Shown piece after piece: positions 1-50,822 of a DNA stretch of 50,822 nucleotides (position 1 is the first letter of the stretch; each line of letters opens with the position of its first letter). This DNA comes from an uncultured Bacillales bacterium (GTDB lineage Bacteria > Bacillota_I > Bacilli_A > RFN20 > CAG-826). The translations under genes and the position numbers were made by a program. The notes beneath the pieces were generated by a model. The model had not been told where the DNA came from, did not search any database, and was given only the letters and a program-made list of their open reading frames with translations. The DNA is taken from NCBI GenBank assembly GCA_946625285.1, contig CAMOSZ010000007.1, forward strand, positions 1 through 50,822, given 5' to 3'.

Positions 1-289
1 CATCCGAGTTTTTGTATTCAGATGTTAAAGAAAAGACGTAGTCGTTTTTTAGAAGAGCAGTTTCTAGCTTTTCCTCTAAAGCTTCATCTTTTTTCTTTGT
101 TGATAATGTAATTTGAATCGTTCTTAAGTAGTAAGTTGGGCAATCATCTGCAAATTCAGGTGGTCTTTTTGATATCTCCTGATAAATGATGAACGGAGCT
201 TCTGCATTTTGCTCATTGTCATAATCAAGATGAGCATAGATGACTGTCGGAAGAACGGTTAATAGCACTCTTCTTAGTTTCTTAAGCAT
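1..289 (-). CDS. phage head-tail joining / tail-completion protein, C-terminus cut by window edge
   Basis: Own translation from ATG 289..287 (MLKKLRRVLLTVLPTVIYAHLDYDNEQNAE...) stays open to position 1. ATGA overlap with the stop of the gp10-like gene. Slot after gp6/gp16/gp10-like genes. Absent from the ORF track because no stop lies in the window. Confidence 0.5.
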   Translation of the reverse strand, partial: MLKKLRRVLLTVLPTVIYAHLDYDNEQNAEAPFIIYQEISKRPPEFADDCPTYYLRTIQITLSTKKKDEALEEKLETALLKNDYVFSLTSEYKNSD

Positions 290-678
290 CATCCACCTCC
301 ATTAATTATCTTTCTGATATCGTCTAGCATCTTCGGGGTAAACTCGTCATAAGCAGGTCTTAAAAAAGGGCGAGCAGATACGAGCTTTCCACTACGATGC
401 TTAAAGCCAAGTTCTACTAAATGAACGATGGAACCTTTGGTTTTGGAATAAATAACAATCGTTTTGTTTATACCTTCACCATATGATTCCTTAATAAAAG
501 AATCGCCTAAATGCTCGTGTGTCCACGGTGTTCTAGGTGCATGTTCTTTTATATAATCCAGGATCAAGTCGGCTGTTTCATCTAAGCGTTGTAATATCGC
601 TACTTCAACGTCTTTAGAATAGTTTTTAACGGCCTTTTCAATCTCTGGTGTGAGAGCGGTAAGTTCTAAAGATTCCAT
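289..678 (-). CDS. HK97 gp10-family head-tail joining protein
   Basis: 129 aa; ATG with GGAGG 10 nt upstream. C-terminal GFKHRSGKLVSARPFLRPA pattern typical of the gp10 family; position in the connector gene string. Confidence 0.75.
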   Translation of the reverse strand: MESLELTALTPEIEKAVKNYSKDVEVAILQRLDETADLILDYIKEHAPRTPWTHEHLGDSFIKESYGEGINKTIVIYSKTKGSIVHLVELGFKHRSGKLVSARPFLRPAYDEFTPKMLDDIRKIINGGG

Positions 679-1016
679 CCAGCGATGTCCTCCTTTTTAA
701 TTTGGGTTTCGCTAGCATATAGTTCCATCCACATTCCGTTTTGATAACTCCTCTCTACTTCGTAGATGGTGTCTTCATTAGGAACATATAGGTACTTGCT
801 ACCGTCATAAAGGAACGCTTGAATTGAAACCTTAAAATCAAGTAAAACTTTGCTCTCTTTTGAAGAGTAATGTTCCTTAGAAGTGATGGAGGCTGTCATC
901 CCCACCACCTCTTTGGAGCCGACCAAACGCAAGACTTGGTTGCCCAAATCATCAGCATCTGTTTTAACACGTAATAGGAATAAGTTGATGTTGCCGGAAT
1001 TAGGATACGCTATCAC
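666..1016 (-). CDS. phage head-closure / head-tail adaptor protein (SPP1 gp16-like slot)
   Basis: 116 aa; GTG start with GGAGG 9 nt upstream and a GTGA overlap with the upstream stop. Call rests mainly on size and synteny. Confidence 0.6.
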   Translation of the reverse strand: MIAYPNSGNINLFLLRVKTDADDLGNQVLRLVGSKEVVGMTASITSKEHYSSKESKVLLDFKVSIQAFLYDGSKYLYVPNEDTIYEVERSYQNGMWMELYASETQIKKEDIAGWNL

Positions 1017-1324
1017 GAGGAAGAACCTCCACCAACCTCAGGTCTATGCAAGCATAGTTGCCTGAGTAAGACGTCAAAGCTCTTGGGAAGCTCTTTCACT
1101 TCTCCGTTACTATTGAATCCGAAATGTGTCTTCACAAATATGGTAATAAGAGCTGTCACTAAAGGATTGTCATCTGATTCAGCGGTTTCACGAGGAACTC
1201 CAGCTGTGACTAGCAACTGGCGGCACGAGGCAATATGAATCAAGATTTCATCATCAGCGTAGTTTTCTGTTGCAGGGATAAGCAAAGCTTTCTTCATCTT
1301 CTCTAGCATGTTTTCGCACGACAT
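1013..1324 (-). CDS. gp6-like head-tail connector protein
   Basis: ATG at 1324 has GGAGG 8 nt upstream. The track start 1333 is a GTG abutting that SD, so it was rejected. About 100 aa, first gene after the capsid gene, with the DDEILIHIASCRQLL pattern of the gp6-like family. Confidence 0.65.
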   Translation of the reverse strand: MSCENMLEKMKKALLIPATENYADDEILIHIASCRQLLVTAGVPRETAESDDNPLVTALITIFVKTHFGFNSNGEVKELPKSFDVLLRQLCLHRPEVGGGSSS

Positions 1325-1480
1325 TTTAGACACCTCCTCTACTCGTTAGAATATTCTTCCTATTACTCTTAAACGGAAGGACCCGCCTTCATACGGACTT
1401 ATTGATTTCTCATTTCATACGTATTGCGACTAGCGACTTATCAAGGTTAGCGGGCACTCCTCCGTGTTTCGACCTAAGGT

Positions 1481-2647
1481 CTATTCGCCTTCTTCTTCGT
1501 CAGAATCTGATTCGGATTGGGCAGCAGCTTTCTTAACTCTTAAGAAGCCTTTGTAGCCGATGACGTTACCACCAGTGAAGACAGATGCCTTATAGCAGAT
1601 GATGCCATCTTTGAATTTGTAATCAGTGGATTTAGCTACTTCAACACCACTGAAGATTGGGACTTCGTAGTTAGCTAATGGACCATAAGCGATACCATAT
1701 TCACCGACTTGAGTACTTTCAGCAGAGATTGCTTTACAGTGACTGGAGATGATGAATGGGATACCATCGATGGTTTTTGCCTTGTAGTCAACGTTATAGA
1801 CTTTTCTGCCTTCAGCGGTTCTTAAACCAGCGAATGCACGTAAGTCATTCTTGTTGAGGATGAGAACACAGCCACCTTCGACTTCTTCATCACCGCCATA
1901 GGCGTAGACGATTTCATCTAAGGTATTTTCGTCAATTGCACTGAGTTCTAAGTCGACTGCATCAGCTAAGGCTTCACAGTTAGCAGAGAAGATGCCTTTG
2001 AAGGTGTTTGTGGTTCCTGCACCACGAAGGATTTGTTCGGAGATTTTCTTTCTTAAAGCGATATTAACACCCTTTAAAACTTCTCCTTGGTAATCGGCCG
2101 CTGGGAGTTTCTCTAACTCTTCGGTGATTTCTGCATAAGCAGTAACTTTGACTTTGGAGATTGTTAAATAGCCAAATTCTGGTTCTGCTGTGGTATAAGG
2201 ATCACCTTCAGCAGTTAAACCACCAGTACCATGAGATTTCACAAAGGATTTCTTGTAGGTTTCGCCACCTTTTAGATTGACTGTGTGAACTTGGTCCACT
2301 AAAGTGGAAACTTCTCTAAATGGGTATGGTGTGATTTTGTCATCAACATGCTCTGGGAGTAAAACTCCATCAGCAGTAACGGTGACAGTTCTACCTTCTT
2401 TTAAGGCTTGACCACGAGCTTCTAATTCAGCATTAGATTCTGTGGATTTGGTTTCAACAACGACATCTTGGACATCGAATTTGCCTCTCATAGCGAGTTT
2501 CTTTTCGATGGCCTTGCGTTCGTTGGTGAGTTCGTCTACTTCTTTATCGTAAGCAGATAATTTTTCGACATCGGATTCGGAATCAACTAAGCCACGGATT
2601 TCTTCAATACGTGCTTTGATTTCCTTTAAACGTAATTCAAGATTCAT
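1481..2647 (-). CDS. HK97-fold major capsid protein with N-terminal coiled-coil delta domain
   Basis: 388 aa. N-terminal coiled coil (MNLELRLKEIKARIEEIRGL...) followed by a capsid-like body. Sits directly downstream of the prohead protease. Confidence 0.9.
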   Translation of the reverse strand: MNLELRLKEIKARIEEIRGLVDSESDVEKLSAYDKEVDELTNERKAIEKKLAMRGKFDVQDVVVETKSTESNAELEARGQALKEGRTVTVTADGVLLPEHVDDKITPYPFREVSTLVDQVHTVNLKGGETYKKSFVKSHGTGGLTAEGDPYTTAEPEFGYLTISKVKVTAYAEITEELEKLPAADYQGEVLKGVNIALRKKISEQILRGAGTTNTFKGIFSANCEALADAVDLELSAIDENTLDEIVYAYGGDEEVEGGCVLILNKNDLRAFAGLRTAEGRKVYNVDYKAKTIDGIPFIISSHCKAISAESTQVGEYGIAYGPLANYEVPIFSGVEVAKSTDYKFKDGIICYKASVFTGGNVIGYKGFLRVKKAAAQSESDSDEEEGE

Positions 2648-2661
2648 AAAATGAATTCCTC

Positions 2662-3264
2662 CTAGATTTTGGTTTTGATTTTTAGTCTCTTTACTAAGAC
2701 TGTTCTACGTTCTAAGTTCTCTGCATCATCCAATGCCTTTAGTTCAGCATCCGCCAACTCTAAAGAGCGAGCACTTGCTTGGATAGAAGTTTGGTCGTAG
2801 GCAGGCAAGTCCACAACACTTACATCAAAGAGCCTATCAATGCCTGTAATAGTTCTTTTTGGAAGCTTACCGCTTTTATCCCAGCTTTGACTTTTAACAG
2901 TGAAAGCAAATGACATCTTGTCTAATAGTCCAGCTTCGATACATTTGAAGATGTCTCTATTGCTGGTTGTGTCGATGAGTTCGGCATGGATTTTCAAGCC
3001 TTTTTCATCAACTTCTAAAGAAAGAGAACCATTTCTGGTCCTCGCAATAATGAGTGTGCTGTCGTTATGGTTATATTTAAACGGCACATCTTTCATATTT
3101 GTTTCTTTTAATGCTTGAGCATCAATGACTTCGGTAAAGCCGTGTTCTTCAGTGCCAATGAGCGTTTCCTCATTAAACACGATTGCATAGCCTTCCACTA
3201 TCATCTTCTTGTTTTCTTCATCCGCTCTGCTCTCGAGAGATGAGAATCTAACTTCTTTATTCAT
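2662..3264 (-). CDS. HK97-family prohead (maturation) protease
   Basis: Start moved to ATG 3264 (MNKEVRFSSLES...), which overlaps the portal stop by 8 nt. The longer track ORF (to 3432) runs inside the portal gene. YAIVFNEE...FKYNHN pattern of S78 proteases. Confidence 0.85.
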   Translation of the reverse strand: MNKEVRFSSLESRADEENKKMIVEGYAIVFNEETLIGTEEHGFTEVIDAQALKETNMKDVPFKYNHNDSTLIIARTRNGSLSLEVDEKGLKIHAELIDTTSNRDIFKCIEAGLLDKMSFAFTVKSQSWDKSGKLPKRTITGIDRLFDVSVVDLPAYDQTSIQASARSLELADAELKALDDAENLERRTVLVKRLKIKTKI

Positions 3265-4507
3265 CTTTGTCGATTTCCTCCTTGGATTTAGGTTTCTTAA
3301 AGAATTTATCAAGTTGATATTCGTTAGCTTTATCAGCATCAACATAGTTGAGTGATTGCAAACGTCTACTACCACCCTCAATAGGTTCAAAGCCAAGCAA
3401 GGCTCTGGATTCGTTGAGAGAAAGTATGCCAAGGCCCATCAACTTCTCGATGGCCTGGACTTTGGTATTCCATGAAGCATATTGAAGTCTTTCGGAATAA
3501 AAGATGATTTGTTCACCTTTCTCTAACTGACCTCTAGTTAATAATGCTTTTGAGAATGCCTCTGATAAGGCAATTGCTATACCTTCAATAACTGATTCAT
3601 AGAAAGCGTTATATTCGTTTTCGTTGTACTTGTTATCAAAGATAGAGTCGCTGACACCAAAGTAAGAGATGATCTTCTTTTGTAAGAAAGTGAGTGTCGT
3701 ACTGTCCACTAACTTTGGGTCAGTATTAAGCGGCACATAGTCACTCTTTAAATCAACAGGGACAATGGAACTGCCGCCATCACTAGTTGCTTCTTTTAAG
3801 GCATCATCAAACTCTTTCTTTTGAGCGGTTTTGTCTTTTTCAGATAAGATTCCATTTATTTTTAATAAACCTTTGATTTGGAAGCTTGTTTTAATTGCGT
3901 TATCCAAGCCCTGAAGGACGGAATCATTAATTTTGATTGTCTTTAGCAATGCGGCATGATCACTAATTGCACCATTACCGCCAAAGACATCGTTCATTCC
4001 ATAGAATCTACGAAGATGAATAACGGACTCGTATGGAAGTGTGAAACCTTTTTTATCAGAAAAATAAAAGCGGAGATACATCGCTCCACTCTCATCTTTA
4101 AGGACCTCAACCGATGTCGGTTTTAATGGCCATAGCTCTTTGAGCTCATAGGTTTCATAATCGTAAACTGGATAAATAAACGCATTGTTATTTAAGTAAA
4201 GAAGGGTCACAACTCGATAGATAAAATCGTAAGGTGTCATTAAAGGATTAGGTTGAAACTTGAGTAAATAACTTAAGTTACCATTCTTCTCTAACACCGT
4301 TTTATCATCTTGAGTTTTGACATATCTTGGCTTTAGCTTTGCTGCATGAGTAGCAATTCGATCAATGCAGATTTTCACCACATCGGACATGTTGATATTG
4401 TTTCCAAAGTCTTGAAAGATATCTAATGTCGATTTAAAGACTCGAGCATCATAGTTGACAGGAGTCACTACTTTTTTCTTGCGTTTAAAAATGTCAAAGA
4501 ATGCCAT
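3257..4507 (-). CDS. phage portal protein (HK97 family)
   Basis: 416 aa, between terL and the protease; size and position are canonical. Confidence 0.88.
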   Translation of the reverse strand: MAFFDIFKRKKKVVTPVNYDARVFKSTLDIFQDFGNNINMSDVVKICIDRIATHAAKLKPRYVKTQDDKTVLEKNGNLSYLLKFQPNPLMTPYDFIYRVVTLLYLNNNAFIYPVYDYETYELKELWPLKPTSVEVLKDESGAMYLRFYFSDKKGFTLPYESVIHLRRFYGMNDVFGGNGAISDHAALLKTIKINDSVLQGLDNAIKTSFQIKGLLKINGILSEKDKTAQKKEFDDALKEATSDGGSSIVPVDLKSDYVPLNTDPKLVDSTTLTFLQKKIISYFGVSDSIFDNKYNENEYNAFYESVIEGIAIALSEAFSKALLTRGQLEKGEQIIFYSERLQYASWNTKVQAIEKLMGLGILSLNESRALLGFEPIEGGSRRLQSLNYVDADKANEYQLDKFFKKPKSKEEIDKDE

Positions 4508-4516
4508 AGCTACCTC

Positions 4517-6157
4517 CTAACTAATTAAATTCTCGTAGTCTGTCTTGTATCGAGTAAGGACGGCATAGGCGATAATCAACGCTACGCATCCATCGATTCT
4601 TTTTAATTTGCTGTTTAGCTTGCTAGGTTGAATGTTTCCATTAACGTCAACCTTAGCTTGCGTATTTGCTATATTCCATTTAAGGATTGGGTTATTGTCA
4701 TAAATGACTAGTTTGTTTTTAAGGTCACCCTCTAGCTGTTTCATAGGTTCAGATAAGGTGTAAACACCCTGCCTTACTTTTTCCATTGTGAATCCAGCAT
4801 CTTCCATCTCTTTAACCCAATAAAGTGAACCCCATGGGTCGTAGCCTATAAAAATGGGTCTAATACCATATTCTCTCACCATTTGGATGAACCATTCGGT
4901 GACATGATGGAAGTCGTTTTGATTACCGTTAGTTAAAGTGATTAATCCCTTTTTAACCCAAACATCATATGGAATCTTATCTTCCTCCACTCTCTTTTTG
5001 ACTAATTCGCTAGGCATAAAGAAATGTGGAAGAACATACTTCTTACCGTTTTTGATAATAAGCAAGACTGCTGCGGTCAAGTCTGTCGTAGCAGATAAAT
5101 CAACTCCACCAATCGCGTAGCTGTCTCTAATCTCGGACATCTTATACATGGTTTCATTGTTAAGCTCGTCAAAGGTGAGCCATGAACCGCTATCGATTTG
5201 TTTGATATTAAAGTCTTTGCAAAGCATCGTGACTTTAGTGGCTAGGTCATTCCTAGCTTTATTCATAATGTCTTCAAAATAAGACTTTGTCTTTATTGTT
5301 CCTAAACTAGGATTAGACTTTTGCCAAGATGATGGGTCTTCAAATACCTCATCAATAGAATCTTGTGTGTAGAGCCAAGGGAGGACATGCTCATCTTGGA
5401 TTTCACCTTTAATCATTTTCCTGACATAGGCTAATTTGTTATCTAGGAAACCGTCCACCACCGTGCCTTGGGTAGTGATGATAAAGATTAACGGATTAAC
5501 TTTTGTAGATTGTGATTGTTTAATAGCATCGTAGACTTTTGAGTCTACCATTCCCCACGCTTCATCTATGCAACCGACTTCTATGTTGTAGCCGTCTTTA
5601 TTTTTAGATTGAGCGGAGAGCTTTTTAATTTTGTTTTTGTTTTTCGGAGAATAGATGTAGAAAATATTCTTTTTCGAACGTTTTTCGTTGCGGAGAGCTT
5701 TGCTCTGTTCACGCATGTTATTAATCTCCTCAAACAAAATGGACGCCTGATCATTCGTGTTGCTTGCACATACGATGTCGGTTCCACCTTTAGATAAGAA
5801 GAATTCCGCCAAGTCGATTCCGGCGACAAACGTGGTTTTTCCATTCTTTCGAGCAATAAGCAATAATGCTTCGTTAAATCTTCTTAGACCGGTCTCTGCC
5901 ATTTTGAAACCGTATGCACACTCTAGGAAGGCTTTTTCCCATAACTCTAAAATGAATGGCTGTCCATTGAATGGCGATTTAGTGTGCTTACAAAACCTCT
6001 CAATAAATTCGATTCTTATTTGTCCTGGTCTTTCGTCATAGACATAACGAGGATTATTCAAATCGTCTTTTAAGCGTTTTAAGACACTTTTTAGTTCTTG
6101 ACCAGCAATTGTGCGGCCTGACTCTATTTCGTCGATATAGGCTAGTAAGAAACTCAT
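4517..6157 (-). CDS. terL: terminase large subunit
   Basis: 546 aa; Walker-A-like LIARKNGKTTFVAG; C-terminal nuclease-size domain. Precedes the portal gene. Confidence 0.9.
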   Translation of the reverse strand: MSFLLAYIDEIESGRTIAGQELKSVLKRLKDDLNNPRYVYDERPGQIRIEFIERFCKHTKSPFNGQPFILELWEKAFLECAYGFKMAETGLRRFNEALLLIARKNGKTTFVAGIDLAEFFLSKGGTDIVCASNTNDQASILFEEINNMREQSKALRNEKRSKKNIFYIYSPKNKNKIKKLSAQSKNKDGYNIEVGCIDEAWGMVDSKVYDAIKQSQSTKVNPLIFIITTQGTVVDGFLDNKLAYVRKMIKGEIQDEHVLPWLYTQDSIDEVFEDPSSWQKSNPSLGTIKTKSYFEDIMNKARNDLATKVTMLCKDFNIKQIDSGSWLTFDELNNETMYKMSEIRDSYAIGGVDLSATTDLTAAVLLIIKNGKKYVLPHFFMPSELVKKRVEEDKIPYDVWVKKGLITLTNGNQNDFHHVTEWFIQMVREYGIRPIFIGYDPWGSLYWVKEMEDAGFTMEKVRQGVYTLSEPMKQLEGDLKNKLVIYDNNPILKWNIANTQAKVDVNGNIQPSKLNSKLKRIDGCVALIIAYAVLTRYKTDYENLIS

Positions 6158-6333
6158 TCTACGGTATCTTCCGCTTCTGGTTTAGGCACCGGAATCTCGT
6201 GATAATGAATTTCAGAGTCCTTTTTACCTAAAACAAGCTTTTTGCCTAAGATAGAACCATCAGTGACACTTTGGATAACACAGCCATCTTTTGCGACTAA
6301 AATCCTTAGTCCTTTTTCTTCAATGATTTCCAT
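6154..6333 (-). CDS. small hypothetical protein (59 aa) translationally coupled to terL
   Basis: Own translation MEIIEEKGLRILVAKDGCVIQSVTDGSILGKKLVLGKKDSEIHYHEIPVPKPEAEDTVE. GGAGGA 7 nt upstream of the ATG; its TGA overlaps the terL ATG (ATGA). Below the ORF-track length cut-off. Confidence 0.45.
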   Translation of the reverse strand: MEIIEEKGLRILVAKDGCVIQSVTDGSILGKKLVLGKKDSEIHYHEIPVPKPEAEDTVE

Positions 6334-6336
6334 ACA

Positions 6337-7809
6337 TTATTCCTCCGGCACTAAACTGAATGTTCTATTGGTTCCTACGTTGTTATTAGAGTAGGTCTTA
6401 AGTTTGACTTGACTGACTTCACCACTGCTGAGGATGATAACACCTGTATCGTTGATGACTTCGTTAACTGGTACAGGCATAAAGTTGCCCCATGCACTTG
6501 GGATGTAATCACCACCAGAGATATCAATCTTAAATGTTGTTTCAGAGAGATATTCGTACGTGAAGTTAACAGCATTGCCTGTACAACTGATGCAGCCAAT
6601 ACCGGAGCCAAACTCTAAGTCGATTGAAATCGAGTTGTTTTCATAATGTAAACACTTACCAGCAAGAGGATCATTACCACCAACGATGCCGATGGACCAG
6701 TTCTTACTAGTAGCAATTGCTATGTCCTCAGCTTCTAATCTGTCATAGACAGTTTGATGGATTGAGATAACCTTAGATGCTGCACCAGATAAGTCTTTTA
6801 AGTTTCTAAACATTTGAATAACTGATTCTCTGGTTAATGAGGTGCAGTTACCAAAGTTCGCATTAACATTAAAATTGCTTTGTAATGTAATCTTGCTTAA
6901 TACAGGACAATCTTGAATAGCTTCTAAAGGAATAGGCACGTTAATTGTGTTAGGGAACCAAACCTCATTTAAAAGAGGACAGTTTTTAATAACTGCAGTG
7001 CCACCACTAAAGGATGTCAATCTATCTGGTAAATAAAGCTTTTTAAGATTTGGAATACTCCAGAATGCATAGCTCGAGAGCATTCTTAAATTTGAGTTAG
7101 CACCAAAGGTGACTATTTCGCATCCACAAAAACCTAAATTGTATTGCCCCCAGCTCGAGAGCGATGAAGGGAACTCAATATCACCCAAGTTTTCAATACG
7201 GTATAAAGCACTATTTTCGAGCGTGGCCAATTGACTACCAGGTTCAAACTCAATATGCGTACAACCACTTTGATAAAAAGCATGTGCCTTAATAGTTGTA
7301 ACTGTATAAGGAACGGTCACTGCGAATTCGTTAGTGGCCTCTGCTAAGAAATTGGTTGTGATAAAACTAACTCCTTCAGGGATTTCAAAGTGATCAAATG
7401 TTCCTTCAACAAGTTGAGAAAGTAAAGCGAACTCCTCTGATGTATGAATAATCCCTAAGTTTCCTTTAAGGACTGTGGCCACTATTGGTTCAGAAGCATA
7501 GATGTAATTAGCGGTAATTGTGCTATCGCTATTAGCGACTTCATCACATGCAATAAAGCTCATCTCCCAAGCACCTTCATAAGCTGTAATTGCTTTTGGG
7601 ATTTCAAATTCGTTATTGTGAACCCTATAAAGATAAGTGGCTCTAGCGTGAGTGAATTTTAAGTAATGATATGTGCTATCAATCTCTGTATCCACATCAA
7701 ACAAGAGTTTTACTCTTTTAGATTCACGATAGACGGATATTTCAAATGGTTCTACATCTGAAGTTAGTTTGCCATCTTTACCAACGTGAATATTAATTTC
7801 ATATGCCAT
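6337..7809 (-). CDS. BspA-type leucine-rich-repeat (LRR_5-like) protein, phage cargo
   Basis: 490 aa. The central part shows about 23-25 residue repeats of the BspA type (..IEFPSSLSSWGQYNLGFCGCEIVTF..NLRMLSSYAFWSIPNLKKLYLPDRLTSF..NCPLLNEVWFPNT..). Has its own GGAGGAT SD, 5 nt after the terS stop. Confidence 0.75.
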   Translation of the reverse strand: MAYEINIHVGKDGKLTSDVEPFEISVYRESKRVKLLFDVDTEIDSTYHYLKFTHARATYLYRVHNNEFEIPKAITAYEGAWEMSFIACDEVANSDSTITANYIYASEPIVATVLKGNLGIIHTSEEFALLSQLVEGTFDHFEIPEGVSFITTNFLAEATNEFAVTVPYTVTTIKAHAFYQSGCTHIEFEPGSQLATLENSALYRIENLGDIEFPSSLSSWGQYNLGFCGCEIVTFGANSNLRMLSSYAFWSIPNLKKLYLPDRLTSFSGGTAVIKNCPLLNEVWFPNTINVPIPLEAIQDCPVLSKITLQSNFNVNANFGNCTSLTRESVIQMFRNLKDLSGAASKVISIHQTVYDRLEAEDIAIATSKNWSIGIVGGNDPLAGKCLHYENNSISIDLEFGSGIGCISCTGNAVNFTYEYLSETTFKIDISGGDYIPSAWGNFMPVPVNEVINDTGVIILSSGEVSQVKLKTYSNNNVGTNRTFSLVPEE

Positions 7810-7814
7810 TTGAG

Positions 7815-8144
7815 CTATCCTCCTATGCTATTCATAAACGCATCAAACTCATCATCTTCATCAATGACGTTCTTACCCATGATTGAATTGAGAGTTTTGA
7901 TTGCGGCTTGATATACAGTGAATGAAGTAAGAAAAGTTTTATAAGGAACTGATTGACGATAGTTTCCTTTGGAAGATTTTTGAACCGCTCCCACTATTCT
8001 TATTTCGTTTTCAAGTCTATCTAATTGGACTTTAAGAAAAGCTGCCTTTTTGAGCAGCTCGTCTACTAGTTTTGTTTTTGATTCGTCGACATCCTTAAAT
8101 AAAGAAAGAAGTCGCTCGTATTCTTTTGTAACACTGGATGTCAT
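7815..8144 (-). CDS. terS: terminase small subunit, P27-like
   Basis: 109 aa, helical, immediately after the HNH gene and a GC-rich intergenic region. This is the HNH-terS(P27)-terL arrangement typical of HK97-like cos phages. Confidence 0.65.
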   Translation of the reverse strand: MTSSVTKEYERLLSLFKDVDESKTKLVDELLKKAAFLKVQLDRLENEIRIVGAVQKSSKGNYRQSVPYKTFLTSFTVYQAAIKTLNSIMGKNVIDEDDEFDAFMNSIGG

Positions 8145-8249
8145 GGCTTCCTCCTATTTTATTTTGGCCCCACTGAAATCTGAGTTTTTGAAAATTTCGG
8201 CCTCGCGTTTTTCTGAGGTCGGGCGCATCGGTACTTTAAAAAAGTAAAT

Positions 8250-8270
8250 GGACTCGACCCGGGCGGGGGC
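8250..8270. other. GC-rich block GGACTCGACCCGGGCGGGGGC, candidate cos site
   Basis: Strong local GC spike in an AT-rich 139-nt gap between HNH and terS, the usual cos location in HNH/P27 phages. Confidence 0.3.
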
Positions 8271-8283
8271 AAATTTATTTTTT

Positions 8284-8574
8284 TTAGAATGGTTTTAAGT
8301 TTCCATCGCTGTCAAACTGACTGGCCTTCTTCTTAAAACGATTATGGCTAGCGTTGTGGCATTCACGACAAAGGTATTCGAGGTTATCAGGATTAAGTGT
8401 GATGTTTGGGTCGTTGATGTTATCAGGTGTTAAGGCTACCTTATGATGAACCTCTTCCCCTATCGCACCACATTTCTCACACCTACCATTGCACGCTGCT
8501 ATCTTTTGCTGCCTAGCTAAGAGCCAAGCACTACTCCTATAGAAGCGGTTAATAGCAGCACACTTATTTAGCAC
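8284..8574 (-). CDS. HNH endonuclease (packaging-associated)
   Basis: 96 aa; CEKCG...HHKV...N..NL..LC..CHN zinc/HNH motif. GTG start overlaps the metK-like stop. Confidence 0.85.
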   Translation of the reverse strand: MLNKCAAINRFYRSSAWLLARQQKIAACNGRCEKCGAIGEEVHHKVALTPDNINDPNITLNPDNLEYLCRECHNASHNRFKKKASQFDSDGNLKPF

Positions 8575-9358
8575 GAACTAAACCCCATTCACCAAAGCGA
8601 CGAAACCCGCCAACAGATTTAATGTAGTTTCTAGCGATTTCGACGATTTCACTATATGGTTTACCATCGACATATTCATCACCAATGGCACAACTTAGCT
8701 CAACGACCTTATTTGTCTTTTGGGCTTTTAAGAAGACATAGATATTTATTGACACATCAGCTTTGCTGAGGTCTTTACCATGTAAGCCACCACCAGTGAC
8801 TGAATCAGCCATATCGCTGCCCAATTTTCTGTTAGTCGCTCCCGTATCCACAGCTTCCGTTCCTTGCCAGTTGCCAAGTGGATTTATAACAGCTTTTTTG
8901 AAAATCTTTTTTAAATCGTCAGTATCTGCATTACTTTGACAGATAATAAGGCGGTTTTTATCTAAGACATATTTGCCATCAAAAGGATAGCCGCCGTAGA
9001 TATCCTTAGCGATTTGAGTTAATTTCTTTTGTTCTTCGGTTAAAGGCACTCCACGGAATATGCCATTATCACCGCATCTAATCTTGCCTTGTTGATTAGC
9101 ACTTAGAAGTGGATCTTGTGGAACTTCCCTATAATCGACCTTGACCTTATGGCCAACAATCTCAAATACGGCCTTTTTAATTTCTTTCTTATTTAATTTC
9201 ACGCTTGTTTCCGCGATTATATGACATTTGCCATGTCCAAGAAGGACTTCCACTGCTATTCGTGGATTCTTTTCTTTGCTATATGCCATATCTACCAAAG
9301 CACCAGCAATTGTGTCGCAAAGCTTATCTGGATGCTTAGGATTTACTTTTTCAAACAT
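8564..9358 (-). CDS. metK: short S-adenosylmethionine synthetase (MetK/MAT) homologue, phage-encoded
   Basis: 264 aa with MAT signature blocks: KHPDKLCDTIAGALVD (cf. GHPDK.[AC]DQISD), IRCGDNGIFRG (cf. GAGDQG.MFG), TGGGLHGKDLSKADVS (cf. GGGAFSGKD.[ST]KVDRS). AGGAGG 6 nt upstream of the ATG. Confidence 0.8.
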   Translation of the reverse strand: MFEKVNPKHPDKLCDTIAGALVDMAYSKEKNPRIAVEVLLGHGKCHIIAETSVKLNKKEIKKAVFEIVGHKVKVDYREVPQDPLLSANQQGKIRCGDNGIFRGVPLTEEQKKLTQIAKDIYGGYPFDGKYVLDKNRLIICQSNADTDDLKKIFKKAVINPLGNWQGTEAVDTGATNRKLGSDMADSVTGGGLHGKDLSKADVSINIYVFLKAQKTNKVVELSCAIGDEYVDGKPYSEIVEIARNYIKSVGGFRRFGEWGLVRAK

Positions 9359-9385
9359 AGTTTGCCTCCTTTTTGTTAATTTTGC

Positions 9386-9416
9386 CTATACTGAATAATC
9401 TTATTATTGAGTATAG
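9386..9416. promoter_or_regulatory. 31-bp near-perfect palindrome CTATACTGAATAAT-CTT-ATTATTGAGTATAG upstream of the metK-like gene
   Basis: 14-bp arms with one mismatch and a 3-bp spacer, 28 nt upstream of the metK-like ATG and downstream of the metQ stop. Either an operator or an RNA hairpin. Confidence 0.45.
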
Positions 9417-9511
9417 AGGTAAAAAGGCCCCTAAAAATGGGGTAAAAATACTATTTTCATAGGTATTATTAGACTCATTGGAATACATTCCTAATGAGAC
9501 AAATAATAAAA

Positions 9512-10249
9512 TCAGGCCATGTAGATGACCGAGTCACCGAACTTATTTTCGATATAAGTTTTAATACTTTCCTGCTTTAAAGCTTCAACTAAAACGCTGG
9601 TCTTTTTAGATTCTTGATTTCCGTTTTTCACAGCAATTACATTGGCCATTGTTTTAGCAATATCGGAATTCTTATCTTCAGTGATTAAGCAGCGATTCAC
9701 TACTCCTGCAGATAAAGCGTAGTTGCCATTAATAACTGCATAAGCACAATCGCTTAACATCAATGGAATGTTTTGAGCTTCGACTTGTACGAGATTAGCG
9801 GTTTGCATTCCATTTACTTTTAATAATTCCACCGCTCTATCGTAGTTGCTCTTATCACTAGAAACCAGAACCTTATCATTTGCGGCATAAGCATCTAAGC
9901 TTTTCTTGTTTCCTGAATAAATGCCCATTGGTTCAAAGTGTACATCTAACACTGGAACGAGATGCGTACCATTGCTCGCATTAAATTCATTTAAATAAGG
10001 TTTGTGTTGGAAGTAGTTAGCATCAAGCTCACCGTTTTCTAAAGCATAGTTAGGAAGGACATAATCGTTAAAGACTTTAATGTCTAATTTATAGCCTTCT
10101 TTTTCAATGTAACCTTTGGTTTGTTCTAAGATTAAAGCATGTGGAGTTGAGCTTGCTCCCACCACAATTGTTTTACTATTTTTGTTACATCCTGCTAGCG
10201 TAAGCACAGGCAAGCAGGCAAGAATAAATAATTTCAATGTTTTAAACAT
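9512..10249 (-). CDS. metQ: methionine ABC transporter substrate-binding lipoprotein (MetQ/NlpA family)
   Basis: Signal peptide plus lipobox LTLAGC; NlpA-family body (..YVLPNYALENGELDANYFQHKPYL..). ATG 10249 preferred (GGAGGG 4 nt upstream) over the track start 10261, which has no SD. Confidence 0.85.
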   Translation of the reverse strand: MFKTLKLFILACLPVLTLAGCNKNSKTIVVGASSTPHALILEQTKGYIEKEGYKLDIKVFNDYVLPNYALENGELDANYFQHKPYLNEFNASNGTHLVPVLDVHFEPMGIYSGNKKSLDAYAANDKVLVSSDKSNYDRAVELLKVNGMQTANLVQVEAQNIPLMLSDCAYAVINGNYALSAGVVNRCLITEDKNSDIAKTMANVIAVKNGNQESKKTSVLVEALKQESIKTYIENKFGDSVIYMA

Positions 10250-10881
10250 AAAACCCTCCATAATAAGAATCGAACTAGCAAGTTATTAATTATCTGAATT
10301 AGGCAAACGATAATCACGATGATCACCACGCTTTGTGCGATGATATTCCAATTAAATCTTTGGAAGCCATAAACGATTGCATAGTTTCCTAGACCACCAC
10401 CTCCAACTACTCCAGCCATTGCACTATAACCGATGATGTTTATTAAGGTGATACCAATCGCGTTAACTAAATAAGGCAACTTACATGCCCATTTAATTCT
10501 TACGATAATCTTGAGATTACTTGCTCCATCAATCTTTGCAGCTTCTATGACGTAACCAGGAATCTCAGATAAGATTTCTTCAATCAATCTAGCTTCAAAA
10601 GGAATAGCACATACCGTCAAAGGCACTATCATCGCTGTCGTTCCAATTGCTGTACCGATTAATGCTCGAGTCACAGGAAACATAAAAACGACAAGAAGAA
10701 TAAAAGGTATGCTCCTGCCCACATCAATAATTCGATTAAGAATGAAGTTAACTACCTTATTTGGAAATAATCCTCCTGGTCTTGTTTCGCTGACCATTGA
10801 GCCAATCGGCATCGCAATAATCCAAGATATAACTAAGGAAACACATGACATGTATAAAGTTTCAATCGTTGCATCTAGCAT
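10234..10881 (-). CDS. metI: methionine ABC transporter permease (MetI)
   Basis: 215 aa, multi-TM. Conserved MetI blocks RSIPFILLV, GTAIGTTAMIVPLT, PFEARLIEE, IEAAKIDGAS, GYSAMAGVVGGGGLG. AAGGAG 9 nt upstream. Confidence 0.9.
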   Translation of the reverse strand: MLDATIETLYMSCVSLVISWIIAMPIGSMVSETRPGGLFPNKVVNFILNRIIDVGRSIPFILLVVFMFPVTRALIGTAIGTTAMIVPLTVCAIPFEARLIEEILSEIPGYVIEAAKIDGASNLKIIVRIKWACKLPYLVNAIGITLINIIGYSAMAGVVGGGGLGNYAIVYGFQRFNWNIIAQSVVIIVIIVCLIQIINNLLVRFLLWRVLCLKH

Positions 10882-10946
10882 GTCATCTATCTCCTTTACA
10901 AAGTAAAAGACACCATTTAGGTGCCTATATCAGCTTTGGCTTTAGT

Positions 10947-11381
10947 CTACCAAGCTGTATTTAACCATTTAACAAGTTCTCTAGATGAGTCTGTCGCAAA
11001 CAATGGTTCATCCCAGTGACCTTCGCCATCAGGAGTTCTTCCATAAACCGCATATCTGGTCTTATTCCAGCAGCAGTCTATTTGGATGGTGAACATCACG
11101 TTACCTGTTTCGATATCCGCAAAGCGGAAGTCATCATAAAGTGGTCCATTTAATGGGCAGTTGTTTTTGAACCAGACATACCAGTTTTCTAGGTCAACTT
11201 TCCCACCACGTTTGACTTGTTTAATGATGTTACCCATCTTTTTGGTCTTGTTGGCTAAGCTTGAATCTTTGCAGAACCAGTCATACCAACCGGCTTTGAT
11301 TTGGGTTTTGACGTCATCTGCATCAAAATTACCTTCCATGAATTCATCAATCCAGCGGAAGAGTCTTAAACGGTCCATCAT
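10947..11381 (-). CDS. hypothetical phage protein (Trp/Cys-rich, 144 aa)
   Basis: Long ORF; TAATG coupling to the upstream gene; hairpin plus T-run after its stop (about 10905..10925). No family recognised. Confidence 0.6.
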   Translation of the reverse strand: MMDRLRLFRWIDEFMEGNFDADDVKTQIKAGWYDWFCKDSSLANKTKKMGNIIKQVKRGGKVDLENWYVWFKNNCPLNGPLYDDFRFADIETGNVMFTIQIDCCWNKTRYAVYGRTPDGEGHWDEPLFATDSSRELVKWLNTAW

Positions 11382-11632
11382 TACCAGCCACGCTCCTTTC
11401 TTTCAAAGTCGAAGCAGGAATCACTGTATTTCTTCCAGATTGGATTGTCTTTGATATCCTCATCTTCAAACATGCGGATGTTTGCTCGTACTTCATTAAA
11501 GTAGTTAAGCAGAGCTTCATCGCCCTTTTCTCTCCATATTTCTTTTCCATGATGGAAATAGACATATTCTTGGGTTTTCTTGTTATAACCCAATTGGTTT
11601 TCTTTCCTTTTGCCTTCAGTTACTAGGTACAT
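11381..11632 (-). CDS. hypothetical phage protein (83 aa)
   Basis: Start set at ATG 11632 (TAATG overlap with the upstream stop, GGAGGGGG about 9 nt upstream) rather than the track start 11650. Confidence 0.5.
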   Translation of the reverse strand: MYLVTEGKRKENQLGYNKKTQEYVYFHHGKEIWREKGDEALLNYFNEVRANIRMFEDEDIKDNPIWKKYSDSCFDFERKERGW

Positions 11633-11865
11633 TATTTGAGCCCCCTCCATAAAGGTTTGAGTTCAACAGGTGTGTTTTCATAGTCGATTTCGTCCATACA
11701 AATCGGCTCGTCCGTTTTAAGGGAGTCGATGCAGCCTTGGATTGTATCTAGCCATCTAGCTTCATATCCACCAGTGACATCCTTTGTTTGGTTGGTTACA
11801 CCGGCATCTTTATACCTTTGTAGTAAGGTTTCTAGGCCCTTTTTAGATCTTATTTCTTTTGCCAT
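11632..11865 (-). CDS. hypothetical phage protein (77 aa)
   Basis: ORF with AAGGAGGG SD; first gene after the palindromic operator/promoter at 11899..11925. Confidence 0.5.
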   Translation of the reverse strand: MAKEIRSKKGLETLLQRYKDAGVTNQTKDVTGGYEARWLDTIQGCIDSLKTDEPICMDEIDYENTPVELKPLWRGLK

Positions 11866-11898
11866 ATTGTGACCCTCCTTTTATCTGGTCACTATATA

Positions 11899-11918
11899 TA
11901 TCACTCTTAAGAGTGATA
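11899..11918. promoter_or_regulatory. perfect 20-bp palindrome TATCACTCTTAAGAGTGATA overlapping a putative minus-strand promoter
   Basis: Perfect dyad checked base by base. On the minus strand TTGCTA (11925..11920) lies just upstream and a TATATA/TATAGT run just downstream. 34 nt upstream of the ATG at 11865. Confidence 0.5.
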
Positions 11919-11964
11919 ATAGCAAGTTAATAAGACGCTAATTGATACAATTTCCAGCCACCAA

Positions 11965-12001
11965 TCAGGGCCAAGAAAGGACGAAGAAGAAAAGGCCCTG
12001 A
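11965..12001 (-). terminator. hairpin (8-bp GC-rich stem TCAGGGCC/GGCCCTGA, 21-nt loop) downstream of the methyltransferase gene
   Basis: Seen in sequence. The U-tract is weak (UUGGUGG), so terminator function is uncertain. Confidence 0.35.
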
Positions 12002-12067
12002 CTGATGTGAAAAGGAGGTAAAGTATATGACAGATTCATACACGCAAAAGGAATTGACTTATTTGAC

Positions 12068-13339
12068 TTATCCTAAAAAGGATTCGGTCGCAAAGTCTGG
12101 TATTTCAGAAAGAGGAATTTGCTTCCCATCTCTGAGTAAGTAGCAATCATCATCGCTACCCACAAGTTTTAAGTAACGCTTAACGATAACGTCGACATAT
12201 TTTTCATCGAGTTCCATCAAATAAGCGATCCTTTCAATTTGTTCGCAAGCTATTAAAGTCGTACCACTACCACCAAATAAATCCAATACAAGCTCACCTC
12301 TACGGCTGCTATTTTGAATAAGCTTTGTGACAAGTGGGATTGGCTTCATGGTTGGATGTAGGTCCGAAGCTTGTGGACGGTCGTATTCAAGAATGGTTGT
12401 TTGGGTTCTATCATCAACGAAATAATGAGCTGCTCCCTCACGCCACCCGAACAAAATCGGTTCGTGCATATAATGGTATGGACATCTTCCTAAAACAAAG
12501 TTGTTCTTTTTCCAAATTAAGCATTCAGATAATTTAAACCCTGCTTCTTTAAAAGCTCCACGGAAGTTATAGCCTTCTGTGTCTGCATGGAAGACGTAGA
12601 TAGAACCACCTGGTTTAATGCTGTTATAGAAGTTGACCATGACCTTATCAAGGAATTCCCTAAAGGATGAATCATCCATATCATCATTAAGGATTGTTCT
12701 ATCGGTCATGCCGCAGTCATATCCACCACGTTCTTTGTACTGTTTTCCTTTTTTGCCTATGGCAACGTTATAAGGTGGGTCAGTTTCGATTAAATCGGCC
12801 ACTTTCCCATCCATCAATTTTTCAACGTCTTCTTTTATAGTGGAATCACCACACATTAAGCGGTGTTTTCCTAAGACGTAGATGTCGCCTCTTTTGGAAT
12901 AAGGGTTTTCAGGTAGCTCTTCGTTTTCATCAAAATCATCATCTTTAGTTTCGGTCTTTAAAATCGAATCCAGATCATCAAAACCAAATTGGACCATGTC
13001 GACATCATCAAGGGCTAAAAGTTCTTCCCTTAATAAATCAAAATTCCAATCTGATAATTCACTGGTTTTATTATCGACGATTCTAAATTGACGGATTTGC
13101 TCATCGCTTAAGTCATCCGCAACGATGCAAGGCACTTCATCTAAACCTAACTTATTTGCAGCTTTTAGTCTGGTATGACCAGTAACGATGACATTGTTCT
13201 TATCAATGACAATTGGCACTTTGAAGCCATAGGCTTTAATTGAATTAGCTACAGCATCAACTGCTTTATCGTTATCCCTAGGGTTTTTGTCATAGGGAAC
13301 GAGTTCCTTAGTCTTCTTCATCACTATTGTCACTGGCAT
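12068..13339 (-). CDS. ParB-like nuclease domain fused to a beta-class N6-adenine/N4-cytosine DNA methyltransferase (orphan phage MTase)
   Basis: N-terminus LVPYDKNPRDND...VTGHTRLKAA (ParB/Srx fold); LIETDPPYNV (motif IV) precedes LDLFGGSGTTLIA (motif I). AAGGAGGA 8 nt upstream of ATG 13339. Confidence 0.85.
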   Translation of the reverse strand: MPVTIVMKKTKELVPYDKNPRDNDKAVDAVANSIKAYGFKVPIVIDKNNVIVTGHTRLKAANKLGLDEVPCIVADDLSDEQIRQFRIVDNKTSELSDWNFDLLREELLALDDVDMVQFGFDDLDSILKTETKDDDFDENEELPENPYSKRGDIYVLGKHRLMCGDSTIKEDVEKLMDGKVADLIETDPPYNVAIGKKGKQYKERGGYDCGMTDRTILNDDMDDSSFREFLDKVMVNFYNSIKPGGSIYVFHADTEGYNFRGAFKEAGFKLSECLIWKKNNFVLGRCPYHYMHEPILFGWREGAAHYFVDDRTQTTILEYDRPQASDLHPTMKPIPLVTKLIQNSSRRGELVLDLFGGSGTTLIACEQIERIAYLMELDEKYVDVIVKRYLKLVGSDDDCYLLRDGKQIPLSEIPDFATESFLG

Positions 13340-13811
13340 TTTTCCATTCCTCCTTAGTTGCTTCTAACTTCTTCTCGGCAAGCTCAAGTTCTTCTCGTTT
13401 ATCAGAGAACTGTCTTCCGAATCTTTGCGTTAATAAATAAATGAGTGCATTTAAATTAGGTTCCGATTCGCGTTTAACACGATGAACCTTCTTTTTCGGT
13501 TTACTTCCATCTTGCTTATCTTCTAACCACGTATCTTCTGTGACATAGGTGCTACCCATCGCCACTTTATATAAAGCTGTGAAAGCAGCATCTAAAACGT
13601 AGTCATCTGCATCTTTAAAAGCTTCTTCGATTTCAGGATGTTTCTTTTTTAGCCTAGAAAAGTACGCCTGCTCTAAATGGAGGCGTTCACAGATTTGATA
13701 TTGCGTATATCCTTTTTTAGATAAATCAACGATCAGCTCTCGAACCTTTGGCCACGAATCAACACCGGTAGAAGCTTGCCACTTTTCAAAGGCATCCATT
13801 TTCTTCTTCAT
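13308..13811 (-). CDS. HTH DNA-binding protein (terminase-small-subunit-like / regulator), function uncertain
   Basis: Start moved to ATG 13811 (GGAGGA SD; MKKKMDAFEKW...). Contains KKGYTQYQICERLHLEQAYFSRLKKK, an HTH-like stretch, and an acidic C-terminus. Confidence 0.5.
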   Translation of the reverse strand: MKKKMDAFEKWQASTGVDSWPKVRELIVDLSKKGYTQYQICERLHLEQAYFSRLKKKHPEIEEAFKDADDYVLDAAFTALYKVAMGSTYVTEDTWLEDKQDGSKPKKKVHRVKRESEPNLNALIYLLTQRFGRQFSDKREELELAEKKLEATKEEWKNASDNSDEED

Positions 13812-13962
13812 GGTTGGTCCTCCGAATTGTGTAATAAGCAAAAAACCTACGATTTCTCGCAGGCTTTCTATAGCTTTCGCCAATTCTACATTACAGTATC
13901 ATTTGACTGATTTCAACATATCGCTATGGTTCACAATGGACCATAAAGGTCCAACATGCTAT

Positions 13963-14373
13963 TTACTCATACTCTAAGACATTAATCGCTTCCCAATGCC
14001 ATCTTTTAGCTGTTGATAATGAAACATACATTTTTTCACATATGCTCGTCCACGAATATTCATTAAGGTAACGCATGATAAGAAGGGTTTGATAATCTGC
14101 ATTGTCGAGCTTTTCAATCGCTTTAATCACTTCTGCTTTTGCAGCTTCAAATTCCTCTTCTAACTTTTCGATTTCCTTTTCGACTTCCATGATTTTATCA
14201 ATCCACTTAATGAAAGGTGCTTGGGTGTTTCTGGTTTTTTGAACTAAAGGTTTGTCGTAGTTACCACCAGGAATTGAATTTGCTAACTCTTCGAAAGTTT
14301 GCCTTTTTAGTTGTAGCTGTTCTATACGATGTCGAATTCGCATTGGCTTTTGTAAGAATTCTTTGCTAGTCAT
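13963..14373 (-). CDS. DUF1492-like sigma-70 region-4-type phage transcriptional activator
   Basis: 136 aa. N-terminal helix, coiled coil, then C-terminal ADYQTLLIMRYLNEYSWTSICEKMYVSLSTAKRWHWEAI, matching the DUF1492 late-regulator pattern of Firmicute phages. Confidence 0.7.
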   Translation of the reverse strand: MTSKEFLQKPMRIRHRIEQLQLKRQTFEELANSIPGGNYDKPLVQKTRNTQAPFIKWIDKIMEVEKEIEKLEEEFEAAKAEVIKAIEKLDNADYQTLLIMRYLNEYSWTSICEKMYVSLSTAKRWHWEAINVLEYE

Positions 14374-14375
14374 AA

Positions 14376-15758
14376 CTACTCTCCTTTTAAATCTGCTTTA
14401 ACGGCATCTAATACCGCGTTTTGAACGTCGCTTTTTCCTTGAAGCACTTTTAGTGCGTGTTCATCAATGGTTCCATCAGCGACTAAATGGATAACCACTA
14501 CTGTTGATGCCTTTTGTCCTTGACGATAAAGTCTTGCGTTAGTTTGCTGATAAGCTTCTAAAGAGAAACATAATGAGTACCAAACAATTGTGTTTCCTCC
14601 GCTTTGTAAATTTAAGCCGTGGCCCGCAGACATTGGATGGATAAGACCAACACTAATTTCACCCTTATTCCATCTAGCTATTGATTCATCGCTTTTTATT
14701 TCATCAAATGTGATGTTGGGAATTGTAGAAAGCTTTGCTTTAATCCTTTCTAAATCGTGTTTGAACCAATAGGCACATAGTATCGGCTTTCCATTAGCTT
14801 GTTCGATAATATCCTCTAAGGCATCTAGCTTTTTATCGTGGATATCAACATACTCTTTTGACTCTTCCTCATAGATTGCACCATTAGCTACTTGAAGAAG
14901 TTTATTGGATAACACCGCCGCATTTGCTGCAGTTATTACTTCGCCTTTGATTTCTATAGCTAGTTGCCTTTTGAAATTGCGGTATTTTTTATATTCAGAA
15001 TCAGATAGATAAACCTTATATTCAGTTTTGATTAAGTCAGGCATCTTTAGATGGTCAACGGCATTCATCGAAATTGTAATGTCAGATATTTTCCTAAAAA
15101 TTGCTTCTTCTGCACCACTAATAGGAATGTATTCGAATACGACATTGCCGTTAGATGCACCAGGGATAAAATAAAGGCTTCTGTAGTGAGTGATGAATCT
15201 TCCTAATCGCTGGCCCAGATCTAGTATGCGGTATTCCCCCCAAAGATCAATCAAAGAGTTCGGTGCCGGTGTACCAGTTAATCCTATGATTCTATTTATC
15301 ATCGGTCTAATTTGGCACATGGCTTTAAATCTTTTAGATTTGCCATTCTTAAATGAAGACAATTCATCAATAACAACGGTATCGAAGTCGAAGTCTAGTA
15401 CATGGGTAGAAAACTTCTCTACCAGCCACACCAGATTCTCCCTGTTGATAATGTAGATATCAGCTTGGCTCCTAAAGGCAGCGATTCTTTCTTTTTCAGT
15501 TCCAATCCCCACTGCTACTTTAAGATTTTTAAGATGATCCCATTTCTTTAATTCTTCAGGCCAAGTAATCTTTCCAATTCTTAATGGGGCAATCACAAGA
15601 ACCTTATGAACATCAAAGTAGTCAAACAATAAGTTGTTTAAAGCTGTCAATGTGCAGACAGTTTTACCTAAACCCATATCAAGGAGTAAGGCACTAACCT
15701 TATGACTTTCGATAAAGTTAGCGGCATATTCCTGATAAGAATGCGGAACATAGTTCAT
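14376..15758 (-). CDS. SNF2-family DNA helicase / translocase
   Basis: LLDMGLGKTV (Walker A), VIDELSSFKN (DExx), GLNLQ, RLYRQGQ (motif VI). Confidence 0.88.
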   Translation of the reverse strand: MNYVPHSYQEYAANFIESHKVSALLLDMGLGKTVCTLTALNNLLFDYFDVHKVLVIAPLRIGKITWPEELKKWDHLKNLKVAVGIGTEKERIAAFRSQADIYIINRENLVWLVEKFSTHVLDFDFDTVVIDELSSFKNGKSKRFKAMCQIRPMINRIIGLTGTPAPNSLIDLWGEYRILDLGQRLGRFITHYRSLYFIPGASNGNVVFEYIPISGAEEAIFRKISDITISMNAVDHLKMPDLIKTEYKVYLSDSEYKKYRNFKRQLAIEIKGEVITAANAAVLSNKLLQVANGAIYEEESKEYVDIHDKKLDALEDIIEQANGKPILCAYWFKHDLERIKAKLSTIPNITFDEIKSDESIARWNKGEISVGLIHPMSAGHGLNLQSGGNTIVWYSLCFSLEAYQQTNARLYRQGQKASTVVVIHLVADGTIDEHALKVLQGKSDVQNAVLDAVKADLKGE

Positions 15759-16045
15759 TGTGATTCACCTCCTTTAATTTCATCAATGATGTTGGGTATG
15801 TCTTTTTTGTTATCGAGAACATAGACTTTGAATCCTAATTCTCTTAACTGTTTGATTCTTTTAACTTGAATCGGTCTTGGCTTCTTGCCGGGTGCTTTCA
15901 CTTCCACGAATGCAACGCGACCAATTTTCACCAAGATGATACGGTCCGGATACCCATTAACCGTAGATAGGAACTTAAGTGCTAGACCACCTATTTTCTT
16001 GACTTCCTTGCATAGCTTTTCTTCGATAGATTTTTCTTCTGCCAT
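15755..16045 (-). CDS. VRR-NUC domain nuclease
   Basis: 96 aa; GYPDRIIL...VAFVEVKAPG (D..E.K) pattern. ATGA-type overlap with the SNF2 start. Confidence 0.8.
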   Translation of the reverse strand: MAEEKSIEEKLCKEVKKIGGLALKFLSTVNGYPDRIILVKIGRVAFVEVKAPGKKPRPIQVKRIKQLRELGFKVYVLDNKKDIPNIIDEIKGGESQ

Positions 16046-16055
16046 ATGCTCTCCG

Positions 16056-16322
16056 TGAACAACTGAACGAACAGAACAACTTTTTTCTATATAGTTATAA
16101 ATGTGTGTGTTTCTTATGCGTTTTTACGGCTTTTTCTACTATTTTTAACATTACAGATAGAATTATTGTTCAAGTTGTTCATAGCGGCTTCTAATACAGA
16201 GTATTACTTTACTGAACAACTGCCTGAACAACCATTTTCGTGGATGAAAAAGTTGTTCAGTTGTTCACTATTTTTCGACTTTGACGTAGACGCGTTGTCT
16301 GCCATAGATAGGAAGTTGTTCA
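16056..16322. repeat. iteron cluster: 7 perfect and 3 degenerate copies of TGAACAAC/GTTGTTCA; candidate phage replication origin
   Basis: Perfect copies on the plus strand at 16056, 16213 and 16225. Reverse-complement copies at 16174, 16252, 16260 and 16315. Degenerate copies at 16064, 16073 and 16165. An AT-rich spacer lies at 16081..16160. Sits between the VRR-NUC and primase/helicase genes. Confidence 0.6.
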
Positions 16323-18352
16323 AGATTGTCGGACTTGTTCCAGCCTTTAAGTCGAGTCATGATTGCTTTTATGGCGTATGAGTCGGTTGGCTTTAAATCT
16401 TCTTTTTTATTACCAAAGCACTCTACCCAAATCTCCATATTAGACACCATCGTTCTAGTTACGGTGCCAACTCGAGTTTTTCCGATATATTCATCACCGC
16501 GTAAGAATGCAAGACGTTCTTCTAAAGTCATCACATCCCAGTCGGTTGGAAGTTTTTTGTTTAAGTATTCGATGACAAGACCTTCGCGTTCATCTTGTTC
16601 CATCGCTTCATTTTGTTCGGACTGTGCAAGCTCTTCTAGCTCATAAGAGAGGAATAAAGGTTCGTCTTTGCTTGCTAACACTTTCACTTCCGCCCATATT
16701 TGGTCAACTTCAGCTTGGGTCAAATCCCACGCTTTTTTGCTTCCCTCACCAGTCGCCTTCACTACCCAGAAACGACGGTTGCCAGTAACGTCACGTAGGA
16801 AGCCGTTTTCACTATTAGTGGTAGCAAAGAATATACATTGTCTAGGATGACTTGTGACCCTTCTTCCAAAGGAAGCTCTGTACTTATCATCCTGTCTACT
16901 AATGAAAGCTTTGACCTTATCGACGTCAGCTTTTTTCATACCAGCTAACTCGCCGATTTCTAAGATCCAATAACCCTGCAACTTTTCAGCCGCGGTTTTA
17001 TCGTTCATATCAGAAACGCTTAATGAATCATTGAACCAATCCATCCCTAATTTTGCGATAAGGGTAGACTTGCCTGTTCCTTGCTTTGTGTTTAAGCAAA
17101 GGACACTATCAAACTTAAGTGCTGGTTTATAGACACGCATATAAGCAGCACATAACGTTTTCCTTATTACCGCTCGTACGTAGTTATTATCAGCCGCACC
17201 GAAGTAGTCTATTAAAAGCGTATCCACTCTATTAACGCCGTCCCATTCAGGTAGGGATTCGAAATACTGCTTAATTGGGTGGTAGCTTCTATCATCAGCC
17301 ACTTTGGTTATTGCCGTTAGATAAGTCTCTTTAGAGAAATGGCCATAAGTCTCATCGATATAACATATGATTTGAGCATCATCAGCATCTCGCCAAAACC
17401 TTGATGGATGGTTCCAAGGCACTTCGCCTATTATTTCCATCCCATCGGCTAGCTGATTAAAGACAATATTTTGGAGATATTTATCATTTCGTAATATTAA
17501 GAGCAAATTTTGAAGCGTATTAGCGATAATACCGTTTTTGCCATATTTGAGTTTCTTTTCCCAGTTTTGAGAAACGTACTCATCAGGTTTAACATAGTTA
17601 GGGTCCGCTAGAACTTTATTAGTCCAGAACTTTTTAACGCTAGGAATAATAGTCGCATCGATTTCCTCTTTTTCTAGAGGTGGCACCATATGTTCTTCGT
17701 TATAGCGGTAAATGGCTTCGACTGCTTCATCGCAGAAACCAATAGCTTTAACGATGATAGCGGCTTGTCTAGAGAGTTCGCAGTTACGCCCACCTTCTTT
17801 GGTTTTACCAATATTCTTTTCAAAGTCTTCCTCTTCAAAGAAGGTATCAACCGTCAAAGGTCCTTCTACCCACACTACTTCCGGAGCATCTGTCCCGTAG
17901 AAGAAACGAGCAGTATCCATCGCATTTGTGTCGATAAAAGGGAATTGAATGTATATTTGTTTTTTGATTAAATCGTAATCTTCTTTTGTGGTGATTTTAT
18001 TTATTGGAAATAGGACATGCGATTTTGGACGAGCAGGTTTACCGTCTTTTACTTTTAAATGGTTCCTACTTCTTTGAATCGCGAATCCTACGTTAGGGAA
18101 TGCTTTCTTAATGTCATCTACATCCTTCCAGTCACGAGGATCTTCGGAGTGGTCGTTGTCAATATCAACTATGACTACATCAGAACTTGTAAAGTTCTCT
18201 ATGCTTCTTTTGTTGTCTTTATACTCCGCTCCTACGAAGTCAAACTGGACGGCTTTTCTTAATGTGTCTTCACTGTCTACCACCACCTTAGTGGGATAGG
18301 AAGTATTCTTCGCTACCCCACGTTTAGCAGCAGTAAATAAAGAGAACTTCAT
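16268..18352 (-). CDS. primase-polymerase (AEP) fused to VirE/D5-like P-loop helicase
   Basis: N-terminus VVIVDIDNDH (DxD) and KSHVLFPI (sxH) resemble AEP motifs. C-terminal half has the Walker A NTKQGTGKSTLIAKLG typical of the VirE family. Confidence 0.8.
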   Translation of the reverse strand: MKFSLFTAAKRGVAKNTSYPTKVVVDSEDTLRKAVQFDFVGAEYKDNKRSIENFTSSDVVIVDIDNDHSEDPRDWKDVDDIKKAFPNVGFAIQRSRNHLKVKDGKPARPKSHVLFPINKITTKEDYDLIKKQIYIQFPFIDTNAMDTARFFYGTDAPEVVWVEGPLTVDTFFEEEDFEKNIGKTKEGGRNCELSRQAAIIVKAIGFCDEAVEAIYRYNEEHMVPPLEKEEIDATIIPSVKKFWTNKVLADPNYVKPDEYVSQNWEKKLKYGKNGIIANTLQNLLLILRNDKYLQNIVFNQLADGMEIIGEVPWNHPSRFWRDADDAQIICYIDETYGHFSKETYLTAITKVADDRSYHPIKQYFESLPEWDGVNRVDTLLIDYFGAADNNYVRAVIRKTLCAAYMRVYKPALKFDSVLCLNTKQGTGKSTLIAKLGMDWFNDSLSVSDMNDKTAAEKLQGYWILEIGELAGMKKADVDKVKAFISRQDDKYRASFGRRVTSHPRQCIFFATTNSENGFLRDVTGNRRFWVVKATGEGSKKAWDLTQAEVDQIWAEVKVLASKDEPLFLSYELEELAQSEQNEAMEQDEREGLVIEYLNKKLPTDWDVMTLEERLAFLRGDEYIGKTRVGTVTRTMVSNMEIWVECFGNKKEDLKPTDSYAIKAIMTRLKGWNKSDNLEQLPIYGRQRVYVKVEK

Positions 18353-18678
18353 TAGATATTGTTGCCTTTGGATTGAGTTTTGAGGACATTAACAATGAAT
18401 TCCAACCCTTCGATGATGGTTTGTAGTTCCGTATCACCACCGAGAACTAGACAAACTCCTTCATCGCCGTGTTCGTTTGTAAGTTTATTAACGGTAATAT
18501 CAGTGCCGCCTAAGTCACGGATTTGGATAAAAGTTCTACTTCCATGACCACTATCGCCACCATGATAACCATTTGTGCCAGCCACAACTTCAATTTGGTT
18601 AGCACTGCAGATTTCCCTTTTATAAACAGGGAATTTAATACCGCCTACATTGGCGTTACCTTTTTTAATGTCGTACAT
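18352..18678 (-). CDS. hypothetical phage protein (108 aa)
   Basis: Start moved to ATG 18678 (AAGGAGG SD; MYDIKKGNANV...). TAATG coupling to the primase gene. The longer track ORF would cover the intergenic motif. Confidence 0.55.
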   Translation of the reverse strand: MYDIKKGNANVGGIKFPVYKREICSANQIEVVAGTNGYHGGDSGHGSRTFIQIRDLGGTDITVNKLTNEHGDEGVCLVLGGDTELQTIIEGLEFIVNVLKTQSKGNNI

Positions 18679-18706
18679 CGTTTGTGTACCTCCTTGTTTT
18701 TTCAAG

Positions 18707-18739
18707 GGTTTATGGCGAATGCCTACCCCAAGTGTGCAA
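18707..18739 (-). promoter_or_regulatory. 33-nt phage motif, copy A (GGTTTATGGCGAATGCCTACCCCAAGTGTGCAA on the plus strand)
   Basis: 25/33 identical, gap-free, to copy B at 22849..22881, with identical 11-nt and 10-nt ends. Intergenic, 28 nt upstream of an SD-ATG on the minus strand. Confidence 0.55.
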
Positions 18740-18742
18740 TTT

Positions 18743-20692
18743 TTAGTCTTTTTTATAGAATTCTGTTTCATAGCCTTCTGCCTTTAATAGAAGTCCAGGA
18801 GCCCATTCAGGGGTTTGGCCCATGAGATTACAAACATCTTCTACTTTAGTAGACATAGGCACTTCTACGATTAGTTCATCATGGACATGAGCGACGATGT
18901 CATACTTTCCTTTAAAGTTTTTAATAGCGTGGGCGAGAACATGTCTAGCAAAAGATTGGACAATGTTTTCCGTTATTTTGCCGGGATAGATTTTGACCCT
19001 AGACCATTTCTTGGCCATATTAACGCCTTGGTATTCTATTTCTTCATTGCCCTTTTCATTCACGATGATTCTAGGTTTCACATAAGAAATGAAATGACCA
19101 CTAGGAAAGTCGATGAATAGCATTTGCGATTGATATCTAAATGTAAGTGGGCCTACAGCTACTCTGGTTTTTTCTTTAATGGCTTTAAAAGCGGCATCCC
19201 CTACCTTCTTCCAGAATCTGACGATATTTGGCGAAGCTTTTCTCCAACGATGAACAATTTCAGGTAATTCTTCATCAGGTATACCCATATCACTACTACC
19301 CATAGCAATTAGAGCTTGAGATCCTCCACCGAATCCGAGTGCAAGCTCGGCTATTTTCCCTTTTTGACGTTCAGGGTCATGCTTATGGATTTCTCTTCCA
19401 AACATTTGAGAAGCAGATGCACAGTAGATATCTTTGCCTTCTTTAAATGCATCGATACGCCACTGCTCTTTGGCTATATAAGCCAAAACCCTTGCTTCAA
19501 TACTACTGAAGTCGGCAACGATAAACTTATAACCTGGTTTTGGTATTAACGCGGTTCTAATTAATTGGCTCAATACATCAGGGACGTCATCAAAGAGCAT
19601 CTTTAAGGATTCGATATCACCTTTTTTGACGAGCTCACGAACCGCAGCAAGATTTTCAATGTTGTTTCTTTTTAGGTTCTGAAGCTGAATCCTTTTTGAC
19701 GACCAGCGTAAAGTCTTACATGAAGCAAAAGCGAATAAACCTCGAGCACGACCATCACTATTGGTACAGTCAAGCATTGCCTGATACTTCATAATTGATG
19801 TTTTAGAGGTCATTTCACGAAGTTTTAGCACTTCGGCGATATTTTGTTCGTTCACATCCTTTTTGAGGTCCAATAATGACTTTTTGCCTAATGAGTCGAC
19901 AACTATGCCATTACTAGCAAGCCAGTCTTTTAATTGTGAGACCGAATTAGGGTTATCTAAAGAAGTTAACGTTTTCATCTTTTCGATAAGCTCTTCGGAT
20001 ATCACTTTATTAATTTCAATGGCTTTTCTAGCTAACTCAAGATCGATGAGCGTACCCCTATCATTAATTTCTTCGGAATCCCAAAACTCTTCCCAAATGA
20101 ATTCAGGTACAGGATAGTTTTTGAAAGCTTGCTGTATGCCCATCTCGGCATAGACATCATAAGCGTTATAACGCTTGAAGGTCTGCCATTTCTCAGGAGC
20201 ATGGCATGGCAAGTTACGTGTGCGACCGTAGTTTTTCTTAGTAGGAAGGCAGGGAACTGTAAAGAATTTTATAAGTGCGGCTCCATCATCGAGCTTGTGT
20301 TTTTCAAGTTTAAGGACTTCACCAACGCCTTTAAGGTTTAGGTTGATTCCCATGATGTTGGCCCATATCATTGTGTCTTTCCATCCTCTAGGGGATAGAT
20401 AAGTTCCTACTGGTAGGCCAATATATTTTGATAAACAATATCTTTCAAATTGAGTGTTGAATGCCCATTTGGTGACTTTGTCATCTTGAAGAGCATCGAT
20501 GAATTCTTGTGGAGGTGTTTCCCCTGAAGCAACATCCACCACTTTTACCTCTTCACCATCAAACGAATAACCAATCAGTAATACAGCAAAGTCGGGATGC
20601 TCGACATAGCAAGCGACTCCCGACTTTTTAAGATTAACTGGTGAGTAGGTTTCTAAGTCGATGGATAGATTACGATAAGAATTCGTCGTCAT
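18743..20692 (-). CDS. family A DNA polymerase with 3'-5' exonuclease domain
   Basis: SIDLETYS (Exo I), RQKGKIAELALGFGGG (motif B), HVHDELIVEV (motif C). The track start 20698 is a TTG; ATG at 20692 used. Confidence 0.9.
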   Translation of the reverse strand: MTTNSYRNLSIDLETYSPVNLKKSGVACYVEHPDFAVLLIGYSFDGEEVKVVDVASGETPPQEFIDALQDDKVTKWAFNTQFERYCLSKYIGLPVGTYLSPRGWKDTMIWANIMGINLNLKGVGEVLKLEKHKLDDGAALIKFFTVPCLPTKKNYGRTRNLPCHAPEKWQTFKRYNAYDVYAEMGIQQAFKNYPVPEFIWEEFWDSEEINDRGTLIDLELARKAIEINKVISEELIEKMKTLTSLDNPNSVSQLKDWLASNGIVVDSLGKKSLLDLKKDVNEQNIAEVLKLREMTSKTSIMKYQAMLDCTNSDGRARGLFAFASCKTLRWSSKRIQLQNLKRNNIENLAAVRELVKKGDIESLKMLFDDVPDVLSQLIRTALIPKPGYKFIVADFSSIEARVLAYIAKEQWRIDAFKEGKDIYCASASQMFGREIHKHDPERQKGKIAELALGFGGGSQALIAMGSSDMGIPDEELPEIVHRWRKASPNIVRFWKKVGDAAFKAIKEKTRVAVGPLTFRYQSQMLFIDFPSGHFISYVKPRIIVNEKGNEEIEYQGVNMAKKWSRVKIYPGKITENIVQSFARHVLAHAIKNFKGKYDIVAHVHDELIVEVPMSTKVEDVCNLMGQTPEWAPGLLLKAEGYETEFYKKD

Positions 20693-21233
20693 CTTCAACT
20701 TCAGAGAAATCTTCTTCAGGGGATGCTTTACCGCCTAAGGCTGGTCCGTCACTCCATTTTTGAACATTATTAAGTGAAGCGGCGATACCTCTAGCGGTAG
20801 AAGTATTAAACGCGTAGAAGGTGATACTTACACGTCCGCGGATACCACTATAGACTTCTGAATGGTCTAAGATTGGGTTGCAGTCTCTATCGACGATACC
20901 AACTGGTTGAACGCTATTAGCATTGATGAAATAGCATCCAGCATAATCAGGATCATCAGGACGTTCAATATCTCCGTCTCTTAGAGGTGTTTTTAACGCC
21001 TCTAAAGGTGGAACTGACTTGGAATTGCCTTTTAATTTAGCAAGACCTTCTTCGTAAGCTGCTTTAATAGCGGCTTGGACTTTAGCCACATCTGGGCTAT
21101 CTTTCTTGATAATACAAGAGAGTGAGTATTTTGCTTGAGCACCTTCAGCTGCTGCTTTAGGTGTCCATAAGTTGGCGAATGAGAATAAAGTATCTTTGCC
21201 AAGGACTACTTTAGTTGGATTGACTTTTTCCAT
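20670..21233 (-). CDS. DUF2815-type phage ssDNA-binding protein
   Basis: 187 aa, acidic tail (EEDFSEVEDDDEFLS). Position between DUF2800 and PolA is the conserved module order. Confidence 0.7.
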   Translation of the reverse strand: MEKVNPTKVVLGKDTLFSFANLWTPKAAAEGAQAKYSLSCIIKKDSPDVAKVQAAIKAAYEEGLAKLKGNSKSVPPLEALKTPLRDGDIERPDDPDYAGCYFINANSVQPVGIVDRDCNPILDHSEVYSGIRGRVSITFYAFNTSTARGIAASLNNVQKWSDGPALGGKASPEEDFSEVEDDDEFLS

Positions 21234-21251
21234 GAGTTTTCTTTTTCCTTT

Positions 21252-22385
21252 CTAATCATCTAAGTCTTTGAAGTCGGCTTCAGCGGAAGTCACTTCTGGT
21301 CGTTTGTCATCTCGCGTTGTTAATGTAAGTTTGCCTTTTGGCTTAACAATGAGATGACCAAGTAATTCATTAAATGTGCTTTTACCAAGCAAAGCTTGCA
21401 TATCAGTGATGGATAATAGTTTCTTTTCGTAAGGATCATATCCAGCTTCACTAACGATGCGGGCCACAGACTCTTCGTCTTGGTACTTACGAGTCGCTCT
21501 GCCCTCAACTAATTTATAGTTTTTATATTGCTTGCCGTGTATGGCTTCATTTAATGCGTATTCTTTAACGGAATTAATCCAGTTAACGAATTCATCAGCT
21601 TTTGAAAGTACCTCTTCCACTTCGTCATCACTCATAAGGAATGCTGGGCGGAATTCATGTTTGGCTAATTCGAGATTGGCATCTCTTAAAGCCTTACAGA
21701 ATGGTTTTGCTTTGCAAAATTGACAGTGTTTGCCGGGATGGAATGTAACATCACCATCTCTAATGGCTTTGACTCCTACCTTAAGGACATTCTCTACCCA
21801 GTCATTAAGTTCTTTGACAGATATTGTCCATTCGGATACAGAGTTTAATCTTGGTTGATAAATGCATAGGGTTACTTCTTCAAAGTCATATAGGTCACCG
21901 AATGTTTCTAAACAGCAAACCGCATATGTCATTTCTTGAAAATTGTTCTTAGCAGATACAGGAACCCCTTTGCCGTATTTGAAGTCAATTATTAGTAATT
22001 GCTTTCCTGCTAATATCGCACAGTCGGTCGTCCCGAAGAGGTCTTCATCAATGTTTGGAGCAGATACTCTTGTTTCAACCATCATTGATGCATCGCTGCA
22101 TGACTTTTTAGCTTCTTCTAGTTTTTCGGTGCAGTAATTAACGTAGCCTTCGACATGTTCTTCCATCTCTTTGTTTTTCCAAACGAGGGATTCGATGTCT
22201 TCATCAGGTGTAACGCCGATTCTTTCCTTTAAACGATAAGCCGCTAAAGTGTGTGCTTCTGTACCCTCATCAGAGAATAAACTTCCTTGATCAGGGATAT
22301 CTTTGCTAGCTTCGTAGCTGCCATAACACGCTAATAAGCGTGCCATAGCTGATGGGCTAAATATTTTTGCGTGGACATCAGGCAT
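21252..22385 (-). CDS. DUF2800 / Cas4-like PD-(D/E)XK nuclease
   Basis: Start moved to ATG 22385 (MPDVHAKIFSPS...), which overlaps the upstream stop by 8 nt. Has a D..(D/E).K core (LLIIDFKYGKG) and the C-terminal Cys cluster CQFCKAKPFCK. Confidence 0.72.
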   Translation of the reverse strand: MPDVHAKIFSPSAMARLLACYGSYEASKDIPDQGSLFSDEGTEAHTLAAYRLKERIGVTPDEDIESLVWKNKEMEEHVEGYVNYCTEKLEEAKKSCSDASMMVETRVSAPNIDEDLFGTTDCAILAGKQLLIIDFKYGKGVPVSAKNNFQEMTYAVCCLETFGDLYDFEEVTLCIYQPRLNSVSEWTISVKELNDWVENVLKVGVKAIRDGDVTFHPGKHCQFCKAKPFCKALRDANLELAKHEFRPAFLMSDDEVEEVLSKADEFVNWINSVKEYALNEAIHGKQYKNYKLVEGRATRKYQDEESVARIVSEAGYDPYEKKLLSITDMQALLGKSTFNELLGHLIVKPKGKLTLTTRDDKRPEVTSAEADFKDLDD

Positions 22386-22701
22386 TGGTAATCGCCTCCG
22401 CATCATGAAGAAGAGTTTCATAGTCTTCCTCTTTAACATCGGATAAGCGATTCGCACCGTACTTAACGAGAAGTTCTTTCACTTCTTTGGTATGTCCATC
22501 GCGGGAGAGGTTAGTTAAATAACTTCTAACTTCCTCTAGTGTGATGACCTTCTTAGAGGCTTCCACCACTGGTTTCTTTTCTTCAGGTTCAGCGGTAATG
22601 AGCTCAACGAAGGCATCAATTTCTTTGATTAATTTTGTGGCAACTTTTTCAAGTTCTTTGGCCACTTTAACGATTGTTTCAATCTTATCTAGTAATTCCA
22701 T
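22378..22701 (-). CDS. hypothetical acidic coiled-coil phage protein (107 aa)
   Basis: ORF coupled to the downstream nuclease gene; no family recognised. Confidence 0.55.
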   Translation of the reverse strand: MELLDKIETIVKVAKELEKVATKLIKEIDAFVELITAEPEEKKPVVEASKKVITLEEVRSYLTNLSRDGHTKEVKELLVKYGANRLSDVKEEDYETLLHDAEAITNA

Positions 22702-22718
22702 GTTAACTTATGTCCTTT

Positions 22719-22805
22719 CTATAAAATTTTTACTAGGTTTTTGTTTTGATAAGGCTTTGCCTTACTGCCTGACATTGTCGGGCCATCTCTTGCGTAATTT
22801 TGCAT
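22719..22805 (-). CDS. possible 28-codon leader ORF (MQNYARDGPTMSGSKAKPYQNKNLVKIL)
   Basis: AAAGGAG 7 nt upstream of the ATG, about 43 nt downstream of motif copy B. Too short to be confident. Confidence 0.25.
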   Translation of the reverse strand: MQNYARDGPTMSGSKAKPYQNKNLVKIL

Positions 22806-22848
22806 CTTTGTACTCCTTTTTAATTCGAGGCACCAACCTCTTTTCGAA

Positions 22849-22881
22849 GGTTTATGGCGGATACCATGTTGAAGTGTGCAA
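22849..22881 (-). promoter_or_regulatory. 33-nt phage motif, copy B (GGTTTATGGCGGATACCATGTTGAAGTGTGCAA on the plus strand)
   Basis: See copy A. Lies 9 nt downstream of the stop of the sigma-like gene and upstream of the replication-module genes. Confidence 0.55.
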
Positions 22882-22889
22882 AAAAACTA

Positions 22890-23468
22890 CTAGTCGCGAT
22901 TTAGTAGCCTTTTTAAATGGCACGCGACAAAGTAGCGAATTTCTTCTTTTTGTTTACACACGCTTGTACGTTTCTTCTTATCGTTAAAAACTAATAAAGC
23001 GATTTCGGTATCGTTTTTGTGTTCAAAGAAACTAAGCTTAAAAATTGCTCTTTCGATTTCAGATGCTTTAGCGAGGATCTTTTCGATTTGTTCAATTAGC
23101 CAATCATTATCAACACCACTTCTAGGTGATTCATTTGGATAGGCGAACTCTAAATCATATTCATCCTTTAAATAATCAAGAGATGCAGGTGGGACTACTT
23201 TGTAGTCTACATAGTATTCTTTATCGCTTGGTTTTTCCTTTTGTCTAACCCAGACATCGTCTTCCCCATAGCGAACTTCATAGTAAACGTCCTTTTGTTC
23301 ACGTCTTTCCGCATCACGGCGAATGTTGCGAACCTTATGGAACATTTCTTCTGTTGTTGGAATGTATCTAACTCTTTTCTTTTCATTGTCATAGAAAGAT
23401 AGATACGGTCCATTGATTTCTTTTGGGTCGTCAAAGATGACTTCCACTTTTTCTTCGTCTTTTTTCAT
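22890..23468 (-). CDS. sigma-70 region-4-like early regulator (first gene of the minus-strand phage block)
   Basis: 192 aa. The C-terminus ASEIERAIFKLSFFEHKNDTEIALLVF...VCKQKEEIRYFVACHLKRLL resembles an ECF-sigma r4 HTH. The N-terminal part is unassigned. Confidence 0.45.
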   Translation of the reverse strand: MKKDEEKVEVIFDDPKEINGPYLSFYDNEKKRVRYIPTTEEMFHKVRNIRRDAERREQKDVYYEVRYGEDDVWVRQKEKPSDKEYYVDYKVVPPASLDYLKDEYDLEFAYPNESPRSGVDNDWLIEQIEKILAKASEIERAIFKLSFFEHKNDTEIALLVFNDKKKRTSVCKQKEEIRYFVACHLKRLLNRD

Positions 23469-23765
23469 GTTTTTACCTCGTTGTCCTGCGAGATAAAGTC
23501 CATGAAGAAAGCAGCCTTAAAGAATGTCTGAGTTCATCATTAGCTAAATCTCGCTAATTTTTGAATTTGCAGACAACCTTGTAGATAGGCTGCGATTGCA
23601 ATTATTTTTACTGGTATCTACATAGCCGGCATTACCAGTTTTTTATGAGTCTGATCTGAACTATCACCACGCTGGTTATAATTCATTGTTCAAGCTCACG
23701 TTAAAATATTAAAATATAGGTGTTGTACCCACACGGTACGCGTTAAAGAAAGGATAAGAAAAATC

Positions 23766-25451
23766 GTGAGTAACTTTTCTAAATTCTTTTTAAGAATTTA
23801 TGAATTAAGAAATTCTTCTATAAAAAATAGAAAAGATTTTTTGACGGGCTTTTTTAATGCGGCCGGCAAAGACGGTCCAATATATTTAAGCGATGACACA
23901 TTAAAAAGTATCTGCAATGGTATTAGGAATCTATCTGAAGAATTAATGAATCATTTCCCAAATCCGTCGCTTACAAATAAAGAAAAAGAGTATCTCATGG
24001 ATACCCTTAACAAAAATAGAATATTAGACTTCTTTGATGCTTTTGACATCGACTCTGAAGAGAAACAAAATTATGAACTTCTCTGTAAAGCGATTGCTAT
24101 GCAATTTGAGAACTTTATGAAATACGGTGACATCGCCGGGGAAAGCAATAGCGTTAAAAAGCTGTATAAATATCTACTAGATTTAGACCTTCCTAAAGGA
24201 ATTGATAATAACGAAGATGCTGTTTATTCGGCAAAAACAATGTTTTTCAATGCCTTAAAAGAATTCGCAAAAGTAGATAAAAGCAAACCTTTGGTAGACA
24301 GTAGAGCTCAACTAGATAATGTTTTTCAAAATTTCTTCAATTCGTTTAAAGCCTTTGAGAAACGTTGCGACCATAAAGGACTAGCGATTTATCAAGATGT
24401 AAGAAATGAATTAATCTACAACAATGTGAGACTGAGTAAATATATAAAAATGGCTTCTGAGCCAGGATCACTTCCACTACCGATTCAAAAGGGTGCAAGC
24501 ATAATTGTCTATGACCATGTTGATTATCACGACATAAAGGCGTCGGTTATGCTGGACGAAGATGCTGTTTTTGGATTCAACAATACAATTAAAGCTATCG
24601 AAGGTACTGGGATACCTAAAAATAGAGAGTATGTTTTCTTCACAGAACAATATGCCTTTTATCTAGATAGTGATAAAAAGAATCTTTTACCCGGACTATT
24701 TGATGCAATTACTGCTCTAACTAAATTTTGGAATAGAGTTGAAGACTTATTAGCAAGTTCAGATAGATTGAAAAAGCTAAACAAAAAGATACATGACCAA
24801 CTTCCTGAATGCAGAAAAAATGGCTTTGCTTATTACTATGATGGAACATACTATCCACTAACAAAGCAGATAATATATGACACGATGATTGAAGATTTGG
24901 TATTTGACGAAAACGGTTATACCGTTTATACCGAAGATATCCCTATCCCATTCAAAGAAAATCCTGTTCTTAAAGGGAATTCTTTTGAAGAAATGTTTAC
25001 GAACTATTTAGACCGCATTTTAAATAGCGTTAGAAAAGCAAACGGTTTCTTATCAACTGAATGCTTGTTGATTACCGAAGACAACAATGTCAGATGGATG
25101 GCAACACAATCTATGTCCAGAGCAACTTTATCTAGAAAGATAAGAAAGATGGCAACTTTAGCATACAATAATCACGCCACCACTTTCTTTTGGGCATCTA
25201 TGCATGTTGGTTGCGAATTAGAACAAAACAATAGATATTATTTAGATAAAATGCCTAGAGAGAAATACAATTCTACATTGTTTATTTGCGTTTATGCTGG
25301 ACAGTACGATTCTATATTATCTTACTGCATAAGTGTCGATGACCTCTTAAAGAAATCTGAAATTGATATTAAAATAACTAATGACCCATTTATGGTATTT
25401 TTAGACCCTCTTTGGTTTGCAATAAGGAAGAGTCATGATGAGCAAAACTAA
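23766..25451 (+). CDS. large orphan protein A (561 aa), paralogue of the next gene
   Basis: Long ORF in AT-rich DNA. GTG start with only a weak AAAGGA 11 nt upstream, so the start is uncertain. Collinear similarity blocks with protein B. No enzymatic family recognised. Confidence 0.8.
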   Translation: MSNFSKFFLRIYELRNSSIKNRKDFLTGFFNAAGKDGPIYLSDDTLKSICNGIRNLSEELMNHFPNPSLTNKEKEYLMDTLNKNRILDFFDAFDIDSEEKQNYELLCKAIAMQFENFMKYGDIAGESNSVKKLYKYLLDLDLPKGIDNNEDAVYSAKTMFFNALKEFAKVDKSKPLVDSRAQLDNVFQNFFNSFKAFEKRCDHKGLAIYQDVRNELIYNNVRLSKYIKMASEPGSLPLPIQKGASIIVYDHVDYHDIKASVMLDEDAVFGFNNTIKAIEGTGIPKNREYVFFTEQYAFYLDSDKKNLLPGLFDAITALTKFWNRVEDLLASSDRLKKLNKKIHDQLPECRKNGFAYYYDGTYYPLTKQIIYDTMIEDLVFDENGYTVYTEDIPIPFKENPVLKGNSFEEMFTNYLDRILNSVRKANGFLSTECLLITEDNNVRWMATQSMSRATLSRKIRKMATLAYNNHATTFFWASMHVGCELEQNNRYYLDKMPREKYNSTLFICVYAGQYDSILSYCISVDDLLKKSEIDIKITNDPFMVFLDPLWFAIRKSHDEQN

Positions 25452-27240
25452 TTTATCGACCTTTTTACATATCATCCATGACTGTCAGAAGGATGAGTTA
25501 AAACTTAGTGGCCAAACAATAATCGGTCAACTTTTAGCCATCCAAAAAGCAGACATCTATGGCGATGAAAAACTAAAAGGCATTTACACAGGTGCTCGCC
25601 CTATTGTTCCTTCCGATATAGATTCATACACTAAAAAAGATAGAACTGCTGAGTTTAAAGGATTCTTTTTGAAAATCCTAAACGACAATAAAAAGGATTA
25701 TCTTTTCTCTAAATTTGAAATTGACCCTGAAGATAAAGAAGATTTTGATTTAATGTGCGAAGCATTAGCCACACAATATCAAAACTTCACAAGATATGGT
25801 GACTACGTCAACACCACCGTTAAATCGATTTATGAATCAATATTAGATAGTCACTTAAAGGAGACCGGCGATAAAGCAAACATCGATGCTGTTGTAGCTG
25901 CAACAAGATTATTTTATTCCTGCGTTGAAGCAGCATTAAGCATTAAGCTTGATGGTTCGCTTTTTGAAGCTAGAACTCCTATAGAAACATTCTTAAGAAA
26001 TATCTATGACGTTTTTAATGCCTTCAATGTTAGATGCAACCACGTAGGCAGATTAGCGTACAAACGTGTCAGGGATGATTTCTTCAAGAAAAACAGCAAA
26101 ATATCAGAGTATTTAAAAATGGTATCTGAACCTGGATCACTCCCAGTTGAATTAGAAAACCAAGTCACCGTTTTTCTTTGGAATTGTACTGAAGGCGAGG
26201 AACAATATTTCTTAGCTGGTAATTTCGACTACGATTTGGAATACAACAGAGAAGCTTTGATGGCAGGAATGAAAAAGTACATCCCTGCTGAAATACCAGA
26301 AATACCGTTCAGTGAATATTTAAATATTCATCTTAAAGGCGATAATAAGTGTCTTATTTCAGATTTTAAATATTTAATTAATGATGTTTATTTGTTACTA
26401 AAAACTATGCAAGCAGAATTTAAAGCAAGCAAAGAATGTGAAGATATTAATGCCAAAATCTTCGAATGTATAAAAAAGATTAATGGTGTTCAATTATCAC
26501 TGGTAACCGATGGAACTTATTATCCTAAAGAAGGCAAGCTTAAATATGCTGTAACAATGGAGATGTTCCAGTCTTTGGGTGATGGCAGAATAATCAAAAC
26601 CGGAGATGATTTGTTTACAGTAACTAATCTAAAACATGTTTATTCTGATTCTTTCGTGAATATGCTAGGTAACTTCATAGCTATGTTAATGGTTATATTG
26701 ACCATCAAGCATGAACCAAAAGAAGGCGAGGTTACCCCCACTTCTCAACTAGAAGATGAGTGCGGAACTCCAATAATGACGGAAATTGTTACACTTAACA
26801 CCAACAAAAAATGCCGCTATTTCATGTTCCCACCAACATGTAAGGCTAAAACTTATAGAAAAGTAAGAGAAATCGCATCACTAGCAGAGTCCGATGAAAT
26901 GCTGGGCTTCTTATATGGGCAGCTTGTCACTACTACCGCACCAACACTCGAGAATTTAATGAAAACTTCTGAAGAGAGGATGAAAAGCGGAACGGACTAT
27001 TTATGTGCTTATGGTTATTGGAATAAAAAACTATATCAGATTGTTATTCCTATGGAATATATAAAAAATTCAAGCTTCGATATGAAAACAGGTGAACCTC
27101 ATTTCGACGAAAGAGTATGGGACTGGTTTAAAAGACCAGAGCCAATTAAAGAAGAAAATGTATATTTCCTAAAGCCGCTATTTGATGCGATACACGAAAA
27201 CGAGGACAAAGGATTAACAATCGATTATCTTAAGGACTAA
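25435..27240 (+). CDS. large orphan protein B (601 aa), paralogue of A
   Basis: The ATG lies 17 nt inside the end of gene A, with AAGGAAG upstream. Blocks shared with A: F[DE]ID.E.K....L.C.A.A.Q[FY].NF.[KR]YGD; F[KN]AF..RC[DN]H.G; Y[IL]KM.SEPGSLP; DGTYYP; RK[IV]R..A.LA. Confidence 0.85.
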   Translation: MMSKTNLSTFLHIIHDCQKDELKLSGQTIIGQLLAIQKADIYGDEKLKGIYTGARPIVPSDIDSYTKKDRTAEFKGFFLKILNDNKKDYLFSKFEIDPEDKEDFDLMCEALATQYQNFTRYGDYVNTTVKSIYESILDSHLKETGDKANIDAVVAATRLFYSCVEAALSIKLDGSLFEARTPIETFLRNIYDVFNAFNVRCNHVGRLAYKRVRDDFFKKNSKISEYLKMVSEPGSLPVELENQVTVFLWNCTEGEEQYFLAGNFDYDLEYNREALMAGMKKYIPAEIPEIPFSEYLNIHLKGDNKCLISDFKYLINDVYLLLKTMQAEFKASKECEDINAKIFECIKKINGVQLSLVTDGTYYPKEGKLKYAVTMEMFQSLGDGRIIKTGDDLFTVTNLKHVYSDSFVNMLGNFIAMLMVILTIKHEPKEGEVTPTSQLEDECGTPIMTEIVTLNTNKKCRYFMFPPTCKAKTYRKVREIASLAESDEMLGFLYGQLVTTTAPTLENLMKTSEERMKSGTDYLCAYGYWNKKLYQIVIPMEYIKNSSFDMKTGEPHFDERVWDWFKRPEPIKEENVYFLKPLFDAIHENEDKGLTIDYLKD

Positions 27241-27275
27241 AAAACCAGCTAGCGAAATAACTAACTGGTCTTTTT
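27241..27275. terminator. bidirectional rho-independent terminator between convergent genes
   Basis: AAAA-ACCAGCTAG-cgaaataa-CTAACTGGT-cTTTTT: 9-bp stem with one mismatch, flanked by A and T runs. Confidence 0.7.
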
Positions 27276-28668
27276 ATTCATTAATGATTTCTATGATATA
27301 TGACTTCTTTAACCAGAAGCATTGTTTTGTATATTCAGTCACTCCTGTAAGCTTATCAGGAACAGGGAGCGGATTGGTATCTGCACCAGTTAAACCGTGT
27401 GGTCTGATATGAATATATGGATTCGAAGCGGATTTCGGGAAGTTGTTTAGTCGAGTCGTTTTACCGTTTTTATCAGTTTTAAATCCCCTAACGATATTAC
27501 CAGATAATAGCACCGCTTTTAATTTTTCAAATACTTTGCGGCCATCGTTATCTAATATCTCTTCAGGAATGGACCAAAACTTAACTTTAGAGAATTGATA
27601 TTTGCCATTAATCTTTTTAAAGATTACAAACATGAATTTTCTATTAATCATCATTTCGCGGAAGTCACTATCTTCCCATTCTTGATTAGCGACATCTAAA
27701 AAGCTAAAAGCAGGGAATGACATATTCTGTTCAATGTTTCCATTTTCTTCCACTCTTATTGTTTTGCAGATGATATTAGCTTTCACGAATTCATCGGCGT
27801 CATTGATGATTCCTTTAATACCGAGCATTTTAGCGGCATAGCGTTCAAATCTGTTCTTTGGTTCTTCTTCACCAGCGATTAGATTCTTAAAGTAGTCTTC
27901 ATCCTTACCAACATAGTAGCTCATGCGGTCAGTGATAACTTCTTCTATAGTTTTGGTCTTTAATTCTTCATAATCGACAACACTTTCGATTTCACCATTA
28001 GAAAAAAGTCTACGGAGAACGCCAGTCATATAAGCTGGTTTAAGAGCAAACTTTCTAGGCTTTAAATCAACACCATAATGGGCAGTAGCAGCTGAATCAA
28101 CTTTGCCGTGACCTGCTCCTGCTGTACAAGCTTCTAAATAATTAGTATCTCTTTGAGATATTGTATTGGCTTTGCCGCTTTTAATTTTATTTTGTAATAA
28201 GTTATAGTCGCTTTTAATGACTTCAATATCAGCAGGCGTAAATGTGTGATAGAAACCTGAATCCAAAGTCATCTCGCCATAGGTTTTACCATCAAGATAT
28301 TCATATAAAGCAATAAGTAATTGTTGGCATTTATGCCACATATCGCTATCTTCGAACTTCTGATTCTCGACTTTTTGGTAATTAAAAGTATTTAATGGGA
28401 GTCTTTCTTTAAATGAGAGACCATTTCTTGTTTTGTTATAACCTGTAGTTTTTAACTCAACACCCAAATTAGCAAAATCAGCTTCTGGTCTAGAATTGAC
28501 TGAATAATGAAAAACACCCTCTTCCACTATTTTGCCTAGAGCACCTTTATCGTTTCTTGCTTCGCCAGTAAGACGGTGATTAACATCAAGCTCGTTAAAG
28601 GTATGACCGCATCCGGTCTTAAGTTGGTCTAGTAATTCTTGTATAGAGTTATATACAGGTTCGCTCAT
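27274..28668 (-). CDS. Sau3AI/MutH-family type II restriction endonuclease (probable GATC specificity)
   Basis: 464 aa. NDKGALGKIVEE, GVELKTT (E.K), SFKERLPLNTFNY, ALKPAYMTGVLRR, IHIRPHG and QCFWLKKSYI are collinear with my recollection of Sau3AI. Two-domain size as in Sau3AI. Confidence 0.8.
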   Translation of the reverse strand: MSEPVYNSIQELLDQLKTGCGHTFNELDVNHRLTGEARNDKGALGKIVEEGVFHYSVNSRPEADFANLGVELKTTGYNKTRNGLSFKERLPLNTFNYQKVENQKFEDSDMWHKCQQLLIALYEYLDGKTYGEMTLDSGFYHTFTPADIEVIKSDYNLLQNKIKSGKANTISQRDTNYLEACTAGAGHGKVDSAATAHYGVDLKPRKFALKPAYMTGVLRRLFSNGEIESVVDYEELKTKTIEEVITDRMSYYVGKDEDYFKNLIAGEEEPKNRFERYAAKMLGIKGIINDADEFVKANIICKTIRVEENGNIEQNMSFPAFSFLDVANQEWEDSDFREMMINRKFMFVIFKKINGKYQFSKVKFWSIPEEILDNDGRKVFEKLKAVLLSGNIVRGFKTDKNGKTTRLNNFPKSASNPYIHIRPHGLTGADTNPLPVPDKLTGVTEYTKQCFWLKKSYIIEIINE

Positions 28669-28757
28669 GAAATAATCATATCAAACCACATAATTCTTTT
28701 ACAGCACGCATTTACGCACGTATATAACAATAAATTATCTAAAGAATTTATTTGATC

Positions 28758-28786
28758 TTTACATTTTTTCCTTGATCCTGTATTAT
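28758..28786 (+). promoter_or_regulatory. sigma-A-type promoter TTTACA-N17-TATTAT for the C5 methyltransferase, flanked by and containing GATC sites
   Basis: Near-consensus hexamers with 17-nt spacing. GATC at 28754..28757 abuts the -35 and GATC at 28774..28777 lies in the spacer. No SD before ATG 28808. Confidence 0.55.
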
Positions 28787-28807
28787 CTTTAGTGTAGACT
28801 TAAGCAT

Positions 28808-30061
28808 ATGAAGAAGACTGTTATTGAATTATTCGCAGGTGTTGGTGGGTTCAGAGTTGGACTCAATAACATCACCGCTGTTGGGGAAGATGGTAGAGCC
28901 ATAGAAAAAGGTCCATGGAAATTCGTATGGGCCAATCAATGGGAACCATCAACTAAAACACAACATGCTTTCGATTGTTATAACATGCGTTTCCCACATG
29001 CTGTTGATAATTCAAATATCGATATCTCCAAAGTGGATAAAGCAAGCATACCTGACCACACGCTACTCACAGGCGGATTCCCATGTCAGGACTATTCAGT
29101 TGCTCATACCCTTTCAAAGTCTCATGGTATTGAAGGCAAAAAAGGTGTCCTTTGGTGGCAAATTAATGAAATCTTGCAGGTTAAAAGACCACCATTTGTT
29201 TTACTAGAGAATGTTGATCGTTTAGTCAAATCACCAGCAAGGCAAAGAGGACGTGACTTTGGTATCATGCTCCGCTGCTTATCCGAAGCTGGATATGCGA
29301 TGGAATGGAGAATCATTAATGCAGCAGATTATGGTCATCCACAAAGACGTAGAAGAATTTTCTTATTTGCCTTCCATAATAGCACCAAGCACTATAAAGA
29401 AATGGCGGCTTTAACCCCTGCTCAAATCATCTCTAAAAAAGGTGTATTTGCTAAAGAATTCCCAATCGAATCATTCGATGAAAACAAGATAAAAGTATTT
29501 GATTTTGTAGAAAAATATGGGGATTTAGTAGAGGTTTCCGATAAATTTAAAGCAGAATTCGAGAATGCAGGATTCATGATTGGTAATAAGGTTTATACCG
29601 TTAAAACTAAACCAATTGAAGAAGCTCCTATCACTCTCGGACAGATAGCAGAAAAAGACGGAGTTGATGCCCACTACTTCTTAAATGAAAACCAACGCAA
29701 GAAATATGAATATCTACGTGGTTCTAAGAAGATTCCAAGAGTCGATAAAAATGGATTTGAATACATGTACTCAGAGGGTGCAATGAGTCCTTATGATGAG
29801 CTAGATTTACCAGCAAGAACCATGCTTACATCCGAGGGAACTACTAATAGAAGTACTCATATCATCATGGACCCAAAAGAGGGTAAATTAAGAATTCTTA
29901 CACCAATCGAGTGTGAACGTATAAATCAATTCCCTGACAACTGGACAAACTCCGGTATGCCCGAGAAGAGAAGATACTTCATGATGGGCAATGCACTAGT
30001 GTGTGGAATTATTAAAAGAATAGGAAATCAAATTAAAAAGATTATAGAAAAAGAGGACTAG
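28808..30061 (+). CDS. DNA (cytosine-5) methyltransferase, partner of the Sau3AI-like endonuclease
   Basis: ELFAGVGGF (I), GGFPCQDYS (IV), LLENV (VI), QRRRRIF (VIII), MMGNALV (X). Confidence 0.93.
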   Translation: MKKTVIELFAGVGGFRVGLNNITAVGEDGRAIEKGPWKFVWANQWEPSTKTQHAFDCYNMRFPHAVDNSNIDISKVDKASIPDHTLLTGGFPCQDYSVAHTLSKSHGIEGKKGVLWWQINEILQVKRPPFVLLENVDRLVKSPARQRGRDFGIMLRCLSEAGYAMEWRIINAADYGHPQRRRRIFLFAFHNSTKHYKEMAALTPAQIISKKGVFAKEFPIESFDENKIKVFDFVEKYGDLVEVSDKFKAEFENAGFMIGNKVYTVKTKPIEEAPITLGQIAEKDGVDAHYFLNENQRKKYEYLRGSKKIPRVDKNGFEYMYSEGAMSPYDELDLPARTMLTSEGTTNRSTHIIMDPKEGKLRILTPIECERINQFPDNWTNSGMPEKRRYFMMGNALVCGIIKRIGNQIKKIIEKED

Positions 30062-30086
30062 TAAACAACGCTAATCCTCTTGTTTT

Positions 30087-30539
30087 TTATTCTGTGAAGC
30101 TTTTTTCTATCCATAAAAGCCATTTTTTTACAGTTTGATATCTTCTTTCATAGAGTTCATCGCTGTATTGTGGGTATTCTGTTTTGATTATGTCTATGAC
30201 TTCTTCCTTTTCCAATTTGACTCCATATACTTTTTCTGTAACATAGACTGTTCCAAATACTTTATCGGACATCAATAACCTTATAAGTTCTATTCTTTGC
30301 TTCGTTGGAGAAAGGTTTCTAACATAACATCCCACCTCAGTGAAATGCTTATCTTTAGAAATAAGCCCTAAATACATCGCCGCAGAAAGATAGTACATCA
30401 CTTGTCTATCGGTGACATTTTCCAAAACAAAGCTAATGTACTTCTTATCACTTAGTTTAGATTCGTCAGGAATATTAATTAGTGATATTACCTTTTCAAA
30501 ATCATCGGCTTGAGGGAATGGTATATCATTTCTTTCCAT
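30087..30539 (-). CDS. hypothetical 150-aa protein, third gene of the DGQHR operon (possible winged-helix)
   Basis: Start overlaps the Dam-family gene end by 14 nt. The RQVMYYLSAAMYLGLI helix pattern is suggestive of a DNA-binding fold only. Confidence 0.6.
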   Translation of the reverse strand: MERNDIPFPQADDFEKVISLINIPDESKLSDKKYISFVLENVTDRQVMYYLSAAMYLGLISKDKHFTEVGCYVRNLSPTKQRIELIRLLMSDKVFGTVYVTEKVYGVKLEKEEVIDIIKTEYPQYSDELYERRYQTVKKWLLWIEKSFTE

Positions 30540-31365
30540 AAATTAGAACCTCTCTTACTGTTCTACGCCCACTATTATTACCGCTAATATTTCTATGGAC
30601 ATCTAAATAATTAAATTTATATTTTGTTTTTGGGAATATTTCATTAACAAAAGCTGTGGAGTTATTGCTAATTATAACAATCGCTCCTTTTTCAATCAGC
30701 GAATCACAAAGATTTTCTAGTCGTTGTAAATCTTCCCTTGAAAAACCAGTGCTTGTGTATGATGTGAAGCCGGATGGCTCATAATCATATGGCGGATCTA
30801 AATATACATAGTCACCTTTTTTGGCACCTGAAACTGCATCAATAAAGTCGCAATTAAGAATCTCAACACCAGGTTTATTTAAATAAGCTGATATTTGTCT
30901 AATTTTCTCTTCACAAACTATTTCATGTTTTCCACTAGTAGTTCTGCCTAATGGCACATTAAAGAAACCTTTAGAGTTAACTCTATACAAGCCATTAAAA
31001 CATGTTCTATTTAAATAAATAATTCTTGCTGCCTTTTTCAAAGGGGACATCTTTTTATAAGAAGGTAATCTATCTAAATCACGAATTTGGTAAAAGTAAT
31101 CATGAGAGTGCTTTTTATCATGTTCTTTTAACAGTTTTATAAGCTCTTCTGGATTATCGCGAATTTGGATATAAACGTTATATAATTCTGGATTTAAATC
31201 GTTTATTGTAACATTCGGACATTCTAAAGCAAAAGTTAATGAGCCGCCACCGAAGAATGGCTCAAATAACCTATGCTTCTTAAGTTCTTCTATATCTATT
31301 AATTGAATGATATTAGAGACAAGCTTTCTTTTTCCACCTGCCCACTTTAATACTGGTTCCATCAT
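30526..31365 (-). CDS. Dam-family (D12 class, alpha) N6-adenine DNA methyltransferase
   Basis: LKWAGGKRKL, EPFFGGGSLTF (motif I), VYLDPPYDYE (motif IV). TAATG overlap with the upstream gene. Confidence 0.9.
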   Translation of the reverse strand: MMEPVLKWAGGKRKLVSNIIQLIDIEELKKHRLFEPFFGGGSLTFALECPNVTINDLNPELYNVYIQIRDNPEELIKLLKEHDKKHSHDYFYQIRDLDRLPSYKKMSPLKKAARIIYLNRTCFNGLYRVNSKGFFNVPLGRTTSGKHEIVCEEKIRQISAYLNKPGVEILNCDFIDAVSGAKKGDYVYLDPPYDYEPSGFTSYTSTGFSREDLQRLENLCDSLIEKGAIVIISNNSTAFVNEIFPKTKYKFNYLDVHRNISGNNSGRRTVREVLIYGKK

Positions 31366-33626
31366 TATTGATTTTCAATTAGCCAATCATACACATCTTT
31401 AATCTTTTTAAATTCAGATCTTGTGATTTGCTTTCCGTTATTGATTCTAGACTCAGAATAAGACATGGATTTTAACCAATCTAGAGTTTCGGCCCTATTC
31501 TTTTGGTCGTTTGGATTAACTAAGACATCCTTTAAGAATGTTGTCCAGTTTGTTTTATAACAAGCTATTTTACAAACATCGTCAAATCCTATCATTTCCC
31601 AGAATTCAATGTCCCTATCAACACCATTTCTAGAGTTTTTGACTTTTAAACTGGCAATATCTCTACTTACTCTAAGAGCCAAATCCTCAGGTATATATTC
31701 ATTTTGCCAATTTGCATTTTCAACAAATTTTTCTTTTATACTATCGATAATCTTTTGTTTGATTTTTGAAACGAACTCGGAAGCTTCAGGATTATAATCC
31801 ACGCAATACTCATTGATATATTTTTCCAAATCTTCATTGGTGAATTCACTATTATTGTGATTAAAGGCAACCTGCAATGCTCTCCAAGATGTTTCTTTAG
31901 CACTACCACCTTTTGCGGTTTTAATTTCATTTCTTCTTTCAATTGGTAAATTATTTATTGTATCTGCCAAGGAAACAATCCAATCTTCACATTTATTCCA
32001 TAAATCATCAACATCGTAAATGACAGAAGGAAGATTGTATTTTTTAATAACCAAATCAACAATATCGCCAATTACTCTTATAACCGCTACCATCATGTTA
32101 TTTATTGTTAAATAGCCGGCAGAGCCTTTTTCCCATTCTTCTTGGCAGAACTGTTCAATAGTATCTAAACACTTCTTTAGGAATGGATAAATAACATCCG
32201 CTGTTTCTCTGCTTTCAGTTCTATCTAAAACACCATGCTCGGATATTTCGTTCTTTTTATATTTATTAAAGAAGGAGGTCTTTTCAATGGCGTTCTTTAA
32301 ATATTCAATAGTAATGCAACGTCTATCTGTAACTGTATTCTCACCAGTAACAACTCTGCCGTATAGAGGAGAGTCTTTGTCTTCACCTAATTTTTGACAA
32401 ATATGAAGAATTACAGCTTCTTTTCTCTTTGCTAGTTCAGGTGAGTCCCAATTAAGGTCAATAATTAAAGTATTTCTAAGTGATTTAGAAACAGCTTTTT
32501 GATTTTCATTAATATCCATGAACATTCTTACTTGTTCATCTTTGTCCATATTAACAAAAGCTACTACTGGGACCGTGTTTGATGATGCAAATCTAGATTC
32601 TGAGTATCCGTATAATCTATGTTGACCATCAATAACATATGCAGATTGATACTCTTTTGGTAAATGCAATATACCAATTCTAGAAACAGAAGAGGTGTTT
32701 TGTGATGCCAAATCGAATTGAAGGCCCCTCTTTGCATCAATAGAAATAATTAATGAGTTAGGGAAATATCCGCCGTTGTTAACGAACTCTCTAATCTTTT
32801 TAAGTCTGTCCTTTTTGATTAATCTTTGGTAGGTAGGCATTAAATCGTGATTCGCGTTTGTTCTATGTAAAATGTAAGAAATCTTTAATAAACGTTCTGG
32901 CTCAATCAAAAAAGCATAATATGTGTATCCGCCCATTTTGCCTTCAATAGCAGGAATCTTTTCATCCATTCCTTTGATTGTTTGGTGAGCAAATAAACTA
33001 CCTAGTAATTGGTATCTTGCCGCACTGCCAAGATGATCTACCAAAGCTTTATAGTAGCTTACTGTTTCATCGTCAAAATAAGCAATTTTAGCATTGGCTA
33101 AACGGTCTCTATCTTGAGAACCAAGAACATAGTTCTTTGTGGCAAATATATACTTAAATTTACGTCCTGGATATTCCTTGCTAATTTCTCTAACGAGTCC
33201 TTTATATTTACTTTCCATCTCAGCTATTTCTTGAAGCCAAGATTTATTACGCTCGAATTTTTCAGTTTCCTTGCATTCAATGAATAAGCAGGTTTCATCA
33301 TCAATGGCAATGACATCTAATTGTTTTGTTAAATCTGGGTATTCCTCTGAATATGATAATTTAAAATGCCTATCAGCATTCATGACAGTAAAGCCCATTT
33401 TATAGAAAATCATCCATACTTCATCTTCGAAAGCATCACCGATTTTCTTTGGCTGCATCATTAAAGCGGAGCCATTTTTATATGTTTTTTTAACAACCCA
33501 TCCCTGAGATTCTTTAGTTTGAATAAGTGCCGCATCAAATTTTTCTTCAACACCATCTTTGCTTCTAATTGCCGCTGCAGCTGCCAAAGCTTCACCACTA
33601 GCTAAATGTTCCCAGTTCGTTGCCAT
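31365..33626 (-). CDS. Mrr-cat-like PD-(D/E)XK nuclease domain fused to a DGQHR (DndB/ParB-like) domain, with a long helical C-terminal region
   Basis: FEDEVWMIFYKMGF...QLDVIAIDDETCLFIECK (Mrr_cat-like D..E.K), then AYVIDGQHRLYGY (DGQHR motif). ATG 33626 preferred (GGAGG 6 nt upstream); the track start 33632 abuts the SD. Confidence 0.8.
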   Translation of the reverse strand: MATNWEHLASGEALAAAAAIRSKDGVEEKFDAALIQTKESQGWVVKKTYKNGSALMMQPKKIGDAFEDEVWMIFYKMGFTVMNADRHFKLSYSEEYPDLTKQLDVIAIDDETCLFIECKETEKFERNKSWLQEIAEMESKYKGLVREISKEYPGRKFKYIFATKNYVLGSQDRDRLANAKIAYFDDETVSYYKALVDHLGSAARYQLLGSLFAHQTIKGMDEKIPAIEGKMGGYTYYAFLIEPERLLKISYILHRTNANHDLMPTYQRLIKKDRLKKIREFVNNGGYFPNSLIISIDAKRGLQFDLASQNTSSVSRIGILHLPKEYQSAYVIDGQHRLYGYSESRFASSNTVPVVAFVNMDKDEQVRMFMDINENQKAVSKSLRNTLIIDLNWDSPELAKRKEAVILHICQKLGEDKDSPLYGRVVTGENTVTDRRCITIEYLKNAIEKTSFFNKYKKNEISEHGVLDRTESRETADVIYPFLKKCLDTIEQFCQEEWEKGSAGYLTINNMMVAVIRVIGDIVDLVIKKYNLPSVIYDVDDLWNKCEDWIVSLADTINNLPIERRNEIKTAKGGSAKETSWRALQVAFNHNNSEFTNEDLEKYINEYCVDYNPEASEFVSKIKQKIIDSIKEKFVENANWQNEYIPEDLALRVSRDIASLKVKNSRNGVDRDIEFWEMIGFDDVCKIACYKTNWTTFLKDVLVNPNDQKNRAETLDWLKSMSYSESRINNGKQITRSEFKKIKDVYDWLIENQ

Positions 33627-33750
33627 AAACATCCTCCGCTATATATTTTATGTTTATAAACTTTAAGCATTATATCACAAATATAACGCTTCTTCACTAT
33701 AGTTATATCTTTTCGGCGACGAATACGGGATTCCAACCAAAAAATATAAG

Positions 33751-33800
33751 TAGAGCAAGGTTGTTTCTAAATAGCGCAAAGTTATTACAAATAGAGCAAG
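33751..33800. repeat. three direct repeats TAGAGCAAG / TAGCGCAAA / TAGAGCAAG spaced 21 and 20 bp apart
   Basis: Start positions 33751, 33772 and 33792, each preceded by AA[AG]. 120-170 nt upstream of the DGQHR operon start and about 140 nt from the tRNA 3' end. Confidence 0.5.
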
Positions 33801-33892
33801 ATTAATAGCATGCCCGTTAAAAAAGGCTAAAATATGGGTCAATATCTAACACACAATGTGTGGTAATATCGCAAAAAGTATCGATGTAATCA

Positions 33893-33925
33893 AATAAAAA
33901 GGACTGATACGGTTTGTATCAATCC
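33893..33925 (-). terminator. rho-independent terminator downstream of tRNA-Thr
   Basis: Minus-strand RNA GGAUUGAUAC-AAACC-GUAUCAGUCC (10 bp, one G-U) followed by UUUUUAUUU, 13 nt after the CCA end. Confidence 0.75.
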
Positions 33926-33938
33926 TGTTCATGCTAGA

Positions 33939-34012
33939 TGGTGCCTCCTGGCGGAATCGGACCACCAATAGATCCTTACCATGGATCCGTTATACCACTT
34001 AACTAAGGAGGC
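33939..34012 (-). tRNA. tRNA-Thr (anticodon GGU), CCA encoded
   Basis: Hand-folded 74 nt: GCCTCCT TA GTTA AGTGGTA TAAC G GATCC ATGGTAA GGATC TATT GGTGG TCCGATT CCGCC AGGAGGC A CCA. All four stems pair. The T-loop has C instead of U at position 55. Confidence 0.85.
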
Positions 34013-34030
34013 ATTTAGTCAGCGTAGTAA

Positions 34031-34059
34031 ATTATAAACAACATTCTTCCTTATAACAA
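34031..34059 (-). promoter_or_regulatory. promoter TTGTTA-N17-TATAAT for tRNA-Thr
   Basis: Minus-strand hexamers at 34059..34054 and 34036..34031 with a 17-nt spacer. The -10 ends 18 nt upstream of the mature tRNA 5' end. Confidence 0.65.
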
Positions 34060-34080
34060 GGGAAAATATTAGTTTTTTGT

Positions 34081-36516
34081 TTATGGTTTTAATCTATTAA
34101 CTAGATTATAAACAACTGTAGCCGCGACTTCTAATTCGTGGCGAGATAAATATCCACTATTAAGAGCAGCCTTAATATCCTTAATATCGGATTTTCCGCC
34201 TGGCATACAAATGTTATTACCATTCTTTATATCTCTAGAGGCGTACGCATTAGGATACTTATTGTTTTTACGATATGATTGTCCGCTCGTTACCCAATCA
34301 GTCATAACTAAACCTTTATAGTTCCATTCATCTCTAAGGATATCAATGATTAAACCACGATGTTCTGCGGAGTGAATTCCGTTAACTAAGTTATAGCTTG
34401 TCATAATTGATAATGGATTAGACCACTTAATTGCCTTTTCAAACGCTAATAAGTAGATTTCTCTCATTGCTTTTTCTGAGACTATGGAGTTGTTATTTAA
34501 ACGATTGGTCTCTTGGTTATTACATGCAAAGTGCTTAATTGTGGTCGCTTTTGTAGGATCTTCTTGAACTGATTTAATGATACAAGAAGCAGCAAACGCA
34601 GCAATAAGAGGATCTTCAGAATAGTATTCAAAATTTCTACCACATAAGATGTGTCTATGAATATTAATTCCTGGTGCGAGCCAAATATCCGCTCCATAGA
34701 GTTGCATCTCTTCTTTAACTAACCTACCACAACCACAAATAAATTCTTCGTTAAATGATTGAGCTAAGGCAGTAGCGATTGGGATCGCAGTAGCGATTTG
34801 CACTACCGTGCTTCCTTTCTTTTTGAGATTTCTTTCATAGCTCACAAAATAATCAATTGGTTTAGGGAGATAATTCTTTAATCCTTCCCAAATTGAATCT
34901 GTGGAAGTAATGAAAGCTCCATTTTTATTTAAGATATATTCTCTAGTAATTCTTAATCCAGCAGGGCCATCTACCATATTAAGAGCCTTATCTAAACTTT
35001 CTACTCTTAAGGTTGTTTCTCCTGCGCCACCTAAAAGTAAAGAACAAGATTGACCAATTAATCCTTGGAAGCCAAGTTTATAATCGCCTAACACCATATG
35101 GATTAATTCAAGATCAGTTAATCCTTTAATATATTCTGGAACATCAATATTGTATGTATTGTTATAAACAATGTTTTGAGTTTCAATCATTGAAGAGTCA
35201 ATTTCAATGACTGGTAATTTGCTACTAATTGAATTTTCTTTTCTAACAATAACTAAATCTTTAAAATCGGTTTTAGCAAAAACATTTTTAACTTTTTTGG
35301 TAACGATATCTTCTTTAACAGAAATAGCAAAAACATCCGTTAAATCTTTAGATGAATTTCCTAATTTAAATAGGTAATTGCCTTTTTCTAATAAGTAAGA
35401 TTCTTTTTCTTCGTCATATATTGGGAAATCTCTTAATGAGAGTTCTAAAGTAAGTTCTTCGCTTTCTTTAGCTCCTAAAAGTTTGCTCTTTTTAAAGGCG
35501 ACAAGTTCAAGAGCAGGACGAAAAATAGGCCCAGACATATATAGTTGAATAACTTCTTTTCCTGGAAGGCCATTAACATTAGTAACCTTAACCTTCACCT
35601 CTACTTTATCACCTTGGTTAGAAACACTGACAAATTGGTGTTTAAAAGTTGAATATGATAATCCAAAACCAAAGTTAAATAATGGAGAAATATTCAATGA
35701 AGAGAAATAACGATATCCAACATAAGTTCCTTCGTTATATCGACATTCATCTTGACTAAGTGGAGTAGAGATGTATGGGTAGTCTTTAATTAGCGCCCAT
35801 GTATCTGTTAACTTTCCACTTGGGTTACTTTTTCCTAAAACGATATCAGTAATGATATGTCCATTTAATGAACCAAGTTGAGATAATAGAAGAATATTTT
35901 TAACTTCCATTATTGGCTCTAAATCAACGATTCCAGGAACATTTAAAACAAGCATGAATTTCTCATAATTGTTATTGAGATATAAAATATCTCTTATTTC
36001 TGTATCGGTAAGATAGACACTACCTTTTTCCAAATAACGATCACTACCTTCTCCTGCAGTTCTACTTAATACATAAATAGCAACTTTATGATCTCCGATA
36101 ATTGGAAATTCATAATCTCTTTCAGGAGCGCTTTTACCCATTGAATAGCTAGCAGCGATAGTTCTATGTTCAGCAGCCTCTTTTTTAACTTTTTTAATGA
36201 AGTCTTTTTCGTTTTCTAAACGAACTTTATCGTAGCTATTAAGCCAATCTTTACTTGTAATTTCAAATCCAGCGTTTTCAAATGCTTCTTCAACATTTTC
36301 TGAGTAACGTGCATTAACCGCTCCGCTACCAGTTCCACCCATAACGGTGTATCTAACTCCATTACCAATCAAAACGATTTTGCATGGTTTTTCTAAAGGG
36401 AAAGAATCATCATCTCTTTTTAAAAAGAGAACACATTCATGAGCGTTATCTTTTAAATAGTTTAAATGCTCTAATTCATGAGGCAAATAATCGTAATTAG
36501 TCTTCATAGAGTTCAC
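34081..36516 (-). CDS. glycoside hydrolase family 3 (beta-glucosidase-like), domain-permuted
   Basis: The catalytic-barrel motifs DGPAGLRI, KHFACNNQETNR and GLVMTDWV (nucleophile Asp) lie in the C-terminal half. The sandwich-domain pattern (GGTGSGAV, EVIQLY) lies in the N-terminal half. Track start is a GTG; alternative ATG at 36507. Confidence 0.85.
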   Translation of the reverse strand: MNSMKTNYDYLPHELEHLNYLKDNAHECVLFLKRDDDSFPLEKPCKIVLIGNGVRYTVMGGTGSGAVNARYSENVEEAFENAGFEITSKDWLNSYDKVRLENEKDFIKKVKKEAAEHRTIAASYSMGKSAPERDYEFPIIGDHKVAIYVLSRTAGEGSDRYLEKGSVYLTDTEIRDILYLNNNYEKFMLVLNVPGIVDLEPIMEVKNILLLSQLGSLNGHIITDIVLGKSNPSGKLTDTWALIKDYPYISTPLSQDECRYNEGTYVGYRYFSSLNISPLFNFGFGLSYSTFKHQFVSVSNQGDKVEVKVKVTNVNGLPGKEVIQLYMSGPIFRPALELVAFKKSKLLGAKESEELTLELSLRDFPIYDEEKESYLLEKGNYLFKLGNSSKDLTDVFAISVKEDIVTKKVKNVFAKTDFKDLVIVRKENSISSKLPVIEIDSSMIETQNIVYNNTYNIDVPEYIKGLTDLELIHMVLGDYKLGFQGLIGQSCSLLLGGAGETTLRVESLDKALNMVDGPAGLRITREYILNKNGAFITSTDSIWEGLKNYLPKPIDYFVSYERNLKKKGSTVVQIATAIPIATALAQSFNEEFICGCGRLVKEEMQLYGADIWLAPGINIHRHILCGRNFEYYSEDPLIAAFAASCIIKSVQEDPTKATTIKHFACNNQETNRLNNNSIVSEKAMREIYLLAFEKAIKWSNPLSIMTSYNLVNGIHSAEHRGLIIDILRDEWNYKGLVMTDWVTSGQSYRKNNKYPNAYASRDIKNGNNICMPGGKSDIKDIKAALNSGYLSRHELEVAATVVYNLVNRLKP

Positions 36517-37795
36517 CCATCATATCGTATACAAATACACTATTAATTTTCAATTTTACTATATCACCACTTTGAAGTGGCTTAGGACTAGTAAAGAATA
36601 TTTTTCCATCAACATCATCAGGAGCGTTCCAATAGCTTCTTAAAAGATAGTTGCCGTGTTCATCTTGACCAATAACCATTCCTGACATAACTTCATCAAC
36701 ATGTTTCTTATTTAATGCATAAGAAATCTTTTGTTGAGCTTTCATCACTTTAGCGAGTCTCTTTTTCTTAACTTCTTCATCAATTTGATTAGGGAAGGAC
36801 GCTGCAGGAGTTCCTTCTTCTTGAGAATAAGTAAAGGCTCCTAAATGGTCGAACTTCACTTCTTTCATGAATTCGATAAGATTATCTACATCTTCCTCTG
36901 TTTCTCCTGGGAAGCCCACCATCACAGTGGTTCTTAAAACTGCGTTAGGAACTTTATTTCTAATTTTAGAAAATAGTTTGATAAGGAATTCCTTATCCCC
37001 TCTACGATACATATCTTTTAAGATATGTGTTTCACTATGTTGAATAGGGATATCAAAATAAGGAGTTAAGCGAGGTTCTTTACCAATTAACTCAATTAAT
37101 TCATCACTTATTTCATCAGGATATAAATATAGTAAACGAATATATTTAAATTCTTTAATCGCTAATAAACCATGTAAGAGGTCCACGATATTGACTTTTT
37201 TATCTTTAAAATCAATCCCGTATTTTGTGGTGTCTTGTTCTAAAACAATAATCTCTTTAATTCCCACTTCAGCGAGTTCTTTCGCTTCTTTAATTACTGA
37301 ATCGTAATCTCGAGAGACAAAATGTCCTCTAATAATAGGGATTGCACAATAACTGCATCGATTGTCACATCCTTCTCCAATTTTTAAATAAGCAGAATAT
37401 GGGCCAGTAGAGACAATACGATATTCATCATCCACTCCTAAAGATGGATCGATATCTTTATCAATAACAGATAACTTCTCATTAAAATGAGAATAATCTT
37501 TAATTGGGATATATAAATCAACTTCTGGAATTTCTTTTTTAAGGTCTTCTAAATATCTTTGAGCTAAACAACCAGTAACAACAACTTTCTTACCGTATTG
37601 AATCATCTCTAAGATATTTTCGATGCTCTCTTTTTTACTGGATTCAATAAATCCACAAGTATTGATAACAATAATATCTGAGTCTTTTGGATCATTAGTG
37701 ATTTCATAACCATTACGATCAAACAAACCTAAAATATTCTCGCTATCGACGCGATTCTTCATACAGCCTAAAGAGACAATGCCAACTTTTTTCAT
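36497..37795 (-). CDS. rimO: ribosomal protein S12 methylthiotransferase RimO (radical SAM)
   Basis: N-terminus VGIVSLGCMKNRVDSE, radical-SAM CDNRCSYCAIP, C-terminal TRAM-size domain, 432 aa. Confidence 0.85.
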   Translation of the reverse strand: MKKVGIVSLGCMKNRVDSENILGLFDRNGYEITNDPKDSDIIVINTCGFIESSKKESIENILEMIQYGKKVVVTGCLAQRYLEDLKKEIPEVDLYIPIKDYSHFNEKLSVIDKDIDPSLGVDDEYRIVSTGPYSAYLKIGEGCDNRCSYCAIPIIRGHFVSRDYDSVIKEAKELAEVGIKEIIVLEQDTTKYGIDFKDKKVNIVDLLHGLLAIKEFKYIRLLYLYPDEISDELIELIGKEPRLTPYFDIPIQHSETHILKDMYRRGDKEFLIKLFSKIRNKVPNAVLRTTVMVGFPGETEEDVDNLIEFMKEVKFDHLGAFTYSQEEGTPAASFPNQIDEEVKKKRLAKVMKAQQKISYALNKKHVDEVMSGMVIGQDEHGNYLLRSYWNAPDDVDGKIFFTSPKPLQSGDIVKLKINSVFVYDMMGELYED

Positions 37796-37800
37796 TAAAA

Positions 37801-40800
37801 TTACTCACTTCTTAAGGCGATAACTGGATCTTGTTTAGAAGCACTGAAGGATGGGATAAGCCCACTTAAGACACTTAAGAGGATAGAAATACCCACCATC
37901 ATGAGTGCGTAATACCAAGGTAAGGCACAAATATTACTAACACCTAAAGTAAAGACAATCGCATTAATAATGATTTGTAAAATATAGGTAACTCCGATTC
38001 CGATAGCGCCACTAGCAAAACCGGTAATCAAGTTTTCAGCAATAAATAATCTTGAGACATCTTTCTTTCGTCCACCAAGAGAACGGATAACACCAATTTC
38101 TTTAACTCTTTCCATAACAGAGATGTAGGTAATAACCGCAATCATGAAGCAAGAGACAACCAATGATAAAGAAGTAAATGCAATTAAAGCTGCACTTACA
38201 GTGGTAACTAAAGTAGAAATAGCCTCAATAATGATACTGATTGTATCACTATAAGTGATTTCACTTCTAATTTCAGGAGGTACTTCTCTTCCTTTAATAA
38301 CAAGAACGTCTTTAGAATTCCATCTATCTAAATAGCTAGTAACACTATTCTTAGTTTCAAAACTCTTTGGATAGATTTGGATTGATTGTGGAAGTTCTTC
38401 AATATCGTGAGAGATGATAATTTGATCTTCATCAGTGTGATCATTAATCTTTAATCCTGCTAAAGAACGAAGATGAATCTTATCATTCTTCAAATTATCT
38501 GAACCACTACTTAAGAAGGAAGCAAAGATAGAGGCTAACGCTGTAGAACGATTACCGTTAAGCGCTTGGGCGTAACCACGTTTTGTTTCAGGAACAAATC
38601 CTTCTTGGCCATTATCTTTTGAGTAATCATCATATTCAAATTGAACATAAGCGTTAAATTGAGATACTTTCCATCTTAAGTTTTCAATATGGTCTTTAAA
38701 TGATGCGGTAATTTGACTTGTACCAGATTGATCAATATATTCTCTAGCAAAGTCTTTAGTGAAATAGACACCTCTTTCCAGAGTGCCAAATCTAGTTGTG
38801 TCTTTTGCTCTTAAAATGCCAGACACCTTAACTTTATAACGATTATCGTTAAGTAAAGCGTTATCAGTCATAACAGCTTCGTAATAATAATCCGGAGTTT
38901 CTGGTTCTAATTCAGTAACTTTGCCGTTATTTAAAGTTGCATAATCACCAGATAATTTTCTCACGTTACAAGTAGCGACAAAGTCAGTTGTTCTAGTATC
39001 AACCTCAGTTGGGCTACCAGTAGCAAAAGTTAAAATAAAAATTTTGCCTAATGTTTCAGCGTGATCAATATAATCTTGAGGCGTAAGACTACCAACGCCT
39101 TTTCTAGATACATCAGCGATGAATTCTAAATCTTCTTGAGTGATTTCATCAGCGTTAATCATAAACCAGCTGCCTTCAATTTCACTCTTGCCATCTTGGA
39201 CAGTACGATTACCAATTCTTTGGCAGATGACATTATGCATTTTTGCATCAGTACCATTTACTTCAATTCCGTTACCTGTAAGGTTATCGCTTTCAGGAGC
39301 GTAATTTAAAGCAAGGTAATAATTACCACCACTAACAGTGGTTCCACTTAAACTAACTGTGATTTTCTTATGTGACACTAATGTTGGATTTTGTCTATAA
39401 ATCTCATCGTGAGGGAAACAATAGAATTCATGATTAAGAATTTCATCAAAATTAAATGTTGAGTTATATGGGTATTTTTGATCAAGTTGCTTGTATTCGT
39501 TTTCAAGTTTACGAATCTTTTCTTCATCAACTGGAGATTGTCTTTTGAGTTCTTCAATCTCTTTTTCGATTTCATTACCTCTCACTGCTTTCATTGCAAT
39601 GTTAATGAATTCATCTTGTGGGTAATAGCCCATCTGGGCTAACACTAAATCGGTTAATGTTGTTTTATCATCAACAACGAGTAAAAGTTCATTCTTATCT
39701 TTTGGAAATGTACCAGCGATACAATCATATTGAGATAAGAGATAATCATCTTCCGCTGGAAGTTGCTTCATAAAGCTAGTAAATAAATCAACGAATTGAG
39801 CATATGAGCTAAATCCCTTAACGGTCATTAAGGTTTTAATATATTGTTGAGTTAAACCATTCATTGAAATAACTTCGGCAGGTTCATCTTTCTTCTTATG
39901 GAAAGAAGTGAAGAAGTTATTTGTTGGATCAATTGAATAATTATAGTTAATCGCCGAATAATATGATTCTGGCATTTCAGAAACATAATCGACAAAGTCT
40001 TCGTTAATATCATTAGTCTTAACGTTAGTGAAATCAGTGTACTTATCTAGAAGATAAGCAATCATTGAATCCATTCCAACTTTTGTGGAAGTATCAAATT
40101 TTTCGAGTTCTTTACTATCTTGATTTCTAAGTCCGGTAAGTAAAGAAGTAACATCCACTGTTTCTTCAGCGACACCGATAGGATAGGCGCTTAGCATATC
40201 ATTTTCCATAGAATGGATATAATCGTTAACACCACAAGAGACACCTAAAATTGTCGAAACGCCGATAATGCCAATGCTTCCTGCAATTGCGACTAATAAT
40301 GTTCTTCTAAACTTTGACCATAAGTTAGAAATAGATAAAGCGGTCGCAGTAAAGAAAGACATTGAAGATTGTTTCTTGCCTTTATTTTCTACAACTTCTA
40401 CTACTTCTTGAGTGGAAATAGCCTCATCTTCTCCATTATATGGATTAGAGTCATCATATATTTCTCCGTCTTTCATCTTCACAATACGAGATGCGTATTT
40501 AGAAGCGAGTTCTGGGTTATGAGTAACCATGATAACAAGGTGGTTATTAGAAACTTCTTTAAGTAAATCCATGATTTGGAGAGAAGTTTCACTATCAAGA
40601 GCGCCAGTTGGTTCATCTGCTAAGACGATTTCTGGATTGTTGACTAAGGCTCTAGCAATCGCCACTCTTTGCATTTGACCACCAGACATTTGGTTTGGTT
40701 TTTTATAATATAAGTCTTTAAGTCCGACTTTATCTAAAGCCTCTTTAGCGAGTCTCGTTCTTTCTTCTTTTTTCAGTCCTGCAATCGTTAAAGCGAGTTC

Positions 40801-41115
40801 AACATTCTTTAGTACTGTTTGATGTGGGATTAAGTTATAAGATTGGAAAACAAAACCAATTGAGTGGTTTCTATATGTATCCCAATCACTATCGTTATAA
40901 TTCTTAGTGCTTATACCTTTGATGATTAAATCACCTTCATCATAGTGATCTAATCCACCAGTAATATTTAAAAGCGTGGTTTTACCACAGCCTGAATGTC
41001 CTAATATCGCAACAAATTCATGCGCTCTGAAGTTTAAAGAAATTCCTTTAAGAGCATGGACCGGTTCTTGATCTTTTAGAGCGTAATCTTTTTTGATGTT
41101 TCTAAGTTCTAACAT
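37801..41115 (-). CDS. fused ABC transporter ATPase plus FtsX/MacB-type permease with a very large extracytoplasmic domain
   Basis: GHSGCGKTTLL, MSGGQMQRVAIARAL, VLADEPTGALD. One TM near residue 270, then about 650 aa, then the C-terminal FtsX-like TM bundle. ATG 41115 (GGAGG 8 nt upstream) preferred over the TTG at 41121. Confidence 0.88.
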   Translation of the reverse strand: MLELRNIKKDYALKDQEPVHALKGISLNFRAHEFVAILGHSGCGKTTLLNITGGLDHYDEGDLIIKGISTKNYNDSDWDTYRNHSIGFVFQSYNLIPHQTVLKNVELALTIAGLKKEERTRLAKEALDKVGLKDLYYKKPNQMSGGQMQRVAIARALVNNPEIVLADEPTGALDSETSLQIMDLLKEVSNNHLVIMVTHNPELASKYASRIVKMKDGEIYDDSNPYNGEDEAISTQEVVEVVENKGKKQSSMSFFTATALSISNLWSKFRRTLLVAIAGSIGIIGVSTILGVSCGVNDYIHSMENDMLSAYPIGVAEETVDVTSLLTGLRNQDSKELEKFDTSTKVGMDSMIAYLLDKYTDFTNVKTNDINEDFVDYVSEMPESYYSAINYNYSIDPTNNFFTSFHKKKDEPAEVISMNGLTQQYIKTLMTVKGFSSYAQFVDLFTSFMKQLPAEDDYLLSQYDCIAGTFPKDKNELLLVVDDKTTLTDLVLAQMGYYPQDEFINIAMKAVRGNEIEKEIEELKRQSPVDEEKIRKLENEYKQLDQKYPYNSTFNFDEILNHEFYCFPHDEIYRQNPTLVSHKKITVSLSGTTVSGGNYYLALNYAPESDNLTGNGIEVNGTDAKMHNVICQRIGNRTVQDGKSEIEGSWFMINADEITQEDLEFIADVSRKGVGSLTPQDYIDHAETLGKIFILTFATGSPTEVDTRTTDFVATCNVRKLSGDYATLNNGKVTELEPETPDYYYEAVMTDNALLNDNRYKVKVSGILRAKDTTRFGTLERGVYFTKDFAREYIDQSGTSQITASFKDHIENLRWKVSQFNAYVQFEYDDYSKDNGQEGFVPETKRGYAQALNGNRSTALASIFASFLSSGSDNLKNDKIHLRSLAGLKINDHTDEDQIIISHDIEELPQSIQIYPKSFETKNSVTSYLDRWNSKDVLVIKGREVPPEIRSEITYSDTISIIIEAISTLVTTVSAALIAFTSLSLVVSCFMIAVITYISVMERVKEIGVIRSLGGRKKDVSRLFIAENLITGFASGAIGIGVTYILQIIINAIVFTLGVSNICALPWYYALMMVGISILLSVLSGLIPSFSASKQDPVIALRSE

Positions 41116-41194
41116 TTTCAAGACCTCCTTTGTCGAATATGTAAATATGTTATCTTTTTACATAAAAAATGTAAATTGAAATACATTTTTATCA

Positions 41195-41228
41195 CAAAAA
41201 GAAAAAAGCAAGACAATAAATCTTGCTT
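41195..41228 (-). terminator. rho-independent terminator
   Basis: Minus strand: AAGCAAGA-UUUAUUG-UCUUGCUU followed by UUUUUCUUUUU. Confidence 0.75.
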
Positions 41229-41245
41229 GATACTATTTGATTTTT

Positions 41246-41707
41246 TTATTTGCTTTTAATCATTTCAATGTTTTGTAAAATCTCTTCTTTGGTCTTAAAT
41301 TTTGCTTCAATAACACGACGGTTAAAAGCGAAATAGATATAAGTATAAATGACATCAACAAACAAAAAGAGGAAGGCTGGTAAAAGGAAGGCAATCGCGT
41401 TACTAGTTAAGTCAAAGTTTTCTTTTTGTTCCGCAAATAAAATAACAAAGACTGATAGAAGAACAAAGGCAAACACTACAAGAAGAATAATAGGGACAAA
41501 TGTTGGTCCTCGACGATATAACTTTTTAGAGTATTCTTTAAGTTCTAAATAGTGAGGTGCATTTTCATCTATTTCATAGACTACGTGAGCGTTAATCCCT
41601 TTTTCAATGCAGCTAATCTCTTTATATCCAAGAGCCTCGTAGATTTCTTTTCTTTCACGATATTGAGGAATTGTTAGTTTAATCTTTTTGCGAATCATTA
41701 TTATCAT
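41246..41707 (-). CDS. small membrane protein, unknown function
   Basis: 153 aa with two hydrophobic segments (PIILLVVFAFVLLSVFVILF; AFLLPAFLFLFVDVIYTYIYFAF). Overlaps the acyltransferase gene end. Confidence 0.65.
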   Translation of the reverse strand: MIIMIRKKIKLTIPQYRERKEIYEALGYKEISCIEKGINAHVVYEIDENAPHYLELKEYSKKLYRRGPTFVPIILLVVFAFVLLSVFVILFAEQKENFDLTSNAIAFLLPAFLFLFVDVIYTYIYFAFNRRVIEAKFKTKEEILQNIEMIKSK

Positions 41708-42503
41708 CCTCGACTTTCACATATTTGATGTATTCATATTGAGGAACACTATTAGCGAATTCTTGCATCGCTCTAAGAGTTTCATCATGTAGATAAGTTT
41801 TATTTTCAGTAGCGGTCTTTCCTTCAAGAGGGAAGATAGGCTCAAGAATATAGACTGTTTGTCTAGGAATTTTACCAATTAATGGTTTTCTCCAAGTAGT
41901 GACAACTGGGACTACTGGAGCATTACACTTTGCAGGGTAATTAAATGATCCATCTCTAAATGGTCTAATCTTTGTGTAATATGGCCAAATATGAGCTTCT
42001 GGATAGATGAGAATATGCTGTTTCTTTTTGATATAAAATTCCATCGCATCCATTAAAGCAATTGCGTTTTTAAGATCTCCTTTTAAAGGAAGGGGGAGAT
42101 AGCCTAACGCTCTAGTAAGATTTCTCACTATCGGCATGCTTAATGAATCACTATATCCAAGGATATTAATTCTTCTAGCAAAGAAGAACACTAATGTTTG
42201 GAATTTAAATACATCACTAATAGAGACATGGTTAGAATAAAAGAAAGCTCCTTGACCTTTAATAGCTTTTAAATTCTTTCTATTTTTGATACGTATTCCG
42301 TGGAATATACAGAAAAGCGCAAATATTGGTTTAGCAATTCCATGATAGAAAATACCTGAGATGATGTTATTAAAGAAATTGGTTCTTTTATATTTATATC
42401 CTTCTGGTACAGGAGGACGAGATAAACCAACTTCATTAAAATCATCACGAAGTTCGTCTTTATAGTAAGCAATTTTTGTCTTTTTAACTTCTCTGAAGTT
42501 CAT
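41679..42503 (-). CDS. lysophospholipid (1-acyl-sn-glycerol-3-phosphate-type) acyltransferase
   Basis: HX4D motif NHVSISD, later IYPEAH; about 270 aa. Confidence 0.75.
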   Translation of the reverse strand: MNFREVKKTKIAYYKDELRDDFNEVGLSRPPVPEGYKYKRTNFFNNIISGIFYHGIAKPIFALFCIFHGIRIKNRKNLKAIKGQGAFFYSNHVSISDVFKFQTLVFFFARRINILGYSDSLSMPIVRNLTRALGYLPLPLKGDLKNAIALMDAMEFYIKKKQHILIYPEAHIWPYYTKIRPFRDGSFNYPAKCNAPVVPVVTTWRKPLIGKIPRQTVYILEPIFPLEGKTATENKTYLHDETLRAMQEFANSVPQYEYIKYVKVEDDNNDSQKD

Positions 42504-42505
42504 AG

Positions 42506-43813
42506 TTATTTCTTAAGCAAGTCCTTATTTGTGATTTGTCCAGTGTGTTTAATTCTTGTCCAAGTTGTTCTCTTTTTTGGATGGAACGCTCCATCAAAGA
42601 AAGAGAGAACAAATTCGTAGAAGAAGAACATATAAGTAAGAACACCAATAATCTTGTTTTTGGTTGTTAAATTAATTCTGTCGTTAGCGCGAAGTATGGT
42701 AATAAATGCTGGCAAAGCAAAGCTGACATAAATAAGTAAGAATTGGAATGCAGCAATACCAAATAAGAAACCATAATGTTCTGGTCCGACATAGAAAGTT
42801 GCGATAGATCCAAAGACTAAATTAATGATTGCAGAAATACCCATAACACAGTTAAAGATAACAAATGGGATAAGTCCAACATTGAATTCAAATCTCATGA
42901 AGGATTGCATTTGTGAAGAATGGTAGTCATGTTGCACTCCCACTCCTTTTAAGAAATCTCTTCTTTGGAAATATCCATATAACCATCTTACGTGTTGAGC
43001 GTGGACAGTCTTAAATTCTGGAGATTGTTCGTCGTAGAAACACACAAGTGGGTAATAACGCATATAAATGTCATGATAATAGCAATATGTGGTGAGTTGG
43101 ATATCTTCAGTCATACCAGTGAAAATCCATCCACCAGCATCTCTAATAATATCATCATCAACAAAGTAACCTGTTCCCATTAATGTTGCTTTGTGGAAAA
43201 GGAATGTTCTTCCTTTGGAAGTAACATCATTCATATAGGCAAACATGACACTTGATCCAACTGTTAACCAGTTAGTGTTCGCGTTAGTGAAGTTTCTAAA
43301 TCCTAAGCCAACTTTAACACCTGTTTGTCTAAGGTCGTTCATGATTTCTAAATATGTAGGCGCTAAGATGTTATCCGCGTCAAAAATCATATAGGAATCA
43401 TATTGAATGTTATTTCTCCAGAAATAATCAATACACTCTTGGATAGCGAAGCCTTTTGTTCTTCTTCCATCCATTAAGCGATCTCTCACGAAATATTTGA
43501 AACCATATTTTTGAACGATTTCAACTGTTGGATCATTTTCTTTTTCAACGATTGCATAAACTTCAAAACTATCGCGTGGATATGTTTGGTTTTTTAAACT
43601 CTCTAAAATATGATCAATAACTTTGCTTTCGTTTCTTGCTGCAATTAAAACTGCAAATTTTGTTAATTTATCACTATGAGGAACTGGTTCAACCTTTTTA
43701 GCGGAAACGCTCCAGAAGCATAAGTAATAAATAGATAGGCATAAAACAAAAACAATCATTACCGCAGTAAGTGCTGTCATTATTAGTGTGATTAAATCAT
43801 AGTTAATATTCAT
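42506..43813 (-). CDS. membrane-integrated processive family-2 glycosyltransferase
   Basis: FDADN (DxD), TEDIQLT (TED), QHVRW (QxxRW); N- and C-terminal TM segments. Confidence 0.8.
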   Translation of the reverse strand: MNINYDLITLIMTALTAVMIVFVLCLSIYYLCFWSVSAKKVEPVPHSDKLTKFAVLIAARNESKVIDHILESLKNQTYPRDSFEVYAIVEKENDPTVEIVQKYGFKYFVRDRLMDGRRTKGFAIQECIDYFWRNNIQYDSYMIFDADNILAPTYLEIMNDLRQTGVKVGLGFRNFTNANTNWLTVGSSVMFAYMNDVTSKGRTFLFHKATLMGTGYFVDDDIIRDAGGWIFTGMTEDIQLTTYCYYHDIYMRYYPLVCFYDEQSPEFKTVHAQHVRWLYGYFQRRDFLKGVGVQHDYHSSQMQSFMRFEFNVGLIPFVIFNCVMGISAIINLVFGSIATFYVGPEHYGFLFGIAAFQFLLIYVSFALPAFITILRANDRINLTTKNKIIGVLTYMFFFYEFVLSFFDGAFHPKKRTTWTRIKHTGQITNKDLLKK

Positions 43814-43850
43814 ATATTAAATAGTATACCAAATTGAATTTTTAATTCAA

Positions 43851-44537
43851 TTAATCTTTTTTAGGGTGCTTGAAAAAGTCACGGTAAATAACCGCATATA
43901 AAGAAGTAACAAATCCTGCTAATAAGTAGCCAGCAATGATATCGCTTAACCAATGTCTTCCGCTTAAGAATCTAACAAATCCCACTAAAAGGACTAAGAA
44001 TACAATTAAAACAATTGTCAAAATTCTAAGAGGTCTCTTTTCAATTGGAATCATATCGATAGCGGTTAATGTACTACAAATATAGAAAACTGTAGCGACA
44101 AACACGTGAGTGGATGGATAAGATGGTTTTAATTTATCTTCCACCATAGGTGAATAGTTAATTCTTACTACTTCAAAAGCGAAATATAAAATAACTACCG
44201 CAACATATGTTGCAAAAAGAATGTAATATCTTCTATCAACTGCTTTAAAGGATTTGTTTTTGATGATTTGGAAAATTGTAACTCCAGTAAAACCAATAAC
44301 AAATGCGAAAGAGAGATATAAAACAATATCGCTGAGTGTTTTTGCAAAATCAGATTTATTAAGTGATTCTGCCCAATCACGAGCAACACTATTCATTGAA
44401 TAGAAGCCAATATAGTAATTGAGTTCAGAAGTTCCAACTGAAATATATCGAACATCAACGGTCTTAACTAAGACTGTAAAGATAACAAATAATATGAGAA
44501 TCGAGATTGGTGCTAACCAATATAAGTATTTTTTCAT
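43851..44537 (-). CDS. PAP2-family membrane phosphatase
   Basis: PSYPSTH and SGRHWLSDIIAG motifs; multi-TM. Confidence 0.8.
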   Translation of the reverse strand: MKKYLYWLAPISILILFVIFTVLVKTVDVRYISVGTSELNYYIGFYSMNSVARDWAESLNKSDFAKTLSDIVLYLSFAFVIGFTGVTIFQIIKNKSFKAVDRRYYILFATYVAVVILYFAFEVVRINYSPMVEDKLKPSYPSTHVFVATVFYICSTLTAIDMIPIEKRPLRILTIVLIVFLVLLVGFVRFLSGRHWLSDIIAGYLLAGFVTSLYAVIYRDFFKHPKKD

Positions 44538-44544
44538 AAAAGAA

Positions 44545-44600
44545 AACCCTAATATATTTACTCACATAACGCGTTTGTGCGCAAGAGTTATATTAGGGTT
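44545..44600 (-). promoter_or_regulatory. perfect 12-bp inverted repeat AACCCTAATATA / TATATTAGGGTT around a 32-nt structured loop; terminator or translational regulator
   Basis: Arms at 44545..44556 and 44589..44600. On the minus strand the stem is followed by UUCUUUU and then the PAP2 ATG, and the only purine-rich SD-like bases (AGGG) lie inside the stem. Confidence 0.5.
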
Positions 44601-44620
44601 GATTAATTATTTAATCAAAA

Positions 44621-47600
44621 TTAAGGTCTGCATGTATAGCAATCAAGCTTATCAAGCATATTCTTTCCACTTGGGAAGACATAACTATTAATCTTGTTAA
44701 ATGCTGTCTTAATAGAGTTATCCCAATCGGTCTTATTTGGATCGATATCAAGGACTCTAATATCAGCTTTGACTCCGAGATGAATCTTTAAGTCAATGTC
44801 AAGATTGGCGTAAAGTCTAGTTAAATATGTGACTCCACCCACTTCAGAAGCGTAAATACTTGCTTCTAAAGTGTTGAGTTGAGAAATACCAGTAATAGCC
44901 TTTAAGTTAAGACCGATATCCCATCTCTTAGCGGATTCAGAATACTTAAAGCCAGTCGATGTTAATGCATTTGGATAATCGCCTGGTTTCTTCTCTTCAC
45001 CTTGTTGATCAAATCCACCGAGGTCACCAGTGATATAGGACTTCTTAATGTCGAGCATACCATTTAATAAGTAATAGAGTAAGTTATCAGCTTTAATGAA
45101 GTTCTTACTTGTGGAACGATATGTGTGGATTTTGGTATAACCAATCCATGGATCAGTGGTCTTTCTAATTGTGAAGTAACCACCGACATCATTGGTTTTA
45201 TTTGGGTCACCATCTTTATATGTCTCAAATGTTAACTCGCTCTTAATGTCGGTAGTTAATAAACTATCTTGGACAAATACAGAGAAGTTAGGGACATCTT
45301 CGATAACTCCATATACTTTGACATAAGAATTCTTAACAACTATGTGGAACATAATTGGGAATGTATCAATGTTAAGTGAACCAATAGATAAGGAGATATC
45401 TGCTTTTAACTTGTAGTAACCAAGTTTTGTAGTGTTAAGACCAAATTGTAATAAAGTCTTAATAGAGGCTAAAGAGATAAAGTCTTTACTAGTTAAGCTT
45501 GAAGGAATTGGGGATTTCGCGTTTTCGTTAAAGTCTTGTAATGTGAGTTTAAGATTTAACCATTTTCTGCCATCTTCTTTTCCTGCTTCTGGAGAATCGC
45601 CTAAGATTAAGTCTTTGAGTTCAATTGAATCGATAACTTTGTTATCAAGAGAAGCAAAGTTCACTCTTAATTCAATATCACTCTCTAAGGAGAAGATATC
45701 TCCAGCAACAACAATCTTAATCATCTTGCCGTTATCATATTGTTTGATTTCTTTAAGTAAATCGTTAGCGGTAAGTCTTAAGTAATTCTTATCTTCGATT
45801 GCCTTAGCAATTGTGCCAAAACCAAGGAGCTCTAAGATTGGATCAATAAACTTAGAATATCTTTCGTCATCTTTATTATCTTTGATAAATGTTTTAATAA
45901 CATCAACGATATCTAAGACTGATTGAATATCAATTGTGCCTTTGATGTTTTCACTTGCGTTAACATCACCATAGATGAATTTCGCATTATTTTGTGTTCT
46001 ATCTTCGGATTTGTCATCAACATCAAGAGCAATCTTGTGGCTGTACCACACTTGATCAGCGTGATATTTATATTGATCAATTGTTAAGTTACCAAAACCA
46101 AATTTAGTGTTGTAATCAAATTGACCTTGTCCGTTGATATGTAAGCCAAGGTTCTTATAATCACGTAAATCACCAGTTAAGGCAAATCCGGATTGTTTGG
46201 TCTTTAAGATGTTACTTACTTGATCAAACACAGTTGGTAAGAAATCAAGTGAATCATAAGTTGCAGCCTCTTCTTCAGACATAACGACATCTTGATAGGT
46301 ATCATTTGTTAAGTCAAAGTCGATATTAAGACCACCAACTTGAACATCTTTCACGGAAAGGGCTAACACTTTGTGTTCTTCTGGATGATTTGGGTCAAGA
46401 TTCTCATCAAAATAAGAATCATAAGAATCAAGCACTAAATCAACTTTCGCGTCATCTCCTAAACCTAAAGATGAGAGGTTTAATCCAACATAGATTTTTT
46501 CTCCATCATTTTTAAGAGTTTCAAGAACATCTAAGATTCCAGAATAATCTCCTTCTTTGATGCTTGTGATGAGTTCACTATCGGTAATCGCGTTGAATGT
46601 ACTAGTCAAACTAGACATATCGACATCATCACCTAATGATTTGATTTCATTTGGTAATTCATCAAGAATCCAGTTAAAGGTTTCAGTTTCAACTTTAGCC
46701 TTTAAAACAGACTTCTTAACGTTGTTATTATCTTCTTGTTCATTGAATTTGATATAACCACTATTATTGAGATATTTAACATCTAAATTAGAGTATTCAA
46801 CATTGTTTTGACCGATGATTTTAAGATTCATTCCAAGTTTGATACCATTGAGTACCTTTCTTAAGAAAGTCTCTTCTTTTTCATCGTTTTCAGTGTCGTT
46901 TCTTCTAACTCTATTAGAGATTTCATCAAAGTTTGGTTGATCTTCTTGGTTATATGGATCAGGAATTTCCACTGCCCATGAAGATAAATCAATTAATTCA
47001 GAAGCATCTAAGTTGATGTCTCCTTTAATTGAACCGATTTCAGTAACTGCACTCTTAAGGCCAGTGTTTTCATCAACTCTTCCACCATTAGATAAATCTA
47101 AGTTGAAAGATAATGACATCTTTTGATTTTCATCTGCTAATAAGTTAGCAAGTTTTTTAATCCATCCTTTATAACTGACGATTTCAACGTAATTAACGTT
47201 AGCGTCGTAATGCCTATATAAAGGATCGTCTGGTTTATAAACAGTTAATGGCTTAACTTCAAAATCAATTGCACCAGAAATAGTAAAGTTATCAAAAGAG
47301 ATCGTTCCTAAATCCACACGCTTTAAATCATAGTTTTCAGCAGTCACGATTGTGATGTTAATGAAGTTATCTTGTTCTTCAGTAACTGCTGGAGTGGTTT
47401 CTGTAGCAGGAGTCACAACGACTTCCTTTTTCATGTTGATTTCTAAATCAAACTTCCAGTCACCATTAGGCAATTGTTCTTCTTCAGAATTGATTGTTGG
47501 AGCACTACCACCAGTGAATTTACTAAGGATAGAGCTAATGTCCATCTTTCCAACAAATTCATTACAAACGCTTTCAAATTTAGCGATTGGGTCAATTCCT

Positions 47601-48118
47601 AATCCTCCTTCTTCAACGGAAGCAAGGAATAAGTTTTCAATAACTTCTCCTAATTCGTCAAATCCAGTTGAACTGCATTTAAGCCTTAAATCTTTTAATC
47701 CAAAATAAGCAGTTTTATCAGTGTAAGTGACGAGTAATGGTAATTTTCTACCGTTATAGTCAATGTTTGCGTCTAGACTTAAGTCTAAATCAGATAAACT
47801 TCTTATAACTAAGTCTAATTCTGCATCAAGGTTGATGTTATTTGTTCTTGTTGCTTCATCTGATGTTTTAAAACTAATGTTGAAGTTATCAAAATCAGCA
47901 TGAATTCCATTACAACCTTGTTCTGGATATGAAGAGATTCTGTTAACGAATTGTTGGAAGTGTGTTTCTTCAAAGTCATCATCGTTTTGTCTAAAAGATA
48001 AATTAACGGTTCTAACTTTGTTAGGCGTTAAGACATATCCACCTACTAATGTGCCTGCGAAAGCGACAAAGCCAGTTCCGATTTTGGCACATAATTTTCC
48101 AAATTTCTTTTTGTCCAT
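44621..48118 (-). CDS. very large N-terminally membrane-anchored surface protein, unknown function
   Basis: 1165 aa. N-terminal TM (IGTGFVAFAGTLVGGYVL), then an Asp/Asn/Lys-rich extracytoplasmic body. No motif recognised. Confidence 0.8.
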   Translation of the reverse strand: MDKKKFGKLCAKIGTGFVAFAGTLVGGYVLTPNKVRTVNLSFRQNDDDFEETHFQQFVNRISSYPEQGCNGIHADFDNFNISFKTSDEATRTNNINLDAELDLVIRSLSDLDLSLDANIDYNGRKLPLLVTYTDKTAYFGLKDLRLKCSSTGFDELGEVIENLFLASVEEGGLGIDPIAKFESVCNEFVGKMDISSILSKFTGGSAPTINSEEEQLPNGDWKFDLEINMKKEVVVTPATETTPAVTEEQDNFINITIVTAENYDLKRVDLGTISFDNFTISGAIDFEVKPLTVYKPDDPLYRHYDANVNYVEIVSYKGWIKKLANLLADENQKMSLSFNLDLSNGGRVDENTGLKSAVTEIGSIKGDINLDASELIDLSSWAVEIPDPYNQEDQPNFDEISNRVRRNDTENDEKEETFLRKVLNGIKLGMNLKIIGQNNVEYSNLDVKYLNNSGYIKFNEQEDNNNVKKSVLKAKVETETFNWILDELPNEIKSLGDDVDMSSLTSTFNAITDSELITSIKEGDYSGILDVLETLKNDGEKIYVGLNLSSLGLGDDAKVDLVLDSYDSYFDENLDPNHPEEHKVLALSVKDVQVGGLNIDFDLTNDTYQDVVMSEEEAATYDSLDFLPTVFDQVSNILKTKQSGFALTGDLRDYKNLGLHINGQGQFDYNTKFGFGNLTIDQYKYHADQVWYSHKIALDVDDKSEDRTQNNAKFIYGDVNASENIKGTIDIQSVLDIVDVIKTFIKDNKDDERYSKFIDPILELLGFGTIAKAIEDKNYLRLTANDLLKEIKQYDNGKMIKIVVAGDIFSLESDIELRVNFASLDNKVIDSIELKDLILGDSPEAGKEDGRKWLNLKLTLQDFNENAKSPIPSSLTSKDFISLASIKTLLQFGLNTTKLGYYKLKADISLSIGSLNIDTFPIMFHIVVKNSYVKVYGVIEDVPNFSVFVQDSLLTTDIKSELTFETYKDGDPNKTNDVGGYFTIRKTTDPWIGYTKIHTYRSTSKNFIKADNLLYYLLNGMLDIKKSYITGDLGGFDQQGEEKKPGDYPNALTSTGFKYSESAKRWDIGLNLKAITGISQLNTLEASIYASEVGGVTYLTRLYANLDIDLKIHLGVKADIRVLDIDPNKTDWDNSIKTAFNKINSYVFPSGKNMLDKLDCYTCRP

Positions 48119-48119
48119 T

Positions 48120-49004
48120 TTAGTTTTCTCCTTTCAATGAATAATTAAGTGGGATGTTGTATTCAGGGATTTCCATATATTCGTTCGCGTAGTAACTATA
48201 GTTAATCGTGTTATGAATATTGACGGTAATTCCCATTGATGCGGAATATTCCTCATCCACAAGTGCGTGTTTAAGCATCATATTTTTATCGAATGTATAT
48301 ATATGCTTTAAGTACTTGAAGGATGGCAACCTATCAAGGCCAGAAATGTTTTTCATTTGTACCTTATAGTAATAAGTTGCGATATCAGGGTTGAGATTGA
48401 GTGTTACTTCGATCTTGTCACTACTCTTTTTGACTTCAGTTCCATCTGCTAATACTGAATTATTTGAAATTAAGTAGATAAACATCTCATCAAGCGTTTT
48501 TCCAAGATAATTTTTGTAGTCCTCTTTGATGTAGACTTTTCCATTCTCTGGATAATTCGCTACTTCAGCACTAGTTGGTTTGCCAAGATAAAGGGTGATA
48601 TCACCATCTTTCCCATCTTGAATAGCTCTATTAGCAACGCCAACCATGTCGGATTTAGATATTGATTCTTCAAAATATCGATCTCCGTTTTTGATTTGGT
48701 AGTTTCTAATTGTTTGAGCAACAACAGTAGACGCTAATCCGATGCCGATAGAATAAGAATTTTCACAACTTCTATATTTCTCAAGTCCAATAGCAACTAA
48801 TTCAGCAGCTGAATATTTACCATTTGGATTTTGATTATATTGTTGTAAAAGAGCTGCTCCATCAGCGCGGAACTCTTCTGGATTAAAGCCGGTATAGTCA
48901 ATTACTTCTTGCCCGAAGATTGATTTACCGATTACCCCAGTTGTCGTACCTGCTGTACCAGCAATACCTATAATCAATATGTAAGTTAGGACTGATCTAT
49001 TCAT
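48120..49004 (-). CDS. N-terminally membrane-anchored protein, unknown function; co-operonic with the 1165-aa protein
   Basis: 294 aa; TM YILIIGIAGTAGTTTGVIG. Its stop lies 1 nt from the next ATG. Confidence 0.75.
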   Translation of the reverse strand: MNRSVLTYILIIGIAGTAGTTTGVIGKSIFGQEVIDYTGFNPEEFRADGAALLQQYNQNPNGKYSAAELVAIGLEKYRSCENSYSIGIGLASTVVAQTIRNYQIKNGDRYFEESISKSDMVGVANRAIQDGKDGDITLYLGKPTSAEVANYPENGKVYIKEDYKNYLGKTLDEMFIYLISNNSVLADGTEVKKSSDKIEVTLNLNPDIATYYYKVQMKNISGLDRLPSFKYLKHIYTFDKNMMLKHALVDEEYSASMGITVNIHNTINYSYYANEYMEIPEYNIPLNYSLKGEN

Positions 49005-49191
49005 TCATTTCTCCCGGCGGTTATTATATATACATGTAAACACATATGTGCTCTAAAGATTTCAGACAAATTTCGAGAATTGAGAATTTACTCCCAGAAT
49101 TTGAGAGTTTTTGCAAAACATACGCTCTCTTTGGTGGTTTCAAACTCTAATAATGGGTTGATAAATATTTAAAATTAAGTAAAATAAGTGT

Positions 49192-49797
49192 ATGGAAAAT
49201 TTAAATAAAATTATTGGTTCAAACCTCATATTCCTCAGAAAAAAAGCTGGGTTAACCCAACTTGAATTTGGCGAAAAGTTCTCATATTCAGATAAAACTG
49301 TATCTCGCTGGGAACAAGGTGACGTCATTCCAAGCGTTGAAGTCTTAAAAGATATTGCAGATTTTTATGGTGTATCAGTTGACTTTATCTTGAAGGAACA
49401 TAAATCAGAAGAAGACTTTTCTTCCATTGTCAAAAAAACACCATACGCCGCAAATAAGATTCTTCTTATTATTCTTGTGTGCACTATTATCGTTTCGGTA
49501 TGCGTTACGATTTACGTAGCTTCTATTTATAACTTAGGAACAACTAATCCTAACGTTAATCGTTGGTGGTCGGTGTTTTTATGGGCCATACCTGTTTCAA
49601 GCCTTATAGTAGCCTATATGACTAAGAAGATATTTAATTCTTCAAAGATGTTTGTTATATGTATTTCCGTATTTATATGGACAATACTTATAGCAGCCTT
49701 CTTCTCCTTCTTATATAAAGGAATCTACTGGTATTTGTTCTTTATAGGAATCCCGGTTCAGGCAGCCTTAATCATGTACTTCTACATGAAGAAATAA
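49192..49797 (+). CDS. XRE-family HTH regulator with C-terminal transmembrane domain
   Basis: LRKKAGLTQLEFGEKFSYSDKTVSRWEQGDVIPS is a classic HTH_3. Four hydrophobic segments follow. Confidence 0.85.
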   Translation: MENLNKIIGSNLIFLRKKAGLTQLEFGEKFSYSDKTVSRWEQGDVIPSVEVLKDIADFYGVSVDFILKEHKSEEDFSSIVKKTPYAANKILLIILVCTIIVSVCVTIYVASIYNLGTTNPNVNRWWSVFLWAIPVSSLIVAYMTKKIFNSSKMFVICISVFIWTILIAAFFSFLYKGIYWYLFFIGIPVQAALIMYFYMKK

Positions 49798-49826
49798 AAA
49801 AATCCGCTTCATGCGGATTTTGTTTT
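49795..49826. terminator. bidirectional rho-independent terminator
   Basis: AAAAAAA-ATCCGC-TTCAT-GCGGAT-TTTGTTTT between convergent genes. Confidence 0.75.
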
Positions 49827-49838
49827 GCGCTATTTTAA

Positions 49839-50822
49839 TTAGGCGGTTTTAATAAGAGTAACTGTCATTTCATCTTCAGTTACACTATCAAATGTAACTT
49901 CCCAGCCTAACGCCTTTTTGTTATTGAGTCTAGTTCCATTAACGAATTGTTTTCTAAATTGTTTAACTGAGAATGTATCTCCAGTATAGAACAAGCTATC
50001 CTCATCAATAATTGTTGCGGCAGAATATTCTTCATTCACGTCATTTTTAATGAGTTCTAATTCGTTATAGTAAGCATTTCCACCATAAGTGGATGCTGTA
50101 TCACCATTATTGTTATTAGTCGCATGATATAAGAAGTGTGATGATCCAGGATTTTTTGCTTCATTAACAATCGCGTCAATTTCATATGTTCTAGTGTTAA
50201 CGGAAATTAATCTACCATCAACATGCCACACTCTAACACCTGCTCTAGATGGACCTAATGGGCCTCTATTATCATAAAGATGTTCTGAATCAAATTGATT
50301 CAAACCTGTTGGGGTATATAATTCAAGAATTATATATTCATCAAATGGTGAACCGATATAGTTTGGCGAAAGAATAATAATTTCTCCACCTTCTTCAACT
50401 GGTTTAACAGTAATTGAAGTAGTTCTATTAGGAACAAGAGCGTCAACCCAACCTAAAGCTAAACGAGAATATGGGTCATGTCCTCCAACGTTAAGATCTT
50501 GCATAGAAAAGCCGCCTGCTGCGCAGGAAACATGATCATAATCATAATAATCATAAGCACCAAAAACGTGTCCCATTTCATGGATATATGTATGCGTATC
50601 AATATTACAATATCTTGTATCGCCATTTGCGTATTCGCTTAAGCCAGTTCTAGTAACAGCTTTATCAGAAGAATACATAAAGTCATAACTTGCCCAGAAG
50701 AAGACGTTTGGTACTGGGTTTTTCTTTGGAGCAAATGTTTTTCCTAACCAAGATGTATAAGCCCACATATTACTTCTACTATATTTACCAGCTGCTTGAA
50801 AATCAGGAGCCGCATAAATAAG
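49839..50822 (-). CDS. secreted zinc metalloprotease-like protein (HExxH), N-terminus outside the window
   Basis: YIHEMGHVFGAYDYYDY zinc motif. Own translation shows the frame stays open from 50768 to the window edge (LIYAAPDFQAAGKYSRSNMW...). Confidence 0.7.
   Translation of the reverse strand, partial: LIYAAPDFQAAGKYSRSNMWAYTSWLGKTFAPKKNPVPNVFFWASYDFMYSSDKAVTRTGLSEYANGDTRYCNIDTHTYIHEMGHVFGAYDYYDYDHVSCAAGGFSMQDLNVGGHDPYSRLALGWVDALVPNRTTSITVKPVEEGGEIIILSPNYIGSPFDEYIILELYTPTGLNQFDSEHLYDNRGPLGPSRAGVRVWHVDGRLISVNTRTYEIDAIVNEAKNPGSSHFLYHATNNNNGDTASTYGGNAYYNELELIKNDVNEEYSAATIIDEDSLFYTGDTFSVKQFRKQFVNGTRLNNKKALGWEVTFDSVTEDEMTVTLIKTA

Follow-up and report, generated by a model that had tools for sequence, protein, structure and literature searches.

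The window, that is, the whole 50,822-nucleotide stretch of DNA analyzed here, holds a prophage in which two genes of a methionine-type ABC importer lie together on the minus strand. These are metI (positions 10234 to 10881), encoding a methionine-type permease of 215 amino acids, and metQ (9512 to 10261), encoding a methionine-binding lipoprotein of 249 amino acids, and both open reading frames (ORFs) were found intact when the ORFs of the window were checked. The coordinates and the domain matches agreed with the preliminary description, which had placed MetI and MetQ homologs inside the phage with phage genes on both sides and all on the same strand. The upstream neighbor is, as that description had it, a phage ORF of 144 amino acids (10947 to 11381), which gave no family match in Pfam-type domain and PHROG searches and is kept in related phages with and without metI and metQ. 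It is followed by a terminator-like hairpin (10908 to 10926, read from 10926 on the minus strand), and then by AAAGGAG and the metI ATG. Farther upstream on the same strand are a ParB-N-domain/N6-N4 DNA methyltransferase gene (12068 to 13339) and genes for DUF1492, SNF2, VapE, PolA, Enc34-type SSB, and DUF2800 proteins. On the other side, a metK leader of 153 nucleotides with hairpins (9359 to 9511) separates metQ from a gene for a compact, MetK-like putative SAM synthetase of 264 amino acids (8564 to 9358). An HNH endonuclease gene (8284 to 8574; PF01844; phrog_119) then starts the packaging block, which continues on the same strand with genes for an LRR protein and TerL and with more ORFs common to related phage contigs.

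MetI matched PF00528 (binding-protein-dependent inner-membrane component) at 52.1 bits, above the cutoff of 26.4. Its best NCBIfam model was NF008049, with a score of 177.7 bits that is under the 212-bit cutoff, and the runner-up, PhnE, scored 63 bits. MetQ matched PF03180 (NlpA lipoprotein domain) at 183.7 bits and was below the NCBIfam cutoffs of both TIGR00363 (94.3 versus 228.85) and NF008285 (97.6 versus 374). Other gene callers start metQ at the second ATG, at 10249, which gives a protein of 245 amino acids. The lipobox, L-A-G-C (...PVLTLAGC), is kept in most of the phage copies listed.

Comparison with two related phages in which the site is empty (L110 and L055) delimited the insert. 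Homology between these phages and the window ends at 10932 and resumes at 9510, and in place of metI and metQ they have 227 nucleotides with a small ORF. The entire insert (9512 to 10931) consists of the hairpin, a ribosome-binding site, metI, and metQ. Both empty-site phages have a homolog of the metK leader in front of metK, and the leader is phage backbone, outside the insert. A survey of related phages showed that the cassette recurs, in the order metI-metQ-metK, in 14 contigs of genomes and in 17 IMG/VR contigs, the latter drawn from 13 metagenomes, and the three genes are syntenic in nearly all related loci, so that the unit with the adjacent MetK-like gene proposed in the preliminary description holds well beyond the window. 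The insertion upstream of metK is confined to a subset of rumen phages. The 245-amino-acid form of MetQ was found in more than 120 protein clusters, showing 71 to 98% identity. There were no stops or frameshifts in 28 to 30 copies of the cassette genes. Synonymous sites were nearly saturated, and the dN/dS ratios were 0.06 for MetI, 0.12 for MetQ, and 0.125 for MetK. The phage MetI proteins form one clade (support, 100/99), which we count as one evolutionary event, and the copy counts are therefore not independent. Matches from the GenBank phage collection were rejected as relatives of the cassette; they are at most 47% identical, and none among those examined was related. One of them, "Staphylococcus phage ISU935," is host DNA with a complete metNIQ plus suf and gcvH, and another, a scrambled fecal contig, contains MetN.

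The structure model of MetQ (pLDDT, 87.8) has the two-lobe fold, with a TM score of 0.78 to 4ib2 and of 0.73 to 0.80 to other MetQ structures, methionine-bound ones included. Seven residues do not vary among 30 MetQ sequences: Y63, F80, H82, Y85, R138, N176, and N203. Mapped by motif and spacing rather than by direct alignment, all seven correspond to the methionine contacts of NmMetQ, which are Y81, F98, H100, Y103, R156, N213, and N238 (PMC6739813). The phage MetQ shares no more than 46% identity with any of the cellular MetQ proteins found, and all phage-type copies have in common a deletion of 19 to 21 amino acids in lobe 2, which could have altered the docking or the function of MetQ.

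The EAA loop of MetI, which docks the ATPase, is remodeled to IPGYVIEAAKIDGASNLKIIVRIKWACKLP. From 56 cellular MetI proteins we derived a loop signature, (V/I)D.G..EAAxxMG, which is a definition made here and not a curated one. This signature is absent from the phage copies, which have (I/V)P....EAAK(I/V)DGAS, so that the MetI-type VD..EAAxxMG has become IP..EAAKIDGAS, with IP at the site of the cellular VD. The residue before the conserved glycine is aspartate in all 26 phage MetI proteins, compared with methionine in 52, leucine in 3, and phenylalanine in 1 of the cellular ones. The EAA core (EAA...G) is kept. Loop identity is 0.57 among cellular MetI proteins and 0.32 between phage and cellular ones, and the stem of the phage MetI clade is long, at 1.49 changes per column. 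Within the phage clade, the loop has a dN/dS of 0.075 and is no better conserved than the remaining protein (0.81 versus 0.85). A loop that is remodeled yet constrained suggests a change of partner.

Host sugar permeases have loops with EAAKIDGAG and ESAKIDGAN, resembling the phage MetI loop. The mean identity of the phage loop is 0.31 to sugar-permease loops and 0.32 to MetI loops, and the best scores are 37.7 and 27.5 bits, respectively; the drift toward the sugar-permease consensus is modest. Acquisition of the new loop by recombination with a host sugar permease was considered and rejected, since the identity is merely 29 to 43%, which argues against a recent swap.

Where a cellular relative has metI next to it and the sequence extends far enough upstream, metN is nearly always found beside metI, as had been stated of cellular operons in general. 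The phages do not. No real ABC_tran domain was present in the five viral records examined whole, which include a provirus of 100% completeness, the matches reaching at most 15.4 bits (cutoff, 25 bits) in an open frame of approximately 780 amino acids, and a MetN search of 31 phage-type loci gave no match. The earlier statement that the prophage carries metI and metQ without metN is borne out by these records and loci, in which no metN was found elsewhere in the phage. The sole ATPase in the window that matched the MetN model (TIGR02314) is a host MacB-like fusion (37801 to 41121), outside the phage part. Most hosts are likewise devoid of MetN. No MetN ortholog and no NIL domain were found in the genome of the window (G000; 77% complete) or in lysogens G277 (96% complete) and G301 (93% complete; 3 contigs), and lysogen G397 (86% complete), which was searched for the NIL domain only, has none; these absences are as certain as the incompleteness of the genomes allows. 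The best MetN-like matches are 30 to 40% identical and lie in fused or otherwise assigned ATPases. MetN is present in one of the five lysogens found, G011, where the phage cassette is on C36 and a chromosomal metN-metI-metQ is on C86. G011 is also the one genome with metNIQ among the 22 others checked in the host genus; MetI, MetQ, and NIL are missing from the remaining 21.

The MetK-like protein matched phrog_1569 at 8.7e-66, and its N-terminal domain matched PF00438. The motifs HPDK.CD, GDNG, and GGG.HGKD.SK.D are invariant, and all 50 of the fold matches listed for its model (pTM, 0.78) are MAT structures. From the modeled MAT fold and the catalytic motifs, we consider it a putative SAM synthetase. 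A canonical MetK is encoded by the host itself, and a need of the phage for an extra supply is therefore an assumption. The likely consumer of SAM is the ParB-N6/N4 methyltransferase, which matched PF01555 at 100.5 bits, along with PF02195, and phrog_498 at 1.7e-156. Its gene is directly downstream of metK in L017-19 and L026-27 and in many phages with metK but without metIQ, and the metK-methyltransferase pair is widespread in the related phage backbone. One locus, L029, has metIQ without metK, and there a methyltransferase gene comes directly after metQ. At two others, L020 and L021, a Dcm methyltransferase gene overlaps the start of metI.

No riboswitch was found upstream of the cassette at an E value of 1 or below, and there is no S-box or T-box leader. 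Directly upstream of metI there is no match to a promoter consensus, and shuffled sequence contains more promoter-like sites. The same-strand block to which the cassette belongs continues into the packaging genes, and metI has neither a riboswitch nor, immediately before it, a promoter-like site; the cassette is therefore probably expressed during lytic growth.

The explanation that we favor, and in which we have about even confidence, is that metI-metQ is a functional, phage-adapted half importer, one that would deliver methionine to the phage SAM synthetase and methyltransferases and would draw its power from an ATPase of the host that is not MetN. Judging from the sequence comparisons, metI-metQ would have been acquired once, by insertion just ahead of the phage's own gene for a compact SAM synthetase, and the cassette would have been retained by selection in a family of temperate phages of uncultured, small-genome rumen Bacilli. 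The lipoprotein MetQ would bind methionine at the cell surface and hand it over to a MetI dimer, and the phage MetK would turn the imported methionine into SAM. The SAM would in turn feed the phage DNA methyltransferases (the ParB-N6/N4 enzyme and, in some relatives, Dcm), which would modify the phage DNA before it is packaged. Energy would come in trans from a host ABC ATPase, which in most hosts could not be MetN, absent as it is from their genomes.

There is precedent for the sharing of ATPases. MsmX in Bacillus subtilis, MsmK in streptococci, and MsiK in Streptomyces are each a single MalK-type ATPase that energizes ATPase-less sugar importers in trans. The host of the window has at least three MalK-type ATPases, with candidate genes in G000 at C52:692-1972, C16:1529-2998, and C81:11736-13220; lysogen G301 has one (C1, 843.9 to 845.4 kb), and its sugar-importer operon has no ATPase gene within 11 kb. 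The assembly of G000 is too fragmented for orphan ATPases to be called by neighborhood. A host MalK/MsmX-type ATPase probably already serves ATPase-less sugar permeases, and such an ATPase is the best candidate and perhaps the partner of the phage MetI. It is conceivable, if rather doubtful, that MetI has undergone a full switch of partner, in which MetN was lost, the loop was rebuilt, and the shared MalK/MsmX-type ATPase of the host sugar importers now drives MetI. We know of no permease that is driven by the ATPase of a different ABC family, and the sharing of MsmX, MsmK, and MsiK is, to our knowledge, limited to sugar importers. A 241-amino-acid ATPase at 587 kb in G301 was rejected as a partner, being an ABC-2 exporter ATPase with a 567-amino-acid membrane partner of its own.

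Other readings of the locus have to be weighed against a half importer. MetI and MetQ might have a role at the cell surface other than transport, such as superinfection exclusion, receptor masking, or methionine sensing, as with other phage lipoproteins. The lack of an ATPase in the phage and in most hosts, the long MetI stem, the remodeled loop, and the deletion in lobe 2 of MetQ would all be in keeping with such a role, and the matching PHROGs families are labeled "unknown function." We nevertheless consider it unlikely. The seven methionine-contact residues are invariant, MetI and MetQ are never separated, their placement beside metK and the methyltransferases is conserved, and the EAA loop is under strong purifying selection; moreover, the cassette lies in a block leading into packaging genes and not in a lysogeny module.

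The preliminary description had left a choice between hijacking of the host MetN and a captured operon fragment. Of the first, what stands is that MetN is a possible partner in G011, where the two systems are found together. The phage proteins might plug straight into MetN elsewhere as well, given that the EAA core is retained and that genomes scored as lacking MetN could be incomplete. However, MetN is absent from most hosts, and hijacking of it therefore cannot be general; G000, G277, and G301 are without both the ortholog and the NIL domain, G397 is without the latter, and the same holds for 21 of the 22 other genomes of the genus, which are without MetI and MetQ too. The docking-loop signature VD...MG is, furthermore, lost in every phage copy, and direct use of the host MetN is to us a distinctly unlikely account of the cassette.

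We think it improbable, too, that uptake is independent of any ATPase, with methionine moving downhill through a MetQ-gated MetI while MetK, in converting methionine and ATP to SAM, maintains the gradient by metabolic trapping. The tight linkage of metI, metQ, and metK would fit, as would the remodeled docking loop and a cognate ATPase that was found nowhere. However, this model does not require the strong constraint seen on the cytoplasmic EAA loop, L029 has metIQ without a metK to trap the methionine, and we know of no type I ABC importer that functions without an ATPase dimer. Finally, a passive remnant of a captured operon, or an assembly chimera, is scarcely credible despite the missing metN and the NCBIfam scores under the family cutoffs, since the 28 to 30 copies are intact and free of inactivating changes, form a separate clade, and are under strong purifying selection (dN/dS of 0.06 to 0.12, with synonymous divergence near saturation), while a chimera is excluded by the identical junctions in dozens of independent assemblies and by the G301 prophage, which is integrated within a 934-kb contig.

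As a rule, an auxiliary gene of a phage contributes a single enzyme or binding protein to a pathway that the host already has. The phage family described here supplies two of an importer's three parts to hosts most of which do not have that importer, and we found no description of phage-borne metIQ in the literature. The physical coupling of metIQ to a SAM synthetase gene and DNA methylase genes suggests that, in small-genome rumen bacteria, the methylation of phage DNA is limited by how much methionine is available, and that the evasion of restriction would be limited with it. A conserved pair of permease and binding protein, without the cognate ATPase and with a rebuilt loop, is also a natural experiment on the specificity of the permease-ATPase interface. 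If the switch of partner is true, it would be a case from nature in which an ABC permease has taken on the ATPase of a different transporter family, and it would allow a phage to set up a new nutrient importer in a host from which the entire system is absent.

The hosts here resemble those of the MsmX, MsmK, and MsiK systems in having MalK-type ATPases and an ATPase-less sugar operon. The known sharing is, however, within the sugar (CUT1) family, and a MetI-type permease that relied on such an ATPase would be crossing a family boundary. Cellular MetNIQ or MetNPQ systems (TC 3.A.1.24), such as Escherichia coli MetNI-Q (PDB 6CVL and 7MBZ), are like the phage cassette in the MetI-type permease, the metI-metQ order, the two-lobe MetQ/NlpA lipoprotein, and the seven methionine-contact residues. 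The phage cassette differs from them in the lack of MetN in the element and in most hosts, the loss of the docking-loop signature of MetI, the lobe-2 residues missing from MetQ and its low identity to cellular proteins, and the absence of an S-box or T-box leader. Cyanophage PstS, which binds phosphate, is encoded by the phage and becomes part of the PstCAB transporter of the host (bioRxiv 10.1101/2021.07.20.453049). Both phages carry part of a host-type ABC importer, and by analogy the phage here would also rely on its host for the remaining components and so raise the uptake of a nutrient that infection requires. In contrast to PstS, the phage here would provide both the binding protein and the permease and borrow the ATPase alone, its host usually has no cognate system, and the substrate would be methionine, tied to SAM and DNA methylation. 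The phage SAM synthetase (K00789/phrog_1569) is present in 58.9% of "Ca. Heliusvirales" genomes, together with DNA methyltransferases (PMC11283538), and the 264-amino-acid MetK belongs to the same common phage family and likewise accompanies DNA methyltransferases. A term search of the text of that report returned no mention of ABC transporters or of phage-borne metIQ. What sets the rumen phages apart from the phages of that report is that, in a subset of them, metI and metQ have been inserted upstream of metK.

The metI-metQ pair of this phage is read here, with about an even chance of being right, as a working methionine uptake module in which imported methionine would pass to a phage SAM synthetase and from there to phage DNA methyltransferases, with power drawn from an ATPase of the host; in most hosts this would not be MetN, and a MalK-type ATPase is the leading candidate. 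The window makes up the whole of contig C7 in a 1.18-Mb assembly (127 contigs, 77% complete), and its phage part extends from base 1 to approximately 23.5 kb with a GC content of ~0.39, versus 0.34 in the host part. The phage genes run on the minus strand, starting with DUF2800, an Enc34-type SSB, PolA, VapE, SNF2, and DUF1492, followed by a ParB-N6/N4 DNA methyltransferase (12068-13339), three small open reading frames (ORFs), metI (10234-10881), metQ (9512-10261), a MetK-like gene of 264 amino acids (8564-9358), and then HNH, an LRR protein, TerL, and more ORFs common to related phage contigs. The LRR protein is BspA-type (490 amino acids, 6337-7809), lies between terL and small ORFs after HNH, and is kept in related phages at 62 to 88% identity. 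Next after the phage early genes is an AT-rich block of defense-type genes (23.5 to 33.6 kb) with a tRNA-Thr (GGT) at its far end (33939-34012), and no integrase was seen within the window.

MetI scored best against the MetI subfamily model (177.7 bits), and MetQ matched PF03180 at 183.7 bits and has an LAGC lipobox. Annotations of other assemblies place the metQ start at the second ATG (window 10250-10261 is concerned), giving 245 amino acids and reducing the overlap with metI from 28 to 16 nucleotides. The confidently predicted MetQ structure (pLDDT, 87.8) superposes on MetQ structures, methionine-bound ones included. Seven methionine-contacting residues have been defined in Neisseria meningitidis MetQ (PMC6739813); mapped by motif and spacing, their counterparts are Y63, F80, H82, Y85, R138, N176, and N203, all invariant across 30 aligned sequences. 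All phage-type MetQs share a deletion of 19 to 21 residues in lobe 2. The phage MetK model reached a pTM of 0.78, its listed matches (n = 50) were all SAM synthetases, and its catalytic motifs are retained. Judged from sequence and structural models, MetQ and the neighboring MetK look competent. A surface role for metI-metQ other than transport is unlikely.

Among cellular relatives with metI adjacent and with sufficient upstream sequence, almost all have metN next to metI. MetN queries found no match in any phage-type locus, and none of five whole viral records, including a provirus rated 100% complete, contains a real ABC_tran domain (the only model hits score ≤15.4 bits in a ~780-amino-acid open frame, against a cutoff of 25 bits). 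The only ATPase in the window to match the MetN model (TIGR02314) is a host MacB-like fusion at 37.8 to 41.1 kb. The preliminary description of metI and metQ homologs among phage genes, with no phage metN, is thus borne out by family scores, gene order, and the ATPase search, and the metN elsewhere in the prophage that it had allowed for is absent from the phage-type loci and the five viral records. Those GenBank "phage" records with MetQ that we examined were rejected as relatives of the cassette, being host DNA that carries metN. One, labeled a complete phage genome (PV200784.1, "Staphylococcus phage ISU935"), is ordinary Staphylococcus aureus chromosome at 34357-47169, with suf, gcvH, and a complete metNIQ; its prophage limits seem to have been drawn too wide, and the phage collection contains other host fragments of this kind.

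The preliminary description had also proposed that the pair hijacks the host MetN. This could hold in G011, where the prophage cassette coexists with a chromosomal metNIQ; among 22 further species-level genomes from the genus, G011 is the only one with MetI, MetQ, or NIL matches. The proposal finds no footing in the window's own genome (77% complete), where there is neither a NIL domain nor a MetN orthologue and the best MetN-like matches are generic or fused ATPases at 29 to 39% identity. Three further lysogens came from a 400-genome sample of the order (G277, G301, and G397); the NIL domain is absent from all three, and G277 (96% complete) and G301 (93%, three contigs) have no MetN-like match above 40% identity. 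That metI-metQ uses a host MetN where one is present has only a small probability. The host does carry a canonical MetK of 389 amino acids.

The permease of a type I importer docks on its ATPase by means of the cytoplasmic EAA loop. The loop of cellular MetIs reads (V/I)D.G..EAAxxMG.. (n = 56, many phyla), with M before the glycine in 52, L in 3, and F in 1; that of phage MetIs reads (I/V)P....EAAK(I/V)DGAS.. in 26 of 26 distinct sequences, counts that are not independent because all phage copies belong to a single lineage. Comparisons within the cellular MetIs show the loop to be more conserved than the remainder of the protein (identity of 0.57 versus 0.49), whereas in phage-to-cellular comparisons it is less conserved (0.32 versus 0.41), with identity dropping to 0.19 at residues 121 to 135. 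Purifying selection on the loop is still strong among the phage copies (dN/dS of 0.075 versus 0.087 for the rest). Host sugar (CUT1-type) permeases show the pattern IP....EAA..DGA, for example EAAKIDGAGNFRIMV, and phage MetIs score a median of 37.7 bits against them, versus 27.5 for cellular MetIs; the sequences suggest a modest shift of the phage loop toward the sugar-permease pattern. MalK-type ATPases (ABC_tran, OB_MalK, and TOBE_2) number at least three in the window's genome and one in G301, whose sugar-importer operon has no ATPase gene within 11 kb, so that ATPase supply in trans looks ordinary here. Uptake free of any ATPase, with the methionine trapped by MetK, is improbable. Two MalK-type ATPases of the window's genome are unusually long (C16:1529-2998 and C81:11736-13220; 489 and 494 amino acids), one having a charged N-terminal extension of ~70 amino acids and the other a tail rich in lysine and glutamate as well as an insert within the ABC domain.

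The proposed supply of methionine to methylation is consistent with the gene neighborhoods. A compact metK is widespread in the phage backbone, usually abutting a ParB-type DNA methyltransferase, and several metIQ phages have the order metI-metQ-metK-methyltransferase-terminase. In a sub-lineage of two loci, L020 and L021, the order is Dcm-metI-metQ-metK, with a cytosine-5 DNA methyltransferase of 432 amino acids (L020:8090-9388) directly upstream of metI and overlapping its start. The most divergent phage-type cassette (L029; MetQ 51% identical) lacks metK and has a ParB-type methyltransferase directly after metQ (L029:9310-11990), seemingly split into two ORFs of 237 and 190 amino acids. SAM synthetase and DNA methyltransferases are a known common phage gene set, and the paper on that set does not mention ABC transporters (PMC11283538).

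The metIQ pair is missing from two related phages with this backbone, L110 and L055; homology to them ends at 10932, immediately past a 144-amino-acid ORF, and starts again at 9510, immediately past the metQ stop, with 227 nucleotides and a small ORF in place of metIQ. These breakpoints define an insert of 9512-10931, containing a hairpin, a ribosome-binding site, metI, and metQ; the leader before metK, itself rich in hairpins, is backbone, outside the insert. Neither a promoter-like site nor an S-box or T-box element lies directly upstream of metI, and the two genes are probably read through together with their phage neighbors.

Seventeen IMG/VR viral contigs, drawn from 13 metagenomes, share the metI-metQ-metK order (MetQ identity, 51 to 96%), some of them with unrelated terminases, and so do 14 contigs belonging to rumen "Bacilli"/Erysipelotrichaceae metagenome-assembled genomes (MAGs), which disposes of an assembly chimera. 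The 245-amino-acid MetQ has >120 clusters at 71 to 98% identity in a large protein database, and the prophage of G301 lies in chromosomal sequence, at the end of a 934-kb contig. Phage MetIs group in a single clade on a long stem (support, 100/99), the core phage MetQs also make up a single clade (support, 99), and the closest cellular MetQs found are ≤46% identical to phage MetQ. A captured operon fragment surviving as a dead remnant, or bearing inactivating changes, is refuted, since all of the 28 to 30 recovered copies are full length and median pairwise dN/dS is 0.06 for MetI, 0.12 for MetQ, and 0.125 for MetK, with synonymous sites near saturation. Cassette contigs were also binned under unrelated taxa, as "Sulfurimonas sp." (JAVETX010000040.1) and "Oscillospiraceae" (L119), probably by binning error rather than through a wide host range. 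One goat reticulum MAG (JAFSNY01, RGIG3315) holds four different phage-type metIQ contigs (L120, L122, L125, and L127), with MetQs 72 to 78% identical to that of the window, indicating several related phages or strains in that bin.

Our literature search found no publication describing a phage-borne metI-metQ cassette. The closest functional precedent is the cyanophage PstS, which joins the host Pst transporter (bioRxiv 10.1101/2021.07.20.453049); in contrast, the rumen phage brings both a binding protein and a permease, into hosts mostly without the system.

Follow-up and report, generated by a model that had tools for sequence, protein, structure and literature searches.

P2/P4-like and other prophages carry defence hotspots. 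Here we describe two genes, A and B, from such a setting in an uncultured Bacillales bacterium; the stretch of DNA analysed, hereafter the window, comprises 50,822 nt of contig CAMOSZ010000007.1 (GenBank assembly GCA_946625285.1). The A/B slot is likewise fixed and att-proximal, with contents that vary among related phages. Unusually for a pure hotspot, the first gene is constantly of the A-type family and only the remainder varies. The closest described systems share single parts with A/B. Lamassu/ABC-3C systems, whose CTD definitions reportedly come from Krishnan et al. 2020, include LmuA-type CTD10/CTD11 proteins that have the N-terminal module (N-module) of A/B, either fused or encoded as a separate first gene. 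CTD10/CTD11 systems are also found as prophage-end cargo, beside a holin gene in three loci (L115-117), and an ABC-3C operon occupies the A/B slot in phiStag1, a sequenced relative of our phage. Unlike these systems, A/B lack a CTD docking domain, neither an MC gene nor a DUF2326/SMC-like ATPase gene lies nearby, and the N-module of A/B is followed by a C-terminal module (C-module) unrelated to Lamassu/ABC-3C proteins. In Hachiman, two HamA proteins (P0096 and P0132) bear the A/B N-module, and a C-module gene standing alone abuts hamB in Gastranaerophilales genomes; unlike Hachiman, A/B lack a DUF1837/HamA domain (Pfam, PADLOC), and the window has no helicase partner. The link to bacterial NACHT/STAND proteins is the N-module of P0116 and P0149, whereas A/B contain no NTPase domain (Pfam).

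Another line of comparison concerns defence genes embedded in Type I restriction-modification (R-M) operons, as described for TgvAB of Vibrio cholerae VPI-2 (PMC11411939) and for PrrC (bioRxiv 10.1101/2024.01.29.577857), and with the candidates named by ‘guilt by embedding’. A stand-alone C-module gene between hsdS and hsdR has this same arrangement. A/B in the window adjoin R-M systems, while TgvAB/PrrC-type genes lie within one, and neither A/B nor the C-module shows a sequence or fold relation to PrrC, GmrSD or the PADLOC candidates. The sequence-only reading of this DNA had taken the pair for a candidate novel defence or immunity system. PADLOC-DB v2.0.0 (5027 models) has no family for A or B; the same is true of P0019 (a distant full-length relative) and of four stand-alone C-module proteins.

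Two overlapping paralogous genes

Gene A (23766-25451, plus strand) is an ORF of 561 aa with a GTG start and belongs to family clade I. Gene B (25435-27240, plus strand; 601 aa, ATG start) belongs to clade III and has the same two-module architecture. The pair had been recognised from the sequence as overlapping plus-strand paralogues, and the coordinates, including the 17-nt overlap of the two ORFs, are exact. In BLASTP, A residues 2-559 and B residues 5-592 align collinearly with 23% identity and 44% positives (E=5e-45), and all the conserved blocks quoted in the sequence-only reading are found in this alignment. The start of B is an ATG-ATG within the last codons of A, and AAGGAAGAG at 25425-25433, 5' of the B start, is its Shine-Dalgarno sequence. 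Thus, the proposed translational coupling is plausible. Neither A nor B has a significant match in Pfam, PADLOC or PHROGs.

Two other early claims stood in part. The GC content of A/B (0.33-0.35) is indeed below that of the phage (0.39), but it equals that of the host flank (0.336), so that the low GC is no peculiarity of A/B. The absence of transmembrane segments is borne out for A, whose Kyte-Doolittle 19-residue mean peaks at 1.14; B has a single strongly hydrophobic stretch at residues 406-424 (mean 1.97). This stretch aligns with helix 407-424 of the predicted model of A.

A rare family of two-module proteins

The two proteins consist of a helical N-module of about 140 aa and a C-module of about 415 aa with helical and alpha/beta parts. 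Exhaustive profile search and hhalign place these in A at about residues 1-145 (23766-24200) and 150-561 (24213-25448), respectively. B matches the HMMs of both modules (N-module, E=2e-36; C-module, E=1e-176). The exhaustive profile search of 1.84 billion cluster representatives yielded 201 matches in three classes: full-length proteins, C-module-only proteins of 400-435 aa, and N-module-only proteins. The full-length and stand-alone C-module families match each other in hhalign with 99.9% probability (E=9e-36). A and B are therefore not orphans, as had been supposed, but modular proteins with about 200 relatives among those representatives.

Full-length relatives are very rare. A has an 86% relative, P0002. 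The N-module profile gave only 2 matches in a word-indexed homology search, and a metagenome pattern scan with alignment A1 returned 2 loci only. INPHARED and IMG/VR contain no member of the full-length family, and the C-module occurs in 2 of 2.9 million viral contigs. We found five independent A/B-type tandem pairs. Single-gene members occur too, in clades III and IV, and the notion of an obligate two-gene system has to be dropped. A and B represent a rare, previously undescribed family of two-module proteins.

The N-module occurs in known anti-phage systems

We found the N-module also at the head of HamA (Hachiman), NACHT+SNaCT14 and ABC-3C/Lamassu CTD10/11 proteins. The 41 N-module representatives include 16 with an NBR1-like Ig domain, 7 with CTD11, 1 with CTD10, 2 with HamA and 1 with NACHT, the last count referring to cases above the E cut-off. 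The module precedes NACHT in P0116 and in one weaker case, P0149; it is carried by the HamA proteins named above and is fused to CTD10/CTD11 proteins in P0106, P0112, P0135 and others. P0163 encodes the N-module only and is the first gene of an operon continuing with CTD11, MC7 and DUF2326 genes. In PADLOC, it is the LmuA model PDLC03857 that hits the N-module region. The module is autonomous and is fused to or encoded beside effector or NTPase parts of Lamassu/ABC-3C, Hachiman and NACHT systems. Since it elsewhere precedes bona fide effectors (HamA, and a probable HNH before CTD11), we infer a regulatory, coupling or oligomerisation role for it rather than that of an effector. The CTD11 protein of phiStag1 was tested as a further carrier and lacks the module.

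Both N-termini had been read as degenerate XRE-type HTHs, for which we found neither profile nor PDB support. Pfam assigns no HTH family to A or B (E<=1) or to any of the 41 N-module proteins (E<=1e-3), and the N-module profile retrieves no HTH protein from the PDB sequences at E<=10. In A, the predicted helices 22-32 and 43-50 are separated by a loop of ~10 residues, and the length of this loop varies across the family.

Stand-alone C-module genes recur in R-M and Hachiman operons

Stand-alone C-module genes are found in at least 89 species genomes of many phyla (Bacteroidota, Clostridia, Bacilli, Melainabacteria and others), where they occupy variable islands with neither an N-module gene nearby nor a fixed partner. 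An HsdS gene lies within +/-2 genes of the C-module gene in 5 of 35 dereplicated loci, a raw count without a matched random-gene control. The PADLOC neighbour scan was dominated by redundant Type I specificity models, and the HsdS count alone was taken from it. Other neighbours encode HsdM/HsdR, Fic, AlbA_2, AbiEii-like AAA_21, transposases and recombinases. In several unrelated genomes, the C-module gene sits between hsdS and hsdR and overlaps or abuts its neighbours. In Gastranaerophilales, it abuts the 3' end of hamB. One neighbour there (c1) is HamB (E=2e-38), and another (c4) is HamA-like, its assignment drawing on a weak PDB HamA match and on the strongly supported HamB partner; c4 shows no similarity to the two N-module-HamA fusions. 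In R-M and Hachiman operons, the stand-alone C-module gene is co-oriented. A-family genes, for their part, lie beside five R-M/defence sets, so that the surroundings of the two families, with the C-module in Type I operons and after HamAB, are those of defence islands.

The autonomy of the N-module and its presence in host defence components might also suggest a counter-defence decoy, which would disrupt the assembly of Lamassu, Hachiman or NACHT complexes and so protect the prophage on induction. The weak matches in BFVD (Foldseek) to small uncharacterised phage proteins could be read in the same way. However, A/B point away from the lytic operon and lie amid defence cargo, and the C-module, so scarce in viral contigs, is common in cellular islands and co-oriented with the genes of R-M and Hachiman operons. 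We therefore consider a decoy very unlikely.

Structure models and conserved residues

The AF2 model of A has a mean pLDDT of 85.4, and its C-module is modelled confidently (pLDDT about 85). Foldseek found no significant fold match in the PDB for the whole A protein or for residues 355-561. A domain-level model of the latter (pLDDT 83.6) gave a best E of 0.028 among 400 Foldseek PDB matches. Superficially, the succession of helices and strands and the places of D359 and D439 within it fit a palm. A palm/RRM-like polymerase or cyclase is nevertheless not supported, none being present among those 400 matches.

The residues kept between the full-length and stand-alone families are D/E184, Y209, E288/289, D359, D439, R457 and R498, and several of the conserved acidic ones lie on strands in the predicted structure. 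A and B retain essentially all family-wide conserved residues. The sole difference is D439N in B, which is not clade-wide and falls on a position conserved across both families. An active/inactive pair, as had been suggested, is not supported by this pattern. The same reading had tentatively seen in A a Pol-beta nucleotidyltransferase signature, G[GS]...DxD. The ‘DHVD’ of this signature occurs in A and P0002 only, while other members have DNVH, DNEH, DLPN, DQLN or NCTE at this position. In the model of A, G234-S235 is followed by a strand (240-250) and not by a helix, no NTP_transf_2 or related Pfam family matches at E<=1, and no nucleotidyltransferase is among the Foldseek PDB matches. We also rejected a HEPN-like Rx4H motif seen by eye in some stand-alone proteins (the His is Lys in most, and the motif is missing from A/B). 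Nor do the acidic residues suggest a PD-(D/E)xK or DDE enzyme, since both the motif spacing and fold matches are lacking. In all, we could assign no catalytic motif.

A prophage slot with variable cargo

The phage is a temperate siphophage of a prophage group marked by DUF2800, an Enc34-type SSB, PolA and a primase. The first gene of its early/replication operon (22890..23468, minus strand) encodes an unannotated 192-aa protein and is divergent from A. By synteny it is the positional counterpart of sigma-70-r4-like genes in phiStag1 and another related locus (L002); it has no detectable sequence similarity to them and is thus ‘sigma-like’ by position only. Direct reading of the divergent intergenic region (23469..23765, ~298 bp) shows an exact TATAAT hexamer (23677-23682) and, ahead of the GTG of A, a ribosome-binding site of the GGA type. 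A consensus promoter scan of this region found no promoter-like site, and the promoter of A is accordingly a putative one, read by eye from the TATAAT. The inverted repeats in the region are weak, and none is convincing as an operator.

Behind B lie two cargo cassettes. The first (27274..30061) consists of a MutH/Sau3AI-type restriction endonuclease gene (27274-28668, minus strand; PF02976, E=6e-27) and a C5 cytosine methylase gene (28808-30061, plus strand; PF00145, E=9e-63). The second (30087..33632, minus strand) encodes a DUF7226 protein of 150 aa, a D12-class Dam methylase of 279 aa and a DndB-like DGQHR protein of 755 aa (PF23871, PF02086 and PF14072). Both had been described as R-M-type cassettes. 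This is right for the first, but the second has no recognisable restriction endonuclease and is therefore not a canonical R-M system.

The cargo is followed by a tRNA-Thr(GGT) gene (33939..34012, minus strand; ARAGORN), whose 3' end faces it. The same arrangement is seen with tRNA-His in L001 and with tRNA-Trp in L003 and L104, and in L003 the tRNA 3' end lies at the very position from which L002, L003 and L004 diverge. As the block ends at a tRNA gene in three lineages, A/B are att-proximal prophage cargo, and we infer that tRNA-Thr(GGT) is the att-side boundary of an integrated element comprising the phage, A/B and the cargo. No att repeat of the tRNA-Thr 3' end was found in the window or in a 10-kb left extension (L008). 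The vicinity of the tRNA gene and att end, the lack of an integrase in the window and the conserved acidic residues on strands could point to a new kind of recombinase or transposase, one that would move the cargo block or insert the phage at tRNA genes. In relatives of this phage type, however, recombinase genes follow the lysis module, at the opposite genome end; stand-alone C-module genes lie inside operons and bear no hallmarks of mobile elements themselves, and Pfam and Foldseek yielded no match to RNase H-like, DDE, serine or tyrosine recombinases. Such an enzyme is highly improbable.

Wherever the flank is long enough to tell, the early region is one of the same phage type and an A-family gene comes directly after it. 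This gene points away from the early region, and the R-M/defence cargo behind the gene varies by lineage, with five different sets observed. The reading of A/B as a coupled paralogous pair in prophage cargo adjoining R-M systems is supported. A pair of overlapping genes beside R-M systems may recall a toxin-antitoxin-like addiction or stabilisation module, or a regulator of the R-M cargo, that retains the cargo or the prophage in the host, and D439N could fit a catalytically different partner in B. Unlike toxin-antitoxin pairs, however, A and B are equal-sized full-length paralogues, both with the remaining conserved residues, and single-gene forms are common. That the R-M partners are of a different type in each case speaks against a dedicated R-M regulator. 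We regard this explanation as quite unlikely.

The A-family gene varies less than the cargo that follows, and its place is the one expected for a CI-type repressor. Thus, A (with B) might be a lysogeny regulator or immunity repressor, its N-terminal part binding DNA to keep the early promoter off and its C-terminal part sensing induction. A faces the first early gene across the divergent region and is the sole gene on the plus strand next to the phage. The available part of the phage yielded no other repressor candidate, and in the relative NatCom_11578 this slot is taken up by small divergent genes of a kind typical for repressors. On the other hand, the slot of phiStag1 holds a defence operon, the intergenic region is without convincing operator repeats, and profile searches (Pfam, PDB) found neither an HTH nor a peptidase S24 signature in A/B. 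Moreover, the N-module is a part of Lamassu, Hachiman and NACHT proteins, and the C-module alone occupies at least 89 loci in non-phage chromosomes, some inside R-M operons. Together, these observations make a repressor unlikely.

Discussion

We propose that A/B are prophage ‘moron’ cargo of a new two-module family and most likely provide defence against phages or mobile DNA while the prophage resides in its host, a reading to which we give a probability of about 0.6. The candidate defence system of the sequence-only reading thus keeps its defence part, which the contexts of the N-module and C-module indicate by guilt by association, and loses the obligate pair. In this proposal, A/B would be transcribed in the lysogen from their own promoter and translated in a coupled manner. 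The two proteins may assemble into hetero-oligomers and their single-gene relatives into homo-oligomers. The N-module would regulate, couple or oligomerise, and the C-module would be the family-specific working part, namely a sensor, an effector or both, with the seven conserved positions as a candidate active or ligand-binding site. Upon superinfection, A/B may either stop the phage from developing or cause the death of the host cell by abortive infection.

A more far-reaching possibility, which we put forward tentatively and with some doubt, is that the C-module represents an unseen fold and a widespread single-protein immune effector or sensor, that the N-module is a portable coupling domain, and that A/B are a hetero-oligomeric version with broadened specificity. 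Under such a scheme, HamA, HNH-CTD11, NACHT, NBR1-like Ig and the C-module would be working parts that the N-module connects to one way of activation or assembly, shared by Lamassu, Hachiman, NACHT and the A/B family.

Should A/B and the stand-alone C-module proteins prove protective, they would constitute a new defence family whose working domain has no structural precedent, and therefore probably a new mechanism. The proteins are tractable, since only one or two genes are involved, membrane parts are lacking and the targets for point mutation are clear. A portable N-terminal module would link Lamassu, Hachiman, NACHT and the A/B family and offer a way into the question of how unrelated systems come to have regulatory or assembly parts in common. 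Likewise, the conserved cargo slot in a widespread Firmicute prophage group could be mined for further systems.

A and B are paralogous genes inside a prophage

We found the two plus-strand open reading frames exactly where a sequence-only reading had placed them, gene A at 23766-25451 (GTG start, 561 aa) and gene B at 25435-27240 (ATG start, 601 aa), overlapping by 17 nt. Their proposed paralogy was borne out by BLASTP, which gives one collinear, nearly full-length alignment (23% identity, 44% positives, E=5e-45) containing all of the conserved blocks quoted for the pair. B starts with ATG-ATG inside the last codons of A, just after AAGGAAGAG, an arrangement that makes translational coupling of the two genes plausible at the sequence level. 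A GGA-type ribosome-binding site precedes A, and about 85 nt upstream of the gene a perfect TATAAT can be read directly; a consensus promoter scan of the intergenic region upstream of A gave no site. With GC contents of 0.33-0.35, A and B are indeed AT-richer than the phage (0.39), as had been described, but their composition equals that of the host flank (0.336).

The minus-strand siphophage genes (1-23468) encode head-tail connectors, the major capsid protein, protease, portal and large terminase, past these structural genes a ParB-methylase and an SNF2 helicase, and then replication proteins (VapE-type primase, PolA, Enc34-type ssDNA-binding protein and DUF2800 PD-(D/E)xK nuclease). The first early gene (192 aa) is the positional counterpart of sigma-like genes in relatives, with no detectable similarity to them. 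Beyond A and B lie a cassette of a MutH/Sau3AI-type endonuclease and a C5 methylase, and a second cassette (30087-33632, minus strand) of DUF7226, a D12 Dam methylase and a 755-aa DndB-like DGQHR protein. The second contains no recognisable restriction endonuclease and may be a distinct modification-linked defence cassette, not canonical R-M. A tRNA-Thr gene (33939-34012) follows with its 3' end toward the cargo, and the host genes past it are ordinary, including GH3, a MiaB-like radical-SAM enzyme and an ABC transporter. Two adjoining host-side proteins of 1165 and 294 aa (44621-49004, minus strand) have no Pfam match.

Between the terminase region and the ParB-methylase, three minus-strand genes (8564-10881), all with PHROG matches, encode an S-AdoMet synthetase N-domain (264 aa), a MetQ-like Lipoprotein_9 protein (249 aa) and a BPD_transp_1 permease (215 aa). 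metK is present in streptococcal relatives too, and the trio may be auxiliary genes supplying the phage methyltransferase with SAM. The phage also encodes a 490-aa LRR_5 protein adjoining the terminase (6337-7809, minus strand) and, in the tail region past the left edge of the window, a 762-aa RCC1/WD40-like repeat protein that probably acts in host recognition (L008:18982-20390, on a contig extending the phage leftward).

A cargo slot ending at tRNA genes

At all loci with enough flank, the same kind of phage early/replication module directly precedes the A-family gene or pair, which points away from it. Downstream are convergent R-M or defence genes, of a different type each time: Sau3AI-like and Dam/DndB-like in the window, Type I in contig L001, Bsp6I with a C5 methylase in L002-L007, MutH-like and AspBHI/Mrr-like with a C5 methylase in L096, Eco57I-like with a GGACT-domain protein in L099, and a T5orf172 gene in L109-L110. 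L002, L003 and L004 share one and the same single gene with its R-M block. Their identity of 99.96% extends to L003:7211-7219, where they part into three different sequences at the 3' end of a tRNA-Trp gene (L003:7209-7282). Similarly, in L001 a tRNA-His gene (L001:17756-17831) separates the last cargo gene from the first host gene, with its 3' end toward the cargo, and the tRNA-Thr of the window occupies the equivalent junction. The tRNA boundaries in three lineages thus indicate that phage, A-family gene(s) and R-M cargo together make up one integrated element ending at a tRNA, and A and B are inside the prophage. They also indicate that related phages with the same slot use different tRNA integration sites. 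No matching repeat of the tRNA end was found in the sequence covered, and the other phage end lies outside it; in related streptococcal prophages, recombinase genes come after the lysis module, i.e. at the far end.

A sequenced relative with the same replication module, Streptococcus phage phiStag1, has a first early gene annotated as a sigma-70 family protein. The slot divergent from this gene holds an ABC-3C/Lamassu-type operon (CTD11 protein, small protein and DUF2326 ATPase), and beyond the operon lie an IS66 element and a surface protein. The CTD11 protein proved unrelated to A. The presence of other cargo makes the slot a cargo hotspot in this phage group. The A-type gene constantly occupies a CI-like position, which favours the main rival explanation, that it is the prophage repressor.

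Five independent metagenome assemblies (L003-L007) stop inside the first early gene, 400-640 nt before the single A-type gene, unlike L002, which continues into the phage. These breaks suggest that the phage portion varies between strains or contains repeats, with a common cargo block. A duplication of about 220 bp (L002:16404-16622 and 16681-16899, 85% identity) adjoins the att/tRNA boundary of L002 and is absent from L003.

Clades, pairs and single genes

Among 5.8 billion proteins, A and B each match 11 clusters, and the full-length family falls into four clades. Clade I (A-type: window A and homologues P0002, P0003, P0005 and P0006, with P0007 as a sister branch) supplies the upstream member of an overlapping pair at every resolved locus, P0006 and P0007 aside. 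Clade II (P0015-P0018) is the downstream member in all cases, clade III (B-type: window B and P0011-P0014) is either downstream or single, and clade IV (P0008-P0010) is single, the P0010 locus being left out. There are five independent pairs, namely that of the window, P0002+P0016, P0003+P0017, P0005+P0018 and a partial upstream family member with P0015, and the single-gene loci are those of P0008, P0009, P0013 and P0014. P0004 (512 aa, on a 2750-bp ENA contig) is 95% identical to A over 58% of A and carries BPD_transp_1; it reflects either a chimeric assembly or a rearrangement fusing A to the permease-like gene of this phage.

Residues 406-424 of B (26650-26706) form a strongly hydrophobic helix, SFVNMLGNFIAMLMVILTI, with a Kyte-Doolittle mean of 1.97. 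The other clade III members likewise have a hydrophobic helix, followed by a clade-specific insertion of about 20 residues, and the aligned helix of A is amphipathic. The helix of B might be buried in the protein core, or it might be a membrane-active element that is exposed only under certain conditions.

The N-module is shared with known defence systems

An exhaustive search of 1.84 billion cluster representatives with an 18-member family profile (E<=1e-3) retrieved 201 proteins in three classes: about 22 full-length representatives (540-613 aa), dozens with the C-module alone (400-435 aa, matching only profile positions ~150-563), and many with the N-module and something else (113-932 aa, matching only positions ~4-140). 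In a census of 41 N-module-only representatives, the partner was an NBR1-like Ig domain in 16, CTD11 in seven, HamA in two (P0096 and P0132, strong PADLOC HamA matches), CTD10 in one and NACHT in one (P0116, NACHT with SNaCT14), a second NACHT protein, P0149, matching weakly (E=0.007). Six proteins ran into the CTD11 of ABC-3C systems in a domain scan, and some CTD11 proteins have what looks from the sequence like an HNH/zinc-finger segment between the N-module and CTD11. P0163 (132 aa) is an N-module alone, encoded by the first gene of an N-module/CTD11 protein/MC7/DUF2326 ATPase operon (L115-L117). This Lamassu/ABC-3C operon adjoins a holin at another prophage end, a further cargo slot of similar layout. 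A Pol-beta nucleotidyltransferase gene also adjoins it, and a 172-aa HTH-like gene is transcribed divergently from the operon.

Known defence systems thus use the N-module as an autonomous and portable unit, a distribution that argues against a repressor. Because it usually stands in front of a recognised effector, we infer for it a role in regulation, coupling or oligomerisation and not that of an effector. The region also weakly matches a PADLOC LmuA model and the candidate PDC-S32; in the accepted LmuA logic, the effector is N-terminal and the docking domain C-terminal (PMC10586767). An XRE-type HTH had been proposed for both N-termini, but neither an HTH profile nor a solved HTH protein matches, and in the AlphaFold2 model the would-be HTH helices are split by a variable loop of about 10 residues. 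The absence of a DNA-binding signature again speaks against a repressor.

The stand-alone C-module and its neighbours

Stand-alone C-modules are homologous to residues ~150-561 of A and B (hhalign, probability 99.9%, E=9e-36) and occur in at least 89 species-representative genomes of Bacteroidota, Clostridia, Bacilli, Melainabacteria, Kiritimatiellae, Spirochaetes and others. Only two of 2.9 million viral contigs carry one, and this non-phage distribution speaks against a prophage repressor, a reading that we consider improbable.

At 80 loci we found neither a nearby N-module gene nor a fixed partner gene. Among 126 flanking genes (+/-2) at 35 dereplicated loci, the commonest neighbour family is the Type I specificity subunit (5/35 loci), together with HsdM and HsdR; others are C5 methylases, Fic, AlbA_2/HATPase_c_4, YhcG/DUF1016, DUF4238, AbiEii-like AAA_21, transposases and recombinases. 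The C-module gene follows hsdS in L045, L048, L052, L061 and L070, and two of these loci, L045 and L048, have it placed between hsdS and hsdR with overlaps to its neighbours. A position inside a Type I R-M operon is an established sign of a defence function, with TgvAB as one example (PMC11411939) and PrrC and the 'guilt by embedding' survey as another (bioRxiv 10.1101/2024.01.29.577857). At six Gastranaerophilales-type loci, the C-module gene starts directly at the stop of a 1055-aa helicase, which matches HamB best in the PDB (E=2e-38), and the 270-aa protein upstream of this helicase has PDB matches to HamA only (E about 0.004).

Predicted structure and conserved residues

The AlphaFold2 model of A, built from an 18-sequence alignment, is confident (mean pLDDT 85.4, pTM 0.73). 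Residues 1-232 are predicted to be all helical, 240-300 to form a beta-beta-alpha-beta unit, 307-354 a long helical hairpin and 357-561 an alpha/beta domain. Foldseek returned nothing significant for the whole model in the PDB (best E=0.42) and only partial matches in BFVD, to uncharacterised phage proteins of 150-210 aa (E~1e-3). A separate model of residues 355-561 (24828-25448; pLDDT 83.6, pTM 0.81) likewise matched nothing significantly in the PDB (best E=0.028, TM<=0.22). Its top matches are nearly all phage portal proteins (T7 gp8, HRP29, 80alpha/SaPI1, E1004, LME-1, PhiM1 and others), which is strikingly consistent but too weak for interpretation (E 0.03-0.3, TM about 0.2, rmsd 11-19 A). 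Neither A nor B matches Pfam, PADLOC v2 or PHROGs significantly. Pfam, PADLOC, PHROGs and the PDB thus contain no counterpart of the family, whose confidently predicted fold is unmatched, and both modules appear to be so far unnamed.

The residues conserved at >=70% in the full-length family and the stand-alone family alike are D/E184, Y209, P237, L240, Y249, E288/289, F292, D359, D439, R457, R498 and P548. A palm-like domain, suggested by the order of secondary structures around D359 and D439, found no support in the domain-level fold search. A and B each keep essentially all of the family-wide positions, the sole difference being D439N in window B and its 98% twin P0012; Asp is kept in the other clade III members, and Asn is also found in one clade I member. 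The DHVD motif of A, tentatively likened earlier to a Pol-beta nucleotidyltransferase signature, occurs only in A and P0002.

Proposed function

Defence cargo in prophage hotspots and in R-M-embedded positions is well known, and candidates are numerous. The earlier idea of a candidate defence pair is supported in part, at its core, but not in its specific mechanistic speculations. We estimate a probability of roughly 0.6 that A and B are lysogen-expressed prophage cargo of a new two-module family acting against phages or other mobile DNA. An addiction or regulatory role, an anti-defence decoy and a recombinase are less likely readings. If A and B do act in defence, the N-module would serve as the common part for coupling or regulation and the C-module as the working part specific to the family, and the pair would carry out, in duplicated and probably hetero-oligomeric form, the activity of its single-gene relatives.

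Follow-up and report, generated by a model that had tools for sequence, protein, structure and literature searches.

Among the closest described systems is that of DndI (IscS-DndBCDE-DndI), a DUF262-HNH enzyme that acts together with a DNA-modification module of the host and restricts DNA lacking the modification; its DGQQR motif is key to NTP hydrolysis, and a phosphorothioate-stimulated ATPase frees DndI from self DNA (PMC11662687). Two further proteins with a related domain are DndB, which bears ParB-like and HEPN domains (PMC3632139) and regulates phosphorothioation (PMC4507180), and DpdB, summarised in PMC12839542 as the ATPase supply for dPreQ0 insertion. Moreover, binding of both ATP and GTP is reported for a DndB-like protein (bioRxiv 10.1101/2025.10.10.680097). 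The architecture described below was already glimpsed in two comparative-genomics surveys of 2013: one reported fusions of ParB-like DGQHR/DUF262 domains with PD-(D/E)xK and HEPN domains, together with their link to restriction-modification (R-M) (Makarova 2013, PMC3632139), and the other listed a ParB protein (Saro_3948) among the Swt1-like HEPN fusions (Anantharaman 2013, PMC3710099).

In the window, that is, the whole stretch of 50,822 nucleotides analysed, an operon of three minus-strand genes comprises a large effector gene (31365-33632, a 755-aa ORF), the gene of a Dam-family (D12 class, alpha) N6-adenine DNA methyltransferase (30526-31365, 279 aa) and that of a DUF7226 protein (30087-30539, 150 aa). 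The tight coupling claimed by the first-pass annotation is real: a TAATG junction joins the large-protein and methylase genes, the methylase and DUF7226 genes overlap by 14 nt, and the motifs it quoted are all present. A GGAGG at 33637-33633 lies six nt ahead of the second ATG of the large gene, at 33626, and therefore the true product probably starts there and has 753 aa. The operon promoter is expected in the non-coding region upstream (33633-33899, minus strand), on the downstream side of a terminator-like hairpin (33926-33900) that follows tRNA-Thr; a promoter-like site (33771-33743) is found upstream of the large gene, and both elements are consensus matches only.

The locus shares its island with a Sau3AI-type R-M system, and a prophage and tRNA gene adjoin; the window was searched for a second copy of the tRNA-Thr 3' end that would delimit an integrated island, and none occurs. 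GATC sites are depleted in the window to 0.34 of expectation, which the adjacent Sau3AI-type system could explain by itself. As the first-pass annotation had already seen, no dnd, dpd or ssp genes flank the operon in Pfam, NCBIfam and PADLOC profile searches of the neighbours, and the ORFs around it (16268-37795) contain no Drm matches or domains. A part in MutH-like methyl-directed repair was also considered and rejected, since the neighbours vary as in defence islands and the MutH-fold protein of the window is part of the separate Sau3AI-type system.

The large protein (AF2 model, mean pLDDT 87) starts with a domain at about residues 62-215 (32988-33449, minus strand) for which membership of the PD-(D/E)XK nuclease superfamily is supported. 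The model and the conservation pattern give an alpha-beta-beta-beta-alpha-beta core with E...D...(D/E)xK, where the candidate catalytic residues E69, D106 and E119-C-K121 are predicted on helix 64-78 and on strands 107-110 and 114-127. Conservation across 74 full-length homologues is 71 for E69, 70 for D106, 65 for E119 and 64 for K121; about 86% of the homologues retain the catalytic E/D/ExK set, and in about 10 the nuclease residues are degenerate. Profile matches of this domain are all sub-threshold and all to PD-(D/E)XK families (among 21 homologues, Pfam Hjc in 18, Card1_endonuc in 9, NERD in 6 and Mrr_cat in 1), and PADLOC CARF_PDDEXK matches the large protein with E=4.7e-4. Foldseek with the whole 755-aa model relates the nuclease to VC1899, Cdn1, Card1, AF1548, XisH, EndoMS and McrC, with probabilities of 0.99-1.00 for the first four but E-values of only 4e-3 to 0.15; all the matches of that search are weak and at the domain level (E-values 4e-3 to 1, none <=0.001). 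PDB sequence searches with the single sequence or with a 21-sequence profile returned nothing meaningful. In this regard, the Mrr_cat-like PD-(D/E)XK motif of the first-pass annotation stands as a PD-(D/E)XK one, whereas its assignment to Mrr_cat was rejected, since the window protein does not match PF04471 at E<=0.1 and the single matching homologue does so at E=0.03. The domain is better described as a generic PD-(D/E)XK nuclease whose fold is nearest to Card1/Can2-type domains.

The central region, residues 226-524 (32061-32957, minus strand), is the DGQHR domain of DndB/DpdB-type ParB/Srx fold that had been recognised at first sight. Both family profiles score above their curated cutoffs, TIGR03187 with 166 bits versus 58.85 (E=1.4e-48, residues 228-524) and Pfam DndB (PF14072) with 63.9 bits versus 29.1 (E=1.8e-17), and Foldseek matches this domain to pNOB8 ParB-N and PadC. 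Its motifs, PxYQR (266-270), FPNS (290-293), DGQHR (335-339) and FxxxNxNQK (371-379), include thirteen residues that are invariant in 74 of 74 homologues (Y268, Q269, R270, F290, N292, D335, G336, Q337, H338, R339, F371, N375 and Q378), with neighbours such as P266, P291, S293, N377 and K379 near-invariant. The protein is nevertheless neither a DndB nor a DpdB equivalog, with scores far under the cutoffs (42.4 versus 328 for DndB, TIGR03233; 83.5 versus 300 for DpdB, NF041060) and no dnd or dpd neighbours. PADLOC v2 gives only DpdB/DndB domain matches and no system-specific model, and searches with Pfam, NCBIfam and PADLOC revealed no HNH or DUF1524 domain such as would group the protein with GmrSD, SspE or DndI. 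The conservation of these motifs and the analogy with the DndB-like protein and DndI suggest that the DGQHR domain might operate as an NTP switch of the ParB-CTPase type; the invariance of the NTP-fold motifs argues that cleavage by the large enzyme may need a cofactor besides Mg2+.

The about 300 aa of helical sequence first left unassigned can now be divided. Part of them is the C-terminal half of the TIGR03187 match, up to residue 524, and the rest includes a C-terminal helical domain at about residues 640-755 (31365-31715, minus strand) with homology to Swt1-like HEPN. The HEPN_Swt1 profile (PF18731) is matched only by the pNL1 homologue, at 8e-4 and below cutoff. An RN..H motif occurs in actinobacterial, Bacteroidota and proteobacterial clades, distant clades keeping IRN(Q/E)xxH, and is absent from the clade of the window; the window protein has ...SESRINNGKQ... 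in this domain, with no aligned R/H pair and no Rx4-6H motif. The domain is a degenerate Swt1-like HEPN whose RNA-cleaving motif has been lost.

The partner of the large protein is, as first proposed, an N6-adenine methylase of the Dam family (TIGR00571, E=1.5e-68, 231 bits versus a cutoff of 114.85; PF02086, E=2.4e-57). It matches DpnM (2dpm) with E=1.1e-62 and E. coli Dam with 3e-28, and its FGGGS and DPPY motifs align with both, as in a stand-alone type II R-M methylase with catalytic and SAM-binding motifs intact. The residues of the GATC-reading hairpin (N120, G121, R124, N126, N132 and P134, numbered as in E. coli Dam) do not vary in any of the 77 linked methylases. No second, DpnA-like methylase and no DpnII-family REase (PF04556) occur in the window operon. 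The similarity to DpnM and the invariant hairpin, together with related loci that contain DpnII cassettes and the GATC depletion of the window, link the system to GATC, and the DpnM-like methylase is probably GATC-specific, although this specificity is read from similarity.

At the gene level this is an ordinary type II arrangement of a methylase and a translationally coupled nuclease, and the non-standard R-M layout claimed at first is reduced to the unusual domain composition of the nuclease. One alternative explanation of the operon would be a plain type II enzyme, GATC-specific, blocked by methylation and NTP-free, whose DGQHR and helical parts serve only as a scaffold for DNA binding and dimerisation: the genes of methylase and single nuclease overlap, the methylase resembles DpnM, and the nuclease carries PD-(D/E)XK, the commonest fold of type II REases. 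However, the residues of the NTP-binding ParB/DGQHR fold are invariant in homologues down to about 36% identity, which is more than a pure scaffold would require, and relatives pair with DISARM or radical-SAM modules, combinations that suggest a sensor role over site-specific cutting. We regard the plain enzyme as unlikely.

Full-length homologues of the large protein, with 26-99% identity, occur in more than 80 loci, and at least 490 tblastn-confirmed relatives exist among GTDB species representatives, a count that takes in partial DGQHR relatives. The pair is currently annotated simply as 'DGQHR domain-containing protein' and 'Dam methylase', and full-text searches of the literature found no description of this system and no activity for any member of the family. 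Neighbours were compared in 80 GTDB loci with a homologue from at least 6 phyla (Bacillota, Bacteroidota, Actinomycetota, Pseudomonadota, Cyanobacteriota/Melainabacteria and others). A Dam-like gene detected with phmmer adjoins the homologue in 76 loci, and two more have a diverged PF02086 methylase beside it, giving 78 of 80; of the other two, one is interrupted by the contig end and one lacks a methylase. The methylase is mostly on the same strand, with genes overlapping or nearly so, which is the conserved, co-transcribed adjacency expected of a type II endonuclease gene, and the remaining neighbours are not conserved. Homologues in IMG/VR, at 26-29% identity, likewise adjoin Dam; a mainly phage-borne system was rejected, as IMG/VR has only about 6 full-length relatives and the INPHARED phage records none.

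Such a linkage weighs heavily against a possibility raised by the island setting with its Sau3AI-type R-M, prophage and tRNA gene, namely that the large protein is an independent type IV-like or abortive-infection effector, co-localised with methylases in islands and functionally indifferent to Dam. ParB-nuclease fusions of the GmrSD, BrxU and SspE type do work as stand-alone effectors, but a D12-class methylase adjacent in 78 of 80 loci across several phyla, with other neighbours varying, is more than island co-location would produce, and this possibility appears very improbable.

The claim that the trio is conserved as a unit did not survive this comparison: the conserved core is the pair of methylase and large protein, and the DUF7226 gene is present in about 13 of the 80 loci. 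The 150-aa product belongs to Pfam DUF7226 (PF23871, E=5e-19) and its AF2 model (pLDDT 94) predicts a winged-helix-like N-terminal half followed by a helical bundle. The wHTH suspected at first is thus borne out as a predicted pattern in that half and not as a significant fold match, the top Foldseek match being BrxA at E=0.78, a lead only; searches against PDB sequences gave nothing meaningful. Elsewhere DUF7226 occurs as a fusion partner of Dam methylases and of the REase_II family PDLC03513. The free-standing protein, a putative accessory subunit, is confined to the clade of the window.

Variants of the locus exist in several contexts. Complete DpnII cassettes enclose relatives of the large protein in four loci. 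In six others, DrmA (E=4e-132), DrmB (E=7e-52) and then a NERD-helicase immediately precede the pair of Dam and DGQHR protein, and in this DISARM-linked clade the nuclease residues of the DGQHR protein are lost or altered. In plasmid homologues (29% identity, E=3e-97) Dam gives way to a module of small DGQHR protein, radical-SAM and GHKL; on pNL1 and Agrobacterium plasmids the small DGQHR protein is a separate one that goes with the modification genes, and the large protein stands apart.

Some of these variants could be taken to mean that the large protein is a helper or regulator of Dam, comparable to DndB and DpdB and acting by transcriptional repression or ATP-dependent loading, with a nuclease fold that binds DNA or nicks it to give the methylase access, instead of restricting it. 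The homology to DndB, a regulator, and to DpdB, an ATPase supplier, would agree with this, as would the relatives in complete DpnII cassettes and the nuclease-degenerate clade. Against it, the catalytic E/D/ExK residues persist in most homologues, Dam-family methylases act alone, the plasmids just mentioned keep a separate small DGQHR protein beside their modification genes, and the equivalog scores for DndB and DpdB lie far under cutoff. A helper role seems, in consequence, quite unlikely.

Altogether, the methylase linkage, the translational coupling and the conserved nuclease and DGQHR residues favour an R-M-like defence system in which the DGQHR domain would tie the cutting of DNA to the sensing of methylation, a reading that we consider reasonably probable. 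The DpnM-like enzyme would mark host GATC sites with N6-methyladenine and the 753/755-aa protein would be the restriction component. Its DGQHR (ParB/DndB-fold) domain and helical C-terminal region may bind DNA and nucleoside triphosphate and read the modification state, gating the N-terminal PD-(D/E)XK nuclease so as to cut incoming DNA that lacks methylation and to release self DNA that carries it, the logic that DndI follows with phosphorothioate. The DUF7226 protein could serve Dam-type R-M systems as a subunit particular to its clade, either binding DNA or acting as an adaptor. Of the new restriction architecture initially proposed, the modification-gated DGQHR nuclease is retained, with DndI as precedent (PMC11662687), and the novelty of the fusion is not, its class being in the 2013 surveys (PMC3632139, PMC3710099). 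Several observations run against the R-M-like reading. The characterised DGQHR proteins, DndB as regulator and DpdB as base-insertion ATPase, are on the modification side and not on that of restriction; the four loci with a DpnII-type REase have a methylase that therefore needs no large-protein partner; and there are the homologues with degenerate nuclease residues and the weak Foldseek E-values of the domains.

The exchange of modules on plasmids and in the DISARM-linked, nuclease-degenerate clade indicates a modularity consistent with a sensor-effector. More tentatively, then, the DGQHR-HEPN core could be a portable NTP-switch reader of modification state, reused with varied self marks (Dam m6A here; a putative radical-SAM/GHKL-dependent modification on alphaproteobacterial plasmids) and varied effectors (the PD-(D/E)XK DNase to which it is fused; in certain clades, a HEPN RNase that is active; DISARM DrmAB and NERD-helicase in trans). 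If so, the window operon would represent the first restriction enzyme that is linked to adenine methylation and powered by an NTPase of ParB fold, and an R-M class outside types I, II and III. The family variants point to such a reusable modification sensor and possibly to a novel DNA modification on pNL1-type plasmids. Should the R-M-like reading be true, methylation-based R-M would gain a ParB/DndB-fold NTP switch-nuclease effector, hitherto only phosphorothioate-linked or modification-dependent, the DGQHR/DndB family would be tied mechanistically to restriction beyond the control of modification, and a gene pair widespread in several phyla would be explained. GATC-directed barriers of this kind bear on the transformability of rumen and gut Bacillota.

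In comparison with known systems, the window protein shares with DndI, as with SspE, GmrSD and BrxU, a ParB/Srx-fold domain with DGQ(Q/H)R fused to a DNase. It belongs to the DGQHR/DndB branch (TIGR03187) instead of the DUF262 branch, its nuclease is an N-terminal PD-(D/E)XK in place of a C-terminal DUF1524 HNH, and its partner is a Dam-type adenine methylase instead of a phosphorothioate system. GmrSD and BrxU are modification-dependent, a polarity opposite to the one proposed here. DndB and DpdB have in common with the window protein the DGQHR domain and a C-terminal HEPN-like region, but their length is about 350 aa and their role lies in modification or regulation, whereas the window protein has an extra N-terminal nuclease domain of roughly 220 aa. 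DISARM, with its DrmA/DrmB core and methylase, is present in related loci, while no drm genes occur around the window operon and the window protein keeps its nuclease residues. PADLOC PDLC03513, a type II REase family (DUF6996-DUF6997-DUF7226) accompanied by an HTH_3 controller and a D12 methylase, has DUF7226 and the Dam-family partner in common with the operon; in that family DUF7226 forms the REase C-terminal domain, and here it is a free-standing protein beside an unrelated nuclease. Finally, the DpnII cassette (DpnM/DpnA/DpnII) contains a methylase like that of the window and, when complete, harbours inserted relatives of the large protein, whereas in the window operon the large DGQHR nuclease itself occupies the position of the REase.

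The conserved unit of the operon is the pair formed by the methylase and the large protein, not the trio of genes that the first-pass annotation had proposed. A scan of the GTDB species representatives returned at least 600 pattern matches and at least 490 relatives confirmed by tblastn. In the best 80 the large protein is near full length or truncated, and the hosts include Bacillota, Bacteroidota, Actinomycetota, Pseudomonadota, Melainabacteria, KSB1 and others. Within these best 80 of at least 490 relatives, a Dam-like ORF adjoins the large gene in 76 loci; in most of them the methylase comes first and the nuclease second, with both genes on one strand and an overlap or close to one between them. 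DUF7226 occurs in only about 13, essentially those of the window's clade, which has the gene order nuclease-methylase-DUF7226. In two loci (L039 and L048) the methylase position is occupied by a diverged PF02086 enzyme, L073 is cut by the end of its contig, and L056 is the only other locus among the best 80 where no methylase was found. Homologues in IMG/VR, at 26-29% identity, are also Dam-adjacent; bar a few clade- or cassette-specific clusters, no other conserved neighbour family was detected around the best 80. Set against this recurrent adjacency, the reading of the large protein as an unrelated effector, merely co-localised with the methylase, appears very improbable.

In the window, the minus strand carries three ORFs arranged head to tail, which encode the large protein (31365-33632, 755 aa), the Dam-family methylase (30526-31365, 279 aa) and the DUF7226 protein (30087-30539, 150 aa). 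The tight coupling initially described is indeed present, with a large protein/methylase junction reading CAA TAA TG ATG, where one base is common to stop and start (TAATG), and a 14-nt overlap between the methylase and DUF7226 genes. A GGAGG at 33637-33633 abuts the first ATG of the large gene and lies 6 nt ahead of the second (33626); given this spacing and the M(A/T)(T/N)W N-termini of the homologues, the product is probably a 753-aa protein starting at the second ATG. Just upstream of the operon are a tRNA-Thr gene (33939-34012, minus strand) and a terminator-like hairpin (33926-33900), so a separate promoter should exist within 33633-33899. The window is 99-100% identical to a rumen Erysipelotrichaceae/Bacilli MAG (loci L001 and L004).

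TIGR00571 (1.5e-68) places the 279-aa protein in the Dam family; its closest match is DpnM from the DpnII system (2dpm, E=1.1e-62), followed by E. coli Dam (3e-28). In the E. coli Dam-DNA structure of Horton et al. 2006, GATC is reportedly read by K9 and by the hairpin residues N120, L122, R124 and P134. Equivalents of all of them are found in the window methylase, and N120, G121, R124, N126, N132 and P134 are invariant in 77/77 methylases linked to the large-protein family, which makes GATC the likely target of the window enzyme.

A PD-(D/E)XK nuclease fold is supported for the N-terminal region of the large protein. Among 74 full-length homologues, E69 is conserved in 71, D106 in 70, E119 in 65 and K121 in 64, and an AF2 model (mean pLDDT 87) places these residues on a helix (64-78) and two strands (107-110 and 114-127). 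Profile matches to this region in 21 homologues were all sub-threshold and all to PD-(D/E)XK families, comprising Hjc (18), Card1_endonuc (9), NERD (6), HSDR_N_2 (3) and Mrr_cat (1); moreover, PADLOC gives a CARF_PDDEXK match at 4.7e-4. Foldseek comparison with the PDB returned, with weak E-values, nuclease domains of the Card1/Can2/Cdn1/VC1899 type, AF1548, XisH, EndoMS and McrC. Of the Mrr_cat-like PD-(D/E)XK motif first claimed, the PD-(D/E)XK part stands on conserved residues and profiles, whereas the Mrr_cat label was rejected, its single match contrasting with the 18 of Hjc. Such a nuclease could also be that of an NTP-independent type II enzyme, a reading that has to accommodate the ParB-fold domain that follows and that we consider unlikely.

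This second domain, also recognised in the first-pass annotation, is confirmed by a match of residues 228-524 to TIGR03187 (E=1.4e-48, 166 bits vs a cutoff of 58.85). Within its ParB/Srx-type fold, Y268-Q269-R270, F290, N292, D335-R339 (DGQHR), F371, N375 and Q378 are invariant in 74/74 homologues, with P266, P291, S293, N377 and K379 nearly so; the invariant residues are those of the QR, DGQ(Q/H)R and FxxxN motifs reported in DUF262/GmrS and DGQHR domains (PMC4619093). Foldseek hits of this middle part were pNOB8 ParB-N and PadC, again with weak E-values. A DndB/DpdB-like modification helper would share this type of domain, and the scores for a DndB or DpdB equivalog assignment fall far under the cutoffs; we regard such a role as distinctly unlikely. 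The final ~110 residues align with a Swt1-like HEPN domain, and the homologue on plasmid pNL1 matches PF18731 at 8e-4; in this line, 'ParB (Saro_3948)', a Novosphingobium aromaticivorans locus tag, figures among the Swt1-like HEPN fusions of Anantharaman et al. (PMC3710099). The IRN(Q/E)xxH motif is kept in the actinobacterial, Bacteroidota and proteobacterial clades and is absent from the window clade, where the aligned sequence is SESRINNGKQ, and the HEPN part of the window protein is probably non-catalytic.

The 150-aa protein matches Pfam DUF7226 (5e-19), and in its AF2 model (pLDDT 94) helices lead into a beta-hairpin, in a winged-helix pattern, ahead of a four-helix bundle. A Foldseek search gave no significant hit, the best being BrxA (E=0.78) and then winged-helix regulators. 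An exhaustive profile search recovered 1,386 relatives, many of ~425 aa with DUF7226 at the C-terminus. Some of these are fusions to a Dam-family methylase (P0178); the others are DUF6996-DUF6997-DUF7226 proteins and match the PADLOC REase_II model PDLC03513 end to end; locus L005 has both a free DUF7226 copy and a Dam-DUF7226 fusion. In three loci (L083-L085) the DUF6996-DUF6997-DUF7226 gene directly follows a D12 methylase and adjoins an HTH_3 controller, as in L083, where controller, D12 methylase and 435-aa REase make up a compact type II R-M operon (2742-5308). As seen from this operon, DUF7226 is the C-terminal domain of the PDLC03513 REase family. Since it is fused both to Dam methylases and to these REases beside D12 methylases, DUF7226 is a Dam-type R-M module that may belong to the R subunit, to the M subunit or be free-standing, which fits a DNA-binding or adaptor role.

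Directly downstream of the operon lies a complete Sau3AI-type R-M system (27274-30061), convergent with the DUF7226 gene and 25 bp apart, which comprises a 464-aa Sau3AI-family REase (27274-28668, minus strand; NF040973, 1.1e-122, above cutoff) and a 417-aa C5 methylase (28808-30061, plus strand; PADLOC PDLC03329, 2e-172). Both systems occur together in L001-L004. GATC is the target of Sau3AI-type enzymes as well, and because m5C blocks Sau3AI whereas m6A does not, we infer that the two systems would cover each other's evasion routes. The window contains 78 GATC sites, against 231 expected under a Markov model, with observed/expected ratios of 0.22 in the prophage, 0.27 in 23500-34000 and 0.52 from 34000 to the end, a depletion consistent with GATC-directed restriction pressure on the lineage. 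The prophage (1 to ~23000) encodes a major head protein (1481-2647), portal (3257-4507), large terminase (4517-6157), helicase (14376-15758), VapE-like primase (16268-18352), family A polymerase (PolA, 18743-20698), Enc34-type SSB (20670-21233) and a DUF2800 PD-(D/E)XK protein (21252-22457); neither an integrase nor an att repeat of the tRNA-Thr was found within the window. Another of its genes joins a ParB-like domain to a DNA methyltransferase (12068-13339, minus strand; phrog_498, 1.7e-156), a fusion typical of phage self-methylation, anti-restriction genes; its product is the second ParB-fold protein of the window, unrelated to the first. Two overlapping plus-strand ORFs of 561 and 601 aa (23766-27240), between the prophage and the R-M genes, have no Pfam or PHROGs match, and for the 601-aa one NCBIfam and PADLOC gave nothing either; the two could form a further accessory module, of defence or of the prophage.

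Variant contexts of the large protein are also informative. In L008, L010, L071 and L080 it lies inside a complete DpnII cassette with Dam, the DpnII REase (PF04556, down to 4.5e-95) and a DpnA-like PF01555 methylase; this arrangement ties the family to GATC methylation and indicates that the large protein can serve as a second nuclease sharing a single methylase. In L015 (2-9298), L017, L018, L019, L024 and L029, DrmA (4e-132, PADLOC), DrmB (7e-52) and a NERD-helicase precede the Dam/DGQHR pair in a DISARM-like array, an arrangement suggesting that the pair supplies mark and sensor for the DISARM effectors. Five of the six loci have lost two or more of D106, E119 and K121 by replacement, L018 having only K121 changed to H, and the HEPN motif is absent as well. 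Given how closely related these loci are, a single evolutionary event probably accounts for all six. In two plasmid loci, L081 (4905-11403, from pNL1) and L082 (4887-11591, from an Agrobacterium plasmid), the homologue is full-length (29% identity over 718 aa, E=3e-97) and has no Dam beside it; its neighbours are a radical-SAM protein, a GHKL-type ATPase and a small protein of the DGQHR type. There is no PADLOC v2 model for the radical-SAM and ATPase proteins, and the module may be an undescribed DNA-modification module. Taken together, the DpnII, DISARM and plasmid variants point to the DGQHR-containing body as a reader of modification state, paired with varied marks and effectors. The methylase-free L056 (455-10464), where the neighbours of a 619-aa truncated homologue are a UvrD-like fragment, an SNF2 helicase with an N-terminal Swt1-like HEPN (7.9e-9) and a sacsin/GHKL-type ATPase, is a further defence-island context for the family.

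Altogether, an R-M-like system is the best-supported reading of the operon. The Dam methylase would mark self GATC, the large protein would restrict unmarked DNA through its PD-(D/E)XK domain, and the ParB-fold DGQHR domain would act as an NTP-dependent switch; for the large protein and the pair, we infer DNA cleavage, use of NTPs, sensing of methylation and specificity for a site. Fusions of ParB-like DGQHR/DUF262 domains to HNH, PD-(D/E)xK and HEPN nucleases, and their link to R-M, were described by Makarova et al. in 2013 (PMC3632139), and a ParB-HEPN fusion was already listed that year (Anantharaman et al., PMC3710099). Our literature search found no paper naming, delimiting or testing the Dam-linked family, and PADLOC v2 holds no model for it; public annotations of homologues read just 'DGQHR domain-containing protein' or 'DndB', the latter being wrong. 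The nearest experimental analogue of the large protein is DndI (DUF262-HNH), which restricts DNA lacking phosphorothioate and whose ATPase is raised by this modification, so that the protein closes and leaves self DNA (PMC11662687). A DndB-like protein binds ATP and GTP (bioRxiv 10.1101/2025.10.10.680097). Compared with these known systems, we rate the operon as R-M combined with a ParB-NTPase-nuclease effector.
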